Shown in pieces: positions 1 to 64,000 of a DNA stretch of 64,000 nt. The DNA comes from a virus. The notes beneath the pieces are model-generated. The model made no database searches. It had not been told where the DNA came from and worked only from the letters and a program-made list of their open reading frames with translations. The position numbers were made by a program, and so were the translations under genes. Within the stretch, counting starts at the first letter, position 1. Every line of letters starts with the position of its first letter. Location: positions 23,672 through 87,671 of IMG/VR virus record IMGVR_UViG_3300025122_006404, one strand, 5' to 3'.

Positions 1-43
1 ATAAAATTTTAAAAATTGTTATAAAATAATTTAGGAGAGAACA

Positions 44-406
44 ATGAGTTCGGATAGTGATAATAGTAAGTGGATTCCTGAAATAATGTATGAGGAAACT
101 GCAGAGGGAGACTCTTCCACCATACCTTTTGTTATGGTGCCGGAAGGGAAGCTTATGCCTAATGTTCTGTTTATTTTCGAAAGTCGAGAAACTGGGGAAT
201 TTGAACCAGGCTCGGAAGGAGAAGAAGTTCCAGTTCTTGAATGGAACCTGCATCAATATGCAGATATGGAGGTCTTGAGAAAAAATTTAAACTGGATTGA
301 ATATGATAATGTTAGATTTGCCCTAGGGCTCGAGCCGATAGAAAAAGCAGCAGCGCTAGGAAAACAAATTAGCGAAACAATTAGAAATACGGTTGAAAAA
401 AAGTGA
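44..406 (+). CDS. Hypothetical protein
   Basis: 120 aa ORF with AGGAG RBS; no recognised motif. Confidence 0.7.
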   Translation: MSSDSDNSKWIPEIMYEETAEGDSSTIPFVMVPEGKLMPNVLFIFESRETGEFEPGSEGEEVPVLEWNLHQYADMEVLRKNLNWIEYDNVRFALGLEPIEKAAALGKQISETIRNTVEKK

Positions 407-1167
407 TAGATTATCTCGACCGAGAGATGATGAGAAATGCACTCATCAGAATGCAAATTTTTCATAAAGAAATGAACGATCTTCATAAAAAATTTGAAAT
501 AAGTTTCTTAGAAAATCTGGGGCGAAGAAACAATATTATGTCTCAATCTCAGGAAAACTTTATTGCTCACGAGATTGCTAAATCTTTTGAAGGTGTAGTT
601 TGTGATGGAAGAACTGGGAAAGCGGACATTAGAATTGAATCTTTAGACGCTGAGCTTGAATGTAAACTTACTACTAGAAACAGATCAGGTCAGATTAGTT
701 TACAGACTGATTATGAGACTTTGAAATCAAAAGGCAGCTTAGATTACATTTATGTCATAGCGTCGGATGATTTTAATTCCTTTGCAGCTCTCCATTTTAA
801 AGGTTTGACTTGCGATGACTTCCGAGTTCCCTCTCTGGGTGCTAGAGGGAAGTCACAAATGATTAAATCAAAGGCAATGCTAAAATGCAAGGCACTGATG
901 GGGGAAGTGATAAATAATAACGAAATTGAGCTGGACAAGCTTTCAGCAAGATATTCTCAAACTTTAAAGGAGTCTGACGTCCGTCTTGGGGAAATTGGTA
1001 ATCGACTCAAAGAATCAGCTAGGAAAAAAGAGTCTGCAATGTTACAGAGAATGATGACTCAAGAAAGTCAGAGATTTGATAAGAAAATAAAAAATATTTT
1101 AAAAAAAATTGATTACTGGAAAATTTCCACGACCAGGTTTAGCATTGATCTTGAAAAGATATCTTAA
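403..1167 (+). CDS. Putative PD-(D/E)XK nuclease with C-terminal coiled coil
   Basis: GKADIRI...ELECK resembles the D...ExK restriction-like nuclease active site. Confidence 0.45.
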   Translation: MIDYLDREMMRNALIRMQIFHKEMNDLHKKFEISFLENLGRRNNIMSQSQENFIAHEIAKSFEGVVCDGRTGKADIRIESLDAELECKLTTRNRSGQISLQTDYETLKSKGSLDYIYVIASDDFNSFAALHFKGLTCDDFRVPSLGARGKSQMIKSKAMLKCKALMGEVINNNEIELDKLSARYSQTLKESDVRLGEIGNRLKESARKKESAMLQRMMTQESQRFDKKIKNILKKIDYWKISTTRFSIDLEKIS

Positions 1168-1233
1168 AGCTATTAATATCAAAGCATTTTACTTCTTTGC
1201 CATATATTTAATAAGGAATAGGAGATCATACTA

Positions 1234-1905
1234 ATGAATTTTGATGCTAATCGGCTAGCTAAGCTTGCTGGACTTTCTACCGACCAATCAAAAAGAGTTT
1301 TATCTGAGGGCCAGCTTCAGGAACTTGGAAATCAGCGTAAAAGAGATGAGCAGGGTGACCAAGATGAAGGCGGTCATGATCTTGCAGAGTTAAAAGATAT
1401 TGAATGGCTCGGTGAAGAAGATGACGATGACTGGGGCAGCGATGAGGATGAGTATAAACGCCGCGACGGACATCGCACCGGTGATGTCGAAGGTCATTAC
1501 AAGGACTACGAGCTGGGAGAGAATGAGGACGAAGAGCTCTCTGGGACCACATCCAGCAAAGATGATCTGTCAAAAACTCACCGAGATGGAGAGGGTGAGT
1601 TAGCCGATCCCGAGTTAGATTATGATGAGGATGAACTCGTCGATGAGAATAGTGTGATCGAGATAGATGAGAACATGCTTAAAAGAGAAATTTTAAGAAT
1701 GAAAGCTAAAAGAAAGAAAAATCTTCAGGAAAATAATTTTAGAAAGATGATTCGAAGCGAAATCCAGCAAGTTATTAAGTCTCTATCAGAATCTGATTCA
1801 GACCTATACACTGATTCCTCCTGGCTGTATGGTGATAATAAGCCAACACTAAGCAAAAAGGGTCAGATAATTAGAGGAATTCCTGGAATTGGCTTTAAGA
1901 GGTAA
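1234..1905 (+). CDS. Acidic protein with RLAKLAGL and FRKMIRSEI motifs (candidate head-internal/scaffold-like protein)
   Basis: Very D/E-rich, many L-x-E sites, leader-like motif near the C-terminus, ATATTTA at 1204. Confidence 0.5.
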   Translation: MNFDANRLAKLAGLSTDQSKRVLSEGQLQELGNQRKRDEQGDQDEGGHDLAELKDIEWLGEEDDDDWGSDEDEYKRRDGHRTGDVEGHYKDYELGENEDEELSGTTSSKDDLSKTHRDGEGELADPELDYDEDELVDENSVIEIDENMLKREILRMKAKRKKNLQENNFRKMIRSEIQQVIKSLSESDSDLYTDSSWLYGDNKPTLSKKGQIIRGIPGIGFKR

Positions 1906-1928
1906 TCTTCTAAATATTCAACAGAGAT

Positions 1929-2111
1929 ATGAAACTTCACCAAACTGTTATTGAAAAGTTAGTGACCGTTTTCGAAAAATACGGCGGTCATAGAGAAGAG
2001 ATAAAATTAAAAGAAGCTTTGAATGAATTAAGCTTTACTGTATATGCACAGCAATCTACAGGAAATGATATTTTAGTTCTTACCGAAGACATGGAAAAAC
2101 ATAGAACATAG
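1929..2111 (+). CDS. Hypothetical protein
   Basis: 60 aa ORF in + strand run. Confidence 0.55.
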   Translation: MKLHQTVIEKLVTVFEKYGGHREEIKLKEALNELSFTVYAQQSTGNDILVLTEDMEKHRT

Positions 2112-2134
2112 AGAAATATTTTTATTTGAATCTT

Positions 2135-2164
2135 AGAAGTCATTAACTTGACTTCTTTTTTTTT
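2135..2164 (+). terminator. Rho-independent terminator
   Basis: AGAAGTCA-ttaact-TGACTTCT hairpin followed by T-run. Confidence 0.75.
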
Positions 2165-2201
2165 GTAAAAATAGGAGTGTTATCTTTATGATGTTAAAGA
2201 G

Positions 2202-2621
2202 ATGAGATACAGTGTCGGTCAGGTAATATATCTTTTATTAAATAGTGAAAGAAAGGTAGTGCCTGCTCAAATTATTGAACAAATTGTACGTAAGACTCTA
2301 GAGGGAGAGAGTATTTCCTATCTAGTAGAATTCCCAGACAATAAAAGATCGAAAGCTCACTTAGAAAAACTAGACGCACAAATTTTTACATCTTCCGATG
2401 AAATTAAAAATAAAATGATTAAAAATGCTAAAGAAATGATTGAGTCAATCATCGGAGAAGCAGAAGCTACAGCGAATCAAAGTTTTGATGTTTTATCTTC
2501 AGAGGTCCCCGTTGAAGACGAACCACCCCCTGCAGTGGAAAATATTGATTCTCATTCGCCTATAAAGGTCGACCTCGGCGATGGTTTTACTGGAAATTTT
2601 AACTTTACAGAAAGTTCTTAA
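2202..2621 (+). CDS. Hypothetical protein with N-terminal KOW/SH3-like start
   Basis: MRYSVGQVIY resembles the xGDLV family. Confidence 0.6.
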   Translation: MRYSVGQVIYLLLNSERKVVPAQIIEQIVRKTLEGESISYLVEFPDNKRSKAHLEKLDAQIFTSSDEIKNKMIKNAKEMIESIIGEAEATANQSFDVLSSEVPVEDEPPPAVENIDSHSPIKVDLGDGFTGNFNFTESS

Positions 2622-2632
2622 CAGGAGAAAGA

Positions 2633-2818
2633 ATGGAAAAAACTTTAACAGAGAATGAATTAAAAAAGCTTAGAGAAGCTCACATATTAGAGAAGGATGA
2701 AATTGCATTTCAATCTGGGGATCTCTTCGTGGCCGAAAATGTTTGTACCCGAAAGCGAAGGATAATAGAGGTGAATAAGATTCTGGGTGAATCAGGAAGA
2801 AAAATCTTAAAGGGATAA
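2633..2818 (+). CDS. Hypothetical protein immediately upstream of groEL
   Basis: 61 aa, AGGAG RBS; not recognisably GroES. Confidence 0.6.
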   Translation: MEKTLTENELKKLREAHILEKDEIAFQSGDLFVAENVCTRKRRIIEVNKILGESGRKILKG

Positions 2819-2819
2819 A

Positions 2820-4493
2820 ATGAATAGCACTTATAAATTAATTGAATTTGATTCTGTAGCTAGAGAGCTCCTTCTTGAAGGAGTTAATATTCTCTCAAAT
2901 GCGGTAAAAGTTACAATGGGTCCCCGGGGAAGGAACGTGATCATTGAGAACCCTGGAGACTATCCTGTTTTAACAAAAGACGGGGTAACTGTTGCCCGAG
3001 CCATCAATTTAAGAAATCAATTTTTAAATCTAGGTGCACAGATGGTGAAGCAAGCTGCTTCCCGTACTTCTGATGTGGCTGGGGACGGCACCACCACAGC
3101 CACAGTTCTATCTCAAGCAATATTTTTAGAAGGGGTCAAGATGATAGCTGCCGGATATCCGGCAGCTGACATTAGAAAAGGAATAAATTTTGCAACGGAG
3201 AAAGCAATTAAAAATCTTAAATTACTTGCCATTCCCGTAACAGAAGATGAAGAGGTGAAACAGGTGGGAACTATCTCTGCTAATGGTGAAGAAGAGATAG
3301 GAGAGTTACTTTTAGAAGCTTTGAATGCAGTGGGACGAGACGGTGTGATAACAGTAGAAGAAGCAAAAGGGTTTAATACTTCATTAGACATAATCGAAGG
3401 TATGCAGCTTGAAAGAGGGTATCTTTCGCCTTATTTTGTTACAAATCAAGAAAGGATGACATGTGACCTTGAAAAGCCTCTAATCTTGATGTGCAGCAAA
3501 AAGCTTGATAATTTAAAGGAAGTCATGCCCATTCTTGAAAAAGTTTTAAATACACAAAGAAGCCTGCTTATTATTTCTGATGATGTCGATGGTGATGCAA
3601 TGCAAGGGCTGGTTGTAAATAAAATGAGAGGCGCTCTTAGAGTTTGTGCAATTAGGTCGCCAGGCTTTGGAGAGAATCGAATTAATATGATGAAAGACGT
3701 TGCAGTCCTGACAGGATGTAAAAAAATAATCTCAGACGCCTCAGGAGAGACACTTAGTGATATCGGGATCGAAGATCTAGGTACATGCAAGAAAGCTATT
3801 ATAGGAAAGATGGGAACCTTGATCATGGGAGGCGCGGGATCGTCAGAAAACATAGCGAATAGAATTAAGGAAATTAAAGAACAATTAGAGAATGATCTTC
3901 TTGAAGAAGATGAGTCGGGTTATTTAAAGATGAGACTCGCTAAGCTGGCCGGAGGGGTGGCAGTTTTACGTGTGGGAGGATCCACGGAGGCTGAAATGGG
4001 AGAAAGAAAGGACCGGGTGGAAGATGCTCTTAATGCAACACAGGCAGCCATTGAGGAAGGAATTGTTCCTGGAGGTGGAGTGGCTTTAGTAAGAAGTGTT
4101 AAAGACTTAAAACCTCCCAAGGATCACAAGGATGACGGATTCGGTGCCGGAGTGGATATTATAAAAAAAGCCTGCCTTTCTCCGTTGAGACAGATCGTAA
4201 GAAATTCAGGGGGCACCCCTGATGTTGTGCTTGAAAAAATTCGAAACGGAGGAGAGGAATACGGATACAATGCTCAGGAGGATTGCTACGGAGACATGTT
4301 TAAGATGGGAATAATAGATCCTCTCAAAGTGGTACGGAGCGCCCTAGAAAATGCTGCATCTTCTGCGTCAATGTTACTGACCATAGGATGTGCCATGATC
4401 GAAGAAAGAGAGTCCGAATCTTTAGACAGTGGACTTTTTAACAAAAGTCGTGGACGAAAAGAATATTTAAATATAGATGATCCCTACTCCTGA
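2820..4493 (+). CDS. groEL: Chaperonin GroEL
   Basis: VTMGPRGRNV, TKDGVTVA, AGDGTTTATVL, EEGIVPGGG, GIIDPLKVVRSALENA; no GGM tail. Confidence 0.97.
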   Translation: MNSTYKLIEFDSVARELLLEGVNILSNAVKVTMGPRGRNVIIENPGDYPVLTKDGVTVARAINLRNQFLNLGAQMVKQAASRTSDVAGDGTTTATVLSQAIFLEGVKMIAAGYPAADIRKGINFATEKAIKNLKLLAIPVTEDEEVKQVGTISANGEEEIGELLLEALNAVGRDGVITVEEAKGFNTSLDIIEGMQLERGYLSPYFVTNQERMTCDLEKPLILMCSKKLDNLKEVMPILEKVLNTQRSLLIISDDVDGDAMQGLVVNKMRGALRVCAIRSPGFGENRINMMKDVAVLTGCKKIISDASGETLSDIGIEDLGTCKKAIIGKMGTLIMGGAGSSENIANRIKEIKEQLENDLLEEDESGYLKMRLAKLAGGVAVLRVGGSTEAEMGERKDRVEDALNATQAAIEEGIVPGGGVALVRSVKDLKPPKDHKDDGFGAGVDIIKKACLSPLRQIVRNSGGTPDVVLEKIRNGGEEYGYNAQEDCYGDMFKMGIIDPLKVVRSALENAASSASMLLTIGCAMIEERESESLDSGLFNKSRGRKEYLNIDDPYS

Positions 4494-4878
4494 AAAAAAC
4501 TTTAGAAGCTCTATTCAATCTATTCTTGAACAATCGGAACCTGAGTCTGAGTTTAGACTAGACAGAGAGCTAGTAAATGTTACATGTCAGCTGAATCTTG
4601 ATGATCGTGTACATGTTCCCGACTTGCTGACACGAATAAGGGTTCTACCCACAGTCTCTGTTGTAGGACAAACAGAGAAAGTGATAAGGTCTTCAGCTGC
4701 TGGCGGCAAAGCGAGCCTTGATATTTATATTAAATTTTTACCTGCTCCCGGAAATACCCTTAAGAATCTTCGTGCAATGGCACGATTGGTGAAGTCATTG
4801 CCGGGAGTTAATATTGTAAAAATCATAGCTGTCGGGGGAAAAAGGGTGATGTATCAAGGGAAGCCCTTAGTAATTTAA
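4477..4878 (+). CDS. Hypothetical protein (possible ACT/ferredoxin-like fold)
   Basis: LLTRIRVLPTV and LVKSLPGV helix-turn-strand pattern; ATATTTA at 4463. Confidence 0.55.
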   Translation: MIPTPEKNFRSSIQSILEQSEPESEFRLDRELVNVTCQLNLDDRVHVPDLLTRIRVLPTVSVVGQTEKVIRSSAAGGKASLDIYIKFLPAPGNTLKNLRAMARLVKSLPGVNIVKIIAVGGKRVMYQGKPLVI

Positions 4879-5160
4879 ATGTCACATGAGCTAAACGCTT
4901 TCATTAGAGAGTGCCTTATAGAGTCAAAAAAAATTAAAAGACCTCATAAAAAAACTGCACGAATTATTTGTGCATTTCCCGGTAATCTTAGACACATCCT
5001 CAATTGGCTCCAGCTTAACAAGGCTTGCAAATCAATTGGTGAAATTAAAAAGGCAGGCAATATTTATTATGTCACAGTTAGAGTTTCATCCACTTCCGGT
5101 AGACAGAAAGTTAAAGATCTCGTAAAGAGCAGATTTGGTAATATCGGGAGGGTTGAATAA
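4879..5160 (+). CDS. Hypothetical protein with leader-like N-terminus
   Basis: ELNAFIRECLIE resembles the L(R)EYIRExLxE leader variant. Confidence 0.55.
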   Translation: MSHELNAFIRECLIESKKIKRPHKKTARIICAFPGNLRHILNWLQLNKACKSIGEIKKAGNIYYVTVRVSSTSGRQKVKDLVKSRFGNIGRVE

Positions 5161-5495
5161 TGCCAAACGGAACAACAGAAGACTGGGTAGGAAAGCTGCA
5201 AGATGCGCTAACAGAGCTAAAGATATCTTCAGTAAACGTTGAGGCCAAGTTAGATCAAATTCAAATTGCATTTCAGAAAATTGAAAGCAACATGGAGGAT
5301 ATGCAGTCGGCTTCTTCTGATCAGGAAACTCGATTGCAGCTTTTAGAAGCTCACTGTGGGAGAATTCCAGATCGATTAAATGAGGATCTTGCTCTACTTA
5401 AGGCACAGGTTTCAACATATCAAAAATTTTTATGGGTAGTGACAATAGGGCTTACTGGTGTGATAATAAACATATTTTTTAGACATCTTATATAA
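5160..5495 (+). CDS. Coiled-coil protein with C-terminal TM helix (XhlA/holin-like architecture)
   Basis: Heptad-rich body, FLWVVTIGLTGVIINIFF tail. Confidence 0.5.
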   Translation: MPNGTTEDWVGKLQDALTELKISSVNVEAKLDQIQIAFQKIESNMEDMQSASSDQETRLQLLEAHCGRIPDRLNEDLALLKAQVSTYQKFLWVVTIGLTGVIINIFFRHLI

Positions 5496-5501
5496 AATTT
5501 C

Positions 5502-5530
5502 ATGTAAATACCTTTTAGATGTGGTATAAT
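5502..5530 (+). promoter_or_regulatory. Sigma70-like promoter
   Basis: ATGTAA-N17-TATAAT with TG extension. Confidence 0.7.
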
Positions 5531-5552
5531 AGATACAATCTAGAGAAATACT

Positions 5553-5744
5553 TTGTTTTCTAATGATGATGTCGTCAGAATGCCCACCGAAGGTTTAATA
5601 GAGTATTCTCGGTATCTATTAAAAAAAATTGAAAAACTTAAAAAGAAAAATTCAAATACAAAACAAGCTGAAATTGAGTTTTGCTATATTCACAGACGGA
5701 TCGAAAAAAGATTGAAAAAGGTCAACGATCCCCTTTCCCATTAG
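5553..5744 (+). CDS. Hypothetical protein
   Basis: 63 aa ORF downstream of promoter. Confidence 0.5.
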   Translation: MFSNDDVVRMPTEGLIEYSRYLLKKIEKLKKKNSNTKQAEIEFCYIHRRIEKRLKKVNDPLSH

Positions 5745-5780
5745 ACAATAGTGTCTATATTTTCATGTTAGGAAAATTTT

Positions 5781-6551
5781 ATGTCAACAACAATTGATTC
5801 TTACTTTAAAGATGTTTCTAGAACTCGTCTTCTCACTAGGGAGGAAGAGGTTCTACTTTCTCAACGGATAGAAAAAGGGGACAAAAGTGCCCGGGACATA
5901 ATGATAGAATCTAATCTTAGGCTGGCAATCAGCATTGCTAAGAAATACTCTCGTGGTGGTGGAAATCTACCCGATCTAATTCAGGAATCTAACATTGGAT
6001 TAATGAAGGCGGTAGATAGATATGACTGGAGAAGAGGATTTAAATTTAGCACCTATGCCAGCTGGTGGATTAGACAGTCCGTTACTAGGCACTTGTGTAC
6101 ACACGGGAGCACTGTGCGAATCCCTTCACACACCTCGGGTTTAATTTATAAAATTTCTCGAGTTACCCGAGAATATTCTCAGGAATTTGGACAAAATCCT
6201 ACATCTTCTGAACTGGCCGATTTGCTCAATGTCTCTGAATCATTGATAAAAGTGAGCCTTGAGTCCATGACCTTAAGAAATATGCTATCGATTGACGCAT
6301 CGATCAATAATGATAGTGATAATCGCAGGTTTGCCGAAGTTCTTGCTGATCCCAATTCAATTGATCCCAATAAGATTATGGATCGACAAAAAATTATGGA
6401 TGCAATTTGTGAGTGTCTTGGGCAGCTTTCAGAAAGAGAAGAGAAAATTTTAAGACTTCGGTTTGGAATCGTCCAGGACCTTCTTACATTAGATGATTTA
6501 GAAATTTCTGAATCAGAAACTAACAAAATTAAACTACAGGAGAGAAAGTAG
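5781..6551 (+). CDS. RpoD/RpoS-family sigma70 factor lacking the region 4.2 HTH
   Basis: LLTREEE (1.2), SNLRL, DLIQE, GLMKAVDRYD, GFKFSTYASWWIRQ (2.3-2.4), VRIP, LSEREEKILRLRFG (4.1), then no TLEEIG/RERVRQ. Confidence 0.9.
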   Translation: MSTTIDSYFKDVSRTRLLTREEEVLLSQRIEKGDKSARDIMIESNLRLAISIAKKYSRGGGNLPDLIQESNIGLMKAVDRYDWRRGFKFSTYASWWIRQSVTRHLCTHGSTVRIPSHTSGLIYKISRVTREYSQEFGQNPTSSELADLLNVSESLIKVSLESMTLRNMLSIDASINNDSDNRRFAEVLADPNSIDPNKIMDRQKIMDAICECLGQLSEREEKILRLRFGIVQDLLTLDDLEISESETNKIKLQERK

Positions 6552-6552
6552 A

Positions 6553-6846
6553 ATGGCAATGCCTAAAGGATATAAAATTGCAGGGGGATACGCGACCGTT
6601 GGAAGTGACATTGGAGGAATGGGGTATAGAGAGATTTCTGAAAAAATGACTGAGAATGGATTTAAAATGAATCACTCTACTGCTAGAAATATATTTTTGT
6701 CTGCTATGAGAAAGTTTGCAGCTGAAGTTTGTAAAATTTATAGTATCTCCCCGACTCGGGAAAATCTTGATATGATTTCAGCTGATCCTAGATTTCAATC
6801 TGGAATATTTGAAATAATGAGCCTGAATGATAAGACTGGTGATTAA
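6553..6846 (+). CDS. Stand-alone sigma region 4.2-like HTH protein
   Basis: GMGYREISEKM...HSTARNIFLSAMRKF matches the sigma4 HTH pattern; starts 1 nt after the sigma stop. Confidence 0.55.
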   Translation: MAMPKGYKIAGGYATVGSDIGGMGYREISEKMTENGFKMNHSTARNIFLSAMRKFAAEVCKIYSISPTRENLDMISADPRFQSGIFEIMSLNDKTGD

Positions 6847-6935
6847 AAAGGCTGGAGTGAAGATCCTGATAGGGAGTGGTGGAGAAGAGTCTATATTGCA
6901 GTTATTCAAAAACCACTCATTGATCTGGACAGCTG

Positions 6936-7226
6936 ATGAACGATTTTTTTAAAAAACTTTCTTTCACACGTCGTTATACAGAGATTCTGGAAGCTTGTGA
7001 GTGGGACGAGGAAAGGGTTAAAGCTCTGTTTTTAACCACAGTGTCTTTAGTTGAAAAACTTAAAAAGGAAGATCAGCTTGTTTCTTCTTACTCAGATTTT
7101 GAAAAACTTTTGAAGAGTAAACTAGAGGGAAACGATCGAAATGGAGAAATAAATATATTATTGGAGATATTAAAAGACGATCTTCAAAATTTAGATTTAT
7201 TTGGAGAATACAAAGATGACAATTAG
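6936..7226 (+). CDS. Hypothetical protein
   Basis: 96 aa ORF in run. Confidence 0.55.
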   Translation: MNDFFKKLSFTRRYTEILEACEWDEERVKALFLTTVSLVEKLKKEDQLVSSYSDFEKLLKSKLEGNDRNGEINILLEILKDDLQNLDLFGEYKDDN

Positions 7227-7539
7227 CTGGGATTTTTTTACAGGAAGAAGAAGGATTGACGTTAAAAAGTGGGTGACAGAAAATAATGTTACAAGCTATG
7301 AGAAGCTCGTTAGATCTTTAAAGAAGATAGATGTGGTTCCTCCGCCACCCGGACACTCAGATATTTCGAATATGGGCTTTACAGAAACTCTCCGAGACCC
7401 TTCAGAAGAAGGGAAGAGTGGTAAGCCAGGGTTGAAAAGACCCACTCAGAAAAAATCTTCTAAAAACTCTCCAAAGAGAAAAAGCACCACGAGATCGACG
7501 CCAAGTAGAGCAAGAAAAAAATCAGGGAAAAAGAAGTGA
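7216..7539 (+). CDS. Hypothetical protein with basic histone-like tail
   Basis: GGAG RBS before ATG 7216; K/R/S/T-rich C-terminus. Confidence 0.6.
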   Translation: MTISWDFFTGRRRIDVKKWVTENNVTSYEKLVRSLKKIDVVPPPPGHSDISNMGFTETLRDPSEEGKSGKPGLKRPTQKKSSKNSPKRKSTTRSTPSRARKKSGKKK

Positions 7540-7745
7540 TATCTAATATGAGTAGATTAAGATTGGGATCTGGAGATGTTGTAGTGAACAACAGGCTAGA
7601 TTCAAGAAATATAGGGGTTCTTATTGAAAAATGCGATCTCCATGAGGATTACTGGAAGGTTCTCTGTGAGGGAGATATTGTCGTGTGGTTCAATCCTAAT
7701 CTTCAGCGAATCCAGGATAAGGCTAGTGAATCCCAAAGAGCCTAA
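7536..7745 (+). CDS. Small xGDLV-family protein
   Basis: GSGDVVV...IGVLIE...WKVL. Confidence 0.55.
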   Translation: MISNMSRLRLGSGDVVVNNRLDSRNIGVLIEKCDLHEDYWKVLCEGDIVVWFNPNLQRIQDKASESQRA

Positions 7746-7977
7746 GCAATTAACTAACACTTCTTGGTATGATGAATCTGAGCAAACTGTAGTTTTTGCT
7801 GTGGATCGGGTTACAGTTGCACTAGATGTTGAAGAGTTTTTGGACTTTTATAATATGATCCAGGATACTAAAGAAGCTCTAGTCCTTGAGGCATCTTTAG
7901 AAATCGGAGCAGTTCAAGAGGACGATGAGACTCGGTATCAATTTATTCCTACTCCCGATATTGACGACTATAACTAG
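7624..7977 (+). CDS. Hypothetical acidic protein (true start probably downstream)
   Basis: Fills gap before def; N-terminal part overlaps previous gene. Confidence 0.5.
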   Translation: MKNAISMRITGRFSVREILSCGSILIFSESRIRLVNPKEPKQLTNTSWYDESEQTVVFAVDRVTVALDVEEFLDFYNMIQDTKEALVLEASLEIGAVQEDDETRYQFIPTPDIDDYN

Positions 7978-7985
7978 AAAGATAA

Positions 7986-8510
7986 ATGACTATTAGAAAA
8001 ATACTTTTATGGCCTGACGCGGGTCTATGTAGATCATCAGCAAAAGTTTCTTCATTAGAAAAAGATGATAAAGTTTTAATTGATGATATGATAGAAACAA
8101 TGCAAAGCCTGGGAGCTCTGGGAATCTCTGCTCCTCAATTTGGTATTTCAAAAAAAATATCTGTCATTGATCTTCCCAAGATTGATAAACGATTTGATGA
8201 TGTTTTAGTTCTTATCAATCCATCTCTTCGAGATGGATTTGGAGAGAGAGTTTTTGAAGAAGGCTGCCTCTCGGTTCCCACTGTATGTGTTCCCACTTTA
8301 AGAGCGGAGATTGCTGTAATTGAATATGAGGATGTCGAGGGAGAAAAGCACGAATTAAACGCTACAGGTTTGCTCGCAGCAGTTGTTCAACACGAAATCG
8401 ATCATCTACAGGGAGATGTTATTGTGGAAAAGCTTAGCAAGGATGATCGAAAGAAGATTATGAATCGAATGGAAAGTTTTAAAAAAGATGAAAGCTTTGT
8501 TAGTACATGA
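7986..8510 (+). CDS. def: Peptide deformylase
   Basis: GALGISAPQ, EGCLS, QHEIDHLQG motifs. Confidence 0.95.
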   Translation: MTIRKILLWPDAGLCRSSAKVSSLEKDDKVLIDDMIETMQSLGALGISAPQFGISKKISVIDLPKIDKRFDDVLVLINPSLRDGFGERVFEEGCLSVPTVCVPTLRAEIAVIEYEDVEGEKHELNATGLLAAVVQHEIDHLQGDVIVEKLSKDDRKKIMNRMESFKKDESFVST

Positions 8511-9717
8511 GATCCTAGAGGAGATTCGCTTAGCTCGAGGTCCAAAGTTAAAATCTAAGATTCTCTTGGAGCATAAAGAGAATGAAATTCTGCGGAGAAT
8601 CTTAAGATATGCCGGAGATCCTTATTTGACTTTTAATATTGTAAAGGTACCCTCTATTAAAAAGAGATATCCTGCTCAAGATGAGAATCTCCGATGGAAC
8701 TCCTTTTTTGAAATGGCTGATCTGTGCCAGAAAAGAGAGTATACAGGAAACTATGCAATTGAAATGATACAAGGCTCGTTTTGTGTTGCTGTTGAGGAGG
8801 AAGAAAAATGGATGAGAAAGATTCTTAAAAAGCATCTTAACATTGGAGCTTCAACAAAAACTATCAATAAGGTTTTTCCGGGATTAATTCCGACTTTTGA
8901 CGTCTCGCTGGCACAGAAATTTGAGGAGAAAAGAGTTGTTGAAAAGAGAGTTGCAGTTGAACCTAAGCTTGATGGAATCCGATGTTTTACGGTTGTTGAA
9001 AATGGTAATGCTTTAATGTATGCTCGTTCTGGAAAGCTTATTACAAACTTTGATAACACGATCGGAGAAGAGATATCTAAATTAGGCGACGGCTGCTATG
9101 ATGGAGAGATCATGGGAAAAGATTTTATAGAGCTGATGCGCCAAGCATATCGCAAAGAGGATGTAAATACTGACGGGACGTATCTTGCTTTGTTTGACTA
9201 TCTTCCCATCCGAGAGTGGAAAGAGAGGCAAGCAAAGTTAAGCTGTGAACAGCGCTATAGCATTCTTGTCAAAAGGGTTCCTAAAATATCAAAGCATCTA
9301 CGAGTAGTTCAACGATTATCTACAGCATCTAGCTATCAAGAGATTAAAAAGCTACATGATAAATTTGTCTTAGAAGGGTATGAGGGTGTTATGATCAAAG
9401 ATCTTGACTCTCCGTATATATTTGGACGAGGATATGAAGTTATGAAGCTTAAGGCATTTTTTGATTCTGATTGCGAAGTAGTGAGAATTGAAGAAGGAAC
9501 GGGAAAGTATGGAGGGATGTGTGGCAGCATCGTGGTTGATTTTAACAGCGTCCAGGTAGGAATAGGCAGCGGGCTGTCTGATGAACAACGTAAAGCAATC
9601 TGGGATCACCCAGAGGCCTATATTGGGCGTACCGTGGAAGTGAGATATCAGGAGATCACCCCAGACGGGAGCTTAAGATTTCCAACGTTCGTATGCTGGA
9701 GAAATGATAAAGATTAG
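8488..9717 (+). CDS. lig: ATP-dependent DNA ligase
   Basis: EPKLDGIR (motif I), YDGEI, EGVMIK, KLK, SLRFP. Confidence 0.95.
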   Translation: MKALLVHEILEEIRLARGPKLKSKILLEHKENEILRRILRYAGDPYLTFNIVKVPSIKKRYPAQDENLRWNSFFEMADLCQKREYTGNYAIEMIQGSFCVAVEEEEKWMRKILKKHLNIGASTKTINKVFPGLIPTFDVSLAQKFEEKRVVEKRVAVEPKLDGIRCFTVVENGNALMYARSGKLITNFDNTIGEEISKLGDGCYDGEIMGKDFIELMRQAYRKEDVNTDGTYLALFDYLPIREWKERQAKLSCEQRYSILVKRVPKISKHLRVVQRLSTASSYQEIKKLHDKFVLEGYEGVMIKDLDSPYIFGRGYEVMKLKAFFDSDCEVVRIEEGTGKYGGMCGSIVVDFNSVQVGIGSGLSDEQRKAIWDHPEAYIGRTVEVRYQEITPDGSLRFPTFVCWRNDKD

Positions 9718-9809
9718 TAATAAAATTCTATTCTAGAATTTAAATTATATTTTTATCCCATAGATATGATTTACCCATAACTAATAACAATACAGGAGTA
9801 ATAAAAATA

Positions 9810-10292
9810 ATGGAAAAGAGATTAATCACAATTGAAGGATACAGCAAGCTAGTTGAGGATCTAGATCACTATCTAACTGTAGTAAGACCCCAGGTCGTTA
9901 AAGATATCGAAGATGCCCTGTCTTTTGGAGATTTGAGAGAAAATGCTGAATATTCCTTCGCCAAAGAGCGCCAGGCCCAAATAGAAGATAAGATTATAAA
10001 GCTTTCAGAAATCATTAAAAATTCTAAAGCTATAGATATTAAAAATCTATCTAATGATAATATCGTTTCATTTGGATCAAGAGTTAGAATTTTAAATCTG
10101 GAAACAGACGTAGAAAAAGTCTATCAGCTTGTAGGAAAATCAGAATTTGATGCCAAGAAGGGAAAAATAAGCTACATGTCTCCCGTGGGAAAAGAGCTTA
10201 TGGGAAAATCTCCCGGAGATGATATTGAAGTCACTGTTCCTGCGGGAGATCAAATTTGGGAAATATTGGAAATAGTTTCTGAGCCACTGTAG
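9810..10292 (+). CDS. greA: Transcription elongation factor GreA
   Basis: GDLRENAEY, ISYMSPVGKELMGK. Confidence 0.95.
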   Translation: MEKRLITIEGYSKLVEDLDHYLTVVRPQVVKDIEDALSFGDLRENAEYSFAKERQAQIEDKIIKLSEIIKNSKAIDIKNLSNDNIVSFGSRVRILNLETDVEKVYQLVGKSEFDAKKGKISYMSPVGKELMGKSPGDDIEVTVPAGDQIWEILEIVSEPL

Positions 10293-10354
10293 CTCAATGG
10301 CAGAGCTCCGCTCTTGTAAAGCGGGGGTTAAGGGTTCAAATCCCTTCGGTGGCT
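10283..10354 (+). tRNA. tRNA-Thr(UGU)
   Basis: Acceptor GCCACTG/CGGTGGC, anticodon arm CCGCT-CTTGTAA-AGCGG, T loop TTCAAAT; no encoded CCA. Confidence 0.9.
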
Positions 10355-10431
10355 CCGCCCTTTATTAAAAAAATTATACTATTGTATACGATATCATTAA
10401 AATGATATAATCTATGAAGAGGATTTAAAAC

Positions 10432-10614
10432 ATGGAAGAAAAACTATTAAACGATTTAATAAAGCTGCGAGAATTTGTTATCTCACGTTACGATAAGCTA
10501 GATGGCAGAACCGAATCAAGTGCCATGATGAAGCAAGATGAAGTTGCTTTCGATTTCGAGACAATAGTCCGCAGCATTGACGATCTTTTAAAGAATGATG
10601 TTAAATTTGAATAG
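10432..10614 (+). CDS. Hypothetical protein
   Basis: GAGG RBS; TTGTAT-N18-TATAAT promoter at 10382-10411. Confidence 0.6.
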   Translation: MEEKLLNDLIKLREFVISRYDKLDGRTESSAMMKQDEVAFDFETIVRSIDDLLKNDVKFE

Positions 10615-10651
10615 TTGAAATTATAAAAAATTAATTCCTCATATTTATTAA

Positions 10652-11530
10652 ATGAGGATGTCTAAACTATTTAAAATATGGGGAATGTCCTTCCTGTTTT
10701 TCGGGGGGTGTTCCCCTGACTATTCAATCAATGACCAGCAAGAAACTAGAGTCGTTGTCGACTCCTTTGTTCAAGCCGAAGAGATAGAAGATCTCGATGT
10801 ACTGGTGGTAGTGGATACTTCTGGTTCAATGCTAGATGATGCAGATGAGGTGGGATCGGGTCTTGAGATATTTAGGTCTGATATTGAGGGGTTGACCTCC
10901 ACCTATAGAATCGCTTTTATAACAACAGACGCCGATCGATTGGGATACACAGGATACTATGACACCTCGTCATCATCAATTGATTTAATGCTAGCACCGG
11001 GTCTTCTACCCTCTGTCTCTGGAGAAGCAGGTTTCGAATCTACTTATGTTTTTATTTCCAGCGACGAGGGAATAGAGTTTAAAAGAGACGAAGCGGATTT
11101 TCTTTTATTTTTAATATCAGATGAAGATGAACAAAGCAGTATTTCTTCTGCTATATTTAAAGACTGGTTACAGAATGAGTTTTCCGAAGTCAACCATGAC
11201 GTGGTTTCCATCACCTCCCTCGAAGATAGTGAGTGCTCCTGGGAGATAGGATTTAAATATATTGAATTATCTGCTCTTTACAATAAGGATGCTATTGATA
11301 TATGTGCTGAAGGCTGGGAAGTTTGGTTAGCAGAAAGCTCTTTTCTCACTCAGATGATTAGAGAAATTCAACTTACTGAAATCCCTATTTTAGAATCAGT
11401 GGTGGTCTATGTGGATCAGCAGATTACTTATGCATGGACGTACAGCGAGCCTAGTAATTCAATATATTTAGACGTGATTCCTGACTATGGATCGGTGGTT
11501 GAAGCAGGTTACAAGGTTTATATGGATTAA
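10652..11530 (+). CDS. vWA-domain lipoprotein (myxobacterial type)
   Basis: Signal ending FFGGC; DVLVVVDTSGSM MIDAS motif; ITTD; ISDEDEQS. Confidence 0.8.
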   Translation: MRMSKLFKIWGMSFLFFGGCSPDYSINDQQETRVVVDSFVQAEEIEDLDVLVVVDTSGSMLDDADEVGSGLEIFRSDIEGLTSTYRIAFITTDADRLGYTGYYDTSSSSIDLMLAPGLLPSVSGEAGFESTYVFISSDEGIEFKRDEADFLLFLISDEDEQSSISSAIFKDWLQNEFSEVNHDVVSITSLEDSECSWEIGFKYIELSALYNKDAIDICAEGWEVWLAESSFLTQMIREIQLTEIPILESVVVYVDQQITYAWTYSEPSNSIYLDVIPDYGSVVEAGYKVYMD

Positions 11531-11580
11531 ATGTCGATATAAGCCTATTTTTAAAATAATTAGATATAGAGGGGTGATTT

Positions 11581-11799
11581 GTGAAACCAGGCGATTTAGT
11601 AACTTTAAAAGAAAACATTGAGCGCTTAGATAAAAGTGAAATTTTATTAAATAATGACCTGGGTATAGTAATAAATTCCAGTGATCGCAGGTGTAAAGTA
11701 TTAATAAGGGGCACAGTTTGGGGATTTAAAAGTGATATGCTTTTAAAGCTAGATGAATATGACAAAGGTCAAGCACATGCCCAAGATGAGCCCAACTAA
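11581..11799 (+). CDS. Small MKxGDLV-family protein
   Basis: MKPGDLV...LGIVI. Confidence 0.7.
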   Translation: MKPGDLVTLKENIERLDKSEILLNNDLGIVINSSDRRCKVLIRGTVWGFKSDMLLKLDEYDKGQAHAQDEPN

Positions 11800-11985
11800 T
11801 AATGACAACATTAAAGCAATTCCATGCTGCCGGGATTGCTTAGTAAGGTGGCTTTTTTCAATTCTAAGCATCTCATAGTCAGAATATAATCTTTCTTGAG
11901 CTATCTTAACTTGTTCTTCAAGATGTTCTAGCTCTTTTTCTTTCATTTGTATTAATCGAGGGTGAGAGATAAGATTGTCGTCCAC
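11749..11985 (-). CDS. Small membrane-anchored coiled-coil protein
   Basis: C-terminal hydrophobic helix; follows redoxin gene on minus strand. Confidence 0.5.
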   Translation of the reverse strand: MDDNLISHPRLIQMKEKELEHLEEQVKIAQERLYSDYEMLRIEKSHLTKQSRQHGIALMLSLLVGLILGMCLTFVIFI

Positions 11986-11993
11986 TTTAATTC

Positions 11994-12656
11994 CTATAGA
12001 AGAGACTCTATTTCTTCAACAATAACACTTTCATTCCAGCCGGGAAGATAAAATTCTGTGATCATATCTCGATTAATAATAAAAAATGTCGGCCAACTAC
12101 TTACCTGCCACCCAGACTCCCCGTCCGGATCAATTAGAGATCTATTTCCAATTAAAACGGGGGATGAAGTCATTCCGTACTGAGAAGACCAAGAGTAGAT
12201 ATCTGATATACCTGGTTCGGAGCCAGTTTGATCGTCTATGAGGATGGTTATGTATACAAAATTTTGATCCTCATACGTGTCTTGTATAATTTGAGAATTA
12301 GGTGCTATCATTTTACATACAGGGCACCACATCGTTGAAAAGTCTAAAACAATTACCTTTCCCATATGATCGTAAAGAGAAAATTCATTTCCATTTTGAT
12401 CAATGAGATTAAACTCGCAGGGATGATCTTGGAGATCATAGGAGCAATTGGACCACGTGACTAGAGGGTTTTCTCCTGAAGAATCTGGAGTCCCGCTATC
12501 CAAAAACTTGTGAGGATAAATTTCTATATTTAAATCTCTCCCACTGGGAGAAATTTCAGTCTTAACGGGTTCATCATCTCTTTCCGTAGATGTGTCATTA
12601 GAATGTAATAGACACGAGCAGAGAAAAAAGAACAAAGTGGTAAATCCAATATTCAT
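11994..12656 (-). CDS. TlpA/redoxin-family thioredoxin-like lipoprotein
   Basis: DFSTMWCPVC, SWPTFF, signal peptide with Cys. Confidence 0.85.
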   Translation of the reverse strand: MNIGFTTLFFFLCSCLLHSNDTSTERDDEPVKTEISPSGRDLNIEIYPHKFLDSGTPDSSGENPLVTWSNCSYDLQDHPCEFNLIDQNGNEFSLYDHMGKVIVLDFSTMWCPVCKMIAPNSQIIQDTYEDQNFVYITILIDDQTGSEPGISDIYSWSSQYGMTSSPVLIGNRSLIDPDGESGWQVSSWPTFFIINRDMITEFYLPGWNESVIVEEIESLL

Positions 12657-12708
12657 TTTTATAAAAGTTATTAATTTTATCTTATCAATTTCCTATAATT
12701 AATATAGG

Positions 12709-13485
12709 ATGCTTAAATTTAAAAATAAATTTCTACTTAGGCTGTCGGTTATAGGGTTTTTATTTTGTATCTGCTGCTATAGTTTTAGCTCTTACTCACC
12801 CCAATCGGAATCCAGAGAACTTTCTACTGCTACGATGGGACCCGAGCTCATTAAAAGCTCAAATGATATTCCCAGGTCTCTTAGGAGATCTTTGCGTTTA
12901 TCTGTGGTTAAAGTCAAGTCCGTTCTTATTCCTACAGGTCCTGATACAGATCTTCTCTATCGATATGGAAGCGGATCTTACATGATTTTTGAAGATAGGC
13001 ACTTTGTTATCACAGCTGCTCATGTTCTTCGCGATGCGGGAGTTGTCATCGTAGCAGGTTTTTCTGAAGAGGTCCTCGCAACTCCCGTTTATATCGATTT
13101 TGAATCAGATGTGGCTGTGCTATTGATTCCCCGAATGGATTCTCGGTCTCCAGTAGCATTTAATCCCATTAAATTTCCCAGAAGTCGAAATATTGCAGGA
13201 GAAAATATCGTATATGCAGGATATCCTAATTCTCATGATGAACCCTTAGTTTTATCTGGTATTATCGCAGGATATGAGAATGATAGATTAATTCTTCAAT
13301 CGTATGCGTGGATGGGATCTTCAGGGTCATGTATATTTGATCATCGAGGAAGAATCGTTGGAATTGTGTCCGGCATAGAGATAGGATCATCTAACCATTT
13401 TCCTCCTCAGCTAATTGAAAGCATGATTTGGGCATCTCCGGCGTGGAATTTAAGTAAATCTCGAATGAGAGAAATTCTAAATTGA
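12709..13485 (+). CDS. Secreted trypsin-like serine protease
   Basis: TAAHV, DVA, GSSGS triad; N-terminal hydrophobic signal. Confidence 0.85.
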   Translation: MLKFKNKFLLRLSVIGFLFCICCYSFSSYSPQSESRELSTATMGPELIKSSNDIPRSLRRSLRLSVVKVKSVLIPTGPDTDLLYRYGSGSYMIFEDRHFVITAAHVLRDAGVVIVAGFSEEVLATPVYIDFESDVAVLLIPRMDSRSPVAFNPIKFPRSRNIAGENIVYAGYPNSHDEPLVLSGIIAGYENDRLILQSYAWMGSSGSCIFDHRGRIVGIVSGIEIGSSNHFPPQLIESMIWASPAWNLSKSRMREILN

Positions 13486-13489
13486 TTTG

Positions 13490-13518
13490 ATGTAAATTGT
13501 ATTTCTCTATGATATAAT
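13490..13518 (+). promoter_or_regulatory. Sigma70-like promoter
   Basis: ATGTAA-N17-TATAAT. Confidence 0.6.
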
Positions 13519-13912
13519 GTTACATATATCGGAGAAGAAATGTCTAGTGTATTACCTGGCTCGTGAAAGAGCCTTAAATAACGGTAGAGTTTATCATATT
13601 GCAGCAATTTTGCGAAGAGGAAAGCATATTGTTAAAATTGGAGTAAACTCAAGCAAAACTCATCCTCAATTTGGAAGAGTGTATCCTGATGGATCATGCG
13701 CTTATCACATGCATGCTGAAATGGACGCGCTACGTTTTGCCCAGCCCGGAGATACTCTAGAAGTTATGAGATTTCGTAAGTCAGATAATGAATATGCTAT
13801 TGCGAAGCCTTGTGAGTTTTGCATGAAACATATTATAGAAGCTGGAATTAAAAAGGTTAAATATACTAACGATCTAGGTGAATGGGAAACAATGAGAGTT
13901 TTTCCCGCGTAG
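13517..13912 (+). CDS. Zn-dependent cytidine/deoxycytidylate deaminase-fold protein (start probably GTG 13547)
   Basis: HAE...KPCEFC motifs. Confidence 0.85.
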   Translation: MLHISEKKCLVYYLARERALNNGRVYHIAAILRRGKHIVKIGVNSSKTHPQFGRVYPDGSCAYHMHAEMDALRFAQPGDTLEVMRFRKSDNEYAIAKPCEFCMKHIIEAGIKKVKYTNDLGEWETMRVFPA

Positions 13913-13924
13913 GAATAGTTTTTT

Positions 13925-14512
13925 TTACTGATTCAGAGTTTCTTGAATCAGTGTGTCAATCCAGGTGGAGCTAAATCCTTGTAATCTAGTGTGTAGTACC
14001 ATCTCATCAGTAATAAAAAAGAAAGTCGGCCATGCTGTTAATGGCCATCCATTTGTTCCGCTTACATCAATTAAATCACGTGAGCCAGCGAGGACTGGAG
14101 AGGTAATCCCATAGGTGTCACACCAATAGGTGATATCTGCTGCAGTGGGAGGGTCTCCCGTAGAATTTTCAATTAATACAGTGATATAGGTAATTTCTTC
14201 TGCATATTGATCTTGGACTTGCTGGACTTCTGCAGCTGCACTGTTGCAAGGTCCACACCACATCGTAGAGAGATCGAGAACAATAACACCACCATAATAA
14301 TCATAAAGAGAAATATCCATCAACAGCTGATTGCTTAGGGTAAAATTACAGGGATGATCTCCAGTATTTTGTGAGCAGGATTCCCACGACGCCCAGGGAT
14401 AAGGATCAGCTACGGGAGTATTGCTGGTATCGCCAGATGTCAGACTAGGCTTGCATCCCCCGAGTCCCATTATCATTAGTAGTCCCCAGTTTATCAAATT
14501 ATTTTTTAACAT
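13925..14512 (-). CDS. TlpA/redoxin-family thioredoxin-like lipoprotein
   Basis: LGGC lipobox, DLSTMWCGPC, AWPTFF. Confidence 0.85.
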   Translation of the reverse strand: MLKNNLINWGLLMIMGLGGCKPSLTSGDTSNTPVADPYPWASWESCSQNTGDHPCNFTLSNQLLMDISLYDYYGGVIVLDLSTMWCGPCNSAAAEVQQVQDQYAEEITYITVLIENSTGDPPTAADITYWCDTYGITSPVLAGSRDLIDVSGTNGWPLTAWPTFFFITDEMVLHTRLQGFSSTWIDTLIQETLNQ

Positions 14513-14537
14513 CTTAATTTCTAGTGCTCCTTATTTC

Positions 14538-15293
14538 TTACCGAACTATCCCAAATACATCATCAACCCAGCCGAAAACTATTTCCTCATTCCACCCAAG
14601 TAGACCGTTATGGACGGTTAGAGTCTCATCTACCACCACAATTGTTGGCCACGCAGAAATTGGATAACCATCTTCGGCAGTAAGATCGATAATGCTTCTA
14701 TCTCCAGCCAAGACAGGGGAAGTGGTCATGCCATACCTAGAAACCCAATCCTGAATTTCTGATGGCGTCGGCGGCGTTCCCCACGATGGTCCATCTACTA
14801 ATACCGTTACCCATAAGAAATCGTAGCCTAAAGCTGTGTAGGTATCTTGATGAATCTGAGCGTCTCCGGCGATACTGTTGCAGACTCCGCACCAGATTGT
14901 AGAAAAATCGACAACCATAACAGTGCCATAGTTGTCATAGAGTGACCAATCATTTCCATTTTGATCTTGGAATGTAAAGTCGCAAGCTTTTTCCCCGGGT
15001 TTTCCGCTACATTCAGTCCACGTAATGGGAGATGGATCTGTGTCCTCGACTGCAGAGTCACTATCACTGTCGGAAGTATCCGTGTTCGTGATATGAGTAT
15101 CTTTAATGACAGAATCATCATCGACGACGGAATCATCATCGACTGTGTCTTCTTCTATGACTGTGTCGTTCGAAGTTTTATCATTTATGCCTGTTGAAGT
15201 CTCCCCAGGCGTCGCGCAGCTTATGAGATTAGCTGTTGTGAAATTGGCCCACGCAAGTGCGGCCAAAAATATAAGTGATTTGTGTTTTAACAT
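14538..15293 (-). CDS. TlpA/redoxin-family thioredoxin-like lipoprotein with D/T/S linker
   Basis: LISC, DFSTIWCGVC, AWPTIV. Confidence 0.85.
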   Translation of the reverse strand: MLKHKSLIFLAALAWANFTTANLISCATPGETSTGINDKTSNDTVIEEDTVDDDSVVDDDSVIKDTHITNTDTSDSDSDSAVEDTDPSPITWTECSGKPGEKACDFTFQDQNGNDWSLYDNYGTVMVVDFSTIWCGVCNSIAGDAQIHQDTYTALGYDFLWVTVLVDGPSWGTPPTPSEIQDWVSRYGMTTSPVLAGDRSIIDLTAEDGYPISAWPTIVVVDETLTVHNGLLGWNEEIVFGWVDDVFGIVR

Positions 15294-15296
15294 GTT

Positions 15297-16910
15297 TTAT
15301 TCTCCAGTGTCACAGTCCGCCCAAGCTGCATATTGTATATCAATTGAACTTTCATCTGCAGGCGCTACAGTAAATGAAACAGAATTGGCTGCGGTGTCAT
15401 ATGTCCAATCTGCTGAAAGTAAACCATCAACACTCACTATGATAGTGTCTTCAATGGGATAATCTGATAAAGGAAAAGAGAGCATCGACATTGAGTCTCT
15501 AGCTAATGTGTCCATAGTGACACTCCAATCTGCAGCGCAGATTGACATAAACGTTCCGCCCAGATCAGCCACGACGTCATAATATCCATCGCCGAACTGG
15601 GCGCTGCCATTTGACGTGCATCCAGAAGGATAATCACCAGCGACCGCATGTGCCACAACAAGCTCGTGAGAGCTTTTCAATGATTGAAGGTGCGTAGAAT
15701 AATCAGAAGGAGTCATTCCAGCTGATCCTCCTCCGTAGGCTGAAGTATTGGTAGAGGCATCAGGTTCGTCGGAAACATATACCACCACTAAGCGAGCCGA
15801 TGCTCTAAAAAATCCCGTTGCTGATCCCGGAGCTGCATCTCCACCAGTAGCTGTGGATTCATATGAATACCACAATCCTTTTTCAATTGGTGCTCCGTGG
15901 TATCCAATCGCATCGACCTGGTTGCTAAATTCTGCTACTGGATCAGGAGTAGCGGGAGTGATTATGTTTCCTACAAAACTGGCATCATCTGTGGTTATTA
16001 GAGCTACTTGATAATCTACTCCAGCACCTACAAAGACGGACATAAAATCTCCGAAATTATTTTTTAGATTAGTCTGATTAGAAGACATAGACCCAGAGTT
16101 ATCAACAACAAAAAGAATGTCTACTATTGCTTCTCCATCTTGTGTAAAATTATCTATCACCCAATACTCATAAGCTCCTAGTGCGCTGTGATCTGACATA
16201 ACAACGGGGTTAAGCGGATCGCTAGATACTATTTCAACATATGCATCGTCTGATAATAAGTCTAGCGGGGTGTAGTAAATTGTAAGGCTTAAAGAATCAC
16301 TGGGGGCAATAATCCACGGTAACGGTCCATTTTCAATTTCGTATTGAATCATTGAAAAGTCAACAGGGACTGTAACATAATATCTGATGTCATTTATTTC
16401 CAAATTAGCATTGCCAATATTTGAGATAGTAATATCAAATGAGTCATCACATCCAAGATAAACTGTTCCTAAGTCATGCGCGGCAGGATCTACTTCAATC
16501 ACAGGAGCGTCACCTTTTCCAGATAGATTGACTGTAACAATTTCCTCGTCTGGATCGTCTGATAAAATTGAAATCGAATTTATATTTGATTCGTAGGTAA
16601 TTGGGTCATAGGAAACTATAAGATCTGTAGATTTTCCCGGCTCTATTTCATTTGAAATTATATTTGTTATGGAATAAACTGACGTTGATAGATTAAATTT
16701 GATTGCATTAATATTGAGAACTTCATTCCCTGCGTTTGAGATCGTAATTGTTTCAAGAGATAGTTCGTATCCTGCATTTAATGATCCGAAATCAACTGTA
16801 GTTGGATTTACATCTATGTCAGGCTCACGGTCTACTTTTGGATGAAGTGCATAATCTGAGCAACTAAATAGAGAAAGAAGAATAACAAGTGACTGAATTA
16901 AACGAAACAT
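15297..16910 (-). CDS. Lipoprotein with two Ig-like (choice-of-anchor D/ASH-type) domains and a vWA domain
   Basis: LFSC lipobox; P.IxVxP..DFG...ITISNxG repeats; VDILFVVDNSGSM; paralog of 10652 gene. Confidence 0.8.
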   Translation of the reverse strand: MFRLIQSLVILLSLFSCSDYALHPKVDREPDIDVNPTTVDFGSLNAGYELSLETITISNAGNEVLNINAIKFNLSTSVYSITNIISNEIEPGKSTDLIVSYDPITYESNINSISILSDDPDEEIVTVNLSGKGDAPVIEVDPAAHDLGTVYLGCDDSFDITISNIGNANLEINDIRYYVTVPVDFSMIQYEIENGPLPWIIAPSDSLSLTIYYTPLDLLSDDAYVEIVSSDPLNPVVMSDHSALGAYEYWVIDNFTQDGEAIVDILFVVDNSGSMSSNQTNLKNNFGDFMSVFVGAGVDYQVALITTDDASFVGNIITPATPDPVAEFSNQVDAIGYHGAPIEKGLWYSYESTATGGDAAPGSATGFFRASARLVVVYVSDEPDASTNTSAYGGGSAGMTPSDYSTHLQSLKSSHELVVAHAVAGDYPSGCTSNGSAQFGDGYYDVVADLGGTFMSICAADWSVTMDTLARDSMSMLSFPLSDYPIEDTIIVSVDGLLSADWTYDTAANSVSFTVAPADESSIDIQYAAWADCDTGE

Positions 16911-16949
16911 GTCATTAATATATATGTGCTCATGCAAGGTATGCCGATC

Positions 16950-16978
16950 ATGTAAATCCTTTTCTTTTGAGATATAAT
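16950..16978 (+). promoter_or_regulatory. Sigma70-like promoter
   Basis: ATGTAA-N17-TATAAT. Confidence 0.65.
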
Positions 16979-17007
16979 AAGGATAGAAACTATCGGGATG
17001 GTTTAAA

Positions 17008-17613
17008 GTGATTCATCTGTTTGGAAAGATTCCTACAAAGGTTCATGTAGCGTGCTCAGGAGGCCCGGACTCCATGGCTGTTCTTGATTTTCTTTTAAAT
17101 GGTCGAAAGTCTATTACTGTAGTGCATTTTGATCATGGAACAGAGCATGCAAATGTGGCGAGACAATTTATTACTGACTATTGCAGGTTCAAAAAAATTC
17201 CCATCGTAGTGAAAGAAATTCAGAGATCAAAAAGTAAAGAGGAATCTCCCGAGGAATATTGGAGAAATGAGAGATATCGATTTTTTAGAGGGATAAGCTC
17301 TCCTATTGTTACCGGTCATAATTTAGATGACGCTGTAGAGTGGTGGATAATGACTGCGATGCACGGACAGCCACGACTGATTCCCTACCGGCATGGAAAT
17401 GTCATTAGGCCTTTTTTGCTTGCTGAAAAGTCAGAATTGCTTGAGTGGGTGGAAAGAAAAAATATTCCCTATGTGCTAGATCCTTCTAATAAGTCAGATA
17501 AATTTTCTCGCTCTATTGTAAGAGAACATATAATGCCACATGCACTTAAGGTAAATCCTGGAATTAGGAAAGTGGTCAAACGTCTTTTAAAAGAGAGCAC
17601 TACTTCATTTTGA
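17008..17613 (+). CDS. tilS: tRNA(Ile)-lysidine synthetase, catalytic domain only
   Basis: ACSGGPDS PP-loop, HFDHG, RY, TGHNLDD, IRP, DPSN. Confidence 0.88.
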   Translation: MIHLFGKIPTKVHVACSGGPDSMAVLDFLLNGRKSITVVHFDHGTEHANVARQFITDYCRFKKIPIVVKEIQRSKSKEESPEEYWRNERYRFFRGISSPIVTGHNLDDAVEWWIMTAMHGQPRLIPYRHGNVIRPFLLAEKSELLEWVERKNIPYVLDPSNKSDKFSRSIVREHIMPHALKVNPGIRKVVKRLLKESTTSF

Positions 17614-17641
17614 TGTAGCTTTCAAAAAAAAATGGTATAAT
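17613..17641 (+). promoter_or_regulatory. Sigma70-like promoter
   Basis: ATGTAG-N17-TATAAT with TG extension. Confidence 0.6.
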
Positions 17642-17657
17642 AATAAAAGGAGATAAA

Positions 17658-18365
17658 ATGATATATTCTATAGCTATAGCAAGTTTGTTGATGGGATGCC
17701 AGGATAAATCCCATTCCCTATTAGTTTTCGAAACCGCTGACAGGCTAAATACTTCTCATGGCGTGGCTGGCAGTATTGGTTCAAAGGATAGAGAAGAGAC
17801 TGTTGCCATAGAGCCAACTGAGTTTTGGGTCAGTAGTGACAACAGCAGAGAAGATACCATGTTTGTTGCTACTCACTTTATACGATCATCTAGGATGATT
17901 TTCTCTGAAATGATCGCCGTAATCGACGATTCCGACCGAATCGACGTCGATGACCAGGGACCCATCTTTTGGCAGAAGATCTTTGATTCAGAGCTTTCTT
18001 GTCTTGCGGATTCCCAGCTTAGGATTTTTGATATCTCTGAACAAAAGATCAATGATCCTGAGGTTATGACATTTTATACGCCCGAGGTAATCCCACCTCC
18101 TCCAGCTACTATTTCAGGGATGACAGCCCCCATAAGTGATTGGGATTTTTACCTGTTTGTGTGTCGAGATTGTGGGGATGAGAGAGAAGAGACTATTGCT
18201 CATGAAGTGTCACATTACTGGTTTAATGTATGTGATCATAATCTTCCATATGACGTCGAATCATTTGCCAATAAAATTGAAAAGGCCTACGTTGAATCAA
18301 TCGGCAAGGAATATAAAAGCGTCAGGCCAGATCTAAACGCTGTGATTCCTATTCACAGGTTCTGA
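17658..18365 (+). CDS. Lipoprotein with HExxH zincin motif
   Basis: LMGC lipobox; AHEVSHY. Confidence 0.6.
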   Translation: MIYSIAIASLLMGCQDKSHSLLVFETADRLNTSHGVAGSIGSKDREETVAIEPTEFWVSSDNSREDTMFVATHFIRSSRMIFSEMIAVIDDSDRIDVDDQGPIFWQKIFDSELSCLADSQLRIFDISEQKINDPEVMTFYTPEVIPPPPATISGMTAPISDWDFYLFVCRDCGDEREETIAHEVSHYWFNVCDHNLPYDVESFANKIEKAYVESIGKEYKSVRPDLNAVIPIHRF

Positions 18366-18904
18366 ACCAGGCCTTCGTCGTTCCAGCCCCCATTTTCAAG
18401 AATAGGGTGCATTAGATGTCCACGACGGTTTATGTGCAGCCACCCCAGTGCATGACCGATTTCGTGTTCTAGAATTCTTTCCCTGAGATTTTCTTTAAGC
18501 TCAATCCTCACCCGCACAATCTCGCCTGTTTCGCGATCAAATCTTATAAATGTGGTGGCGTGATTCGAAGGATTAAAATTCTCTTGACTAATTAAAGAGA
18601 TCACAATAGATCCGTACGCGGAGCCAACAATACATCCGTTACCGTGGCCAGCTTCAACAATATTACCAAAGGTGTATCCTCTGGTTTTCCACCATTCAAC
18701 TGCTGCTGCCACTTCTGCACGTGCAGCAGGAGATCCTTCGCAAATTTGAATGTCAGGAGGAAATTTCCAGCTTCCTAGCTTTTCTATCTCCCCGCCTCTA
18801 AGTCGAACATCGACATATGGATCCTCAATTAGAACAGGAGTTGATCCAGATAAAACGGGGGATAGAATAATTAAAAATAACAAGCGTTTAAAAAAGTTCG
18901 TCAT
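18353..18904 (-). CDS. Secreted matrixin (M10-like) metalloprotease
   Basis: HEIGHALGWLH plus Met-turn LMHP; signal peptide from ATG 18904. Confidence 0.8.
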   Translation of the reverse strand: MTNFFKRLLFLIILSPVLSGSTPVLIEDPYVDVRLRGGEIEKLGSWKFPPDIQICEGSPAARAEVAAAVEWWKTRGYTFGNIVEAGHGNGCIVGSAYGSIVISLISQENFNPSNHATTFIRFDRETGEIVRVRIELKENLRERILEHEIGHALGWLHINRRGHLMHPILENGGWNDEGLVQNL

Positions 18905-18971
18905 ATAATAAACTATTTCATTGCAGGCTTTTAAGCATGTACAGTCTTGTGGGAGAAGAGTAGAATTAAAC

Positions 18972-19214
18972 ATGAAAAGTAAAAATTCATCTAAAATTGC
19001 ACTTAAAATGCTTAAAAAAGAGGTTGATAAAATAACTACGGGAGTTTTTAAGATAGAGCAGACTTCGGATGACGGGGGTCCCCTCTTTGAGGTGAGGACT
19101 GATAAGAGAAAATCCAAGAGAATGAGGCAGAAGCTCCCCTTGGTTTACATGGGCAGCCGGATTGTAGTGACACAAGTAGCAAGAGAGACGCTAATTCACA
19201 GTGCTAGTAGATAG
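18972..19214 (+). CDS. Hypothetical protein
   Basis: ATG 18972 downstream of ATGTAC-N18-TAGAAT. Confidence 0.5.
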   Translation: MKSKNSSKIALKMLKKEVDKITTGVFKIEQTSDDGGPLFEVRTDKRKSKRMRQKLPLVYMGSRIVVTQVARETLIHSASR

Positions 19215-19389
19215 TTATCAAAAAATTTATATTCGGTCAGCCAAGGATTGGATTCTCGTCTCGGGAACTATTTTTGGAGGATTTTTATCTTTTTCTAGCA
19301 GTTTCTGGCTAGGGATAGGTTTCTGTGTATCTATTGCATTGATGGGAGCACTAGGATACTTTCTCTCGTGGCTCAAAGATGGTTTATAG
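19201..19389 (+). CDS. Small two-TM membrane protein
   Basis: Two hydrophobic segments. Confidence 0.5.
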   Translation: MLVDSYQKIYIRSAKDWILVSGTIFGGFLSFSSSFWLGIGFCVSIALMGALGYFLSWLKDGL

Positions 19390-19398
19390 GGAAGTGAT

Positions 19399-19695
19399 GT
19401 GAGCTCCATCGACGAGATAATTCAACAGATAGAAAAATTACAAAATCTAGCTCTAATGAGGCTCAAGACCAGATGCGAACAGCTTATTAAATCTTCTCAG
19501 GAAAGCCTGGATAAAATTGAAAATTTGGGATTAATGGGATACTATAGTGTAAATCATGATTGCTATAGATATGCCTGTGATGTTCATAGAATATCAAATG
19601 AATTAGGAAACATGAGAGCTATAAAGGAAAATATTATTAAGATCAAGAATACAGTGACACTAGTGGAGGTTGTTGAAGATCTTGAGGAAGAATAG
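19399..19695 (+). CDS. Hypothetical protein
   Basis: 98 aa ORF in run. Confidence 0.55.
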   Translation: MSSIDEIIQQIEKLQNLALMRLKTRCEQLIKSSQESLDKIENLGLMGYYSVNHDCYRYACDVHRISNELGNMRAIKENIIKIKNTVTLVEVVEDLEEE

Positions 19696-19744
19696 GATTA
19701 ATATTAAACTTTTTCATAGATATATAGATAATAGTTAAGACTTC

Positions 19745-20032
19745 ATGGCATCAAAACAAATTGGTAAAGTTGGTCCCGATCTACAGGAAGAAAAGTCTGT
19801 ATCTTTTAGGCGAAAAGAAGACGGATTTTTTGAAAAAATCGAGCTAATTGCCGTACGAGACTTAAAGATTGGCAAGATAATTCGTTCATCTAAGATCGTA
19901 GCAGAGGAAGATTACGAGCTCATTTCTGATTCTTCCGAAGATTTTGATGAGACGATGTCTTATGAGGACATCGATGGAAAGACAGTGACCTTAAAATTTA
20001 AAAGACTTGAAAATACAGACAATGAGAAATGA
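19745..20032 (+). CDS. Hypothetical protein
   Basis: 95 aa ORF. Confidence 0.55.
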   Translation: MASKQIGKVGPDLQEEKSVSFRRKEDGFFEKIELIAVRDLKIGKIIRSSKIVAEEDYELISDSSEDFDETMSYEDIDGKTVTLKFKRLENTDNEK

Positions 20033-20228
20033 TAAAGATAACGTGATTGATTTTTTATCTTTCCTGAGAAAAACGTCTAGATCTAAAAAGACAGATAATG
20101 CTAATGAAAATGAGGTATCCTTTAAGCCAGCAGGAATAAGCTTGCCAGAAAAAATTCTGATCAGTCTCTGTTTCATGTCTCTGTTTGGAATAGTGTTATT
20201 TGCTATTGTGGCAATTTTTCTCCCATAG
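20007..20228 (+). CDS. Small protein with C-terminal TM helix
   Basis: DNVIDF motif, hydrophobic tail. Confidence 0.5.
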   Translation: MKIQTMRNDKDNVIDFLSFLRKTSRSKKTDNANENEVSFKPAGISLPEKILISLCFMSLFGIVLFAIVAIFLP

Positions 20229-20238
20229 CTCTGCATTC

Positions 20239-20267
20239 GTGTAAATCGCTTACTTCTGTGATATAAT
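20239..20267 (+). promoter_or_regulatory. Sigma70-like promoter for tRNA cluster
   Basis: GTGTAA-N17-TATAAT with TG extension, 13 nt before first tRNA. Confidence 0.7.
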
Positions 20268-20280
20268 TTTACTATGATTT

Positions 20281-20357
20281 CGGCTTCTAGCTCAATCGGT
20301 CAGAGCAACGGTCTCATAAACCGTAGGTTCTGGGTTCAAGTCCCAGGGAGCCGACCA
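20281..20357 (+). tRNA. tRNA with CAU anticodon (Ile2 or elongator Met)
   Basis: CGGCTTC/GGAGCCG acceptor, ACGGT-CTCATAA-ACCGT, encoded CCA; paired C1-G72 and no GGG/CCC so not initiator. Confidence 0.9.
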
Positions 20358-20368
20358 ATTTTTAGTGG

Positions 20369-20443
20369 GGGACCTTAGCTCATCGGGTAGAGCACTGGAC
20401 TTTTAATCCAGCGGGCAGGGTTCGAGTCCCTGAGGTCCCACCA
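20369..20443 (+). tRNA. tRNA-Lys(UUU)
   Basis: GGGACCT/AGGTCCC, CTGGA-CTTTTAA-TCCAG, CCA. Confidence 0.92.
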
Positions 20444-20457
20444 TCTTTAGAATCTAT

Positions 20458-20658
20458 TTGAGTAGGAGAAATATACAAATGGAGATAAGCTATACCATTA
20501 TGGTTTATAATAAGAAAACACAGAAATATACAGAAATAGTTCCCTCTTTCTTAGGAAAAAGTCGAGAAGATGCTGAGCAAAGATTTAAGAGAGAGAGGAA
20601 CTGGAAGCCTATTTCGAGTGATGAGGTGCTATTTGTAAAGGGTCCGGTGTGTAGATGA
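20458..20658 (+). CDS. Hypothetical protein between tRNAs
   Basis: AGGAG RBS suggests start at ATG 20479. Confidence 0.5.
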   Translation: MSRRNIQMEISYTIMVYNKKTQKYTEIVPSFLGKSREDAEQRFKRERNWKPISSDEVLFVKGPVCR

Positions 20659-20663
20659 TATAG

Positions 20664-20746
20664 GGCCGGGTGGTGGAATCGGTAGACACGACAGACTCAA
20701 AATCTGTTACCCATTGGGTGTGAGGGTTCGAGTCCCTCTCTGGCCA
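20664..20746 (+). tRNA. tRNA-Leu(CAA)
   Basis: GGCCGGG/TCTGGCC, ACAGA-CTCAAAA-TCTGT, long variable arm. Confidence 0.9.
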
Positions 20747-20778
20747 CTCTTTAACTAGACTTTTCACGAGAGTAATAA

Positions 20779-21033
20779 ATGAATGATATCTTAGCTAAAA
20801 ATGTGGGAGTCCAGCTTTTAATGATGCAGGATTATAAAAAGGCGGCGAAATACTTATTCGATATGATTAAAAATAATATTCTTTGTGAGAATAAAGACAT
20901 CAAGAATTATCTGATCTCTCTAATGGAGGTAATTTCATCGCATGACGATCAGTATGCTCAAGATATGGTTCTTCACTTTACGGATGTGTTAGTTCCAGAA
21001 TTAAAAAAGGAGGTAAAAAGTGAAAAACAGTGA
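20779..21033 (+). CDS. Hypothetical protein
   Basis: 84 aa ORF. Confidence 0.55.
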   Translation: MNDILAKNVGVQLLMMQDYKKAAKYLFDMIKNNILCENKDIKNYLISLMEVISSHDDQYAQDMVLHFTDVLVPELKKEVKSEKQ

Positions 21034-21433
21034 ATGGAGTCAGACATCTATGCTCACAACTATTGTTAATCCAACTGTGCAAGGGTATGAGATTAAGATT
21101 AAAAGTCCTGAGGTGACATTTCTAGGGGTAAAGGATCAGCCTGACTTTGCTGATTTATATCTTACTTTTTATCCGGAAGAAAAGGTGATAGAGCTTAAGT
21201 CTTTTAAAAAATATCTTCATCAATTTAGAAATAAAATTATTTCCTATGAGAGATTAATTAATGTAATCTATGATGATGTGATGAGAACATACAAGCCTAA
21301 TCGATTAAGAATTGTAATGACGTGCAATCCAAGAGGCGGAATTAGTTCTCGATTGACTATCGATTCTGACTGGGAAATTCGCGGAGGAAAAGAAGCCTAT
21401 CGAGACTGGACTGGCCAATCTGACGAGTGGTAA
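21020..21433 (+). CDS. queF: QueF-like T-fold protein lacking the catalytic Cys
   Basis: PEVT...QPDFA, IELKSFKKYL QueF motif, PRGGI. Confidence 0.8.
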   Translation: MKNSEWSQTSMLTTIVNPTVQGYEIKIKSPEVTFLGVKDQPDFADLYLTFYPEEKVIELKSFKKYLHQFRNKIISYERLINVIYDDVMRTYKPNRLRIVMTCNPRGGISSRLTIDSDWEIRGGKEAYRDWTGQSDEW

Positions 21434-21530
21434 TGCTGCTAGGGTACAAGTAATTCAGATACTAATTAACAATGCTTTAAATGCTGAAATTGATAGGAGA
21501 ATTAGATCTGTAATTTCAAGCAGGTTCAAG

Positions 21531-21752
21531 ATGGATAACAAACATCTTGAACCTTCATTTATTCACTACGATCCCGTTTGGGGAAAAGGGCAGAATGGAA
21601 ACAAGTCTTTAAAATCAATAAGGGTGAAGAGGTTTAAGCAGGAAAGAGGATACGCGGTTATAGATGAAAAATATTCATCATCATTTAAAGTGATGCTTCC
21701 AGAGATTATTAAATTTTTTGAGACATGGGGAGCTACAAGAACTCGATTTTAA
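21531..21752 (+). CDS. Hypothetical protein
   Basis: 73 aa ORF; frame stays open upstream without a canonical start. Confidence 0.45.
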   Translation: MDNKHLEPSFIHYDPVWGKGQNGNKSLKSIRVKRFKQERGYAVIDEKYSSSFKVMLPEIIKFFETWGATRTRF

Positions 21753-21795
21753 TAGTTGAAAATGAGATATTTATGATTAGAATAAGGAGTTAATC

Positions 21796-22047
21796 ATGAA
21801 GTCTATTGCAATTTTCAATAGTGGGGATGAGTGGTACAGTTCGAGTGAGATAAGTCTTGTATTTTGGGAAGATGATCTGACATTTGATCAATTTACAGAG
21901 AGATATAATGATGGAGACTATTTAGATGCAGCGAGAGATGATATTGCTCGAGGCAGGGCTACGTCAGTTCAGCTGTGTGAAATAGTTAGATTTTATGAAA
22001 AATTTATTCTTGGAGTAAATAGTGTAAACTTAAAATCTTCCAAGTAA
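21796..22047 (+). CDS. Hypothetical protein
   Basis: AAGGAG RBS; ATATTTAT at 21767. Confidence 0.6.
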   Translation: MKSIAIFNSGDEWYSSSEISLVFWEDDLTFDQFTERYNDGDYLDAARDDIARGRATSVQLCEIVRFYEKFILGVNSVNLKSSK

Positions 22048-22058
22048 ATTATTACTAA

Positions 22059-22135
<77 letters not shown>

Positions 22136-22156
22136 TTCTGCAGGATACGATACAAT

Positions 22157-22372
22157 ATGATTCAAAAAATTTTATTAAAACTACTTTTTAAAACTCACGA
22201 GGTTAGACTCGGTTCACTGATGTGCGGCGATATAGTTTTACATCAAGGGGAACTATGGAGAATTATTAATCCAATGAAGGGAGGAAAGCTTGCTGCAAAG
22301 GTGGGAGACGACCATGTTTCTGCTTGCCTTGGGGTGGGAATGTATAGGACAGTTTTAGGACTAAGATTTTAG
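22157..22372 (+). CDS. Hypothetical protein
   Basis: Start moved to ATG 22157 to avoid the tRNA; CGDIV motif. Confidence 0.5.
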   Translation: MIQKILLKLLFKTHEVRLGSLMCGDIVLHQGELWRIINPMKGGKLAAKVGDDHVSACLGVGMYRTVLGLRF

Positions 22373-22378
22373 GTTGAT

Positions 22379-23035
22379 ATGAAAGATTATTATTCAATTT
22401 TAGGTGTGGATGAAACTGCCTCAATGAGTCAAATTAAAAAGGCTTACCGTAAACTTGCTCAAAAATATCATCCAGATAAAAATCCAGGAAACTCCGAAGC
22501 AGAAGTAAAGTTTAAGGAAATAAGTGAGGCGTATGATACTTTATCCAATAAATCTAATAAGGAGAGATATGATGGCATGAGAAATGGATCAGCTTTCGGA
22601 GACGATTTTGGTTTCAATGATTTATTTGAGAGTATATTTGGGCTAGGAGATATCTTCGGGAGTGGCGGACACAGGAGGCAAACTCGTCAACCTCAACAAG
22701 AGAGAGTTATCAGATTTGATATCCCGCTGAGTGAGCTGCAATCAGAAAGAAAAATCAACAAGTCTTTTCAAGTGCAATATCAGGAAACGTGTTCATCTTG
22801 TGAAGGCTGCGGCGGCAGTGATATCCAGAAATGCCCGGCGTGTGGTGGATCGGGAAAAATTATTCAGTTTCATAAACAAGGTCCTCTGACATTTCAATCT
22901 TCGATTGCGTGCTCACACTGCCGAGGTGCGGGAAAAATTATTCACACGCCCTGTGGGCTTTGCCAAGGGGCAGGGATTATTCTTAAAACTGCAGAGTACG
23001 ATGTGACAATTAGCTGTCACAAGAAAAATAAATAA
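22379..23035 (+). CDS. dnaJ: DnaJ-like co-chaperone (J domain, G/F region, Zn finger; C-terminal domain truncated)
   Basis: KDYYSILG, HPDKN, four CxxCxGxG repeats. Confidence 0.92.
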   Translation: MKDYYSILGVDETASMSQIKKAYRKLAQKYHPDKNPGNSEAEVKFKEISEAYDTLSNKSNKERYDGMRNGSAFGDDFGFNDLFESIFGLGDIFGSGGHRRQTRQPQQERVIRFDIPLSELQSERKINKSFQVQYQETCSSCEGCGGSDIQKCPACGGSGKIIQFHKQGPLTFQSSIACSHCRGAGKIIHTPCGLCQGAGIILKTAEYDVTISCHKKNK

Positions 23036-23132
23036 AGCTGTTATTTTGATATCTAAATCAGAATAGTGATTAAATACATCTGAGACAGCTAGTATATTAT
23101 TATACGATAAGATCATCTAAGGAGAATAAATT

Positions 23133-23330
23133 TTGGGATCAAAAAGTCATCGTCAAAATCAGCACGTTAATCGCTTAATGAGAAAAATTGAAAAATTTAA
23201 AAAAAAGAATTGGAATATTGAAGGTTTGCAAAAAGAATTATCTTATGCAACCGGAGAGAAGGAAAGACCTGAATTTAAAACCGGCAGAGATGCTGATCCC
23301 CGATTAAAGCGTAAATATTTTAATGATTAG
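23133..23330 (+). CDS. Small basic hypothetical protein
   Basis: AAGGAG RBS, TTG start. Confidence 0.6.
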   Translation: MGSKSHRQNQHVNRLMRKIEKFKKKNWNIEGLQKELSYATGEKERPEFKTGRDADPRLKRKYFND

Positions 23331-23334
23331 GAGA

Positions 23335-23410
23335 TGGGGTGTAGTTCAATTGGCAGAACGTCGGACTGTTAATCCGGAAGTTGGAGGTTCGAGTCCTCCC
23401 GCCCCAGCCA
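23335..23410 (+). tRNA. tRNA-Asn(GUU)
   Basis: TGGGGTG/CGCCCCA, TCGGA-CTGTTAA-TCCGG, CCA. Confidence 0.92.
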
Positions 23411-23425
23411 CTAATAGAGGAAGTG

Positions 23426-23659
23426 ATGTCGCAATTTAAATTTCAAGATGGGGAGCTGGTAAAGATAAGACAATGGGATGAAGATAAAAATGATGAGAAA
23501 CCAGAAAAGCCGGTAGGCGTAATAGTTTCAAAAAGTTCCACGTCGCTATATGATATATGGAATCCCGGTAGATCGGTTATTCAGAATACTTATAGAATTC
23601 TATTGAACGGATCTTTAGTTAGCAAAGACGAAGAAGAGATTCAGAAAGTATCACCATGA
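23426..23659 (+). CDS. Small xGDLV-family protein
   Basis: FQDGELV...VGVIV; start ATG 23426 after GAGG. Confidence 0.65.
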   Translation: MSQFKFQDGELVKIRQWDEDKNDEKPEKPVGVIVSKSSTSLYDIWNPGRSVIQNTYRILLNGSLVSKDEEEIQKVSP

Positions 23660-23862
23660 AAATAGGAGATTTAATTAAAGTAAAATTTCACTATGACGCT
23701 ACTTTGAGTGTGGGTGATCTCGGGGTTATTATTGAAAAAAATATTATTGCTTTTGATGAAGAAAACCCCAAAGAGACAACTACCCCGGTATACAGGATTT
23801 TGTGTGGAGGAACAGACGAGCTCTGTTATCCTGAAGATCTTGAAATAATTTCTACACTATAA
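23656..23862 (+). CDS. Small MKxGDLV-family protein
   Basis: MKIGDLI...LGVII...DLEIIS. Confidence 0.75.
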   Translation: MKIGDLIKVKFHYDATLSVGDLGVIIEKNIIAFDEENPKETTTPVYRILCGGTDELCYPEDLEIISTL

Positions 23863-23963
23863 TAATTTTTAACATATAGATTTATAGATATAATGTTTTA
23901 TCACGGCACACCTTGCACGATGATTAAAATGTTACGTTAGTTAAGATATTTTGTGAGTTTGTA

Positions 23964-24164
23964 ATGAAATTTAAAGATTTTCTTTTAAGATATAAAATAG
24001 CTGATAATCAAAAAACAGAAATAGAAATAGAAAAACATACCGATGATATGGAAATTTCTTTCTTAGAGATGAAAGATCGATATGATTTAACGACCGAAGA
24101 AGTAGAGATTGCTTTAAAGCCATATAGAAATCGATATCAAGAAAAAAAGACACGAGGAAGATAA
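23964..24164 (+). CDS. Hypothetical protein
   Basis: 66 aa ORF directly upstream of aceB. Confidence 0.5.
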   Translation: MKFKDFLLRYKIADNQKTEIEIEKHTDDMEISFLEMKDRYDLTTEEVEIALKPYRNRYQEKKTRGR

Positions 24165-24166
24165 TA

Positions 24167-25699
24167 ATGCTATCTTGCTATAGTGAAATATTGTCGCCAG
24201 ACGCTTCGTATTTTTTAGAAGCTCTTTTTTCGTGTTTTCAAGACGATCTTAAATCTCTGCTAGAAGCCAGACAAGAAAGGCAGAAAGAATATGATCTTGG
24301 TAAGCTTCCAGATTTTCTTGAAGAGACTGCCAGCATTAGAGATGATAGTGTTTGGAAAGTCTCTGAAATCCCTCACGAGCTCTTAAATAGAAGAGTAGAA
24401 ATAACTGGTCCAACTGATAGAAAAATGGTGATAAATGCTCTTAATTCGGGAGCAAATGTTTTTATGGCAGATTTTGAAGATTCTCTTTCTCCTACTTGGA
24501 AAAACATCATAGAAGGTCAAAAAAATCTTAAAGATGCTGTTAACAGAACAATAGCATATGATCATCCTACTAAAGGAACCTATACACTAGACGATCAAAC
24601 GTCTGTGTTGTTCGTTCGCCCTCGAGGCTTACACTTAAAAGAGAAAAATTTTGAAATTAATGATAGTTCGATTTCTGCTTCGCTTTTTGATTTTGGAATA
24701 TTCATGTATCATAATGCAAATGAATTAGTGCAGCAGGGAACAGCTCCGTATTTTTATTTACCAAAGATTGAACACTACTTAGAAGCTAGATGGTGGAATA
24801 ATGTTTTTAACTGGGCACAGGACTATCTATCTATTCCAAGAGGTACGATTAGAGCAACAGTCTTAATCGAAACTTTGCCTGCAGCTTTTCAAATGGATGA
24901 AATTCTGTATGAGTTAAAAGACCATTCCGCCGGATTGAACTGCGGCAGGTGGGACTATATTTTTAGTTTTATTAAAACTATTAGAAATCATCCTGATAAA
25001 ATTTTGCCTAACAGATCACAGGTTACGATGATGTCTCATTGTATGAAGTCCTATAGAGATCTTCTCATACACACGTGTCACAAAAGAGGAATCCATGCCA
25101 TGGGAGGGATGGCAGCACAAATACCAATTAGAGACAATCCAGAAGAAAATGAAAAAGCTTTACAAGCTGTGAGAGAAGACAAGATCAGAGAAGTGCTTGC
25201 AGGCCATGATGGAACATGGGTAGCTCATCCAGGATTGATTCAGGTCGCCAAAGAAGTGTTTGATGAAATGATGCCTCATTCTAATCAGATTGAATTTTTA
25301 ACACCCAAAGTAAAAATTCAGAGCTCGGACTTGCTAAAGACTCCTCAAGGAGAAATCACAGAAGAAGGTCTTCGAAATAACATTAATATCGGGATCAGAT
25401 ATGTTGAATCGTGGCTTCGGGGAAATGGATGTGTTCCGCTTTATAATCTAATGGAAGATGCTGCCACAGCCGAAATTTCTAGAACTCAAGTGTGGCAGTG
25501 GATAAGACATGGTAAATTTACAGAGAAGGAATTTAAAAAAATATTAAGTGATGAGGTAAATAATATTAGAGTTCAAGTGGGAAATGTTGAGTTTATCAAT
25601 GGGAGATTTGCTGAAGCAGTATCTCTATTTGAAAAGTTATCAGTAGGTGAAGAGTTAGAGAATTTCTTAACTCTAGCAGCATATAAAAACATTGCATAG
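24167..25699 (+). CDS. aceB: Malate synthase A
   Basis: [54 protein letters not shown]. Confidence 0.97.
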
Positions 25700-25707
25700 G
25701 ATTTAAA

Positions 25708-26952
25708 ATGATTAATGATAAAAGTGAAAGATGGAAAGGAACGAAAAGGGAGTGGACCCAAAGCGATGTGGATCGACTAAGGGGTAGTTTAAAAATAGAG
25801 TATTCTCTAGCACGACATGGTGCAGAAAAATTGTGGAATTTATTACATAGTGACGATCCAGTGGCTGCACTGGGTGCATTAACTGGCAATCAAGCTGTTC
25901 AGCAAGCAAGAGCCGGCTTAAAAGCTGTTTACTTGTCTGGTTGGCAAGTTGCTGCCGATGCTAATCTTTCGGGACACATGTATCCAGATCAAAGTCTATA
26001 TCCGGCCAATAGTGTTCCTCATGTTGTAAAGAGAATAAATCAAGCTCTTCAAAGAGCTGACCAAGTTGAGAGTGTGGAAGGAAAGATTACTCGAGACTGG
26101 ATGATTCCTATCGTGGCAGATGCAGAAGCTGGATTTGGGGGTCCTTTGAACGCTTATGAGCTAATGAAAGGAATGATTGAGTCCGGTGCAGCCGGAGTTC
26201 ACCTTGAAGATCAGCTCTCTTCAGAGAAAAAATGTGGCCATCTTGGAGGAAAAGTCTTAATTCCAACACAGCAATTTATAGTTACTCTTAAAGCTGCCAG
26301 GCTTGCTGCTGATGTCATGGGAGTACCTACAATTTTAATTGCTCGGACAGATGCTAACAGCGCTAAGATGATGACTTCTGATATAGATCCCTATGACCAT
26401 CCATTTATGACTGGAGAACGGACTCCAGAAGGATTCTATAGGATTACAGGAGGCATAGAATGTGCCATAGCTAGAGGATTAGCGTATGCACCCTATGCAG
26501 ATCTATTGTGGTGTGAAACATCAACTCCTGATCTCGATGAAGCTCAAAGATTTGCTGATGCTATTCACGAGAAACATCCGGGAAAGCTACTTGCGTATAA
26601 TTGTTCTCCGTCATTTAACTGGAGAAAGAATCTAGATGATGACACAATTGGCAAATTTCGACACGAACTAAACCGGATGGGGTATAAGTTTCAATTTGTT
26701 ACGCTAGCAGGCTTTCATTCTCTCAACTACAGCATGTTTGATCTAGCTAGTGAATATGAGAAAAAAGGAATGACAGCTTACGTGTCTCTTCAACAGAGAG
26801 AATTCGGCGCCGAGGACAGAGGATATACAGCTACCCGTCACCAGAGAGAGGTGGGAACCGGGTACTTTGATAGCGTGAGTGGAGTGCTAAGTAAAGGGAA
26901 ATCTTCTACTCTCGCACTCAGTGAGTCTACAGAGAGCGATCAATTTGAATAA
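25708..26952 (+). CDS. aceA: Isocitrate lyase
   Basis: [22 protein letters not shown] active site, [21 protein letters not shown]. Confidence 0.98.
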
Positions 26953-26996
26953 TCATAAAGATTATGTAGATATGATGAGATATTTATATCTGAGAA

Positions 26997-27878
26997 ATGA
27001 AGATCAAGATACGCCATCTAAGACAGATAATTTCTGAGGAACTGGAGTCCAGAGAGAAAGAGGCTCAGGAAGAAGTGAACCTTCCAGTCAGTGAATTTAG
27101 CCCTCCTGAAAAAACATTCTATATCTACGTGGTTGATAAAGATGATGCTCTTTATGAGAGATTTTCTTCTCTATTTAAGGCAGATCTATTTGGACATGGA
27201 TTTTTTATTAAAGGTTCCAATCTGATTGTCATCGACGGAGGAATAAAAGATGAGCCATGGTTTACTCGTGATCACATGAAGGCAATTGAGGCACACGAGG
27301 CAGCACACGGGATTGCGGGTCATGATCAGTATGGGATTCTAGAGCATGAAATTGAAGCTGATGAAATTGCAATTGAGCTTTTAAATGATAAAGGATACTC
27401 TAGAGCTGCGGAGCTTTTGGCTGCGAGATTAGAAGACATGAGAGAGGAAGAGCCGACTCCTTTGCAGGAATCGATAGTTTTTAAAAATTTTAACATTCGA
27501 TTACCCACTCAGAAAATCCAGTGTCTCGGAAAATCTATTGTTGTTGAAATTGCTCGAACACCTGAAACCAGGAAAGATGGACTAATGAATAGAATGCAAT
27601 TAGAAGAAAATAGCGGGATGCTTTTTGTTTTTCCCACGACAGACAGGCAATCCTTTTGGATGGAAAACACCTATATTCCTCTCTCCATAGCATTCCTCAA
27701 TGAAAACGGAAGGATCCTTAATATTGAGAACATGAAGCCTTTTGACAAGGTAAATAAATGCTCACGCGGTGCAGCAAAGTTTGCTCTTGAAATGAATCAA
27801 GGGTGGTTTAAAAGAAACGGCGTGACGTCAGGTGACGTGATTGAAGAAATTTTAAATCTAGCTGAAGGAGTTAGGTGA
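26997..27878 (+). CDS. Leader-tagged fusion: HExxH domain plus DUF192-like domain
   Basis: MKIKIRHLRQIISEELE; AHEAAH; GLMNR..GMLFVF..FWMENTYIPLSIAF..ALE. Confidence 0.8.
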   Translation: MKIKIRHLRQIISEELESREKEAQEEVNLPVSEFSPPEKTFYIYVVDKDDALYERFSSLFKADLFGHGFFIKGSNLIVIDGGIKDEPWFTRDHMKAIEAHEAAHGIAGHDQYGILEHEIEADEIAIELLNDKGYSRAAELLAARLEDMREEEPTPLQESIVFKNFNIRLPTQKIQCLGKSIVVEIARTPETRKDGLMNRMQLEENSGMLFVFPTTDRQSFWMENTYIPLSIAFLNENGRILNIENMKPFDKVNKCSRGAAKFALEMNQGWFKRNGVTSGDVIEEILNLAEGVR

Positions 27879-28150
27879 TGCTATTTTTTTTAATTGGGTG
27901 CGCCACCACATTAAGATTTCCGGTAAATTCTTTGCCTCCGGAGCCGTGCCTGGTGCAGGTTTTTATCGTGGAACAGTGGGATGACGAAGATCCAACATAC
28001 ACATGGAATCTCAGGTCTTCCCAGTGTCCACATAAGCAATATCCTGTCTCTTACTGGAGAAAAGGAAGGTGGGAAACCAGTGAGTGGGGGATTTTTTGGA
28101 ACTCCGGTGAGTGGATTGTTCCGCTTAGAAGGAACGGCATCCGGAGATGA
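27875..28150 (+). CDS. Trp-rich small lipoprotein
   Basis: LIGC lipobox; YWRKGRW, FWNSGEW. Confidence 0.55.
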   Translation: MMLFFLIGCATTLRFPVNSLPPEPCLVQVFIVEQWDDEDPTYTWNLRSSQCPHKQYPVSYWRKGRWETSEWGIFWNSGEWIVPLRRNGIRR

Positions 28151-28485
28151 TAAAAATCTTTGAGGCGCTGAAATTTAAAATAAACAGCTCCCTGATGAAA
28201 AAAATCCTCCTCCATCCACAAAATTCCAAAAATACTCATGTATTTCTAAAAAATATCAAGGACCAGTCTGATGGCGATTTGGTATCTTTTCTTGACGAGC
28301 TTGAATTAAGAATAGAAATGTGGTTAAGGTTTTTAGGGGTTAAAAAAAATCATCTTGATGCCAATATAAAAAATCTCGATCACATAATTGATCATGTGAA
28401 TTCATCTCGAGATCTCTCAGATCATGAAAAGAAAAGGGTCATCGATTTCATCAGCGTTGTCTCCGAAAAAATAAAAAATCTTTAA
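28147..28485 (+). CDS. Hypothetical protein
   Basis: ATGA overlap with previous gene. Confidence 0.55.
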   Translation: MIKIFEALKFKINSSLMKKILLHPQNSKNTHVFLKNIKDQSDGDLVSFLDELELRIEMWLRFLGVKKNHLDANIKNLDHIIDHVNSSRDLSDHEKKRVIDFISVVSEKIKNL

Positions 28486-28744
28486 AATCCCATGTTGTCA
28501 TAATCAATCTAGCTAGATGTTTTAAAATAAACATAGGATTATATGAAAGTACATCTTCCGAGATTTCCTGGTCTTGCTTTTGTTTCTTTGTTGCTAGCAA
28601 TTTGTCTCTGGGTATATGTCGTAATGGAAAAAGAAAAGATAAAAACACAAGAGCGAGATAGCTTTTCCTCTTCATCCCAGCAAAGAGATAGGTAAGCTGG
28701 ATTAATTTATTATATTGAAGGTATATTTATACTTGAGGTAAGAG

Positions 28745-29059
28745 ATGAAGCTCACTGAGTCTCAGATTAGAAGAATCGTCCAGCAAGAGATAAAAAGAAT
28801 TTTTGAACTGGAACGCTATGTTGGTAAGACAGTCGATGAGATTGTTAAGTCTCCCTCACCTCCCCAGGCTTTTCCGGGTGTCGTAGGTGCACCTGTTGCA
28901 GAGAAAAGACCCTGCACCACCATTAACGCTGAGATCTCGAGCACGGAAGCACAGATTGCAGCTCTGACGAGCTCTAACGCGGATCAAGCTAAAAAACCTG
29001 CCCTACAACAAGCTCTCGATGATCTTAAAAGCGAACAGCAAACCTGTTCGGGCGACTAG
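28745..29059 (+). CDS. Leader-tagged hypothetical protein
   Basis: MKLTESQIRRIVQQEIKRIFE; ATATTTAT at 28723. Confidence 0.75.
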   Translation: MKLTESQIRRIVQQEIKRIFELERYVGKTVDEIVKSPSPPQAFPGVVGAPVAEKRPCTTINAEISSTEAQIAALTSSNADQAKKPALQQALDDLKSEQQTCSGD

Positions 29060-29084
29060 ATAATTTTACGAGAAAGAGCATTTC

Positions 29085-29330
29085 ATGATATTTATGAATA
29101 GCATGGATCTTAGCATGTTAAAATTCAAACCAGGTGATTTACTTAGGGTGAAATTTTCGATGGGTCAGATTGAATCCTGTTTGACTCCCTCTATTCTAGT
29201 GCTTGAGATCCGAGATAGATTAGACTTGCTAGCTCACGTAAGTGTTCCCCACTACGTGATTTTTGACAAAGGCGGTGTAAGTGAAATAAGTGCCAGCATC
29301 TCTCACAGTCTAATGGAAAAAATTGTCTAA
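29085..29330 (+). CDS. Small xGDLV-family protein
   Basis: FKPGDLL. Confidence 0.6.
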   Translation: MIFMNSMDLSMLKFKPGDLLRVKFSMGQIESCLTPSILVLEIRDRLDLLAHVSVPHYVIFDKGGVSEISASISHSLMEKIV

Positions 29331-29666
29331 ATGATGTATTGGCTTTTAGTATTTTTGAGCGCCTGTTCTCTCAAGCTAAATATTGCAGGTAAGAATTTTA
29401 TCGCTAGTGAGAGTCTCTGCATTGACGGAGCGATGGTAAATATCGATGCAGCGGGATGTGAGTCTCTTTACTTTGGTGTTATTCCTCGAGATAACACCGT
29501 AAAAATTCGGTGCACATATTCTCCTAAAGAGAATTACTGGACGCAGTCCAGTTTTTATGCCACACCAAAAGATGCACAGACTTTAAATTTTTGGACCCTG
29601 ATCTGTATTGATCCTCTCGTAAATCTATATGCGGTCTCACCGCCTATTAGATTAAAAAATGAGTAG
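29331..29666 (+). CDS. Cys-containing lipoprotein
   Basis: LSAC lipobox. Confidence 0.6.
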   Translation: MMYWLLVFLSACSLKLNIAGKNFIASESLCIDGAMVNIDAAGCESLYFGVIPRDNTVKIRCTYSPKENYWTQSSFYATPKDAQTLNFWTLICIDPLVNLYAVSPPIRLKNE

Positions 29667-29733
29667 CTCGGTGATATAGTATTAAGGTCGTCTTTCTATT
29701 TTATAGAGAAGGTATAATTCTTAGGAGAATAAA

Positions 29734-29961
29734 ATGACTGAACATAAATTTATCGGGTGGCTGCAGAAATATCTTGATCACAATTATGATAAAGTGCTCA
29801 ATGAAAGGCAAGTCAACCTAATTAGAAGAACTTTACTCACAGTCCGTGAGACTGATACTGATGATATCTTGGATAAAAAACCGATTGATCGTGCGATTGA
29901 AGGGCTCGAAGAAGAGTACGAAGATGAAATTGAACTTTATGAGACTTTCGGCGGGGACTAG
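29734..29961 (+). CDS. Hypothetical protein
   Basis: AGGAG RBS; TATAAT upstream. Confidence 0.6.
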   Translation: MTEHKFIGWLQKYLDHNYDKVLNERQVNLIRRTLLTVRETDTDDILDKKPIDRAIEGLEEEYEDEIELYETFGGD

Positions 29962-30044
29962 CAGGATCGAGTTCTCAGACAATGACTATAAGCAATATAA
30001 CTTTATAGATCCTAAATATTACTATAACGGAATACTAAAGATTC

Positions 30045-30899
30045 GTGAACTCTAATTTTTCATCATTGCGTCAATTTGTGAGCGAGGTTCTAAGAGAATC
30101 TAAGTATTCTGGAATGTCGATAGAGGATATTCTCTCCTATTTTGAGGGTTTTGGAAACAATACATGGATATTTTTTGACACAGAGACAACCGGATTGCCA
30201 AAAACTGTACATACAGGACAGATAACAGAGATAGCAGCAGTTGCTATAAATCCTAAAAACTGGAACGACGAGGCTGAGGTCCTGGGCAAGTTTAATGAGA
30301 AGATAGTATTAAACCCCCAGACGATTGCAACCATCGAGAAACAGAAAACAGATGCAGAAAAAAAATCAAGGTCGAGTCGGGAGTGGACCATAGAAAAAGC
30401 TCTCGATGTCACAAGATATCATGAGTGGGATAGAGACTATAAAGACGAACAGGAAGTAATCAAAGGATTTATAGAGTTTGTTCAGTCATTTCCAGGTCCA
30501 GTTCTTGTCGCACAAAATGCTTCATTCGATATGAAGTGGATTTTTGCAAGATCACAAATGGAAATGAACAGGTATCCCATAATAGATACAATGAGAATTA
30601 TGCAGCTCTTTCTCATACCACTTCTTAGAACCCTTAGAGATCCACCTTACGATGATTCTGAGGCTGCTGAATTTTTATCAAAAATTAAGCGAGGGAGAAG
30701 GTATAGTGCATCTCAAGGAGTAGTGGCCGGTGCGTATGGTATATCCACTGATGACTGGCACAGCGCGCTAGCAGACGTTAAAATGTTAATGAGCATGCTA
30801 GAGCATGTTGTCAAGACCCTGCGTGGGGGAAGAGATATCGATATAAGCAAGCAACATGGCAGTGCTGCATCCTATTTTTCCCGGCAGAAGAAAAGATAA
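30045..30899 (+). CDS. DEDDh 3'-5' exonuclease (DnaQ-like) with leader-like N-terminus
   Basis: FFDTETTG, QNASFD, HSALADV; SLRQFVSEVLRE. Confidence 0.88.
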   Translation: MNSNFSSLRQFVSEVLRESKYSGMSIEDILSYFEGFGNNTWIFFDTETTGLPKTVHTGQITEIAAVAINPKNWNDEAEVLGKFNEKIVLNPQTIATIEKQKTDAEKKSRSSREWTIEKALDVTRYHEWDRDYKDEQEVIKGFIEFVQSFPGPVLVAQNASFDMKWIFARSQMEMNRYPIIDTMRIMQLFLIPLLRTLRDPPYDDSEAAEFLSKIKRGRRYSASQGVVAGAYGISTDDWHSALADVKMLMSMLEHVVKTLRGGRDIDISKQHGSAASYFSRQKKR

Positions 30900-30922
30900 A
30901 CAATAATATCTGAGGAGACTTT

Positions 30923-31117
30923 ATGAAAAAATTTGTAGACTCATGCCACCACCTGATAGATTCTCTTTTTTTGGGATCATATAGATTGATGTGGTGGGGG
31001 GTGTTTGGTTTGATCTGGATGGATGGAATCATATGTGGGATCTGGCTTCTTCCTTTAATTTTAGAAGCTTTCGGTGTTACTCCTGATCCCGCTTATTTTC
31101 CACTACCTCCCTTGTAA
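30923..31117 (+). CDS. Small membrane protein
   Basis: GAGGAG RBS; hydrophobic core. Confidence 0.55.
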   Translation: MKKFVDSCHHLIDSLFLGSYRLMWWGVFGLIWMDGIICGIWLLPLILEAFGVTPDPAYFPLPPL

Positions 31118-31164
31118 AATTTAAAATAAGGAGATAAAATAAGTAAAAAGGAAATATAGATGGC

Positions 31165-31968
31165 ATGTCGTATTTAGGATTAGTTAGAAGTATTTGTAGA
31201 GATTACTTGCCTCAAGTAACAGCCGCTCCTGCTATTTTAGAAATTGGCGTAGATAAAGGACAATCTATGCTTCCCATTGTTCAAAATGTGGCGTACAAAT
31301 TTGATAATTTTGTATGTATGGGTATTGATATTTTAATACAGCTTGATCTAGTAGAGCAGATTAGTCAATTTGAAAATGTCTCTATCTATGGGCTAGATGA
31401 TTTAACAGGTCGTGATGTCATCTTGATTCAAGAAAATAGCTTATCGTGGCTCTCCCGTCATGTAAGTGTGGCTACTTCGAATTCACCATATGCAACGAAG
31501 TTTGATTTAGTTTTTATAGATGGTGATCACAATTATCACACAGTTTTAAATGAGTTGAAGCTAGTTCAGAATTTTCTTAAACCTACGTCACTTATCATTT
31601 GCGATGATTATGGTGGGCGATGGTCTGAAAAAGATCTTTTTTATTCTGAAAGAGAAGAATATAAATCAGTTGACATAGCTACACCGAGACAAGAAAGTGA
31701 AAAACAGGGAGTTAAGCCCGCCATAGATGATTTTATCGCTTCTTCACTGTGGGAAGGGAAGTCTTATAATGACATGGCGGCAATTATACTTTATCGCGAA
31801 GATGTCTGGCAGCCCATCCACCGCATCTCACCACCCGGAACGCTATTGCGAGACTGCAAATTTAAAGTTGAGCGGCTGGAGAGATCGAATCACTCAATGC
31901 CAGACTCCCCGGTTTTAAGGAATACTAGGTCTTTTCCATCTCCAGTTGTAAAATTTAAAAGCCTATAG
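31165..31968 (+). CDS. Class I SAM-dependent methyltransferase (Methyltransf_24-like)
   Basis: LEIGVDKG, FDLVFIDGDHNY, IICDD; TTGTAA-N17-TAAAAT at 31112-31140. Confidence 0.85.
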   Translation: MSYLGLVRSICRDYLPQVTAAPAILEIGVDKGQSMLPIVQNVAYKFDNFVCMGIDILIQLDLVEQISQFENVSIYGLDDLTGRDVILIQENSLSWLSRHVSVATSNSPYATKFDLVFIDGDHNYHTVLNELKLVQNFLKPTSLIICDDYGGRWSEKDLFYSEREEYKSVDIATPRQESEKQGVKPAIDDFIASSLWEGKSYNDMAAIILYREDVWQPIHRISPPGTLLRDCKFKVERLERSNHSMPDSPVLRNTRSFPSPVVKFKSL

Positions 31969-31984
31969 TAAAATTTAAATAGGA

Positions 31985-32188
31985 ATGGAAGACTTTGAAA
32001 TCGGACAGCGTATTTGGTGCGTAACTGTCAACGGTAAGATCATTAAAGGAAAAATCCTCGATTTCTATCCTAATGATGACCAGGGTCCAGCTGTGAGCTT
32101 GATTGATGAAAGTACCGGATCTTTCCGAGTAGTTCTATTAGAGACATGTTCACTAACTCGAATTTCTAAGTCGAGAAAGAAAAAATAA
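31985..32188 (+). CDS. Small xGDLV-family protein
   Basis: FEIGQRI; promoter TTGTAA-N17-TAAAAT at 31946-31974. Confidence 0.65.
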   Translation: MEDFEIGQRIWCVTVNGKIIKGKILDFYPNDDQGPAVSLIDESTGSFRVVLLETCSLTRISKSRKKK

Positions 32189-32189
32189 A

Positions 32190-32759
32190 ATGAATCATAT
32201 ATGGAAATTTGATGAATGGAAAGATCTTGAGCTTCATTCTGTTAAAGATAAGATTTTAAATATAAGTGCTAATTCACTGAGGCTCGGTGATCTTACAGTT
32301 AGAGACCTCTGCTTATTGGCATCCTCTAATAAAACTCCCGTTGGTCTTTACGTTTTTTCTGACACCCGTGAGGTTCTTTATGCTGGAAAAACCCATGGAA
32401 GGTCTCTCCATGAAAGGATGATAAGTCATATTGATCACAGAGATCCTATTGCTGGATCTCCACATCTTGCTCGGTTAGCACAGTCATTAGTTAAATTAGG
32501 AGATGCTCTTTCGGGGTCGGAAGCTGTTGAAAGAATTCTTGATATGAAAACAATATGGCTGCCTATTCCTTCCAGTGTGTGCTCTCATGGGAATCATAAA
32601 AAATTTATTGCAATGGTTGAAAGACGTTTATTGTGGCACGGATGTCTTGATCCTAAATACAATTCTCCTCGAGTAAAAAGAAACGATACATTTTCTATTA
32701 AAGGAAGGAGATATGATCTGACTCCAGAGACAGCTTTAGGATCTGTATCTTTAATTTAA
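32190..32759 (+). CDS. GIY-YIG-like nuclease
   Basis: GLYVF...LYAGKT...LHERM...H...E...PKYN. Confidence 0.65.
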   Translation: MNHIWKFDEWKDLELHSVKDKILNISANSLRLGDLTVRDLCLLASSNKTPVGLYVFSDTREVLYAGKTHGRSLHERMISHIDHRDPIAGSPHLARLAQSLVKLGDALSGSEAVERILDMKTIWLPIPSSVCSHGNHKKFIAMVERRLLWHGCLDPKYNSPRVKRNDTFSIKGRRYDLTPETALGSVSLI

Positions 32760-32773
32760 AATCAGAAGTTTCT

Positions 32774-32947
32774 TTAAAGACAGGAGATCTCGTTTCTCTT
32801 ACTAATAACGAAGTGATAGGATTGGTAGTCTATAAACATCCTACAAAGGAAGTTGCCCAAATACTCTGGTCTAATTTGAATTCTACTTGGGAACCTTGTA
32901 AAAAGGTTAAACTGATAGCAAGACTTAAAGCAGATGTATCGACTTAA
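32774..32947 (+). pseudogene. xGDLV-family reading frame without canonical start
   Basis: LKTGDLVSLTNNEVIGLVV...ILWS; in-frame TGA at 32714 and no ATG/GTG/TTG before the motif. Confidence 0.45.
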
Positions 32948-32985
32948 TTCATGTAAATTTTAAGAAATTGAGATAAAATTAAATC

Positions 32986-33231
32986 ATGGATAATTGCTTT
33001 ATTGGAGATCTTGTCGAGTTTATTCACTATGCAGATTTTTGGGATGCATCAATGATTGAATGTGAATCACCGCCAAGTGATCCAAATGCATTGATTACAG
33101 TAGGAAAAAATGAAAAAGGTGTTGTAACCCAGTCATTCGGGGATGATTTCTATGAGGTGTTTACCCGAGGAAAAAGAATCCTCGTTAAGGGTGAAGAGAT
33201 TCAAGTTTTAGCTGGCAGCAGTGAGGTATAA
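32986..33231 (+). CDS. Small xGDLV-family protein
   Basis: FIGDLVEF...EIQVL; ATGTAA-N17-TAAAAT at 32951-32979. Confidence 0.65.
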   Translation: MDNCFIGDLVEFIHYADFWDASMIECESPPSDPNALITVGKNEKGVVTQSFGDDFYEVFTRGKRILVKGEEIQVLAGSSEV

Positions 33232-33234
33232 ATA

Positions 33235-33537
33235 ATGCCCAGGTATAAAGCAGGAGATATTGTACTTTATGAGACTTTTGCTGGAATCAATATTCATGCA
33301 AAAGTAATCAGAAAAACGAAAGATAACGAACCGGGTCATCCAGGATTTGATTTCAAGCTAACAGAGAGATCGGATGCAGAAATGCTCAAAAGAGCTAGTG
33401 TACCGGTTGATCTTGATAACTTTAAGGAAGAGATTAGTTTTGGGTACGACTGGAAAATAAAAAAAGTAATTGAGAGGGCTCCGAGAAAAAACTCTAAAGG
33501 AAAAAGGCGTAGAATAGTTAGGAATTCTAAAAAGTGA
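33235..33537 (+). CDS. xGDLV-family protein with basic tail
   Basis: YKAGDIV. Confidence 0.65.
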   Translation: MPRYKAGDIVLYETFAGINIHAKVIRKTKDNEPGHPGFDFKLTERSDAEMLKRASVPVDLDNFKEEISFGYDWKIKKVIERAPRKNSKGKRRRIVRNSKK

Positions 33538-33731
33538 GAATTAGAATCGGAGATCTTGTAATCCATGTTAACGGAAGAATATGCTTGGTGATTGAGATAG
33601 ATGAATATAATAACAGCGCCAGCTTTTTATCTTCGGGCGGAGAGATTAGTGAAATATCTCTAGGCTTAGCAGAAGTATCTTTTAGAATCCTTGAGCCGAA
33701 ACCTTATGTTCCCATAGAGTGCTTCAATTAG
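33534..33731 (+). CDS. Small xGDLV-family protein
   Basis: MRIRIGDLV. Confidence 0.65.
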   Translation: MRIRIGDLVIHVNGRICLVIEIDEYNNSASFLSSGGEISEISLGLAEVSFRILEPKPYVPIECFN

Positions 33732-33819
33732 GGATGTTACCGGGATCTAGAAGAAGTTTTTTATTTTATATTGAATAAATTAGCCCTCTCATGCTTATAA
33801 TATATTAGGAGTTAATAAA

Positions 33820-34170
33820 ATGATTATTACGTTTATGCTAGCATCGCTTCTTGGATGCACTGCTCATGCTCATGTGTCGGGACCCCCGCCATCTGTTGCT
33901 ACCTCAACTGTTAGCGTGTCAAGCAGTTGGACATGGGTACCGGGTCACTGGACCTATTTGAAGGTCGGATCCCGATCTCATACTGTCTACCGTCAACACA
34001 AATGGATTTCAGGCTACTGGACTCACGCGCAGCGAGGAAAGTCTTATAGAACTCGAGATCAAGGCCCACCGCCACCGAGAGCCCATGCTGGAGCTCGATG
34101 GATCCCGGGACACTGGCAAGGCCACGGACATCACCGACGCTGGGTAGACGGTCGATGGGTCCGGCGCTAG
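33820..34170 (+). CDS. WxxGxW-repeat lipoprotein
   Basis: LLGC lipobox; WVPGHW, WISGYW, WIPGHW, WVDGRW. Confidence 0.8.
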   Translation: MIITFMLASLLGCTAHAHVSGPPPSVATSTVSVSSSWTWVPGHWTYLKVGSRSHTVYRQHKWISGYWTHAQRGKSYRTRDQGPPPPRAHAGARWIPGHWQGHGHHRRWVDGRWVRR

Positions 34171-34209
34171 TATTCTTTAATATTTTCTAGGAAATTAGAG
34201 GAGAATCGC

Positions 34210-34401
34210 ATAGATATCCTTGTGAAAAATAAGGACGACAAGTGCTATGTGGTGGACGAGAAGGAAAATATAATAAATGTTTTTTTCCAAAAAGAAGACT
34301 TAATCAATTATTTAGCTGAGATTAAGCTAGAATATTCGGAAAAATATAGAGCCTTTATTAGAATAGATCCTTCTGCCAAGCGGGAAAAAATATCTAAATA
34401 A
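34210..34401 (+). CDS. Small ORF, possible ATA start (or GTG 34222)
   Basis: AGGAG at 34199-34203 is 6 nt before ATA; frame open to TAA 34401. Confidence 0.4.
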   Translation: MDILVKNKDDKCYVVDEKENIINVFFQKEDLINYLAEIKLEYSEKYRAFIRIDPSAKREKISK

Positions 34402-34443
34402 AAAATATACAGTCACATTTTTTAATTTAGGATAACTAACTTC

Positions 34444-34471
34444 AGGGAGATGCTTGTCATCTCTCTTTTTT
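34444..34471 (+). terminator. Rho-independent terminator
   Basis: AGGGAGATG-cttgt-CATCTCTCT plus T-run. Confidence 0.65.
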
Positions 34472-34485
34472 ACTTTGGAGAATAT

Positions 34486-34704
34486 ATGAAAAATATCGGA
34501 ATATCAGTATTGCTACTCATTGGAATTATTGATAGCGTTGAAGAAGATTTTGCAGTAACAGAGATAACCATGAGCGGTGAAGAAATTTTAACAGTTGAAC
34601 TACCTCTTATCTTTTTTCCGTGTGAGATAAAAGAGGGAGACCTGTTTCATTTCGAATACTCAGACGGTGTATCTGAGATAAGGTGCGGTGAACCTGACGC
34701 TTAG
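34486..34704 (+). CDS. DUF3006-like small protein
   Basis: IIDSVEEDFAV...LP...IKEGD; GGAG RBS before ATG 34486. Confidence 0.55.
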   Translation: MKNIGISVLLLIGIIDSVEEDFAVTEITMSGEEILTVELPLIFFPCEIKEGDLFHFEYSDGVSEIRCGEPDA

Positions 34705-34743
34705 GCTGATCTGAATCACTAAATCATAAGAGTTAACTTAACT

Positions 34744-34771
34744 GAGACACACTCTGGTGTCTCTATTTTTT
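34744..34771 (+). terminator. Rho-independent terminator
   Basis: GAGACAC-actctg-GTGTCTC plus T-run. Confidence 0.7.
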
Positions 34772-34888
34772 ACATAAGGAGAAGAAAAATGATGAGTATA
34801 ATGGGAGCATCTATGTTTGCCTCACTCTGGCTTTTAGCTGGAGGCGCAATGATCGTCGTCACTCTACACGATGAATAGATAATAAACG

Positions 34889-34917
34889 ATGTAGATAACA
34901 AGCCTGTGTGGTATAAT
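34889..34917 (+). promoter_or_regulatory. Sigma70-like promoter heading MKVGDLV array 1
   Basis: ATGTAG-N17-TATAAT with TG extension. Confidence 0.7.
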
Positions 34918-34952
34918 GATAGAGTTCCACACGCTACAAGGAAATCATCATA

Positions 34953-35249
34953 GTGAAAGTCGGAGATCTGGTGTGGTATAATGTAGGAGGATCACAAGAA
35001 ATGGGAATAATCCTACAGAGAAAAATGATGAAACTAGACGAATCTTTCGGGCTTCAGGATATGGTCCTTATTCTATGGAGCAAAGCTGGGAAAAAAGAGA
35101 GTCTAGATCCTCGGGGTCTTAGGCCGCGGACCTACGATGAGAATGGTCGACGATGGTCTCACTACTCTAAAGATAGGTCGATCTCCTGGGTGCGAGCCAA
35201 AACTTCAAGCGGATCTAGCATGTTTAAGGTGATCAGTGAAAGTCGGTGA
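34953..35249 (+). CDS. MKVGDLV-family protein
   Basis: MKVGDLV...FKVISESR. Confidence 0.75.
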   Translation: MKVGDLVWYNVGGSQEMGIILQRKMMKLDESFGLQDMVLILWSKAGKKESLDPRGLRPRTYDENGRRWSHYSKDRSISWVRAKTSSGSSMFKVISESR

Positions 35250-35436
35250 CCTGGTTTATATTTGTCCCGGTGATTCCACCATCGGAGTGTTTCTAGGCCC
35301 AGATGAAGATTATTTCTCGTATGAGCCCGAATCGAACGGGACGGTGCATCCTCTTAACCGATCTGAGGTATTTTTCGATAAAATCATTTGTTCTGTCCCA
35401 ACGTTTCAACTTGAAGCAATCAATGAAAATAGGTGA
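35236..35436 (+). CDS. MKVGDLV-family protein
   Basis: MKVGDLV...LEAINENR. Confidence 0.75.
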   Translation: MKVGDLVYICPGDSTIGVFLGPDEDYFSYEPESNGTVHPLNRSEVFFDKIICSVPTFQLEAINENR

Positions 35437-35620
35437 TTTAGTCACAGTTAAAGATAAAGATAGCCACGGAATAATTGTCGGAAGATTTCAAGCTTCACCT
35501 GGCCTATCACGTGGGTATCTAGTGCTTATTGAAGAAGAGATTGAGGAACGTTATAAATATGAGCTCTCAGTGAGGAAAGACTATGCAACCCGGAGACCTA
35601 GTAAGGTTTATGAAAAGTAA
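35423..35620 (+). CDS. MKVGDLV-family protein
   Basis: MKIGDLV from ATG 35423. Confidence 0.7.
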   Translation: MKIGDLVTVKDKDSHGIIVGRFQASPGLSRGYLVLIEEEIEERYKYELSVRKDYATRRPSKVYEK

Positions 35621-35765
35621 TATGAAGGACCCAGAGTGGAGAATTGGAATACTTATTGAATACCAGAAGTGGGAAAAAATTGCTAGAATTTTATACGAGG
35701 GAAAAGTAATATCAATGAGGCCAGACCTTGTACAAGTTTATAAAAGAGGTAATAATTTAAAATGA
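35583..35765 (+). CDS. MKVGDLV-family protein (paralog of 37637)
   Basis: MQPGDLV...GILIEYQKWEKIARILY. Confidence 0.7.
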   Translation: MQPGDLVRFMKSNMKDPEWRIGILIEYQKWEKIARILYEGKVISMRPDLVQVYKRGNNLK

Positions 35766-35992
35766 ATCAAATTATGGATTGGAATGGTCGCTGTCACAGG
35801 TGCGGAGCTGAAACAGTTTTTCACACGATGTCTATATTTGACTGTGCACTTGTTTGCAAGAAGTGTTTTGACAGTGAAAGTAAGCATCCCAAGTATCTGC
35901 CAACTTCAACAAAAAAGCCTTCATCTACTTCGAGAGAAACCCCAGAGGTTTCTGGATCACTAGAGGAGTCAGCGGATGAAGTGGGAAGTTAA
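35762..35992 (+). CDS. Small Zn-finger protein
   Basis: CHRC...CKKC. Confidence 0.6.
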   Translation: MNQIMDWNGRCHRCGAETVFHTMSIFDCALVCKKCFDSESKHPKYLPTSTKKPSSTSRETPEVSGSLEESADEVGS

Positions 35993-36226
35993 AAAATTTA
36001 AAAACGGATGGGGAATCTTTCTAATGAAAGAGTTCTGTAAGACCGACGAACCAGTATGTTATGGGCTTAGCCTAAACAAGAAATCAGCTAAGAAAGCTGT
36101 TGAAAGATTAAACAATCCAATGTACGTTGAAGATCTATCATGAAAAAGAGAATAATTGAAGCAGGACTTTTTATGACTTTGATGATTTTGTGTACAGCCC
36201 TGGTATTTGTTCTAGCTGGAATGTAA

Positions 36227-36421
36227 GTGAAAGTTGGAGACTTGGTACACTGGCTTGATTCTGTTGAGCTAGAAAAGGGATTAGGGATGGTGATAAAAAT
36301 TGTGAGGAAACCCAAGATCACAGACTGCGGATTCTATAGCGAATATCATATTCTTTCTGATGAGCCCGATATAAGGGCGTTTTTAGATTATGAATTAAAG
36401 GCACTAAGTGAAGCTAGTTAG
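36227..36421 (+). CDS. MKVGDLV-family protein
   Basis: MKVGDLV...LKALSEAS. Confidence 0.75.
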   Translation: MKVGDLVHWLDSVELEKGLGMVIKIVRKPKITDCGFYSEYHILSDEPDIRAFLDYELKALSEAS

Positions 36422-36713
36422 AGACCGAATTCCTCAAATAATTGAAGAAGGAGGAGGGTCGTGTGAATATCACGTTGCTGATTCTGATGAGTTTAAACAA
36501 AGACTATCTGACAAGATGAGGGAAGAGCTTAATGAGTTTATCGTTGATCCTTGTGTGGAAGAGGCAGCCGACATGCTTGAAGTCTTATTTGCGTTAACAG
36601 AGACTATCGACGTGGACTTCGAAGATGTTTTAGAAGTTGCACATAATAAGTTTGAAAAGCGAGGAGGCTTTAAAAACAGGATAGTCTTGGAGAAAGTAAA
36701 TGAGATTGAGTAA
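36408..36713 (+). CDS. MazG-like nucleotide pyrophosphohydrolase
   Basis: KLVRDRIP, EELNE, EEAADMLEV, KRGGF. Confidence 0.85.
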   Translation: MKLVRDRIPQIIEEGGGSCEYHVADSDEFKQRLSDKMREELNEFIVDPCVEEAADMLEVLFALTETIDVDFEDVLEVAHNKFEKRGGFKNRIVLEKVNEIE

Positions 36714-36872
36714 TCTAATCTTAGGATTATTTTTTGGATGTAATTCTGGGCTTTACCCATTAAACAATAGCTGTCCAGGCGGAAATGATTGTTGGTGTGA
36801 ATGGGATACAGGGCATCAATATTATCCACTGTTAGATGAATTTGGTAATATTATGTGTGACACGGGGGAAGA

Positions 36873-37043
36873 ATGAAAGTTGGTGATTTGGTACAGAACG
36901 AGGAATTCGTCGGAATAGTCTTAAAGGCTGGAATAAACATGTGGGGTGAAGAGGTGATTCCGTCTGGCGTGCAAGTTTTGTGGAACGACGGCGAGATAGA
37001 AGTTGATTGGGAAGATGAGCTGGAGGTAATTGGTGAAATCTAA
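36873..37043 (+). CDS. MKVGDLV-family protein (56 aa, below ORF-track cutoff)
   Basis: Translated by hand: MKVGDLVQNEEFVGIVL...VLWNDG...LEVIGEI. Confidence 0.75.
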   Translation: MKVGDLVQNEEFVGIVLKAGINMWGEEVIPSGVQVLWNDGEIEVDWEDELEVIGEI

Positions 37044-37317
37044 GGAGTGGTATCTTTATGTTGTTGAGTGCAGCGATGGAACATTCTACACCGGAGTGAC
37101 TACTGATATTCCTCGCAGGGTAAATGAGCATAACACAAGCGCAAGAGGAGCAAAGTACACTCGCAGTCGTCGACCGGTGAGAACGGTGTACTGGCGTAAG
37201 ATGGAAGATAAGTCCTCAGCACAGACGGAAGAGTCCAAGTTTAAAAGACTAAGTCGAAAACAAAAGCAGGAAATAATTTCAAGTCACCTTTTGGAGAAGA
37301 TAGGTGAACATAGGTGA
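37030..37317 (+). CDS. GIY-YIG nuclease (UPF0213/YhbQ-like)
   Basis: YLYVVECSDGTFYTGVTTD..RR..EHN..GAKYTR. Confidence 0.9.
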   Translation: MVKSKEWYLYVVECSDGTFYTGVTTDIPRRVNEHNTSARGAKYTRSRRPVRTVYWRKMEDKSSAQTEESKFKRLSRKQKQEIISSHLLEKIGEHR

Positions 37318-37510
37318 TCTGGTGAAAATTGTTCCAAATAAGCCTCGGCATTATTACTCAAGCCAACATCAGGCTGGTTCAGAATTAGAAATTGTCGGAA
37401 TTCTAGTGAGCTTTGAGAAAAAGGAAAAAGATGGCGGTTGGGTAATTATGACCGGTAGCAGCTTAGAGACATACATTTCTACTTGGTGGAGCTGCGAGGT
37501 TATATCATGA
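37304..37510 (+). CDS. MKVGDLV-family protein
   Basis: MNIGDLV...CEVIS. Confidence 0.75.
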   Translation: MNIGDLVKIVPNKPRHYYSSQHQAGSELEIVGILVSFEKKEKDGGWVIMTGSSLETYISTWWSCEVIS

Positions 37511-37636
37511 ATTACATAGTGAATTACGCTGTTGGTAGCATGTTATGTGCATATATTTTTGGATTTATAACAGGCTGCTTAGTAGAAACTTATTATAGAG
37601 ACTCAATGAATTTACAGAAAAAAGCTAACAAAAACA

Positions 37637-37819
37637 ATGAAAGCCGGTGAGATGGTGAGATTCCGCACTAAGTCAAAATCATTTTTTTCTAGATATGAGA
37701 CCTGGGAAATGGGGTTGCTAATTGAATATCACAATTGGGAAAAGATCGCTATGATACTCTACAGGGGAAAAATATTTAGAGTTAGAGAATCAGATACCCA
37801 GAGATTAGAGGAAAAGTAA
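37637..37819 (+). CDS. MKVGDLV-family protein (paralog of 35583)
   Basis: MKAGEMV...GLLIEYHNWEKIAMILY. Confidence 0.7.
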   Translation: MKAGEMVRFRTKSKSFFSRYETWEMGLLIEYHNWEKIAMILYRGKIFRVRESDTQRLEEK

Positions 37820-37822
37820 AAG

Positions 37823-38668
37823 ATGATATCTTGGGAAAAAAAATTTCTTTTTATCCACCCCCAAAAAACAGGTGGAACTTCTATTAAAGATATATTAAAA
37901 AAATATGAAGAGAGAGGGATGTTTGATACCTATGCGAGTGAATATTTTGATGGCTTAGAAGAAAATAATTGGAGAACTCATGAGGAATTTATTAAAAATT
38001 TTAGACAGACATTGCATCCTGGATTTCAAGAACATCTAGGCAACACGCGCCGCCCAAAATTTAAAACTAATAATTTTTATCACCTTAGTTATGAACAGTA
38101 TAAGTCTCTGATCCCCTTGGAACTTTTAAACGGGTTATGTAAATTTGCCACTATTAGAAATCCATTTGATAGAATGATTTCTTTATACTTGTTCGACAAT
38201 AACAACGAGTTCAATAGAGATGATTTTGTTAATAATATAAAGGAAAAACAGCATCAGCTGTTCAACGCCTGGAATCCCCAAGTCTATCATATACAGAATA
38301 TAGTTCTTTCCCCCGCCGCAGACCCTCTTCCACCGGAAGAGATTCCTGGCTGGTATAGCAAGGCATCCAATGTCAAAAGAATATCTGTGGGAGGTGGTGT
38401 TGATTTTTGTTTAAAATTTGAAAGGGAGCTCCGGGATCCCATTATAATAAACAACTTATGTAACTTCTTAGGGGTTGAGTCTAAGACTCTCCGTCATTTA
38501 AATAAAAATACAGGTACCCATCGAAAACACTATTCACATTACTATGATTCGGAATTAAGGACTCTTGTGGAGGATGCTTACTGCCTCGATCTTGAAATAC
38601 TCAATTATGATTTTGAAGAAGATAGAAAATATTTTTCACTTTCATCTCCCACGAGCTCTGAAGAGTAA
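37823..38668 (+). CDS. Sulfotransferase family 2 protein
   Basis: FIHPQKTGGTS (5'-PSB) and IRNPFDRMIS (3'-PB) motifs. Confidence 0.85.
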   Translation: MISWEKKFLFIHPQKTGGTSIKDILKKYEERGMFDTYASEYFDGLEENNWRTHEEFIKNFRQTLHPGFQEHLGNTRRPKFKTNNFYHLSYEQYKSLIPLELLNGLCKFATIRNPFDRMISLYLFDNNNEFNRDDFVNNIKEKQHQLFNAWNPQVYHIQNIVLSPAADPLPPEEIPGWYSKASNVKRISVGGGVDFCLKFERELRDPIIINNLCNFLGVESKTLRHLNKNTGTHRKHYSHYYDSELRTLVEDAYCLDLEILNYDFEEDRKYFSLSSPTSSEE

Positions 38669-38733
38669 GGAATAATTAGCTGTGCGCATTATTCAGCCTG
38701 GATCATTTTTGGTATAATGGTAGAGGCTATAAA

Positions 38734-38952
38734 GTGAATAAGAAAGAAGCAGTAAATCATCCTGAGCACTATAATCAGGGGAAGATTGAGATAATTGATG
38801 CCATCGAGGATTGGGATCTTAATTTCTGTGAGGGAAATGTAATTAAATACGTGGCTCGACATCGTCATAAGGGAGTTCCCCTTGAAGATCTTAAAAAGGC
38901 AAGATGGTATCTTGATCGATTGATTTCGAGCTGGGAAAAAATAAAGGAATAA
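38734..38952 (+). CDS. DUF3310-like phage protein
   Basis: VNHPEHY, GNVIKY, EDLKKARWYL. Confidence 0.85.
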   Translation: MNKKEAVNHPEHYNQGKIEIIDAIEDWDLNFCEGNVIKYVARHRHKGVPLEDLKKARWYLDRLISSWEKIKE

Positions 38953-38958
38953 AGAAAA

Positions 38959-40014
38959 ATGGGTGGATCTGACTCGATAGTCTTTAATCAGCAAAAATCA
39001 TTAATTGATATTTTTTTGGAACACGATATTTTTCGTGTAGAAAATATTAAAAAAATTGCATGGCTCGGCCTTTCAGATTTTAATAATGAGACTCTGCAAC
39101 ATTACAGTAAACTATTTCCTGAGGCAGAAATGAATCTCTTCGATATAGATTTAGGCAACTGGGATATTAACAAGTCATGGGATAATATTAGATCCTTTGA
39201 CCTGGTGGTGTGTCATAGAGTAACTCCCTATGTAGATGACATGGATAACTTTGTAGAGGAATTAAAAAAGTGTATTCAGTATAATAAAAATGTTATTTGT
39301 GATTTCACCTTGTATGCAAAATATTTGGGTGACTTTAAAGACGTTCACCCCCATTGGGAGAAAGGCTCGGGTCGGGCTGCCCCAGGACTAGAGGGAAATA
39401 AATTTGATTTTAGAAATATTTTTAATTTTAGATTATTTCACAATGTCGAGAGTTCAAATCCGCACAATATTCATGTTATTCCGCTTAAAGAGGGAGAGTA
39501 CCTAAGCTTCCCATATCCCTCTGTACCCGATGCATTTACAGAAAAAAACCTGATCGAAGAAGGTATTATTCCCGATTTTCATGTTTCTCTCCTCAATTTA
39601 ATAAAAGCGGATGTTTTGACATATGCTCTGTGGGCTTCAACCAAAACAAAGATATCTCAGAAGAACATTTTTAGGAAGATGATTTCGGCTTCCTATGGAT
39701 ATGACCTGTCTGTTCGAGAAATTCCCCGCGATTCTCATTTTTTCGAAAATCCCAAAAGTGAGAATGAAGATGAAAACAAGATGAAAACCAATAAAGAAAA
39801 ATATGATGATCTTATGCTTCGATTTGCGAAAGAGATGCATGAGGTTGGAGTTACAGAGGGGATGAAGAAGATTGTAGAGGCCCAACTTAATAGAATGCCC
39901 AATTCTGTTCAGAGCAGCGCAGACGAGACGACTCGCAAATTCACCTATATTCATGACGGTTACATGATTCAAGCCGAGCAAAAAGTTACTTTGACGGTAA
40001 AGAAGTGCAAGTAG
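38959..40014 (+). CDS. Degenerate methyltransferase-like protein with unrelated C-terminal segment
   Basis: IAWLG...FDID...FDLVVC; internal MKTNK could be a separate start. Confidence 0.45.
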   Translation: MGGSDSIVFNQQKSLIDIFLEHDIFRVENIKKIAWLGLSDFNNETLQHYSKLFPEAEMNLFDIDLGNWDINKSWDNIRSFDLVVCHRVTPYVDDMDNFVEELKKCIQYNKNVICDFTLYAKYLGDFKDVHPHWEKGSGRAAPGLEGNKFDFRNIFNFRLFHNVESSNPHNIHVIPLKEGEYLSFPYPSVPDAFTEKNLIEEGIIPDFHVSLLNLIKADVLTYALWASTKTKISQKNIFRKMISASYGYDLSVREIPRDSHFFENPKSENEDENKMKTNKEKYDDLMLRFAKEMHEVGVTEGMKKIVEAQLNRMPNSVQSSADETTRKFTYIHDGYMIQAEQKVTLTVKKCK

Positions 40015-40232
40015 GTGATTTGGTTATTCCGTGGGCAAGTTATCCACCAGCCTTCCCGTCTTTTTCAGATATCACAAGAAGTGATATCGGTATAGTAACC
40101 CAGCTGACAAGGATCGACGGCGATGCCATCGCCTGGGTTTTCTGGAATGACGGAAAGCATGAGTGGTCACCCAGAAAAGATATTGCAGTAATAAGCGATA
40201 GAGAAGAAGATTGGTTCAAACGAAAGCCATAA
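40005..40232 (+). CDS. MKVGDLV-family protein
   Basis: MQVGDLV...IGIV...VFWNDG...IAVIS. Confidence 0.75.
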   Translation: MQVGDLVIPWASYPPAFPSFSDITRSDIGIVTQLTRIDGDAIAWVFWNDGKHEWSPRKDIAVISDREEDWFKRKP

Positions 40233-40253
40233 TTATAATACGGAGACGTTAAC

Positions 40254-40460
40254 ATGAAAAAGGGAGACAGGGTGAAGATAAGAACATGTATGTCTAATTC
40301 TGGTGATTTTTCGATGTCTGGAAATGTGATGGAGGTTCATTGGATAGGTACAGCTGGATCGTGTTGTTGTTATCCAGCATCTGTATCTGTTTTACATGAT
40401 GACGGCGAGGAAAGAGACTGGAGATATGACCAATTGATTCATGGCGGGAGAGAAAAATGA
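40254..40460 (+). CDS. MKVGDLV-family protein
   Basis: MKKGDRV...VLHDDG. Confidence 0.7.
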   Translation: MKKGDRVKIRTCMSNSGDFSMSGNVMEVHWIGTAGSCCCYPASVSVLHDDGEERDWRYDQLIHGGREK

Positions 40461-40642
40461 GTATTTTAATTTCATATTTAGTTGGATTTGTTTTAACCTA
40501 TGCGTTTTTGTGTTATTCAGATCACCATAAAAAACAACGTGTACTCATTAAAGTAAATTCTAGAGATAAGAATTCTATTAAAAGAAGACTAGATACATGG
40601 GCATAGAAATAATTTAATTATTTTTGCTCATTGGGAGAGGTA

Positions 40643-41596
40643 GTGAAAGTGAGAGATAGAAGATTAGAAAGATTTGTTGAGGAAGAAGTGAGAAAAATTC
40701 TTCAAGAACAGGAATCAAGATCAAGTACGACAGACACCGGCGACACCGGCTACCCAGAAGACCCGGGAGTCACAGGTGAGATCGGGATTCCCAGTTTGGA
40801 AAAGGTGGATGAGCTTTTTAGACAAGCAAAAGAAGATATTTCTAGACACTATCGCAAACCCGCCTTTAAAAGACGAGTAATAAGATCAGGAATCATATCA
40901 GATGAAAGTGAATTTGACCGATTTCTTAGCAGCCTTTTAGAAGAGATAAATGAGGCAATGTGGGAATTTAGTGATGCCACACAGCAACAGACTCATCGAG
41001 GTGAATTGAGATATTTTCCCTCAGGGGACAACGAATCCTATTATGAGGAAAGGTTAGGTGAAGTCCCCGTTATAATAGTGATGAAAAATAGAATATCAGG
41101 GATGTCTCTAAAAGAAATGGAGGCGCTTTTTGTTCATGAGCTTTCTCATATTGAAAATATTCTTCTGGATGATTATTCAGTAGAGCGCGGACCCACGGGT
41201 CAGCGCGCTTTTAAGTCCGAGCTTGGAGATATCTTTCTTTCTCATGGGGGATTAAGGTCTCTTTTAGATACAAAGTTTAACGGAAATCAGAGGAAATGGG
41301 CCGACACAGTGACGCTGTGGACACGTTCCATTGGACCCAGGAGTCCCCAACATTTGCCGGAGATGAGAGCACGATTAGCTGAACTCAGAATAACAATGGA
41401 AAAAAGGCAAGAGACAATGGATGAGGTGATACAATTTTCAAGAGGTGCCACCTATGAGCAGATAGTATCTAGATATGGAGAAAATCCTGCCCATTTTCTT
41501 ATCTTTCTTGATTACAGTAAGAATTTGTCAGAGTTAATTAACATGATTGATCGCATTGCATCAGTGTCTAAGATTTCAAAACAATCGTATGGATAA
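40643..41596 (+). CDS. Leader-tagged HExxH protein
   Basis: MKVRDRRLERFVEEEVRKILQE from GTG 40643; VHELSH...EMRAR. Confidence 0.65.
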   Translation: MKVRDRRLERFVEEEVRKILQEQESRSSTTDTGDTGYPEDPGVTGEIGIPSLEKVDELFRQAKEDISRHYRKPAFKRRVIRSGIISDESEFDRFLSSLLEEINEAMWEFSDATQQQTHRGELRYFPSGDNESYYEERLGEVPVIIVMKNRISGMSLKEMEALFVHELSHIENILLDDYSVERGPTGQRAFKSELGDIFLSHGGLRSLLDTKFNGNQRKWADTVTLWTRSIGPRSPQHLPEMRARLAELRITMEKRQETMDEVIQFSRGATYEQIVSRYGENPAHFLIFLDYSKNLSELINMIDRIASVSKISKQSYG

Positions 41597-41606
41597 TGAA
41601 ATTCTC

Positions 41607-41635
41607 GTGTAAACTGTTTTGCAATGTGGTATAAT
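41607..41635 (+). promoter_or_regulatory. Sigma70-like promoter for cglF-like gene
   Basis: GTGTAA-N17-TATAAT with TG extension. Confidence 0.72.
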
Positions 41636-41661
41636 AGAGATACGTAAAAGGAGAAAATTTT

Positions 41662-41922
41662 ATGCGTAATATGTTTGTTTTTGTTGTCCTGCTTTTTCCA
41701 GGAACCTCGTTTGCTCAGGATTCCGATCCCGACTCATCTAGAAATATTATCTATAAGCAGAGGACCGAAATTGATTTTGAAGGCGTAGAAATTTCCGGTG
41801 AGCTTGTTAAGCCGCAAGGCGGTTTGATCGTTGAACGTCGAGCTGGTCAGTTTAATCCTCTTATTAGGCTGCGTGAAGATTTTAATCGTGAGATCAACAT
41901 GTCTGTTGATGCTATCAGGTAA
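41662..41922 (+). CDS. cglF: CglF/GltF-like adventurous gliding motility protein
   Basis: Signal ending SFA-QD; TEIDFE..I.GEL.KP.G...LIRLREDF....SV signature recognised from myxobacterial CglF. Confidence 0.75.
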   Translation: MRNMFVFVVLLFPGTSFAQDSDPDSSRNIIYKQRTEIDFEGVEISGELVKPQGGLIVERRAGQFNPLIRLREDFNREINMSVDAIR

Positions 41923-42042
41923 AATCTAAAATCAGAAAATATCTTTTTCCGACTATTAAATAGATATTTCTGGCAAATCACGCTCCGTTCACAACAGGTG
42001 TGAACCTCTCGTGATTCAGCTGATTCACCCCGGAAAAAGATC

Positions 42043-42270
42043 ATGAAACTAAGACAACTCCTCGCACGTCACCTGCGGGAGTCCAGGGAGACCTACTGGC
42101 AACACCTGGCATTCACTGTGTGGATGGGGGTTAACCTCATTGCCCTTGGATTCCTGTTGCTGGTGCACGGACTGCTGCCCTTCCTCCTCACCAGGACGGT
42201 GAGTGAGCGTCTCTACTACATAGTGGATGACTTCGAGGAGCGGGCCCTGCGTAGGCGGGGACCCCGATAA
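42043..42270 (+). CDS. DUF6356-like small membrane protein
   Basis: H....ETYWQHLAF...VHGLLPFL..TVS; GC-rich. Confidence 0.7.
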   Translation: MKLRQLLARHLRESRETYWQHLAFTVWMGVNLIALGFLLLVHGLLPFLLTRTVSERLYYIVDDFEERALRRRGPR

Positions 42271-42358
42271 ATAAGTTTTAAACAACGGGTATAATCGACG
42301 TATAATTTCCTAATGGGAGCTGATCATCAGCGTCCCTGCATAAAAAGGAAATTTAGAG

Positions 42359-44278
42359 ATGCATAGATCAATTATCTGCTCTCTCGCTCTGATCGGTGCT
42401 TGTGCACCCCAGGGTGAGGACACCACCGCGGCAGACACCGCACAGGCGACGAAGGCCGCCCACAGCCGAATCGGGGGCCTGGTGCTCTCCGAGACCGGAG
42501 CCCCGCTGGAGGACGTACAGGTGCGGTTGCACAACACGGTCACCCGTACCGGCCCGAATGGCGATTACCTCCTCGAGGACATCACACCTGAGTCGGACCT
42601 GGTGATACAATTTACTCTCCAGGGATACGCGCGCAGCTACACCCGGGTGAGCCTTAATCCCTGGGAGACCGCCACGTCTAACGTGACCCTGCTGCCGATT
42701 GACGGCTCGGACACCTTCGAGGGTGCTCTGGGAGGCACCGCCCTGGTGAATCAGGTGTCAGCCACCTTCCCGGCTGGAGCCCTGGTGGACGCCTGGGGAA
42801 ACACCTATAACGGCACGGTCACCGTAGAGCTGACCCACCTGGATCCGAGATCTGAGAGGATGGCCGGGGCACCCGGAGACCTGTCGGCGCTGGCAGTAAA
42901 GAGAAGCGATACCCCGGGAAGCCTCACTTACGTGCCCACGCAGCTGGTGTCATACGGCATGGTTGACATCACCCCGTACGGGGATACTGGGGAAATGCTC
43001 ACGCTGAAAGAGGGCGCGGGTGCCACCTTGAGCATTCCGATTAACAATAGTGGACTACCAGATGAGAAGCAGCTACGACCTGGCGACTCTGAGTCCTCCT
43101 GGTCATTTAACCCCGACTCTGGGGTCTGGATGGAAGAGGGCGAGGGAACCGTGAGAGAGGGCTCCCAGGGAGCCCTCTTCTTTGAGTTCCAGGCCTCACA
43201 CTTCTCCTGGTGGAATTGTGATCAGGGTTTCGTGCCCACCTGCGCTTCCGGTCGGGTCCTGGACGTCCTGGACTTCCCGGTGAGAGGCGCCACTGTGCGC
43301 TGCGCTGGGGGTCAGACCAGCTCCACTGCCAGCACTGATGAGGATGGCTATTACGTCTGTGACGTCCTGGCCGGGGATAATGTCTCCCTGTCAGCTGCCA
43401 CCTTCGTGGGTGGACGCTCCTGGGAGGCTTCCGCCGGAGGCTATGCCATCGACGGCTCCACAGCCAGCGCCAGCGACTGTCAGCCCCTCCCGGATCTCCA
43501 GATCCAGGTGTGTCGGGTGGCGGGAGCCATCACGGTCGAGAACTCTAACGCCATGCTGGACGATAAAGAGGAACCTGCGGATCACGTGTCTGCCATCTTC
43601 TGGACCCCTCCAGGTGACGTGGCCTACTGTCAGAATCCCTGGGATGCCCTGGAGGAGGATGACTGCTGGGTGGGATCCAGTGAGGAGGTGGTCAGCCACT
43701 TTCCAGAGAGTGCCTTCCCTGGGGTCCCGGAGGAGAGCCGCTCGGTGGGCAGCTGGTTCGAGGTGAACGGGTATCGGATGGCACGTCAGGACCTATCAGG
43801 TCTCCCCTACTACAGCTGGCAGAGCCACGAGATGAGCTCGACCGGTGAGGTCCGCACCGAGCGTCCGGAATTCTCCGTCGGGGAGCGGTTGGAAGCCACA
43901 GCCCCGGGAGACCATGATAGCTATTTCGGCGCATGGGAAAGCGACAGCTTTTCCCAGGTTCCTAATCGGGTCACCTTCAACGACCGGGACTCGGAGATGA
44001 CCTGGACCGGCGGCTTCCTTAACTTCTCCTATGAGGGTTCGGGTGACGGCGAGCTGCTGGTATTTGGCAGCCTTCCAGGAGAGATGCAGATCATCTGTAA
44101 GGTGCGAGATGACGGTTACGTCACCATCTCAGGAGATCACTTCCAGGAGGTGATCGAGGGCTGGGGCGGAATTAGCATCCAGCGCCTGGATACCGGTCTC
44201 AGTGCGGGTCCCGACGGTCTGCCGATCTGGTCCCAGGTGTTCTCGGGAGAGACGAAGTCCCTCCTCATCGATCAGTAA
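42359..44278 (+). CDS. Large lipoprotein with carboxypeptidase-regulatory-like beta-sandwich domains
   Basis: IGAC lipobox; G.V....G.PL..V.V; HFSWWNCD; markedly GC-rich. Confidence 0.8.
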   Translation: MHRSIICSLALIGACAPQGEDTTAADTAQATKAAHSRIGGLVLSETGAPLEDVQVRLHNTVTRTGPNGDYLLEDITPESDLVIQFTLQGYARSYTRVSLNPWETATSNVTLLPIDGSDTFEGALGGTALVNQVSATFPAGALVDAWGNTYNGTVTVELTHLDPRSERMAGAPGDLSALAVKRSDTPGSLTYVPTQLVSYGMVDITPYGDTGEMLTLKEGAGATLSIPINNSGLPDEKQLRPGDSESSWSFNPDSGVWMEEGEGTVREGSQGALFFEFQASHFSWWNCDQGFVPTCASGRVLDVLDFPVRGATVRCAGGQTSSTASTDEDGYYVCDVLAGDNVSLSAATFVGGRSWEASAGGYAIDGSTASASDCQPLPDLQIQVCRVAGAITVENSNAMLDDKEEPADHVSAIFWTPPGDVAYCQNPWDALEEDDCWVGSSEEVVSHFPESAFPGVPEESRSVGSWFEVNGYRMARQDLSGLPYYSWQSHEMSSTGEVRTERPEFSVGERLEATAPGDHDSYFGAWESDSFSQVPNRVTFNDRDSEMTWTGGFLNFSYEGSGDGELLVFGSLPGEMQIICKVRDDGYVTISGDHFQEVIEGWGGISIQRLDTGLSAGPDGLPIWSQVFSGETKSLLIDQ

Positions 44279-44376
44279 GAAATCTCAAGGGATTTCTGCT
44301 CTCACTATTGCGCTCCGGTTCATTTAACTTGTCCCGGGGCGTAATAAGTATCTATATCTGGTCATGAGGGAGAAAG

Positions 44377-45483
44377 ATGAGACTAACACGCAGGGTATTA
44401 AGGGGACTTATCTCTGATGAGATGCTGTTCCTTCATGAGAGCAACGCAGTTCAGGTGGGCGATGATGATGATCCCTCCACCCTGGACGCAGATGATCTAA
44501 GGGCCACAGCTGATCAGCTGGATCCGGCTGCAGCTGAGGAGATAGGTGAACCTGGTTCAGATTGGTATGTAACACGCGTGACATCGGATACGGCGATTCG
44601 ACCGGGCGAGGAGATCCAAATTGTCAAGGGCGGATCAGGCCTTGATACTGGGTGGGCAGTCATCGATAATCCATACTATCGCTTTAAGAAAGGCCATCCA
44701 GAACACGACCCTGACTGGAGAAGGAAGGACGGTGAGACTGTTATCGGTGTTGAAGAAGGGACACCTGGTTCGAAACCTGTTGCCGACATGTATCAGATAT
44801 TTTATGACGATGAAAAGCGTGAGAAAAAGAAGTATGATGCGTGGGTCGCTCGGGCTCAGGCTGAGTACGAGGCTGAGGAGGCTACGACCGAGGACCCACA
44901 CGAGTGGATGGAGGATCGCTTCCACCAGGATCAAGCTGACTGGCCTGATCCTGCAGAAGTGGAGGCAGAGTACGAGGCCGAGAAGCAGCTAATGAGAACT
45001 CCGGAGTCTGAGTGGGAGCTCAGTCCCACCCGAGGCCACGCGCGTCGGCTCTCTGAGCACCTCACCAGGTCCACGATCAGAAAGATGATTCTCGAGGCCG
45101 TCAGGGATGTATACCGAGAGGCCTCAGACCCTGCTGGTGTGACCCAGGTGGGAGATGATGACGATCCATCCACCCTGGATGCGGATGACCTTAGAGCCAC
45201 CGCTGATGAGATGGAAGCCGGAGAAGAAGATGAGGTGCCATCACTTGACCTTGGTCTCACCAGACGCCAAACCGAAATTACAGAATATCTGAACAGCGCG
45301 GGTTTCGAGCATGGGATCAGTTATGAGTGGGACCCTCATGATGAGGAGTCGATCATTGTTCTTCAGGATAGCATGGGAGATTTTGAGGATGATTACGATA
45401 TGATCTTTCACTACCTGGACCGAGAAGGGTATAACCCCTTCAGCAGAGGAGACACCATTAATCTAGGACAGGACCCGCAGTGA
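44377..45483 (+). CDS. Leader-tagged acidic protein with duplicated TLDADDLR motif
   Basis: MRLTRRVLRGLISDE; second leader HLTRSTIRKMILE; QVGDDDDPSTLDADDLRATAD twice. Confidence 0.75.
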   Translation: MRLTRRVLRGLISDEMLFLHESNAVQVGDDDDPSTLDADDLRATADQLDPAAAEEIGEPGSDWYVTRVTSDTAIRPGEEIQIVKGGSGLDTGWAVIDNPYYRFKKGHPEHDPDWRRKDGETVIGVEEGTPGSKPVADMYQIFYDDEKREKKKYDAWVARAQAEYEAEEATTEDPHEWMEDRFHQDQADWPDPAEVEAEYEAEKQLMRTPESEWELSPTRGHARRLSEHLTRSTIRKMILEAVRDVYREASDPAGVTQVGDDDDPSTLDADDLRATADEMEAGEEDEVPSLDLGLTRRQTEITEYLNSAGFEHGISYEWDPHDEESIIVLQDSMGDFEDDYDMIFHYLDREGYNPFSRGDTINLGQDPQ

Positions 45484-45710
45484 GAAATTTAGCTGTCAGC
45501 TTAACCATGCTTTATTTTGGACCTCTAGCCTTTGCAATCATGCAGTCCGATGATCTCCCTGCGATGGAGCGGGATGCGGGAGCCATAGAGCTCTATCTTC
45601 AGGATAAACAGGATCATGAGAATTACTGCCCTGAATTACCTTGGAAGCAGCCGAAGCTAGAGAAATATAAGGAGGAGCTCAGCTCCTATCTACCGGAGAA
45701 TTGTAAATGA
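45480..45710 (+). CDS. Small secreted hypothetical protein
   Basis: Hydrophobic N-terminus; GTGA/ATGA overlaps at both ends. Confidence 0.55.
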   Translation: MRNLAVSLTMLYFGPLAFAIMQSDDLPAMERDAGAIELYLQDKQDHENYCPELPWKQPKLEKYKEELSSYLPENCK

Positions 45711-47461
45711 GAATTACAGAATCACAGCTTAGAAGATTTATCGCTGAAGAGATATCGAGACTCTTAGAGGTAGACGAAAATCAGGGTTTACAAGAAGTTG
45801 CTGAAGCGATCCGTCTTGGAGACTCCATTAGCGGAGAAGTTGCTGAGGGGATGAAAGAGAGAATGCTGGTGGGGAATTTGAACCCGAATTTCGATCAGCC
45901 TCCCACGCAAGACAGTGGTCTGATAGAATTACTGGCGAGACATCAGGATCGATTATTGGAGGAATATCTTCGATCGAATCCCCAGGCAACAGAGGTTCCA
46001 TCAGATATAAAACAGCAAATGGTATCGGAATCCAGCAGCATTGCTGCAACAGAGTGGAAGCGATTACATCCTGAATCTGACATTTTAAACAGCTACATCG
46101 ATGAGATTTCCGACAAGTCAGGTATCAATGTTCGATCTATTGCCCCACCTTCCTGGAAGGAGTTTGCGGAAAGGTATGCTTATGAGCTTACCTACATGTT
46201 TGTATTTGGATTTATTGACAATCTAGTTCTAATTATAGCTGCTTCAGTTCTCGATGTAATGCTAATAGCTAGATTTGGAGCCACAGGGACGGGTGCTTTG
46301 GTAGCAGGCGGATACGGTAATCTCATCTCCGATGTGATGGGAGATATCTTTGGAGCTTCCGTCGAAAGTATGCTTAAAGGAACTGACCTCGCAGAAAGAA
46401 TGGCAACCGATGAGCAGATGGAGCTAGCCACCCCTTTTCAGCAGATGCTTGTAAATTCTGCGTCCACCGTCGGCGTGGCTTTGGGCTGCATCGCGGGATT
46501 GAAAGTAGGGCTTATGATAGTTAAGGGGGTAGGAACAGCAGCACTAGCTGGGTCTCTCATGGGATCTGGTGGGTCAGGAGGACAGCAGCAACTGTTTCGT
46601 ACTACAGCTCGTCAAGCATGGAAGCAGGCACTTCGATCACCCCATAGAGTGGTAACATCCTTTGAAGGGGTTGCCGCTGCAACCATTACTGGAGCGACCA
46701 TCACAGTTGCCTCTGTGGCTACACTTGTGGCAGCAGGCTTTCTAGGGTACGGTTGGCACACGATGCAAACAGCTCTTAATGAGATGACAAAAAGCTCTCT
46801 TGAAAGTGGCCTGGGAATAGTTCGAAATAGGCTTCATAAGATATGGAATACAGAATATCCTGATGATCATCTTGGTAGAGGAGAGTTCACAGAGGAGCGC
46901 TTCTTAAGCATGTTGGACACGAACAGGGAAGATGTGCAAAGGATATGGAATGAAGAGATGTCAATAGCTCGATCCTATAGCGGTAATCCGGACATCAATA
47001 AAAACATGGTGTGGGAGTTTGTTAAGGGCATGTCAGAGGCTTTGGGACTTGATGATCCAAATGAAAATATATCGCTAGATGAGGCTCGCTGGCTAAAGAT
47101 TGCCGGAATCCACGAAGCATCAGACGTCCCCAGCGGGGACGCCTTCATATCCCCTCCCCCAGGAGAGGAGGAGACCTACTCAAGTGAGTTCGCCTATGCA
47201 ACCGGCTATGAAGACGTGGATCCGGTTCACAATGAAATCGTCTCTGCTGTATTCGATCGGGTGGAGGACACTGCACTTTTAAACATGGGTGTGGACAGAA
47301 GGGACATCGTCCTTGGTGGGCTTGACAATGAGATGGAAGCCCGAGAGGAAGCAGGACACGAGCTCGACTTCTCTGAAATTGATCTTAAAAATATTGTTAA
47401 TGATGTCATGATAGATCTTGCTGCAGTTGAGAAGCAACAGACTAAGAAGGCCAGCAGATGA
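45707..47461 (+). CDS. Leader-tagged multi-TM protein with TMEM65-like domain
   Basis: MRITESQLRRFIAEE; FGFIDNLVLIIA...GNLISDVMG; RWLKIAGI. Confidence 0.7.
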   Translation: MRITESQLRRFIAEEISRLLEVDENQGLQEVAEAIRLGDSISGEVAEGMKERMLVGNLNPNFDQPPTQDSGLIELLARHQDRLLEEYLRSNPQATEVPSDIKQQMVSESSSIAATEWKRLHPESDILNSYIDEISDKSGINVRSIAPPSWKEFAERYAYELTYMFVFGFIDNLVLIIAASVLDVMLIARFGATGTGALVAGGYGNLISDVMGDIFGASVESMLKGTDLAERMATDEQMELATPFQQMLVNSASTVGVALGCIAGLKVGLMIVKGVGTAALAGSLMGSGGSGGQQQLFRTTARQAWKQALRSPHRVVTSFEGVAAATITGATITVASVATLVAAGFLGYGWHTMQTALNEMTKSSLESGLGIVRNRLHKIWNTEYPDDHLGRGEFTEERFLSMLDTNREDVQRIWNEEMSIARSYSGNPDINKNMVWEFVKGMSEALGLDDPNENISLDEARWLKIAGIHEASDVPSGDAFISPPPGEEETYSSEFAYATGYEDVDPVHNEIVSAVFDRVEDTALLNMGVDRRDIVLGGLDNEMEAREEAGHELDFSEIDLKNIVNDVMIDLAAVEKQQTKKASR

Positions 47462-47994
47462 AACTTACAAGAAAAGACTTACGAAGACTCATCAAGGAAG
47501 AAATTACCAAGCTGAGTGAAGCAACACGCTCAAAACCTTGGGCATGGGAGCTTCCAGAGTCTTCAGTCCCGGAAACAGAAAGTATGCCAGACATCGAGGC
47601 CGAACAAGGCACCGAGAAATCTTTTGATATCGACATCTATGGAAGTCCGGTCTCTACTTCAGTTAAATTTGTTAGCTCAGAAACTCCTTACGATCAGACG
47701 GTCACAAAGCTCCAGATCATGCCTCATGGAGAGAAGTTTGAAGATGTGAATTTTTACGGTAGCACGGTAGATGACCTCGCTAATGAGATAATTAGCTATC
47801 TAGAACCAGAGACGTCTGAGAATGGTATGTACTGGTTCCTCGATGGAGACTACGAGGAATTCGAGCAGGAATTTAAAGGACTCATCATTGCGACTCTAAA
47901 AGAGTTGGGGATAGATCCAGAATCTGATGAAAAAATTAGGACAGACTACAGAGATAGAGAGCATAATCCCGATTATGATCCCTACGGAGAGTAG
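47458..47994 (+). CDS. Leader-tagged hypothetical protein
   Basis: MKLTRKDLRRLIKEEITKLSE. Confidence 0.78.
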   Translation: MKLTRKDLRRLIKEEITKLSEATRSKPWAWELPESSVPETESMPDIEAEQGTEKSFDIDIYGSPVSTSVKFVSSETPYDQTVTKLQIMPHGEKFEDVNFYGSTVDDLANEIISYLEPETSENGMYWFLDGDYEEFEQEFKGLIIATLKELGIDPESDEKIRTDYRDREHNPDYDPYGE

Positions 47995-47995
47995 T

Positions 47996-48235
47996 GTGAA
48001 AATCACGCGCAGACAATTAAGAAGATTAATTCTAGAAACCTTTCATCAGGGAATCCGACCCATGAAAGACGTGATCTCACCGGAGATCCAGCATGAGATG
48101 AGGGTCATTCAGATGAAGAACTTCTTTATTGCCATGAAAAAACGTGGACACTCTAATGAGGAAATAGCTGCAGCAGCTCAGGATGCTGTACAGTCCTTGT
48201 ATTCTGCTGAGGCTGAAGGAGAGCAATCAATATAG
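47996..48235 (+). CDS. Leader-tagged hypothetical protein
   Basis: GTG 47996: MKITRRQLRRLILE. Confidence 0.75.
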   Translation: MKITRRQLRRLILETFHQGIRPMKDVISPEIQHEMRVIQMKNFFIAMKKRGHSNEEIAAAAQDAVQSLYSAEAEGEQSI

Positions 48236-48637
48236 ATGTCTAGATCAAAGCTCAAGGAGGGAGATCTGGTCGTGGCTGTTGGAGCCACTCTCACCCATAA
48301 GGGCCCGTCTGAGAGGCATCGCATTATGGCTCACATCATTGCCACGGGAAAGTATGACGTCTTTGCCCAGGAGGAGGGTAGCAACAGAGTTTTTAAAATC
48401 AGTGGCAATCGATGTCTTAAGGTAAACGACGGAGACGTGGATTCCACAGCGGAGGTCACGGTTCCTAAGCTTGGAGATCTCGTCTTATCTATTTCTGAGA
48501 GATTTGGAAAAGTTGAGAAAAAAATGGGTGTGCTGATGGAAATTGTTGATGTTCCGGGAAGGTCGATGATGGTTAAGCTGATGAATGGCGACAAGTCTGA
48601 GACCGCGTTATTTGATAATTTAATTGTTTTGGAATAA
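48236..48637 (+). CDS. Tandem double xGDLV-domain protein
   Basis: LKEGDLVV and PKLGDLVL. Confidence 0.7.
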   Translation: MSRSKLKEGDLVVAVGATLTHKGPSERHRIMAHIIATGKYDVFAQEEGSNRVFKISGNRCLKVNDGDVDSTAEVTVPKLGDLVLSISERFGKVEKKMGVLMEIVDVPGRSMMVKLMNGDKSETALFDNLIVLE

Positions 48638-48719
48638 ACCTTTCTCTTCCCACACTGATTACCTATATATTTTTGAATTCTGACATTACCAATAATAATT
48701 ATTTAAAGAGGCGTCCCTG

Positions 48720-49040
48720 ATGAAAATTACCCGTAGACAATTAAGAAAGCTATTAGCTGAAACTTTTGCACCGATTGATAGACAATACTTTGGAGTGGGC
48801 GTGGATCAGATCGTTGAAGCGTGGAAAGAGAATATGCACAACCTATACGAGCAGGCCCCACATCTCTTTATGGGACGTAGCACCCAAAGTGAGTGGATAG
48901 ATCAGGTGGATAAAGCCGCTAAAGAATTTCAAGAGAGGCTGGAAAATGCTATTCTCGATAGTAGTCTCCAAGTGGAGGATCTACTTCATGACGGTCACTT
49001 TCACGAGAGAGATACCTCAAAAGAGGGTCCCGGAGCATGA
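48720..49040 (+). CDS. Leader-tagged hypothetical protein
   Basis: MKITRRQLRKLLAE. Confidence 0.78.
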   Translation: MKITRRQLRKLLAETFAPIDRQYFGVGVDQIVEAWKENMHNLYEQAPHLFMGRSTQSEWIDQVDKAAKEFQERLENAILDSSLQVEDLLHDGHFHERDTSKEGPGA

Positions 49041-49600
49041 GACTCACTCGATCCCGACTAAGAAGGATTATCACGGAGGAGCTCCATGCTTCCTTGTGTG
49101 AGGCAAGAGTTACCGGTGGATATCGAGCGGGAGTCACCGGTGGACTCGCAGTGGGAGACAAGGTCCAGCACAAGGAGGATGCACACCTGGGAGTTGGCAC
49201 TGTTCGTGGCAAGCACAAGCATCGTAGCTTAGGTCACCTCATTCTGGTACAGTGGGAGGATGGTCACTCCAGCACACATATTCCCAGCGCTCTGGCCCCA
49301 GCCGGTGCATTGCGTGATGAGCCTACAACTCTTGATTCCGACGAGCTTCGACAGATTGCCGATGAGCTTGACGAGTCATTTAAAAGCTTGATTGAACAAC
49401 CGGTTGAAAAGGGAGTTACTCCTGATTCAATTGAATTTATTCTTCAAAGGTTAACAGACATCGAGTCAGATCTAATGGGGTCAAATGGCATCCTTCCCAA
49501 AATTGAAAATGCGGTCGAGGAATTATCAGATACGCTAACTGACTTGCCTGATAAGTTGACTCCCGAGAAACAAGCAACTAGAGTTGAGAGCGGGGATTAA
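49037..49600 (+). CDS. Leader-tagged protein with xGDLV domain and TLDxDxLR motif
   Basis: MRLTRSRLRRIITEE; LAVGDKV...LVQWEDG; TTLDSDELRQIADEL. Confidence 0.78.
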   Translation: MRLTRSRLRRIITEELHASLCEARVTGGYRAGVTGGLAVGDKVQHKEDAHLGVGTVRGKHKHRSLGHLILVQWEDGHSSTHIPSALAPAGALRDEPTTLDSDELRQIADELDESFKSLIEQPVEKGVTPDSIEFILQRLTDIESDLMGSNGILPKIENAVEELSDTLTDLPDKLTPEKQATRVESGD

Positions 49601-49601
49601 G

Positions 49602-49922
49602 ATGAAAATCACACGTAAGCAATTAAAAAGGATCATCAAAGAGTCGATGATTAGTGAGTCTCCCAAGCTGACTGAGGCTGTAGGTCCCTGGCCACCGAAT
49701 GAACTGACATCCACCAACGTCCTACAATGGTACCCGGACAAGCCCCCACTAGAGAAACGACCTCAAGATGATTTCGTTCAAGTCATCCCGAGTGAAGGAC
49801 TCCGATCGTATTTGCGTCAACTGGAGGAGCGCATTGCTGCCCTGGAGCGACAGGAGCCGTCTCCTGCCCAGGTGGGAAGAAAGGAAAGAGATCTCGACGA
49901 ACAAGGATATAAATCAAGATGA
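49602..49922 (+). CDS. Leader-tagged hypothetical protein
   Basis: MKITRKQLKRIIKES from ATG 49602. Confidence 0.78.
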   Translation: MKITRKQLKRIIKESMISESPKLTEAVGPWPPNELTSTNVLQWYPDKPPLEKRPQDDFVQVIPSEGLRSYLRQLEERIAALERQEPSPAQVGRKERDLDEQGYKSR

Positions 49923-50509
49923 AAATAACACGCAATCAATTAAGAAGAATTATAAAGGAGGAGGTCACTAGAGCTCTATCCGAGGGAGATGTGGTTGATT
50001 TTCATCCACAAGGGAATCTACCCTGGGAGTTTGGTCCAGAGGGTTATGCTTCACGCGGACGTGGTCTTGAGAAAAAGATGACACACTTAAAACAAAGCTC
50101 GCCGGAAGAGATTCTCGCGGTGGCACTCTCCAATAGAGCTGAAGAGCTCATAGGGTACGAGAAGGCTGTTGATCCGAAATGGTTCAGTGAGCTAGCAGCA
50201 GATATTCGATTTCGCCTCGATGCAGGATGGTTTGGTGGGGGTGAGACATCTGAAGATCTAAGCTCCATCGTTAGTAGGATAGATTCCGGTGACTACTTTG
50301 ATGAGGATATCGAGTCAGTTCGCTCATGGAAAGAAGACGAATGGCAAGAAGCGGAGGAGATGGAGAAGACTACAGCTCTTGCGAGACAACAGCCTCCGGA
50401 AGAGGTCGAAGAGATGGAGCTAGACTTTGATAGATTCCTCCAGGGAATTACGCCCGAGCCCGAAGATGATCCTGAAAATGTGATTAAATTTCCCGGAAGA
50501 GAAGATTGA
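49919..50509 (+). CDS. Leader-tagged hypothetical protein
   Basis: MKITRNQLRRIIKEEVTRALSE; C-terminal NVIKFP. Confidence 0.78.
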   Translation: MKITRNQLRRIIKEEVTRALSEGDVVDFHPQGNLPWEFGPEGYASRGRGLEKKMTHLKQSSPEEILAVALSNRAEELIGYEKAVDPKWFSELAADIRFRLDAGWFGGGETSEDLSSIVSRIDSGDYFDEDIESVRSWKEDEWQEAEEMEKTTALARQQPPEEVEEMELDFDRFLQGITPEPEDDPENVIKFPGRED

Positions 50510-50744
50510 TGAAACTTTTGCACGACGCCTGGATTTTAGCCAAGCTGATGGCTTTGGGAAAGGCTTCCCGAGAGGTTTACATTATACTGGCTGTGGCAAA
50601 GCTTGGAGCTTTTATATGCGGAGTCCTACTCGGCTCGTGGCTATTTTAGATTATTCACTATGATGTATGAATATAAGGAATATAGATTATGAACCCGGTA
50701 GATATCACTTCTCTCATAGGCATCGTGTTTCGAGGCAGCCTAAA

Positions 50745-51062
50745 GTGAGAGTATCAAGAAGCCAGCTGGAAAAAATCATTCAGGAAAAACTAACCAGATT
50801 GATTGAGAGTGAAGGGAATGATACTGTTATCGGTCCCACTTCTAATCTTGGAATTATCGGCTTTAAAATTGAGGAATCCAACGGGAAAAAATCTGATTAT
50901 AATTTTTATAAGGATTTCAAAGGCTTATGCTATGCTTATCCCCAAAGAAGTGAAACACCAACTGACCTAAGGGAAATAGCTTCAAAAGATGTTACAGCCA
51001 AAAGGCTCAACTATCGGATAGAAGGTGACCCTTCTACCTATTTTAATGAAGATCAGGAATAG
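50745..51062 (+). CDS. Leader-tagged hypothetical protein
   Basis: GTG 50745: MRVSRSQLEKIIQEKLTRLIE. Confidence 0.7.
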   Translation: MRVSRSQLEKIIQEKLTRLIESEGNDTVIGPTSNLGIIGFKIEESNGKKSDYNFYKDFKGLCYAYPQRSETPTDLREIASKDVTAKRLNYRIEGDPSTYFNEDQE

Positions 51063-51086
51063 ATATTATAGAGGAGTTGATCCAAG

Positions 51087-51422
51087 ATGAAGATCACACG
51101 CACACAGCTAAGAAAAATTATTCAGGAAGAAGTAGACTACAGGTCTGAGATGTCAGAGTTCGGTAATAGTCGAGCCGGTCGAAAGGTAGCGAATTCCGGA
51201 CAAAGAATAGTCTCAGCAGCCAAGGTCATTGCAGAAGAGGCCTTAGATCAGACCGGAAACATGGCACGTGCTCTGGAGAATATCTCTGAATTTGTCGCCC
51301 GGGTGGGCGGATCTCTTGCAAGTATTGGAAACCTGAATGAGGGTGAATCACTTACTGACCGACTTCCCACTGTTGTGGAATTCAAGAAATTAACTCGAGC
51401 TATCAAGAAGCTAGAAAAATAA
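51087..51422 (+). CDS. Leader-tagged hypothetical protein
   Basis: MKITRTQLRKIIQEE. Confidence 0.78.
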   Translation: MKITRTQLRKIIQEEVDYRSEMSEFGNSRAGRKVANSGQRIVSAAKVIAEEALDQTGNMARALENISEFVARVGGSLASIGNLNEGESLTDRLPTVVEFKKLTRAIKKLEK

Positions 51423-51423
51423 T

Positions 51424-51726
51424 ATGAAGCTCACACAGGGCCAGCTTAGACGAATCATTAAGGAGGAGATCGAATCCTTGCTTCACGAAAAGAAGGGGAA
51501 GTGGCAAGGAGCAGTCTCTCAGGATATCGAGAAGAAGGGTCATGAGGGTATTTTTTCGAAGTGGTGCGAGCGTCAAGGACACACCGGTGTTAATCAAGCT
51601 TGTATCGATGCTGCCTACGAAGCGGGCGCACCGTGGAGACAAAGAGCTTCATTAGCAGTCACCTTTTCTCAGGGAAAAGGCGGAGCTCCCTCTCTGAGCC
51701 GGCCTGAGATACCCGAGAAGAAGTAG
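51424..51726 (+). CDS. Leader-tagged hypothetical protein
   Basis: MKLTQGQLRRIIKEEIESLLHE. Confidence 0.78.
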   Translation: MKLTQGQLRRIIKEEIESLLHEKKGKWQGAVSQDIEKKGHEGIFSKWCERQGHTGVNQACIDAAYEAGAPWRQRASLAVTFSQGKGGAPSLSRPEIPEKK

Positions 51727-51763
51727 ATAAAAACTGCATAGATATCTCCGCAGGGAGGCTAAC

Positions 51764-52141
51764 ATGCCACGGAGAAAAAGAAAGCTATGGAGTAAACCAT
51801 CGGTGTATGAAACGCTAGATGGCAATCATGTGTCCATGGATAGTACATGGGAAGTAGCACTGGCGAAAAAGCTAGATGATCTGAAAATCAGATGGGTGAG
51901 AGACAGATCTTTGGGCCTGGAGTATCTGACACGTGGGCGGAGGAAGAGAATGTACATCCCTGACTTCTACTTGCCTGATCATGATGTGTACATCGAGGTG
52001 AAAGGTTACTGGACAGACTCAGCAAGATATAAGATGAAATCCGTTCTTGAGAAGCATGACATCAAGCTCATCATTCTTGAATCTCTAATTGCAATAGAAA
52101 ATGTGGAAGCATCTCTGGAATTGACATCTTCAGAAAGATAG
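51764..52141 (+). CDS. PD-(D/E)XK endonuclease (T7 endo I/TnsA-like)
   Basis: DSTWE...YIPDFYLP...IEVKG. Confidence 0.85.
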   Translation: MPRRKRKLWSKPSVYETLDGNHVSMDSTWEVALAKKLDDLKIRWVRDRSLGLEYLTRGRRKRMYIPDFYLPDHDVYIEVKGYWTDSARYKMKSVLEKHDIKLIILESLIAIENVEASLELTSSER

Positions 52142-52355
52142 TTATTTATGCTAAGGGTGCATGGAAGAAAGAAAGATCCATTTTTAGACTTTTACCCTGT
52201 CCAGCTTGAAGCGTTAAAGGCTTTGTGGAAGGCCATTCATATCGGAATTGGTATCCCGCTAGATTATCCAGAGAATTCTCAGGGGCATATTAAAAAGAAA
52301 AAGAAATGAAGCTCCCATGATGGCAGATTAGAAAGCTATTTTATTGGTGAGAAAC

Positions 52356-52384
52356 GTGTAGATCGGTGCACCATATGGTATAAT
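52356..52384 (+). promoter_or_regulatory. Sigma70-like promoter heading MKVGDLV array 2
   Basis: GTGTAG-N17-TATAAT with TG extension. Confidence 0.7.
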
Positions 52385-52408
52385 ACTAACAGGTTCAAAG
52401 GAAAAAGA

Positions 52409-52663
52409 ATGAGCGTGATGGGACCAGATGGAAAGATTCTACAGCCTGGCGGCGGATGGTGGTCTCCTTATGGAGATACTGATGAGGAGATCCGAGAGAA
52501 CATGAAGACCGGTCGGATGCCGAATGCTCCGGGTGCGGTGCGAGTGGGACCCAAAAGTATCACTGGTAGCAAACGGGGAGACCGATCTCTTCTTGATGCT
52601 CTGGGAGATATGGGGGCTCTTGGGGGTCAGGCAAAAGAAGCCTACGAGCGCAGTAAGAAATGA
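52409..52663 (+). CDS. Hypothetical protein
   Basis: First gene after promoter; AAGG RBS. Confidence 0.6.
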   Translation: MSVMGPDGKILQPGGGWWSPYGDTDEEIRENMKTGRMPNAPGAVRVGPKSITGSKRGDRSLLDALGDMGALGGQAKEAYERSKK

Positions 52664-52887
52664 AAGAAGGGGATCTAGTAAAGGTGAAGGACTGTGCTGC
52701 TCCAATCAACCCCATCGACTTTCCTTGTGAATGTTTTTTCTGTAGCGGAAACTCTAATCGTATTGGATTAATCATGTCACCCGCACCAATGAATAGTTGG
52801 CTGGTTATGTTTGACTGCGGAGAGTGGCGACTTGACACATTTGATTTTGCACGGGGCGATGCAGAGGTGATCAGTGAAAGCCGGTGA
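52660..52887 (+). CDS. MKVGDLV-family cassette
   Basis: MKEGDLV...EVISESR. Confidence 0.78.
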   Translation: MKEGDLVKVKDCAAPINPIDFPCECFFCSGNSNRIGLIMSPAPMNSWLVMFDCGEWRLDTFDFARGDAEVISESR

Positions 52888-53077
52888 CCTGATTAAAATG
52901 GTGGTGTATAATCGAACCCAAGACAGCCGGAATCAGGTTGGGCTGGTGATTAGCATTGAGCATCGGTATGTTGGCGGACCCCATCGAATCGCTACAGTAT
53001 TGAGCGACTCGGGAAAAGTAGCAACCTGGCCAATTGACAGCCATTATCAGCTGGAGGTGATCAATGAAAGTCGGTGA
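52874..53077 (+). CDS. MKVGDLV-family cassette
   Basis: MKAGDLI...LEVINESR. Confidence 0.78.
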   Translation: MKAGDLIKMVVYNRTQDSRNQVGLVISIEHRYVGGPHRIATVLSDSGKVATWPIDSHYQLEVINESR

Positions 53078-53240
53078 CCTGGTGCAATATGAACATCCCA
53101 ACTCAACATCGAATGTGGGTCTAATCATCGATACACATCGTAACGAGTATGGCGGGTACTTCACAGTGTCAGTACTATGGGAAGACGGTGATATTTGGGT
53201 GCATGAAGCGGACGAGTTTAAGGTTGTTAGTGACAAATGA
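53064..53240 (+). CDS. MKVGDLV-family cassette (58 aa, below ORF-track cutoff)
   Basis: Translated by hand: MKVGDLVQYEHPN...VLWEDG...FKVVSDK. Confidence 0.78.
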   Translation: MKVGDLVQYEHPNSTSNVGLIIDTHRNEYGGYFTVSVLWEDGDIWVHEADEFKVVSDK

Positions 53241-53428
53241 AAGTCGGTGATCTGGTAAAGAACCTAAACTCGGAATCTCAGATGATGGGTATCATCGTAG
53301 GCTGGACTGCTCCCCACGGAAACTCCGATCCCCGAAAAGGTCATCGAGAGCCGATTGTCTTGTGGGCAGATGGTAGACGCAACTGGATTGTTCTTAGTAG
53401 AGTAGAGGTTGTCAATGAAAGTCGGTGA
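53237..53428 (+). CDS. MKVGDLV-family cassette
   Basis: MKVGDLV...VLWADG...VEVVNESR. Confidence 0.78.
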   Translation: MKVGDLVKNLNSESQMMGIIVGWTAPHGNSDPRKGHREPIVLWADGRRNWIVLSRVEVVNESR

Positions 53429-53654
53429 CGTGGTAAAGTTCTCAGAGGATCACATTCGATCACCCGGATATGCATACGTTCAGGACTGGATCGGCATTAT
53501 TATTGAAGCCAAAACTACAGGCTTTCACCATCCAATTGATGAGGTAAGGATAATGTGGACGGCATGCGGAACTACACAAATTTCGCACTACGATGAGATC
53601 TGGTGGAGCAATCTCGGCTACGAGCCGTTTGAGGTGATCAATGAAAATCGGTGA
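53415..53654 (+). CDS. MKVGDLV-family cassette
   Basis: ATG 53415 MKVGDVV...FEVINENR. Confidence 0.78.
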   Translation: MKVGDVVKFSEDHIRSPGYAYVQDWIGIIIEAKTTGFHHPIDEVRIMWTACGTTQISHYDEIWWSNLGYEPFEVINENR

Positions 53655-53853
53655 CCTTGTGAGAAGAAGCGACGATGAAACTTTCGAGAGCGAGGGTTAC
53701 GCAATAGTTCTCGGTTTTAAACCAAGAGGCTGGTCTCGTGACCCGAATCCAGATTGCGATGTGTGGAATGACGCCATTCTTATGTTTTCTGATGACTCTG
53801 AACCGTGTTTCGTTATGAGAGCTCAGCTGGAGGTAGTTAGTGAGGGAAGTTAA
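53641..53853 (+). CDS. MKVGDLV-family cassette
   Basis: MKIGDLV...LEVVSEGS. Confidence 0.78.
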   Translation: MKIGDLVRRSDDETFESEGYAIVLGFKPRGWSRDPNPDCDVWNDAILMFSDDSEPCFVMRAQLEVVSEGS

Positions 53854-54028
53854 ATTAAGAGATCCTTATGGATGCACAATTATTTGTATGTGTGAAAAAC
53901 ACTTTTCAAGCTATCTATCTCAATTAGAAAGCGCATATCGAGGCGGGACAGCTTATTCTTCTACTCGAACAAGTCAGCGCGGATGTGAATTTTGCAGAAG
54001 GGAAAAAAATGAAAACAACAATAACTAA
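53840..54028 (+). CDS. Small Cys-rich protein inside array
   Basis: CEKH...CEFC; begins at a junction. Confidence 0.55.
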   Translation: MREVKLRDPYGCTIICMCEKHFSSYLSQLESAYRGGTAYSSTRTSQRGCEFCRREKNENNNN

Positions 54029-54284
54029 TACAGCTGGTATTCTATACCTCGTAGAAAACGCTAAAGGAAGAAATCGTTCGGTGTATGAAGAAAAGTTTGC
54101 TCAACATGTAGACCCAGAAGGAACACATGTAATGGGGTTTAACATGTTGCACAACGATATTGAGATGCGTACACAGTGGATGTGTAAGATGAGAGATGCA
54201 GACGAACCCGTAGAGATCTGGCTAGATGTTGACTTTGATGTGCTACAAGAATGTACGACAGAAATTGAAACAGTAGAGCCATGA
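54009..54284 (+). CDS. Hypothetical protein inside array
   Basis: Start ATG 54009. Confidence 0.6.
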   Translation: MKTTITNTAGILYLVENAKGRNRSVYEEKFAQHVDPEGTHVMGFNMLHNDIEMRTQWMCKMRDADEPVEIWLDVDFDVLQECTTEIETVEP

Positions 54285-54487
54285 ATATAGGTGATCTGGT
54301 CCGGATGCCCAGGTTTAATGAAGAAGATGCTATTTTTCTCGTGCTGAGAAGGGATGAGCAAATGTATTGGAAAAAATATGATGATTCTTCGAAATGGGCG
54401 CAGTGGCATATCATGCAGGTAAGTACATCGAAAATATATGTACAATCGGGAAGAGACATGGAGGTGATTAGTGTTGCAAATAGGTGA
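54281..54487 (+). CDS. MKVGDLV-family cassette
   Basis: MNIGDLV...MEVISVANR. Confidence 0.78.
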   Translation: MNIGDLVRMPRFNEEDAIFLVLRRDEQMYWKKYDDSSKWAQWHIMQVSTSKIYVQSGRDMEVISVANR

Positions 54488-54728
54488 TTTGGTCAGATTC
54501 TTTGATTATGATGAGTGTGCCGCTAATAGGGACCGAATTGTGCCACGTGACGATTATTGGAGAATTGGCATTGTTACGGAGATTCGTCACGAGCCGTGGG
54601 ATGATGATTGGGATCCAAGCTGTTTACCTTGTGTAGTTGTGACTAGCAATTGTCATAGTCAGCCTATTGTGATGCCCAATAAGCACAACATTGGAACTTG
54701 GGTAGAGGTGATAAGTGAGAGTCGGTGA
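54471..54728 (+). CDS. MKVGDLV-family cassette
   Basis: QIGDLV...VEVISESR. Confidence 0.78.
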   Translation: MLQIGDLVRFFDYDECAANRDRIVPRDDYWRIGIVTEIRHEPWDDDWDPSCLPCVVVTSNCHSQPIVMPNKHNIGTWVEVISESR

Positions 54729-54933
54729 TTTGGTGAGATGTATCTGGCAACCATCTTCATCGGGACTGGTAAATGGCTGTACTATTCCGATGAAGCACAC
54801 CATCTTGGGAGAGCTGGGAATCATTGTACATCAACGTCTTGAAGTAGATCATCACACAATCCTGTTTCCAAAGTTTGGATATGAGCATGTATTTTCGTCC
54901 GGTGCATTTGAGGTGATCAGTGAATGTCGGTGA
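54715..54933 (+). CDS. MKVGDLV-family cassette
   Basis: MRVGDLV...FEVISECR. Confidence 0.78.
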   Translation: MRVGDLVRCIWQPSSSGLVNGCTIPMKHTILGELGIIVHQRLEVDHHTILFPKFGYEHVFSSGAFEVISECR

Positions 54934-55102
54934 TTTGGTGAGCTGGAAAAGTAAACGGATCCTTGAGGATGAGTCAGACACTGGCATTGTAGTGAGCGAG
55001 ATTCGGCATGGTGTGAATTCATCTTTCGTAGATGTGTTGGTAGACGGAAAGGTGATACCTGTGAACTGGCTAGCTTTGAAGGTGATCAATGAAAGTCGGT
55101 GA
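54920..55102 (+). CDS. MKVGDLV-family cassette
   Basis: MNVGDLV...LKVINESR. Confidence 0.78.
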   Translation: MNVGDLVSWKSKRILEDESDTGIVVSEIRHGVNSSFVDVLVDGKVIPVNWLALKVINESR

Positions 55103-55301
55103 TTTGGTAATGTTGAAACGACTTGACAGTCTGATATACGGGCTCAACGAGGTTTCTCGTGGTCATGACAGTATTATGGGTATTGTTACTGAAGTCATAC
55201 CGCCTGGCCAGACAACTGATGGCGCTGCATGGGTGATGTTCGGTACGATTTACAAATCCATTTCGTTAATGCACCTTGAGGTGATAAGTGAAGGTGGGTG
55301 A
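55089..55301 (+). CDS. MKVGDLV-family cassette
   Basis: MKVGDLV...LEVISEGG. Confidence 0.78.
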   Translation: MKVGDLVMLKRLDSLIYGLNEVSRGHDSIMGIVTEVIPPGQTTDGAAWVMFGTIYKSISLMHLEVISEGG

Positions 55302-55476
55302 TATGGTAATGAGCCGTCCCGGATATTTTCCAGCTGTTGGAATTGTCATCCGCATATTTGAGATTGATAGTCTTCCGGAACACTTGGTAGTCTTACCGAT
55401 GGTGGAACTTATGACCCAGGATGGATTACGAACATGGAAGAGAAGAAAATTGAAGGTGATCAGTGAAAGTCGGTGA
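55288..55476 (+). CDS. MKVGDLV-family cassette
   Basis: MKVGDMV...LKVISESR. Confidence 0.78.
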   Translation: MKVGDMVMSRPGYFPAVGIVIRIFEIDSLPEHLVVLPMVELMTQDGLRTWKRRKLKVISESR

Positions 55477-55639
55477 TTTAGTGAAAAGTTTAGTTGACCT
55501 TACAGATGAATGTCAAGCTGGCATCATAACAAGATTTGTCATTGATTCACTAGGCGAGCAGGGAGCAATGATTCTCTGGGACCATGGAGAGATATGCTAT
55601 TTCCCTGTAGAAGAGCTTGAGGTGATTAGTGAGGTTTGA
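55463..55639 (+). CDS. MKVGDLV-family cassette (58 aa, below ORF-track cutoff)
   Basis: Translated by hand: MKVGDLVKSLVDL...ILWDHG...LEVISEV. Confidence 0.78.
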   Translation: MKVGDLVKSLVDLTDECQAGIITRFVIDSLGEQGAMILWDHGEICYFPVEELEVISEV

Positions 55640-56129
55640 TCCCAATAGTCGCCAGGCTATCCAGGGATTAAAATTTCAGGGTGATGTCCAAAAGGAACTT
55701 GAGAAAATATTTTATGAAGTCATTCCTGTGAGAGACTGGCTTCTTTCAATTGATTCACAGCTAAGCTCAAGACAGCTGAATCTCCTGGAACAGACCTGGG
55801 GAGATCTTGTCGTGAGACTTAGCCCGCAGTCTGAGCCCATCTTTGTGGAGTGTGTGAGTCTCAATTATGAGAATTCCCGCTTTCCAGAATCTAAGGTGAG
55901 GAAGTTCTCGGGAGATAATAAGTTCTACGCATTCGGATGGGAGGGGGAAATAACAAAGTACATTCCCTCTGCGACATGGAATGCCTATGCAAGAAAGCTT
56001 GGGTCTCTCTCTCATTTCGGTCGACCCTACAGGAAATTTTCTAGACGACATATTAGAGGAGTGAGAAAAGGTTGCATCGGGGGTAATGACTTCAAGTCTT
56101 TATTTGAGATGAATGATAAAGGTGAGTAA
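55629..56129 (+). CDS. Putative PD-(D/E)XK-like nuclease closing the array
   Basis: GLKFQ...WGDLVV...IFVECVS. Confidence 0.4.
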   Translation: MRFDPNSRQAIQGLKFQGDVQKELEKIFYEVIPVRDWLLSIDSQLSSRQLNLLEQTWGDLVVRLSPQSEPIFVECVSLNYENSRFPESKVRKFSGDNKFYAFGWEGEITKYIPSATWNAYARKLGSLSHFGRPYRKFSRRHIRGVRKGCIGGNDFKSLFEMNDKGE

Positions 56130-56190
56130 TTAGTATTATAAAAAGAGTCCTTTCTCCTATTTATGATTAGATACTCGGAAGCATCGATAC

Positions 56191-58203
56191 ATGCAGATAA
56201 CTCGTCAGCAGATCAAAAAAATAATTCGTGAGGAGACACTTGAAGTCTTAAGCGAAATTTCTCCTCGTCGGAGACGCGGAAGGCGATCCCGAGAACAGGA
56301 GTATCAGAAACAGGATTTTGAAGCGCATGGGATCTTTCCGAGCGAGGAGGAGAAATTTCCAGAAACCAAGCGTACCTTATATCATATCGCAGGCTCCGGT
56401 GGCAGACCACGCCCTATACCCAAAATGAAGTGGATTGAAGAGTGGGATGCTCAGGCTGTAGATCGACACACTGGAGAGAAGACAGGTGAGTTTATTCGCA
56501 TTGCGCCAGATAATTCATGGAAGCGTCATTGGTTAGATCAGCCGATTGAATCTGGGATATTTTTATCTCCAAACTGGCAGGCGATCTCCTCGTTCCACGG
56601 AAGGATTGGTCATGTATACGCTTTTAAGGTTCCGGAATGGGTCATTGAAATGTCTGGAGGGATCCATCGTTATGATCACGGTACTGAGGTTCTAATATCT
56701 GAAGAAATCTGGAACGGGGCCGGTGACGAGATAGAGTTTCTCGGTAAGAGTATGGATGCCGATGAAGTACTTAAGCAGTACGAGCATAGCATGAGCGATA
56801 CTTTTGCTACAGTTAACAGAATGGGAACACCTCGATCACCAAGTTGGATGGACGCTGAAGAATTAGCGGCGTGGGAAGCCAAGCAAAAAGAATTTAATTT
56901 ATACGGGCTAAGGCAAACTAATCATCCCAAAGATGTGATTAAACTTCTAAAACCAGATGAAGTGAAAGCTGCTATGGTCGCATTTGAAAAAGTGTATCCC
57001 GAAGCTCTTACAGGAAAGAAGCATGAAATAGAGTGGGAGAAAGACACTAGAGGTGGAAAGAGATTTCCCAGCCTGGCTCAAATTGCCGAACCTCCGATCA
57101 GCACAAAAGACCAGGAGCTTATAGACTTGCTTCGGAAGCGCATCGTGAACGAATCCTGGATTCAGCACCCTTCCTTCCCTCTTCTTCTCAAAGAGCAGGA
57201 AGGGGTCGACATTGATGTCGATGTCGACCGGGACTTCCGGGCGGCACAGTCTGACCACACGGTCAGCTCGAAACGGGCCGCTGGTTCCACCTACCGACAG
57301 TCTCATCAGAGAGCCTTAAAGAGAAAACAGTCCGATTATTTCACCAAGCACGGCCATCCCCATGTAGCGGCGGGGAATCTTCGAGTATTTGGTGATTGCG
57401 GATCTCCGGGGGTCATGCCACCTCGTCCCAACCCACGCCTGGATCGCGGTGCTGGAGATCGAGATGCCTTAAAAATCTGGGAGCACGTCATTGAAGCTCA
57501 CGGTTCGCCTAGCTTCGCCTCGGCTGCGATCGAGGGTTTCCTCGGGATAGAGGACATTGCCTGGGAAGCCTTGCAGCATTCAATAAAAAGTGCAGGCGGA
57601 AAATTTGCGAGAAAATGGATTCCTTTCGTTGGCTGGGTGGAAACAGCAGAGGATGTTCATGCTACTTTTCAGATTTATAAGAAAAGTGTTTCTGAGGGAT
57701 TCTGTGATCTGATGCGGGACCTGAACGATTCGTACTGGGATGATGACGCTGATCCCATACCGCTCTCAAAGTGGCGATCCAAGTATCCCGGTTACCTGGC
57801 ACTTATTACCCAGTTCTGTTTAACAGAATTGAATAAGTCCCCAATAGGTGCAGCACAGACCCTGGTCCAGGCCGGATGGCTCGACCCATCTGATGCTAAT
57901 GCTTATCGTCAAGAGATAGAAATGCAGATAGAAACTAAACTGGCTGCGAGAGAAGAGAAAGTTGATGATGGACGCACAGATTCTCGTGTGAATTCGATAA
58001 GCCGAAAAATTGTCATGTCACTTCCCTGGGAAAGATATCCCGAGGAAGCTGAGACGATTAATCAGGCTGTGGATAAGATGGCTGATGAGAGAGATCTTCC
58101 CAGCTTAAAGCTATTAAAGGCTGCACTCTCCAAGGGAGTCGAGGCAATCTACGATGCAATACCTGTAGAGTATAGAACGTCTGATTCCCGGGATGATGCA
58201 TGA
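56191..58203 (+). CDS. Large leader-tagged multidomain protein with possible ART-like domain
   Basis: MQITRQQIKKIIREETLEVLSE; TLYH...GIFLS...VYAFKVP...EVLI; KWIPFVGW. Confidence 0.65.
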   Translation: MQITRQQIKKIIREETLEVLSEISPRRRRGRRSREQEYQKQDFEAHGIFPSEEEKFPETKRTLYHIAGSGGRPRPIPKMKWIEEWDAQAVDRHTGEKTGEFIRIAPDNSWKRHWLDQPIESGIFLSPNWQAISSFHGRIGHVYAFKVPEWVIEMSGGIHRYDHGTEVLISEEIWNGAGDEIEFLGKSMDADEVLKQYEHSMSDTFATVNRMGTPRSPSWMDAEELAAWEAKQKEFNLYGLRQTNHPKDVIKLLKPDEVKAAMVAFEKVYPEALTGKKHEIEWEKDTRGGKRFPSLAQIAEPPISTKDQELIDLLRKRIVNESWIQHPSFPLLLKEQEGVDIDVDVDRDFRAAQSDHTVSSKRAAGSTYRQSHQRALKRKQSDYFTKHGHPHVAAGNLRVFGDCGSPGVMPPRPNPRLDRGAGDRDALKIWEHVIEAHGSPSFASAAIEGFLGIEDIAWEALQHSIKSAGGKFARKWIPFVGWVETAEDVHATFQIYKKSVSEGFCDLMRDLNDSYWDDDADPIPLSKWRSKYPGYLALITQFCLTELNKSPIGAAQTLVQAGWLDPSDANAYRQEIEMQIETKLAAREEKVDDGRTDSRVNSISRKIVMSLPWERYPEEAETINQAVDKMADERDLPSLKLLKAALSKGVEAIYDAIPVEYRTSDSRDDA

Positions 58204-58535
58204 GGACTACCAATCTCGTGACCATCACGGAAGCTGCAAATGTGCAGGTGAGAAAGCTTCTTGACGAAGAAGGTGATCCCGGGCTAGGTCTTCGACTAGG
58301 AATCAAGGGTGGGGGTTGCTCCGGATTATCCTACATACTGGATTTCACGGAAGAGCGAGAAGGTGATACTGTAATCAGTCAGGATGATTTTCGGGTCTTT
58401 CTGGATCGCAAGAGCACGATCTATCTCGCTGGCATCACACTGGATCATCAGAGTGGATTAGAAGGCAAAGGCTTTGTATTTCAAAATCCATCGGCCACCA
58501 ATACCTGTGGCTGCGGAGAAAGCTTTTCTCTCTGA
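58200..58535 (+). CDS. iscA: A-type Fe-S carrier (IscA/SufA/HesB)
   Basis: GGGCSGLSY, NPSA..TCGCGESF. Confidence 0.95.
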   Translation: MRTTNLVTITEAANVQVRKLLDEEGDPGLGLRLGIKGGGCSGLSYILDFTEEREGDTVISQDDFRVFLDRKSTIYLAGITLDHQSGLEGKGFVFQNPSATNTCGCGESFSL

Positions 58536-58582
58536 CTGAAATGAACCCAGCAAGAGAATATTTATTAAGAGAGAAGATTTCA

Positions 58583-58975
58583 ATGCACATTGAGAAGAAT
58601 CAGCTGCAACACCTCATAAGAAAAATTATCACTGAGGAAATGGGTCGACTGCATGAATTTACTTTTACCGGAAGAGATGGGATCTCACATGAAATTGGAT
58701 TTTCAAAGGGTCATCTCATGTTTGACGGAGATAGGTGGCAGCTTAAAGTAGGATTCTTTTCTTTGCCAGTGAAGGAGCTAGCACAGCTTGCTCGGGGGAT
58801 AAGCGTAGTTCTGGGGACTCCCCTGGGAGATAGACATGGGATTCTAGAGGGCAAGAAAATTAGAGAGCTGGTGAATCGATTAATGAAACGGGGAAACTTT
58901 TCACTCAATGTAGAGGACCCTGTCACCGGAGATGTGTCTGAGCTTCAGTTCAATCTGGTCTCGAGAAAATCATGA
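58583..58975 (+). CDS. Leader-tagged hypothetical protein
   Basis: MHIEKNQLQHLIRKIITEEMGRLHE; ATATTTAT at 58558. Confidence 0.7.
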   Translation: MHIEKNQLQHLIRKIITEEMGRLHEFTFTGRDGISHEIGFSKGHLMFDGDRWQLKVGFFSLPVKELAQLARGISVVLGTPLGDRHGILEGKKIRELVNRLMKRGNFSLNVEDPVTGDVSELQFNLVSRKS

Positions 58976-59226
58976 ATTTACTTCGAGAATACATCAGAGA
59001 AATAATGTTAACCAATCTCTCAGAGGATACGTTGCAACCCTCGAAGGCGGCAATCCCTCTCGCTGTTCTGCCCAGGGATAATGACTGTCCTGCTGGATAT
59101 AATTACGATAGTGTCGCAAGGGTGTGTGTATCTAATGATATCAATGCACAAGATCCAACTCAAAGCAGTGAGCTCGCTAATCAAATCTCAAAGTTGCAAG
59201 GAGTTAAACGGCTAAAACCGTGGTAA
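58972..59226 (+). CDS. Leader-variant hypothetical protein
   Basis: MNLLREYIREIMLTNLSE; CPAGY...C. Confidence 0.7.
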   Translation: MNLLREYIREIMLTNLSEDTLQPSKAAIPLAVLPRDNDCPAGYNYDSVARVCVSNDINAQDPTQSSELANQISKLQGVKRLKPW

Positions 59227-59232
59227 TCGTTT

Positions 59233-59688
59233 ATGAATTTTCTTCGTCAATATATTAGAGAGATGATGATTCGTGAGGCTCTCTCCGATGAGTCTGTCAC
59301 TCTCGATGCCGATAATCTTCGATCCATTGCTGATGACTTAGAGTCCACTGACCCAATAATTTCTAAGATCAATAGCATGCCAATGTATCGGGGAACTAGA
59401 TCTGGTGATCCCAGTGCACTCCCACCTGGGATAGCATACTTCATCAGCAATGAGGTGTATGCGAAAACCTACGGACCTACAGCTGAATTTAGACTTGACA
59501 TCAAGAATCCAAAGATCGTTGATAGAGAAGCTTGGGTTAACACCTACGACACTATCGCGCTGAGGATGAACCCGAATGCGCTTGGCGACCTGCGAGAAGA
59601 AGGATATGACTCTGTTGTGATGAAGATGCCCACAGCCACGCTGATCTATGTCGTGATGGTGCTAGCATCAGAGAAGAGTGTCAGATGA
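59233..59688 (+). CDS. Leader-variant protein with ADP-ribosyltransferase-like domain
   Basis: MNFLRQYIREMMIREALSDE; TLDADNLR; MYRG...YF....YA..YG...LDIKNP...EEGYDSV. Confidence 0.6.
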   Translation: MNFLRQYIREMMIREALSDESVTLDADNLRSIADDLESTDPIISKINSMPMYRGTRSGDPSALPPGIAYFISNEVYAKTYGPTAEFRLDIKNPKIVDREAWVNTYDTIALRMNPNALGDLREEGYDSVVMKMPTATLIYVVMVLASEKSVR

Positions 59689-60464
59689 TACTTACCCGTA
59701 GACAGATTACTGAGATGATCAGAAAGATTCTCACTGAGGATGATTATGATGATGATAGCGAATATGAGACCGTACCGTTTTATACTGAGTCTCTAAAATG
59801 GATGTCTCCTCCCAGGGATTTCTATGAGAAAACTGGAATCAACATGATCCACACTTATAAGTTACCTCCTGAGTTTAACTCCCCCAAGGCATTACAGGAT
59901 TATATACTAAAAGAGGAACCCAAGGATCCTGAAGCAGCCACAAAATTCTATGGGGACATCGTCAATGCCTTGGCTCGGCTAAACCCAGAGATCGCATCGT
60001 TCCAGGGCATCAGCGCACCCAGTGAAGATTATCTCCTACCTGGGCAGAAAATCTCTGATGTCTATCCTTGGCATCTCAAGGACATCGTGATGGGTGTCTC
60101 TAGCGAGATGCTACCGGCGGACATAAAATATTATCTCGAAGGCTATGCCCTGAGTCCCGAGACAGAGAGGATCCTTCAGCAATTTACCGATCAGACCGGG
60201 GTAAGACCCCAGTGGGTGATCTCATCTGAGACTGCTTCATCAGTTATTGACTTGAGTGATGAGAGTGCAGATTGGGAAAGGCGGGAAGATCAAGCTGCTG
60301 AAGATCCAGACCCACGAGTTCAAGTGGCCTGGGAGATGGAATATGAAAGAGGCTATGTTGATGGTTTGCATGACGAGCCATTTCCATCGTCTATCCCTAG
60401 TGATGATTATGCTGCTGGATATGAAGATGGTAAGGCCAGAAGGGAACGTGAGCAACAAGAATAA
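59685..60464 (+). CDS. Leader-tagged hypothetical protein
   Basis: MILTRRQITEMIRKILTE; C-terminal YERGYVDG...YAAGYEDG. Confidence 0.72.
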   Translation: MILTRRQITEMIRKILTEDDYDDDSEYETVPFYTESLKWMSPPRDFYEKTGINMIHTYKLPPEFNSPKALQDYILKEEPKDPEAATKFYGDIVNALARLNPEIASFQGISAPSEDYLLPGQKISDVYPWHLKDIVMGVSSEMLPADIKYYLEGYALSPETERILQQFTDQTGVRPQWVISSETASSVIDLSDESADWERREDQAAEDPDPRVQVAWEMEYERGYVDGLHDEPFPSSIPSDDYAAGYEDGKARREREQQE

Positions 60465-60517
60465 TCTCACATAAGAGAATAGTTATAGACATGCCGTTTC
60501 AAAAGGAAGGTAGAAAA

Positions 60518-60937
60518 ATGAGAGTAACGAAGAGGCAACTGAAGAGGATCATCCGAGAAGAAGCAGCACGGCTGCAGGAGGATTACATTGACACAGAGCT
60601 AGATCACCTCGAGAAGAACCGGGAGGACGATCTGGAGCACACAATTGGTGAAGAGGTATACAATGCAGCCATAGCTAATCCCAAACGCTTTGCGAAGTTC
60701 TCGTTTAGCGGAGCCCGAACGGCTGCGGGAAACCCCGTAATTGATCACTCTTATGATGTGATCGCTAAATCGATGGAGGAAATGGGGATGACTAAGAAAG
60801 AAGATTTTATCTTCTTCGGTCGAATGATTGGTTCCGAGAGGTATAAAATTTTAGCACAAAAGGGGATGCTTATTGATCCACGCCCACAAGGAGGCGCAAC
60901 ACAACAAAAGAAGCAACCCTACCCCGAGGGGCATTAA
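60518..60937 (+). CDS. Leader-tagged hypothetical protein
   Basis: ATG 60518 MRVTKRQLKRIIREEAARLQE. Confidence 0.75.
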   Translation: MRVTKRQLKRIIREEAARLQEDYIDTELDHLEKNREDDLEHTIGEEVYNAAIANPKRFAKFSFSGARTAAGNPVIDHSYDVIAKSMEEMGMTKKEDFIFFGRMIGSERYKILAQKGMLIDPRPQGGATQQKKQPYPEGH

Positions 60938-60941
60938 ACAA

Positions 60942-61403
60942 ATGAAAATAACCAAGAAAGAACTACAAAAGATTATTAAGGAAGAGCGTGTTACCCTTCT
61001 TAAGGAGTTCGGCCCGCAAGGCACCGATGGAGCTAACACACTCATAGACTTTGCCTACGCCTGGACGAAACTTGGCGGCGCCGTTCAGGAACAGATTGAA
61101 AAATTGGTAACCACATATGTCAACTCTGGCGGCTATTCTGGGACGTGGGAGAACGATGAGTTCTATAATGTGGTGCACGAGATGAATCCCGCCGCCCTGG
61201 AGGTTGCCGGCTTCGGACTTCGACACTCCCTCAAGGTCCTGGCGGAAGAGACCAAGGGACACACGGACGCTGACGATATTTTGGAGGCACTGGCCCAGGC
61301 CCAGGAGGTGTTAAACATCTCCGAGGATCGCCCAGGTTCAGGTAGATACTCATTGATGAGGGCCCTCCCCCCTCGTGAAAAAAGTAATGAAACTGACATG
61401 TAG
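60942..61403 (+). CDS. Leader-tagged hypothetical protein
   Basis: ATG 60942 MKITKKELQKIIKEERVTLLKE. Confidence 0.75.
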   Translation: MKITKKELQKIIKEERVTLLKEFGPQGTDGANTLIDFAYAWTKLGGAVQEQIEKLVTTYVNSGGYSGTWENDEFYNVVHEMNPAALEVAGFGLRHSLKVLAEETKGHTDADDILEALAQAQEVLNISEDRPGSGRYSLMRALPPREKSNETDM

Positions 61404-61452
61404 TCAGCTAAGAAGAATCATCCGAGAGGAATCTTCGGAAGACTGGCGGTAG
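61387..61452 (+). CDS. Leader-only minigene (21 aa)
   Basis: Translated by hand: MKLTCSQLRRIIREESSEDWR*. Confidence 0.6.
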   Translation: MKLTCSQLRRIIREESSEDWR

Positions 61453-61454
61453 AA

Positions 61455-62090
61455 GTGAGGATCACAAGAGAACAACTTAGAAGAATCATTAGGGAAGAGT
61501 TGCAGATAACGAGTGAAAAGAGTGCAAATATTCCACAAACAACGGACCCACCCCGGACTAAAGCGGTATTGTTGAAAGGTAATGCATTGGCTGCAGATCC
61601 AGACTTCCAAGCAAAGGTTCAATCAATAGCAGCATCAATAGGTGCAAGCCCAGCTGATCTCATGGCAATTATGAAATTTGAATCTGGCCTTGACCCATCA
61701 AAGGTAAATAAAAGCTCAGGAGCGACCGGCCTCATTCAGTTTATGCCAGCCACAGCACAGGGCCTGGGAACCAGCACCGGTGAACTTCAATCAATGACCG
61801 GGGTTGAACAAATGGAATATGTCGCTAAATATTTTGAAGGATCGGGGCCGTATAGATCACCAACCGACCTATACCTTAAGGTCTTTTACCCATATGCAAT
61901 TAGGCAAAGTGATGATTACGTCATTGGCTCTGAAGTCTCTGACGAACGGGCGAGAGAAATTGCTGACGCCAATCCCTCCTTTCCAAAAAATGATGCCGGT
62001 TTCATTACAAAACGGGCAATCATTGACAAAATGGAGCCAAGGTTTGCAGGCCCTCGTACTGCTGCCCGAATCGAGACAGATAAACAATAA
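61455..62090 (+). CDS. Leader-tagged lytic transglycosylase (SLT-like)
   Basis: MRITREQLRRIIREEL; IMKFESG, GATGLIQFMP. Confidence 0.88.
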   Translation: MRITREQLRRIIREELQITSEKSANIPQTTDPPRTKAVLLKGNALAADPDFQAKVQSIAASIGASPADLMAIMKFESGLDPSKVNKSSGATGLIQFMPATAQGLGTSTGELQSMTGVEQMEYVAKYFEGSGPYRSPTDLYLKVFYPYAIRQSDDYVIGSEVSDERAREIADANPSFPKNDAGFITKRAIIDKMEPRFAGPRTAARIETDKQ

Positions 62091-62138
62091 AAACAATTCC
62101 TATGCAGAATATGTATACACAGGCACGGAGACATCACA

Positions 62139-62573
62139 ATGCGCATCACGCAGAAACAACTTAGAAGAATTATTAGAGAAGAGCTAGTGAGATCTCTAGA
62201 AGAGGGATGCGAGAAAACTACTGCTTACCAACCCGGTGAACAATATGATCACCAAGATTGGAAAATAGGTGATTATACTGGATCAGTCACGGTCATGCCT
62301 CCTGACGAACCCATTACTGACCGGAATCACGTGGGACTCAAGGGAGCAGGTGAATGGAACTTTGGTGAACCCCAATGGTTACTCTCCTTCTCTGTCAATA
62401 ACCTGGGTTTCTTTCCATTTGTGATAAGTGAGGAGATGGCCCACGAGTTCTGTGATGATCCTACTGGTGCTGTTCAGAAATACTGGCAGACCCTTAATCA
62501 TGCAACTGGTCACAAGATGGGTGAGCATGGCGCTGTACCACCTGAGGCATCCGGAAGTCGTCGTAGACGCTAA
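62139..62573 (+). CDS. Leader-tagged hypothetical protein
   Basis: MRITQKQLRRIIREELVRSLEE. Confidence 0.78.
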   Translation: MRITQKQLRRIIREELVRSLEEGCEKTTAYQPGEQYDHQDWKIGDYTGSVTVMPPDEPITDRNHVGLKGAGEWNFGEPQWLLSFSVNNLGFFPFVISEEMAHEFCDDPTGAVQKYWQTLNHATGHKMGEHGAVPPEASGSRRRR

Positions 62574-62588
62574 TCCAGCATCCGCATA

Positions 62589-62840
62589 TCATTGATCCTT
62601 CCACGGGGTGATCCACTCTGCCAGCACAGCCTCTTCCACCGCGCCCTTATAGACGATGTCATAGACCGTGCACACTCCGATGTTCATTCCCTCAAGCCAC
62701 TTCCGGTTTGCTTCGTCGTTATAGGGAAATATCTTCGGCACAGACTCGTAGATTCTTAGGATGATTCCAGCCTCGTCATAACACTCTTCTGTTGCTGATG
62801 ACTTCACCAATCTGATGAGATCTCCAACTTGATATTCCAT
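62589..62840 (-). CDS. xGDLV-family protein on minus strand
   Basis: MEYQVGDLI...AGIIL from ATG 62840. Confidence 0.7.
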   Translation of the reverse strand: MEYQVGDLIRLVKSSATEECYDEAGIILRIYESVPKIFPYNDEANRKWLEGMNIGVCTVYDIVYKGAVEEAVLAEWITPWKDQ

Positions 62841-62945
62841 AACACAAATAACTATCGAGCGCCCAGACACGTGCAACCCGGGCACGGTTAACAATAAAAA
62901 CACTGAGAAAGAGTTATATGTATATACAGGAAGAAAGAGGTTCAA

Positions 62946-63272
62946 ATGCGCATCACCAAGAAACAACTTAGAAGGATCATCAAGGAAGAGCTGAATGAGG
63001 TCGATTTACCAAGATCTTTGGGTCCACGTCCAGGCGGTTCGCTCAGCCCTCTTGGGAATTTGGCAGAAGATATTCTCTCCCTGATAAAGAATCTTACCAA
63101 CAAAGTCGACTCAGACTTCGGCGATGACCCCATGACAAGAAAAGATATTATTGAATTTGTACTGAAAATGCTATTCGAAGAAGAGCCTAGCGCTATGGTA
63201 GCTGGAAAGGTTTCTCCCACATGGGCTAGAAGAAAATATGCTGGACCCTTGGATCCTGGGGCGGACTTTTAA
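62946..63272 (+). CDS. Leader-tagged hypothetical protein
   Basis: MRITKKQLRRIIKEELNE. Confidence 0.78.
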   Translation: MRITKKQLRRIIKEELNEVDLPRSLGPRPGGSLSPLGNLAEDILSLIKNLTNKVDSDFGDDPMTRKDIIEFVLKMLFEEEPSAMVAGKVSPTWARRKYAGPLDPGADF

Positions 63273-63304
63273 ATGAAACAGGCTGCACTTGACCCAAGGG
63301 AAAA

Positions 63305-63976
63305 ATGAAGATCACACGTAGACAATTAAGAAGAATTATTAGGGAAGCACATGGCGGCGCACTTGGAGAATTTCCAGGAAGATACGACACCGGAATCCCA
63401 ATAGACGACCTCGAGTGGCAACCTGATGAGAAAGGTCACATGAATGTATCCAACGCCGGAGGCGGAGACTGGTGGAGCACACTCGACTCAGAGGATGATC
63501 TACCGGTATGGAAGGAGCAGGTTGCCTCTCACGGTGCTGGGTCCACTGTGGTCTTCAGCATGAATCGCTGGATGCCTCACACTGGTCCCTGGGCAGATGC
63601 GGCTCGGAAATATCGTCAAGCAAAGTTTGCCTTTCTTAAAAAACCCCTGTTTGAGTTCCGGAAGATCTCGCGTCGACAATTAAGAAGGATTATTAGAGAG
63701 GAATTAGCCGTCATATCTGAAATCAGTGATGTCTCCGACGGGGATGAGACAGAATCAGATGATGATAGTAATCTATACTTAGATCTTACAAAAACAATAC
63801 GCGCTGCAAAGGATACTGGTGTCGGTCTAGACGGTACAGTACATGCTATCGGTGAGGTATTGACAGATCAAATGTATGTAGGATACAGCACTGAGGATGT
63901 CTTGACTGCATTTGGAAAGTGGATAAAATGGAAAGAACAAGAGCAGCTAAAGAGCTATAGAGGCGCTGGGAGATAA
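63305..63976 (+). CDS. Double-leader fusion protein
   Basis: MKITRRQLRRIIREA and internal RKISRRQLRRIIREELAVISE. Confidence 0.78.
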   Translation: MKITRRQLRRIIREAHGGALGEFPGRYDTGIPIDDLEWQPDEKGHMNVSNAGGGDWWSTLDSEDDLPVWKEQVASHGAGSTVVFSMNRWMPHTGPWADAARKYRQAKFAFLKKPLFEFRKISRRQLRRIIREELAVISEISDVSDGDETESDDDSNLYLDLTKTIRAAKDTGVGLDGTVHAIGEVLTDQMYVGYSTEDVLTAFGKWIKWKEQEQLKSYRGAGR

Positions 63977-63980
63977 CAAA

Positions 63981-64000
63981 ATGAAGATCACACGTAATCA
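63981..64000 (+). CDS. Start of another leader-tagged gene (cut by window edge)
   Basis: ATG AAG ATC ACA CGT AAT CA = MKITRN(Q). Confidence 0.7.

Follow-up and report, generated by a model that had tools for sequence, protein, structure and literature searches.

Does a complete glyoxylate shunt on a contig catalogued as viral belong to the phage, and what would it do there? The window analysed here is a 64,000-nt stretch (positions 23,672 to 87,671) of the IMG/VR virus record IMGVR_UViG_3300025122_006404, an 87.7-kb contig that CheckV estimates to be 50% complete. A first-pass annotation had described full-length genes for malate synthase A (MS) and isocitrate lyase (ICL), aceB and aceA, 8 nt apart, and had read them as an auxiliary metabolic module. 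Both open reading frames (ORFs) and the spacer were recovered as described (Table 1), and the auxiliary module is the best reading of the locus in view of the intact genes, phage context, viral clades and selection, its function being predicted. Specifically, the locus is very probably a phage-encoded auxiliary metabolic operon on a fragment of a large marine phage with T4-headed close relatives, and would bypass the CO2-releasing steps of the TCA cycle.

Table 1. Features of the aceB-aceA locus and the Fe-S carrier gene, in window coordinates
Feature	Position	Strand	Basis or remark
Small orphan ORF, 66 aa	23964..24164	+	no Pfam match; immediately 5′ of aceB
aceB, malate synthase A, 510 aa	24167..25699	+	Pfam, NCBIfam TIGR01344, PDB 3cux alignment, viral clade (99% SH-aLRT)
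aceB/aceA spacer, 8 nt	25700..25707	+	sequence reading
aceA, isocitrate lyase, 414 aa	25708..26952	+	Pfam ICL, NCBIfam PRK15063, PDB 7cmx alignment, all-viral clade
Gene with C-terminal DUF192 domain, 293 aa	26997..27878	+	starts 44 nt past aceA, same strand
A-type Fe-S cluster carrier, IscA/ErpA-like, 111 aa	58200..58535	+	Pfam Fe-S_biosyn, NCBIfam TIGR00049

The two enzymes and their gene neighbourhood

The aceA product matches the Pfam family ICL (PF00463, 350.4 bits) and exceeds the cut-offs of two NCBIfam models, the equivalog PRK15063 (749.3 bits, cut-off 562), with residues 5-413 on profile positions 19-428 of 430, and TIGR01346 (586.2 bits, cut-off 275.9). Residues 6-413 align to residues 16-423 of PDB 7cmx with 667 bits. 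In particular, the catalytic loop KKCGH is present in the translation, and a 24-letter segment and the subsequent EDQ have the same letters in PDB 7cmx and 6lrp, with one differing residue (L vs F) immediately ahead of EDQ. The segments round a 15-letter stretch and EDQ closely match crystallised enzymes, and we take the K-K-C-G-H loop and the acidic segments to be the catalytic and Mg-binding sites. A methylisocitrate lyase/PEP mutase paralogue was rejected, as the prpB models, whose cut-offs are 354 and 353 bits, give scores of 104 and 87. The protein, which shares 65% identity with enterobacterial sequences, is by these comparisons isocitrate lyase (EC 4.1.3.1), predicted to split isocitrate into succinate and glyoxylate.

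The aceB product has the complete three-domain architecture in Pfam: MS_N (PF20656), MS_TIM-barrel (PF01274, 370.5 bits) and MS_C (PF20659). It scores 754.2 bits against the NCBIfam equivalog malate_syn_A (TIGR01344, cut-off 594.5), with residues 8-509 on profile positions 1-510 of 511, and residues 1-507 align to residues 13-526 of PDB 3cux with 630 bits; it starts about 12 residues later than solved homologues. Malate synthase G was rejected, as those models score at most 38 bits. VRPRG and a 10-letter segment are present in the translation, a 17-letter and a 14-letter segment have the same letters in PDB 3cux, and LIET stands opposite LLET. The segments round RPRG, CGRWDY and MEDAATAE closely match crystallised enzymes, and are presumably the catalytic (Arg, Asp) and Mg-ligand sites. 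The protein is 51% identical to enterobacterial sequences and is by these comparisons malate synthase A (EC 2.3.3.9), predicted to condense glyoxylate with acetyl-CoA. Scores above the NCBIfam equivalog cut-offs and end-to-end alignments to solved structures thus bear out, for both proteins, the full length and the intact catalytic motifs first reported, and both look complete and catalytically competent. PHROGs holds no family for either enzyme. The nearest 120 database proteins are metagenome sequences with 76-83% identity.

AGGA overlaps the aceB stop codon, 5-6 nt ahead of the aceA ATG, which suggests that translation of the two genes is coupled. The 66-aa ORF ends 2 nt ahead of the aceB start and contains the aceB ribosome-binding site (GAGGAAG) near its 3′ terminus; the aceBA transcription unit probably begins with this gene. 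The 293-aa DUF192 gene may be co-transcribed with aceBA, but it has no relatives encoded among viral loci L001 and L004-L055 and so lies outside the conserved aceBA module. Its product carries a HEAAH stretch and an N-terminal leader motif that recurs on contig ORFs on both sides of the GC change described below; the leader is absent from the sibling record G002 and is thus no general trait of the siblings. The pair is indeed flanked by orphans: Pfam matches none of the three ORFs before it and one of the four that follow. Among large orphans, a 1047-aa protein gave a viral DUF6267 lead on which we do not build, its atlas score (0.81-0.82) being the level of shuffled proteins, and a 670-aa protein gave noise rows only at that same shuffled level (0.81-0.82), one of them named for a toxin family. 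Scans for expression signals were uninformative: the region round the operon has 10 promoter-like sites, fewer than the 13.6 in shuffles, and terminator-like sites near the operon fall within genes.

The E. coli aceBAK operon comprises aceB, aceA and then aceK, which encodes isocitrate dehydrogenase kinase/phosphatase. The phage operon has the same aceB-then-aceA order and the same subfamilies, malate synthase A and short bacterial ICL, but differs in its regulators: the AceK family has no match among the contig ORFs scanned with Pfam, the gene after aceA being that of the DUF192 protein, and there is no IclR-type regulator among the ORFs scanned, so that the phage copy would act outside the host's phosphorylation switch.

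Phage context and integrity of the contig

The contig encodes DnaE (phrog_405, 566 bits), a helicase (phrog_2488), an ATP-dependent ligase (phrog_114), a DHH phosphoesterase, thymidine kinase, dCMP deaminase, GroEL and a sigma factor, with six scattered tRNAs and nearly every gene on one strand. The aceBA pair is bracketed by viral-type genes, with DnaE, helicase, ligase, GroEL and tRNAs to the left and an exonuclease (30045-30899) and genes common to viral siblings to the right. Relatives of 45 of the 153 contig ORFs occur in the 118-kb IMG/VR record G002, whose DnaE is 80% identical. The left 64 kb of the contig, with aceBA, is collinear with G002 (contig 60-40608 vs G002 80159-115435), and both have the local order aceB-aceA-exonuclease-w40631-w41662 (window positions).

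The viral hallmarks lie on the siblings. Specifically, G002 encodes a large terminase (75.5 bits), T4 Gp23 (216.7 bits) and a T4 prohead protease (88.4 bits), the aceBA carrier G003 encodes a terminase, a protease and a T4 portal (265 bits), and four of the five long ICL-only IMG/VR records have Gp23. On the contig itself, the hallmark check drew a blank: no terminase, capsid, portal or prohead-protease family was found among the ORFs scanned, nor with PF03420 and PF07230, in what is by CheckV about half a genome, which bounds what this absence shows. The head genes of T4-like (Gp23-capsid) myoviruses are thus seen in relatives of this fragment; its own replicative polymerase is of DnaE type, and T4 itself has a family-B polymerase. 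The assignment of the contig to a phage follows from the collinear siblings and the collection's virus label; through siblings with T4-type capsid, protease, portal and terminase, a tailed-phage context for aceBA is supported. The contig shows no terminal repeat, so neither completeness nor circularity is claimed.

Could aceBA be cellular DNA mis-joined to a phage contig, or the contig be cellular DNA labelled viral? Besides the missing structural hallmarks, GC changes abruptly at about window position 42,100, from 38% to 55-65% and then to about 46%, leaving a right-hand 22 kb of differing composition (GC3 33% left vs 47% right), and cellular ICLs, sampled as the best 80 out of over 600 pattern hits, reach 75-76% identity to the window ICL. 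However, 15 kb separate aceBA from the change on its left side, and the pair, as the first-pass annotation had put it, is AT-rich like its neighbours: GC is 36.9% in aceB and 43.1% in aceA, compared with 39.1 ± 3.7% in 68 left-part ORFs, and in tetranucleotide usage aceBA correlates with the left part at 0.917 (remaining left-part chunks: mean 0.937, minimum 0.883). Logan data, which are assembled contigs rather than raw reads, from four runs of other samples cover 30 of 30 bins of 24101-44100. Pieces 25082-26034 and 25357-26034 bridge the aceB/aceA junction, and pieces 26563-27304 and 26876-27722 bridge the junction of aceA with the next gene. Marine and hydrothermal-vent metagenomes contain near-identical DNA.

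The onset of the GC change is itself crossed by two pieces (41588-42250 and 41652-42305), with depth on either side co-varying across runs, and one N-terminal leader occurs on ORFs of both sides. Furthermore, the independent 79.8-kb contig G006 links aceBA and DnaE with a 63%-identical relative of the right-part gene 56191-58203. Together with the collinear genes on either side of aceBA, these composition, assembly and sibling comparisons argue against a chimera and make an artefact very improbable: at the locus that reading is largely refuted, and a mis-join to the right of it is less firmly, and not fully, excluded.

Distribution, phylogeny and selection

Viral aceA and aceB have been in print since 2013 and a viral aceBA operon since 2017, and the window holds a further instance of this known kind. 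In Pacific Ocean viromes, Hurwitz et al. (2013) gave the first report of both shunt genes in marine viral fractions and read them as energy and anaplerotic reprogramming (PMC4053976); detection as described there was at read or cluster level, without genomic context, whereas here a contig and a lineage are at hand. Nishimura et al. (2017) described an aceBA operon in the complete 179-kb marine viral genome TARA_ERS478052_N000008, which has T4-like structural genes (PMC5332604). This uncultured marine virus, compared here by its published description only, resembles ours in its aceB-aceA operon and large genome, its 179 kb agreeing with the CheckV estimate for our contig (87.7 kb as 50%). For huge phages, a 2025 preprint counts 98 genes for ICL and 22 for MS, with the two side by side in 20 genomes and the MS-bearing phages coming from marine, soil and plant-related habitats (10.1101/2025.02.27.640493). 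There the genes are, as described, listed by fold and habitat; phylogeny and selection are added here. Huge phages are held to a 200-kb bar, and the genome of which our contig is a fragment may fall below it.

The IMG/VR collection has the same pattern as the huge phages, with ICL common and MS in a subset adjoining it. MS lies directly upstream of ICL in 22 of 52 ICL loci (20 of the 44 whose upstream sequence is 1.6 kb or longer), and adjacent pairs are always ordered aceB then aceA. In all five long ICL-only records (204-361 kb, CheckV 59-97%), MS is absent from the whole record. Viral MS copies were located by tblastn within ICL loci; a pattern-based IMG/VR search for MS relatives gave none. 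A homologue of the Fe-S carrier lies 0.7-2 kb upstream of aceB in 8 of the 22 viral aceBA loci, compared with none of the 30 other ICL loci.

GenBank phage records are poorer in both genes. Among 50,697 records, ICL matches one complete annotated phage genome only, that of C48C1 (OQ984149, Kyanoviridae, 156 kb, circular), and MS matches none. Phage C48C1 is likewise T4-like, and its ICL homologue is 56% identical; it differs in that the gene is annotated as 'hypothetical protein' and MS is unmatched in the record. Since this ICL sits on a long separate branch of the ICL tree, it was probably acquired independently. A literature search by the phage's name gave an unrelated paper only. The claim that the pair is rarely reported in tailed phages is therefore sound for deposited phages, but its suggestion of novelty was overstated, given the published operon, the preprint's gene counts and the IMG/VR loci. 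With the basic discovery already published, the window adds an increment: one more documented case in the small set of phages with a whole two-step central-carbon bypass, beyond a single enzyme; a placed locus, non-chimeric by the tests applied, in viral clades under strong purifying selection; and the recognition that MS accompanies about half of IMG/VR ICL loci, in aceB-aceA order when adjacent, with a recurrent Fe-S carrier neighbour.

The AceA and AceB phylogenies that the first-pass annotation had proposed as a check give well-supported clades almost wholly of viral contigs for both proteins; their cellular rows are a biased sample, namely the 80 best among over 600 pattern matches. In the ICL tree, the window protein falls in an all-viral clade of 19 rows, to which FastTree and IQ-TREE each give support 99 and which is nested in a 25-row clade of 24 viral rows and one metagenome-assembled genome (MAG) contig (support 98 and 94). 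In the MS tree, 23 of 24 viral rows and the same MAG contig form one clade (support 99, SH-aLRT). The context of this MAG contig (L114) is phage-like, with an HNH endonuclease, a phage endonuclease and orphans. The trees do not support one common origin for the viral ICLs as a whole: FastTree places 42 of 53 viral rows in a 43-row clade (support 85) that IQ-TREE does not recover. At least four other ICL placements look like separate events or cellular DNA, namely L029/L030 in Brevibacillus, the L018/L010/L049 group, L051/L047 and C48C1. For L012, L015 and L051, the placements in the MS tree and the ICL tree conflict, which suggests exchange of one gene.

For unsaturated viral pairs, dN/dS is 0.036-0.071 in ICL and 0.060-0.111 in MS. 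Such values (0.04-0.11), with the near-exclusively viral clades, indicate that aceBA is a long-resident phage operon under strong purifying selection.

Proposed role and competing readings

The operon reading draws directly on gene identity and integrity, phage context, viral-clade membership and purifying selection. From these we infer enzymatic activity, the timing of expression, the direction of flux change and a benefit to the phage. During infection, phage ICL would split host isocitrate into succinate and glyoxylate, and phage malate synthase A would then join glyoxylate to acetyl-CoA to give malate, bypassing both CO2-releasing TCA steps. The phage enzymes may evade host regulation at the isocitrate branch point, and C4 acids would keep flowing to aspartate-derived nucleotides and gluconeogenesis while the host uses C2 or fatty-acid carbon. 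Host lipid or acetate, named as the input in the first-pass annotation, is a putative substrate source. If the enzymes are active, these phages would offer a handle on the way infection alters the carbon-use efficiency of marine heterotrophs, meaning the CO2 they lose for each carbon assimilated.

Bacterial glyoxylate shunts are linked to iron limitation and oxidative stress. A redox or iron economy is another conceivable benefit, possible but rather unlikely in our estimation: by skipping NADH-yielding steps, the shunt would lower respiratory ROS and the demand for iron-rich respiratory enzymes, and would sustain a deep-sea host under iron or oxidant stress until infection is completed. The Fe-S carrier just upstream of aceB at eight viral loci points this way, as do the contig's own Fe-S carrier, its Fe/Mn superoxide dismutase C-terminal domain (L002:8515-9219), three thioredoxin-fold AhpC/TSA-like genes and the occurrence of near-identical DNA in marine and vent metagenomes. 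However, this neighbourhood is circumstantial, the contig's Fe-S gene is 31 kb 3′ of aceA rather than adjacent, and none of these observations separates this reading from carbon supply, with which it is compatible.

A broader reading, offered tentatively, makes aceBA not a sporadic 'moron' but an old core trait, inherited vertically within a single lineage of large T4-headed marine phages with DnaE, often coupled to an Fe-S carrier and with single genes occasionally swapped between phages; deep-water hosts under iron or oxidant stress would thereby be kept at low NADH while conserving carbon. If so, central-carbon rewiring would be a lineage-defining phage strategy, with ICL as the node that all target.

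Lysogenic conversion, in which a prophage or pseudolysogen would express aceBA and its host grow better on C2 compounds, was argued for the 179-kb virus in its published description (PMC5332604), and IMG/VR classes as 'provirus' the related long ICL records G001 (aceBA) and G007 (ICL only). For our contig we consider it improbable: its gene content is of the lytic T4-like kind, and PHROGs and Pfam scans of ORFs on the 87.7 kb gave no integrase, repressor or excisionase family among those scanned, an absence that weighs little in about half a genome.

We give as little credence to the idea that ICL is the working part and MS optional, the phage needing glyoxylate and succinate, or a lyase for a related substrate, and MS clearing toxic glyoxylate where the host lacks an enzyme. 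This would fit the greater frequency of ICL without MS in IMG/VR and in the huge phages as listed in the preprint (10.1101/2025.02.27.640493), the long ICL-only records, the conflict between the two trees and the faster evolution of MS in phages (pN between the window and its siblings 0.24-0.27, vs 0.13-0.16 for ICL). Within the clade, however, aceB and aceA stay side by side in one constant order, and strong purifying selection acts on both, as expected if both steps matter there.

Identity and phage setting of aceBA

The aceBA feature, comprising the adjoining genes for malate synthase A (MS) and isocitrate lyase (ICL), is real and correctly identified. The aceB product scores 754.2 bits against the NCBIfam equivalog malate_syn_A (cut-off 594.5) and the aceA product 749.3 bits against PRK15063 (isocitrate lyase; cut-off 562), both passing with a margin, and the malate synthase G and methylisocitrate lyase models score far under their cut-offs for the two proteins in the same NCBIfam scan. 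ICL residues 6-413 can be aligned to the solved structure 7cmx (667 bits) and MS residues 1-507 to 3cux (630 bits). In these alignments the motif segments, including MEDAATAE, closely match the crystallised enzymes, and these segments have catalytic roles. The spacer between the genes is 8 nt long; an AGGA overlaps the stop codon of aceB, and the aceB ribosome-binding site GAGGAAG lies inside the 3′ end of a 66-aa orphan ORF. ORFs, Pfam domains, equivalogs and end-to-end structure alignments agree, bearing out the full-length, closely spaced pair described in the first-pass annotation. Judged from sequence, both enzymes are intact, belong to the right subfamilies and are encoded in tight coupling within a phage.

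Features located in the window
Feature	Position	Strand	Description
aceB, malate synthase	24167-25699	+	510 aa; Pfam MS_N, MS_TIM-barrel (370.5 bits), MS_C
aceA, isocitrate lyase	25708-26952	+	414 aa; Pfam ICL (350.4 bits)
ORFs with recurrent leader (starts)	26997, 28745, 44377, 45707, 47458, 49037, 49919, 51087, 51424, 56191, 61455, 62139, 62946, 63305		
Looser leader matches	58541, 60491		
Repeated word GTGAAAGTNGGNGAYCTGGT	33539-40024; 23656; 40254		~21 nt; eight copies in the first interval
Repeated words TGGTATAATG	34900-34996; 38701-38726		extended -10-like, intergenic
Opposite-strand block	11994-16937	-	local GC higher, 44.7%
High-GC island	42100-45300		3.2 kb; 55-65% GC in a 38-46% GC contig

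The window makes up the final 64 kb of one 87,671-base record labelled as virus (CheckV completeness estimate 50%), whose 5′ end cuts a DnaE-type polymerase gene. Nearly all genes lie on one strand, and they encode a helicase, DHH and metallophosphoesterases, thymidine kinase, dCMP deaminase, a GMP-reductase/IMPDH-type enzyme, a superoxide-dismutase (SOD) domain, GroEL, a sigma factor, peptide deformylase, an ATP-dependent ligase, GreA, a TilS-like PP-loop protein, QueF and DnaJ, in addition to six scattered tRNAs and many orphans. Family scans of the contig's ORFs detected no capsid, portal, terminase or prohead-protease family; the hallmark genes are found on its relatives. Of the 153 contig ORFs, 45 have relatives in the 118-kb IMG/VR record G002, which is collinear with the contig (record positions 60-40608 with G002 80159-115435; DnaE identity 80%) and preserves the order aceB, aceA, exonuclease and the ORFs w40631 and w41662. 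G002 itself has genes for a large terminase, for a prohead protease of T4 type and for a T4-type Gp23 capsid protein (216.7 bits), and the aceBA-bearing record G003 encodes a terminase, a prohead protease and a T4 portal. Gp23 is also present in four of five long ICL-only relatives (204-361 kb). Through these relatives the phage setting of aceBA is well supported, and the contig is best described as part of the genome of a large marine phage of myovirus type that has a head module like that of T4 and uses a DnaE replicase.

The informational and chaperone genes in window positions 2820-23035 and in the preceding part of the record (G000:C1:1-23671) are unusually 'cellular' for a phage, comprising GroEL, the sigma factor, peptide deformylase, GreA, the TilS-like protein, QueF, a DnaJ with zinc-finger domain, DnaE, the SOD domain, a pterin-4a-carbinolamine dehydratase and the six tRNAs. 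The related 332-kb record G001 carries EF-Tu and two aminoacyl-tRNA synthetases beside its aceBA. A 1047-aa protein (L003:1236-4379, equal to G000:C1:20236-23379) matches no Pfam or PHROG family and is conserved in G002 (40%), in the viral contig G006 (33%) and in 11 ICL loci; the only hint for it comes from the Atlas, where DUF6267 viral clusters score 0.82.

Precedents and ancestry of the two genes

A phage shunt operon is a kind of feature that is already published. Both aceA and aceB were reported from Pacific Ocean viromes in 2013 (PMC4053976). A 2017 paper described an aceBA operon in a complete Tara viral genome of 179 kb that has three T4-like structural genes, called it the first such case and interpreted it as a lysogenic host-fitness trait (PMC5332604). 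A 2025 preprint on huge phages reports 98 ICL and 22 MS genes across 98 of them, the two being adjacent in 20 genomes; marine, soil and plant-related habitats are the only sources of its MS-bearing phages (10.1101/2025.02.27.640493). The literature searched yielded no further description of the pair in a phage genome; one review, on giant viruses of eukaryotes, mentions the terms.

The first-pass annotation regarded the pair as rarely reported in tailed phages. An ICL query against 50,697 deposited phage records found nine matches, of which only C48C1 (GenBank OQ984149, Kyanoviridae) is a complete annotated phage genome; its ICL homologue (L001:7995-9236, 56% identity) is labelled 'hypothetical protein', and its record gave no malate synthase match. 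Enterobacterial assemblies, short records lacking annotation and contigs labelled Acinetobacter phage with aceA/prpB annotation make up the other eight. The MS query matched four of the deposited records, and no complete phage genome was among them. Rarity holds for deposited phage genomes; novelty was overstated, given the operon of 2017 and the huge-phage counts.

IMG/VR holds 52 ICL loci at 56-83% identity. MS lies directly upstream on the same strand in 20 of the 44 with at least 1.6 kb of upstream sequence (22 of 52 when truncated loci are counted) and elsewhere in the locus in two more; none of the five long ICL-only records carries MS anywhere. The closest 120 database ICLs are metagenome proteins (76-83% identity), and the best cellular ICLs among GTDB species genomes, from Anoxybacillaceae, reach 75-76%. 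The order aceB then aceA is common in the matched GTDB genomes. Three loci from Bdellovibrionota MAGs (one Oligoflexia, two Bacteriovoracaceae) carry MS and ICL in one frame with no stop between them, apparent bacterial fusions of 1084, 1001 and 977 aa (L072:2414-5149, L113:2363-5152 and L120:2390-5164).

ICL trees were built from 132 rows (3 short rows dropped) with FastTree and IQ-TREE, and an MS tree from 67 rows (5 dropped). The window ICL falls inside a 19-row all-viral clade (support 99 by both programs), nested in a 25-row clade of 24 viral rows and one MAG contig, L114 (support 98 and 94). In the MS tree, 23 of 24 viral rows and L114 form one clade, the window MS lying in a 15-row all-viral subclade (support 99 each). 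The phylogenies proposed earlier for AceA and AceB thus place both proteins in well-supported viral clades. Most subclades are congruent between the two trees; L012, L015 and L051 are discordant, which suggests that single genes may occasionally be exchanged. The nearest cellular rows are Myxococcota, Gemmatimonadota, Acidobacteriota and Planctomycetota, with weak support and from a biased sample of the best 80 of more than 600 pattern matches. FastTree places 42 of 53 viral ICL rows in one 43-row clade (support 85), which IQ-TREE did not recover, and a single origin of all phage ICLs is therefore not demonstrated.

Within the viral clades of both genes, the only 'cellular' row is L114, an 11-kb contig from a MAG labelled Ectothiorhodospiraceae. 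It has a phage-like context (orphans, an HNH endonuclease and a phage-type endonuclease) and is probably a phage contig binned into a MAG, or else a faint hint at the host.

Across those viral pairs that are not saturated, ICL has a dN/dS of 0.036-0.071 and MS one of 0.060-0.111. Comparisons of the window with its siblings are saturated at synonymous sites (pS ~0.74-0.83) and give a pN of 0.13-0.16 for ICL and 0.24-0.27 for MS. On this evidence the operon is old in the phage lineage, has ameliorated to that lineage's composition and is subject to purifying selection.

Proposed metabolic role

A metabolic role of aceBA is plausible. Going by the established biochemistry of the glyoxylate shunt, phage ICL would compete for isocitrate against host isocitrate dehydrogenase, and phage MS would use up the glyoxylate plus acetyl-CoA, so that two C2 units would yield a C4 acid without loss of CO2. 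The C4 acid would supply aspartate-derived pyrimidines, amino acids and gluconeogenesis, which fits the contig's richness in nucleotide-metabolism genes. No AceK or IclR-type gene was found beside the operon among the contig ORFs scanned, so that the phage copies would bypass host branch-point control. ICL without MS is the commoner state among these phages; ICL is therefore probably the key node, with MS added where needed.

An alternative emphasis on redox and iron economy is compatible with this role. Of the 22 viral aceBA loci, 8 have an A-type Fe-S carrier gene immediately upstream of aceB, an arrangement that none of the 30 other ICL loci shows, and the window's contig has such a gene elsewhere, together with the SOD-domain gene and three thioredoxin-fold genes. 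The latter, AhpC/TSA-like, lie in the opposite-strand block of the otherwise plus-strand contig, two adjacent and one further off; the block also encodes a protein of 546 aa that matches HYDIN/VesB-like Ig and, weakly, VWA.

Contig integrity, recurrent leader and repeats

GC content jumps at window position ~42,100, from ~38% to 55-65% (42.1-45.3 kb) and then ~46% through the contig end. GC3 is 33% to the left and 47% to the right, and right-hand chunks correlate with the left part at a mean of 0.67 in tetranucleotides. Such an abrupt change could mark a mis-join, but a chimera in the right-hand 22 kb is disfavoured: the independent 79.8-kb viral contig G006 unites aceB (64%), aceA (78%), a 63%-identical relative of the right-part gene 56191-58203, and DnaE with the collinear block, and ORFs on both sides of the change share an N-terminal leader. 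Two assembled pieces cross its onset (41588-42250 and 41652-42305), and assembled-contig depth on the two sides co-varies across runs.

A mis-join at aceBA itself is unlikely, and the GC change matters little for the operon, since the genes lie 15 kb to its left, match the left part in tetranucleotides (r = 0.917; left chunks mean 0.937, minimum 0.883) and are bracketed by collinear phage genes. Among the matches listed, near-identical DNA occurs in at least 20 metagenome runs from 19 studies, and five contain at least half of the sampled words, one being the possible source. Assembled contigs, rather than raw reads, from four runs of other samples (two marine, two hydrothermal-vent) cover all 30 bins of 24101-44100 and span both the aceB/aceA and aceA/next-gene junctions. 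Composition, flanks and bridging contigs thus speak against the chimera that the first-pass annotation had named as its refutation.

The island at the GC change correlates with the rest of the contig at ~-0.13 in tetranucleotides and looks like a stretch of recent foreign origin. The products encoded there are a membrane protein of 75 aa, a protein of 639 aa (42359-44278) in which CarboxypepD_reg domains accompany a lipoprotein-like N-terminus, and a very acidic protein of 368 aa bearing the contig's recurrent leader.

This leader, of ~16 residues (M-[KR]-[IL]-T-x-x-Q-L-R-R-I-I-[KR]-E-E), opens 14 of the 153 ORFs in nearly the same form, followed by unrelated sequence. Twelve of these ORFs lie in the higher-GC right part. 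Among the bearers are a protein with an SLT lysozyme domain, a TMEM65-like membrane protein and the DUF192 protein adjoining aceA. The leader ends in an I-x-E motif; the cleavage rule of the T4 prohead protease is L/I-x-E, and sibling contigs encode a T4-type prohead protease. T4 internal head proteins bear a ~10-aa capsid-targeting sequence (PMC9958956). Possibly, the leader proteins enter the head as a set and are trimmed inside it. Single copies of the leader occur in the viral loci L036 and L046 and was not found in G002.

GTGAAAGTNGGNGAYCTGGT marks the starts of small paralogous ORFs that form a family and open with M-K-V/I-G-D-L-V. In metagenome runs it shows depth spikes up to 505 and many 'joints', indicating that it is common to many related genomes. 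The repeated TGGTATAATG words may be phage early promoters.
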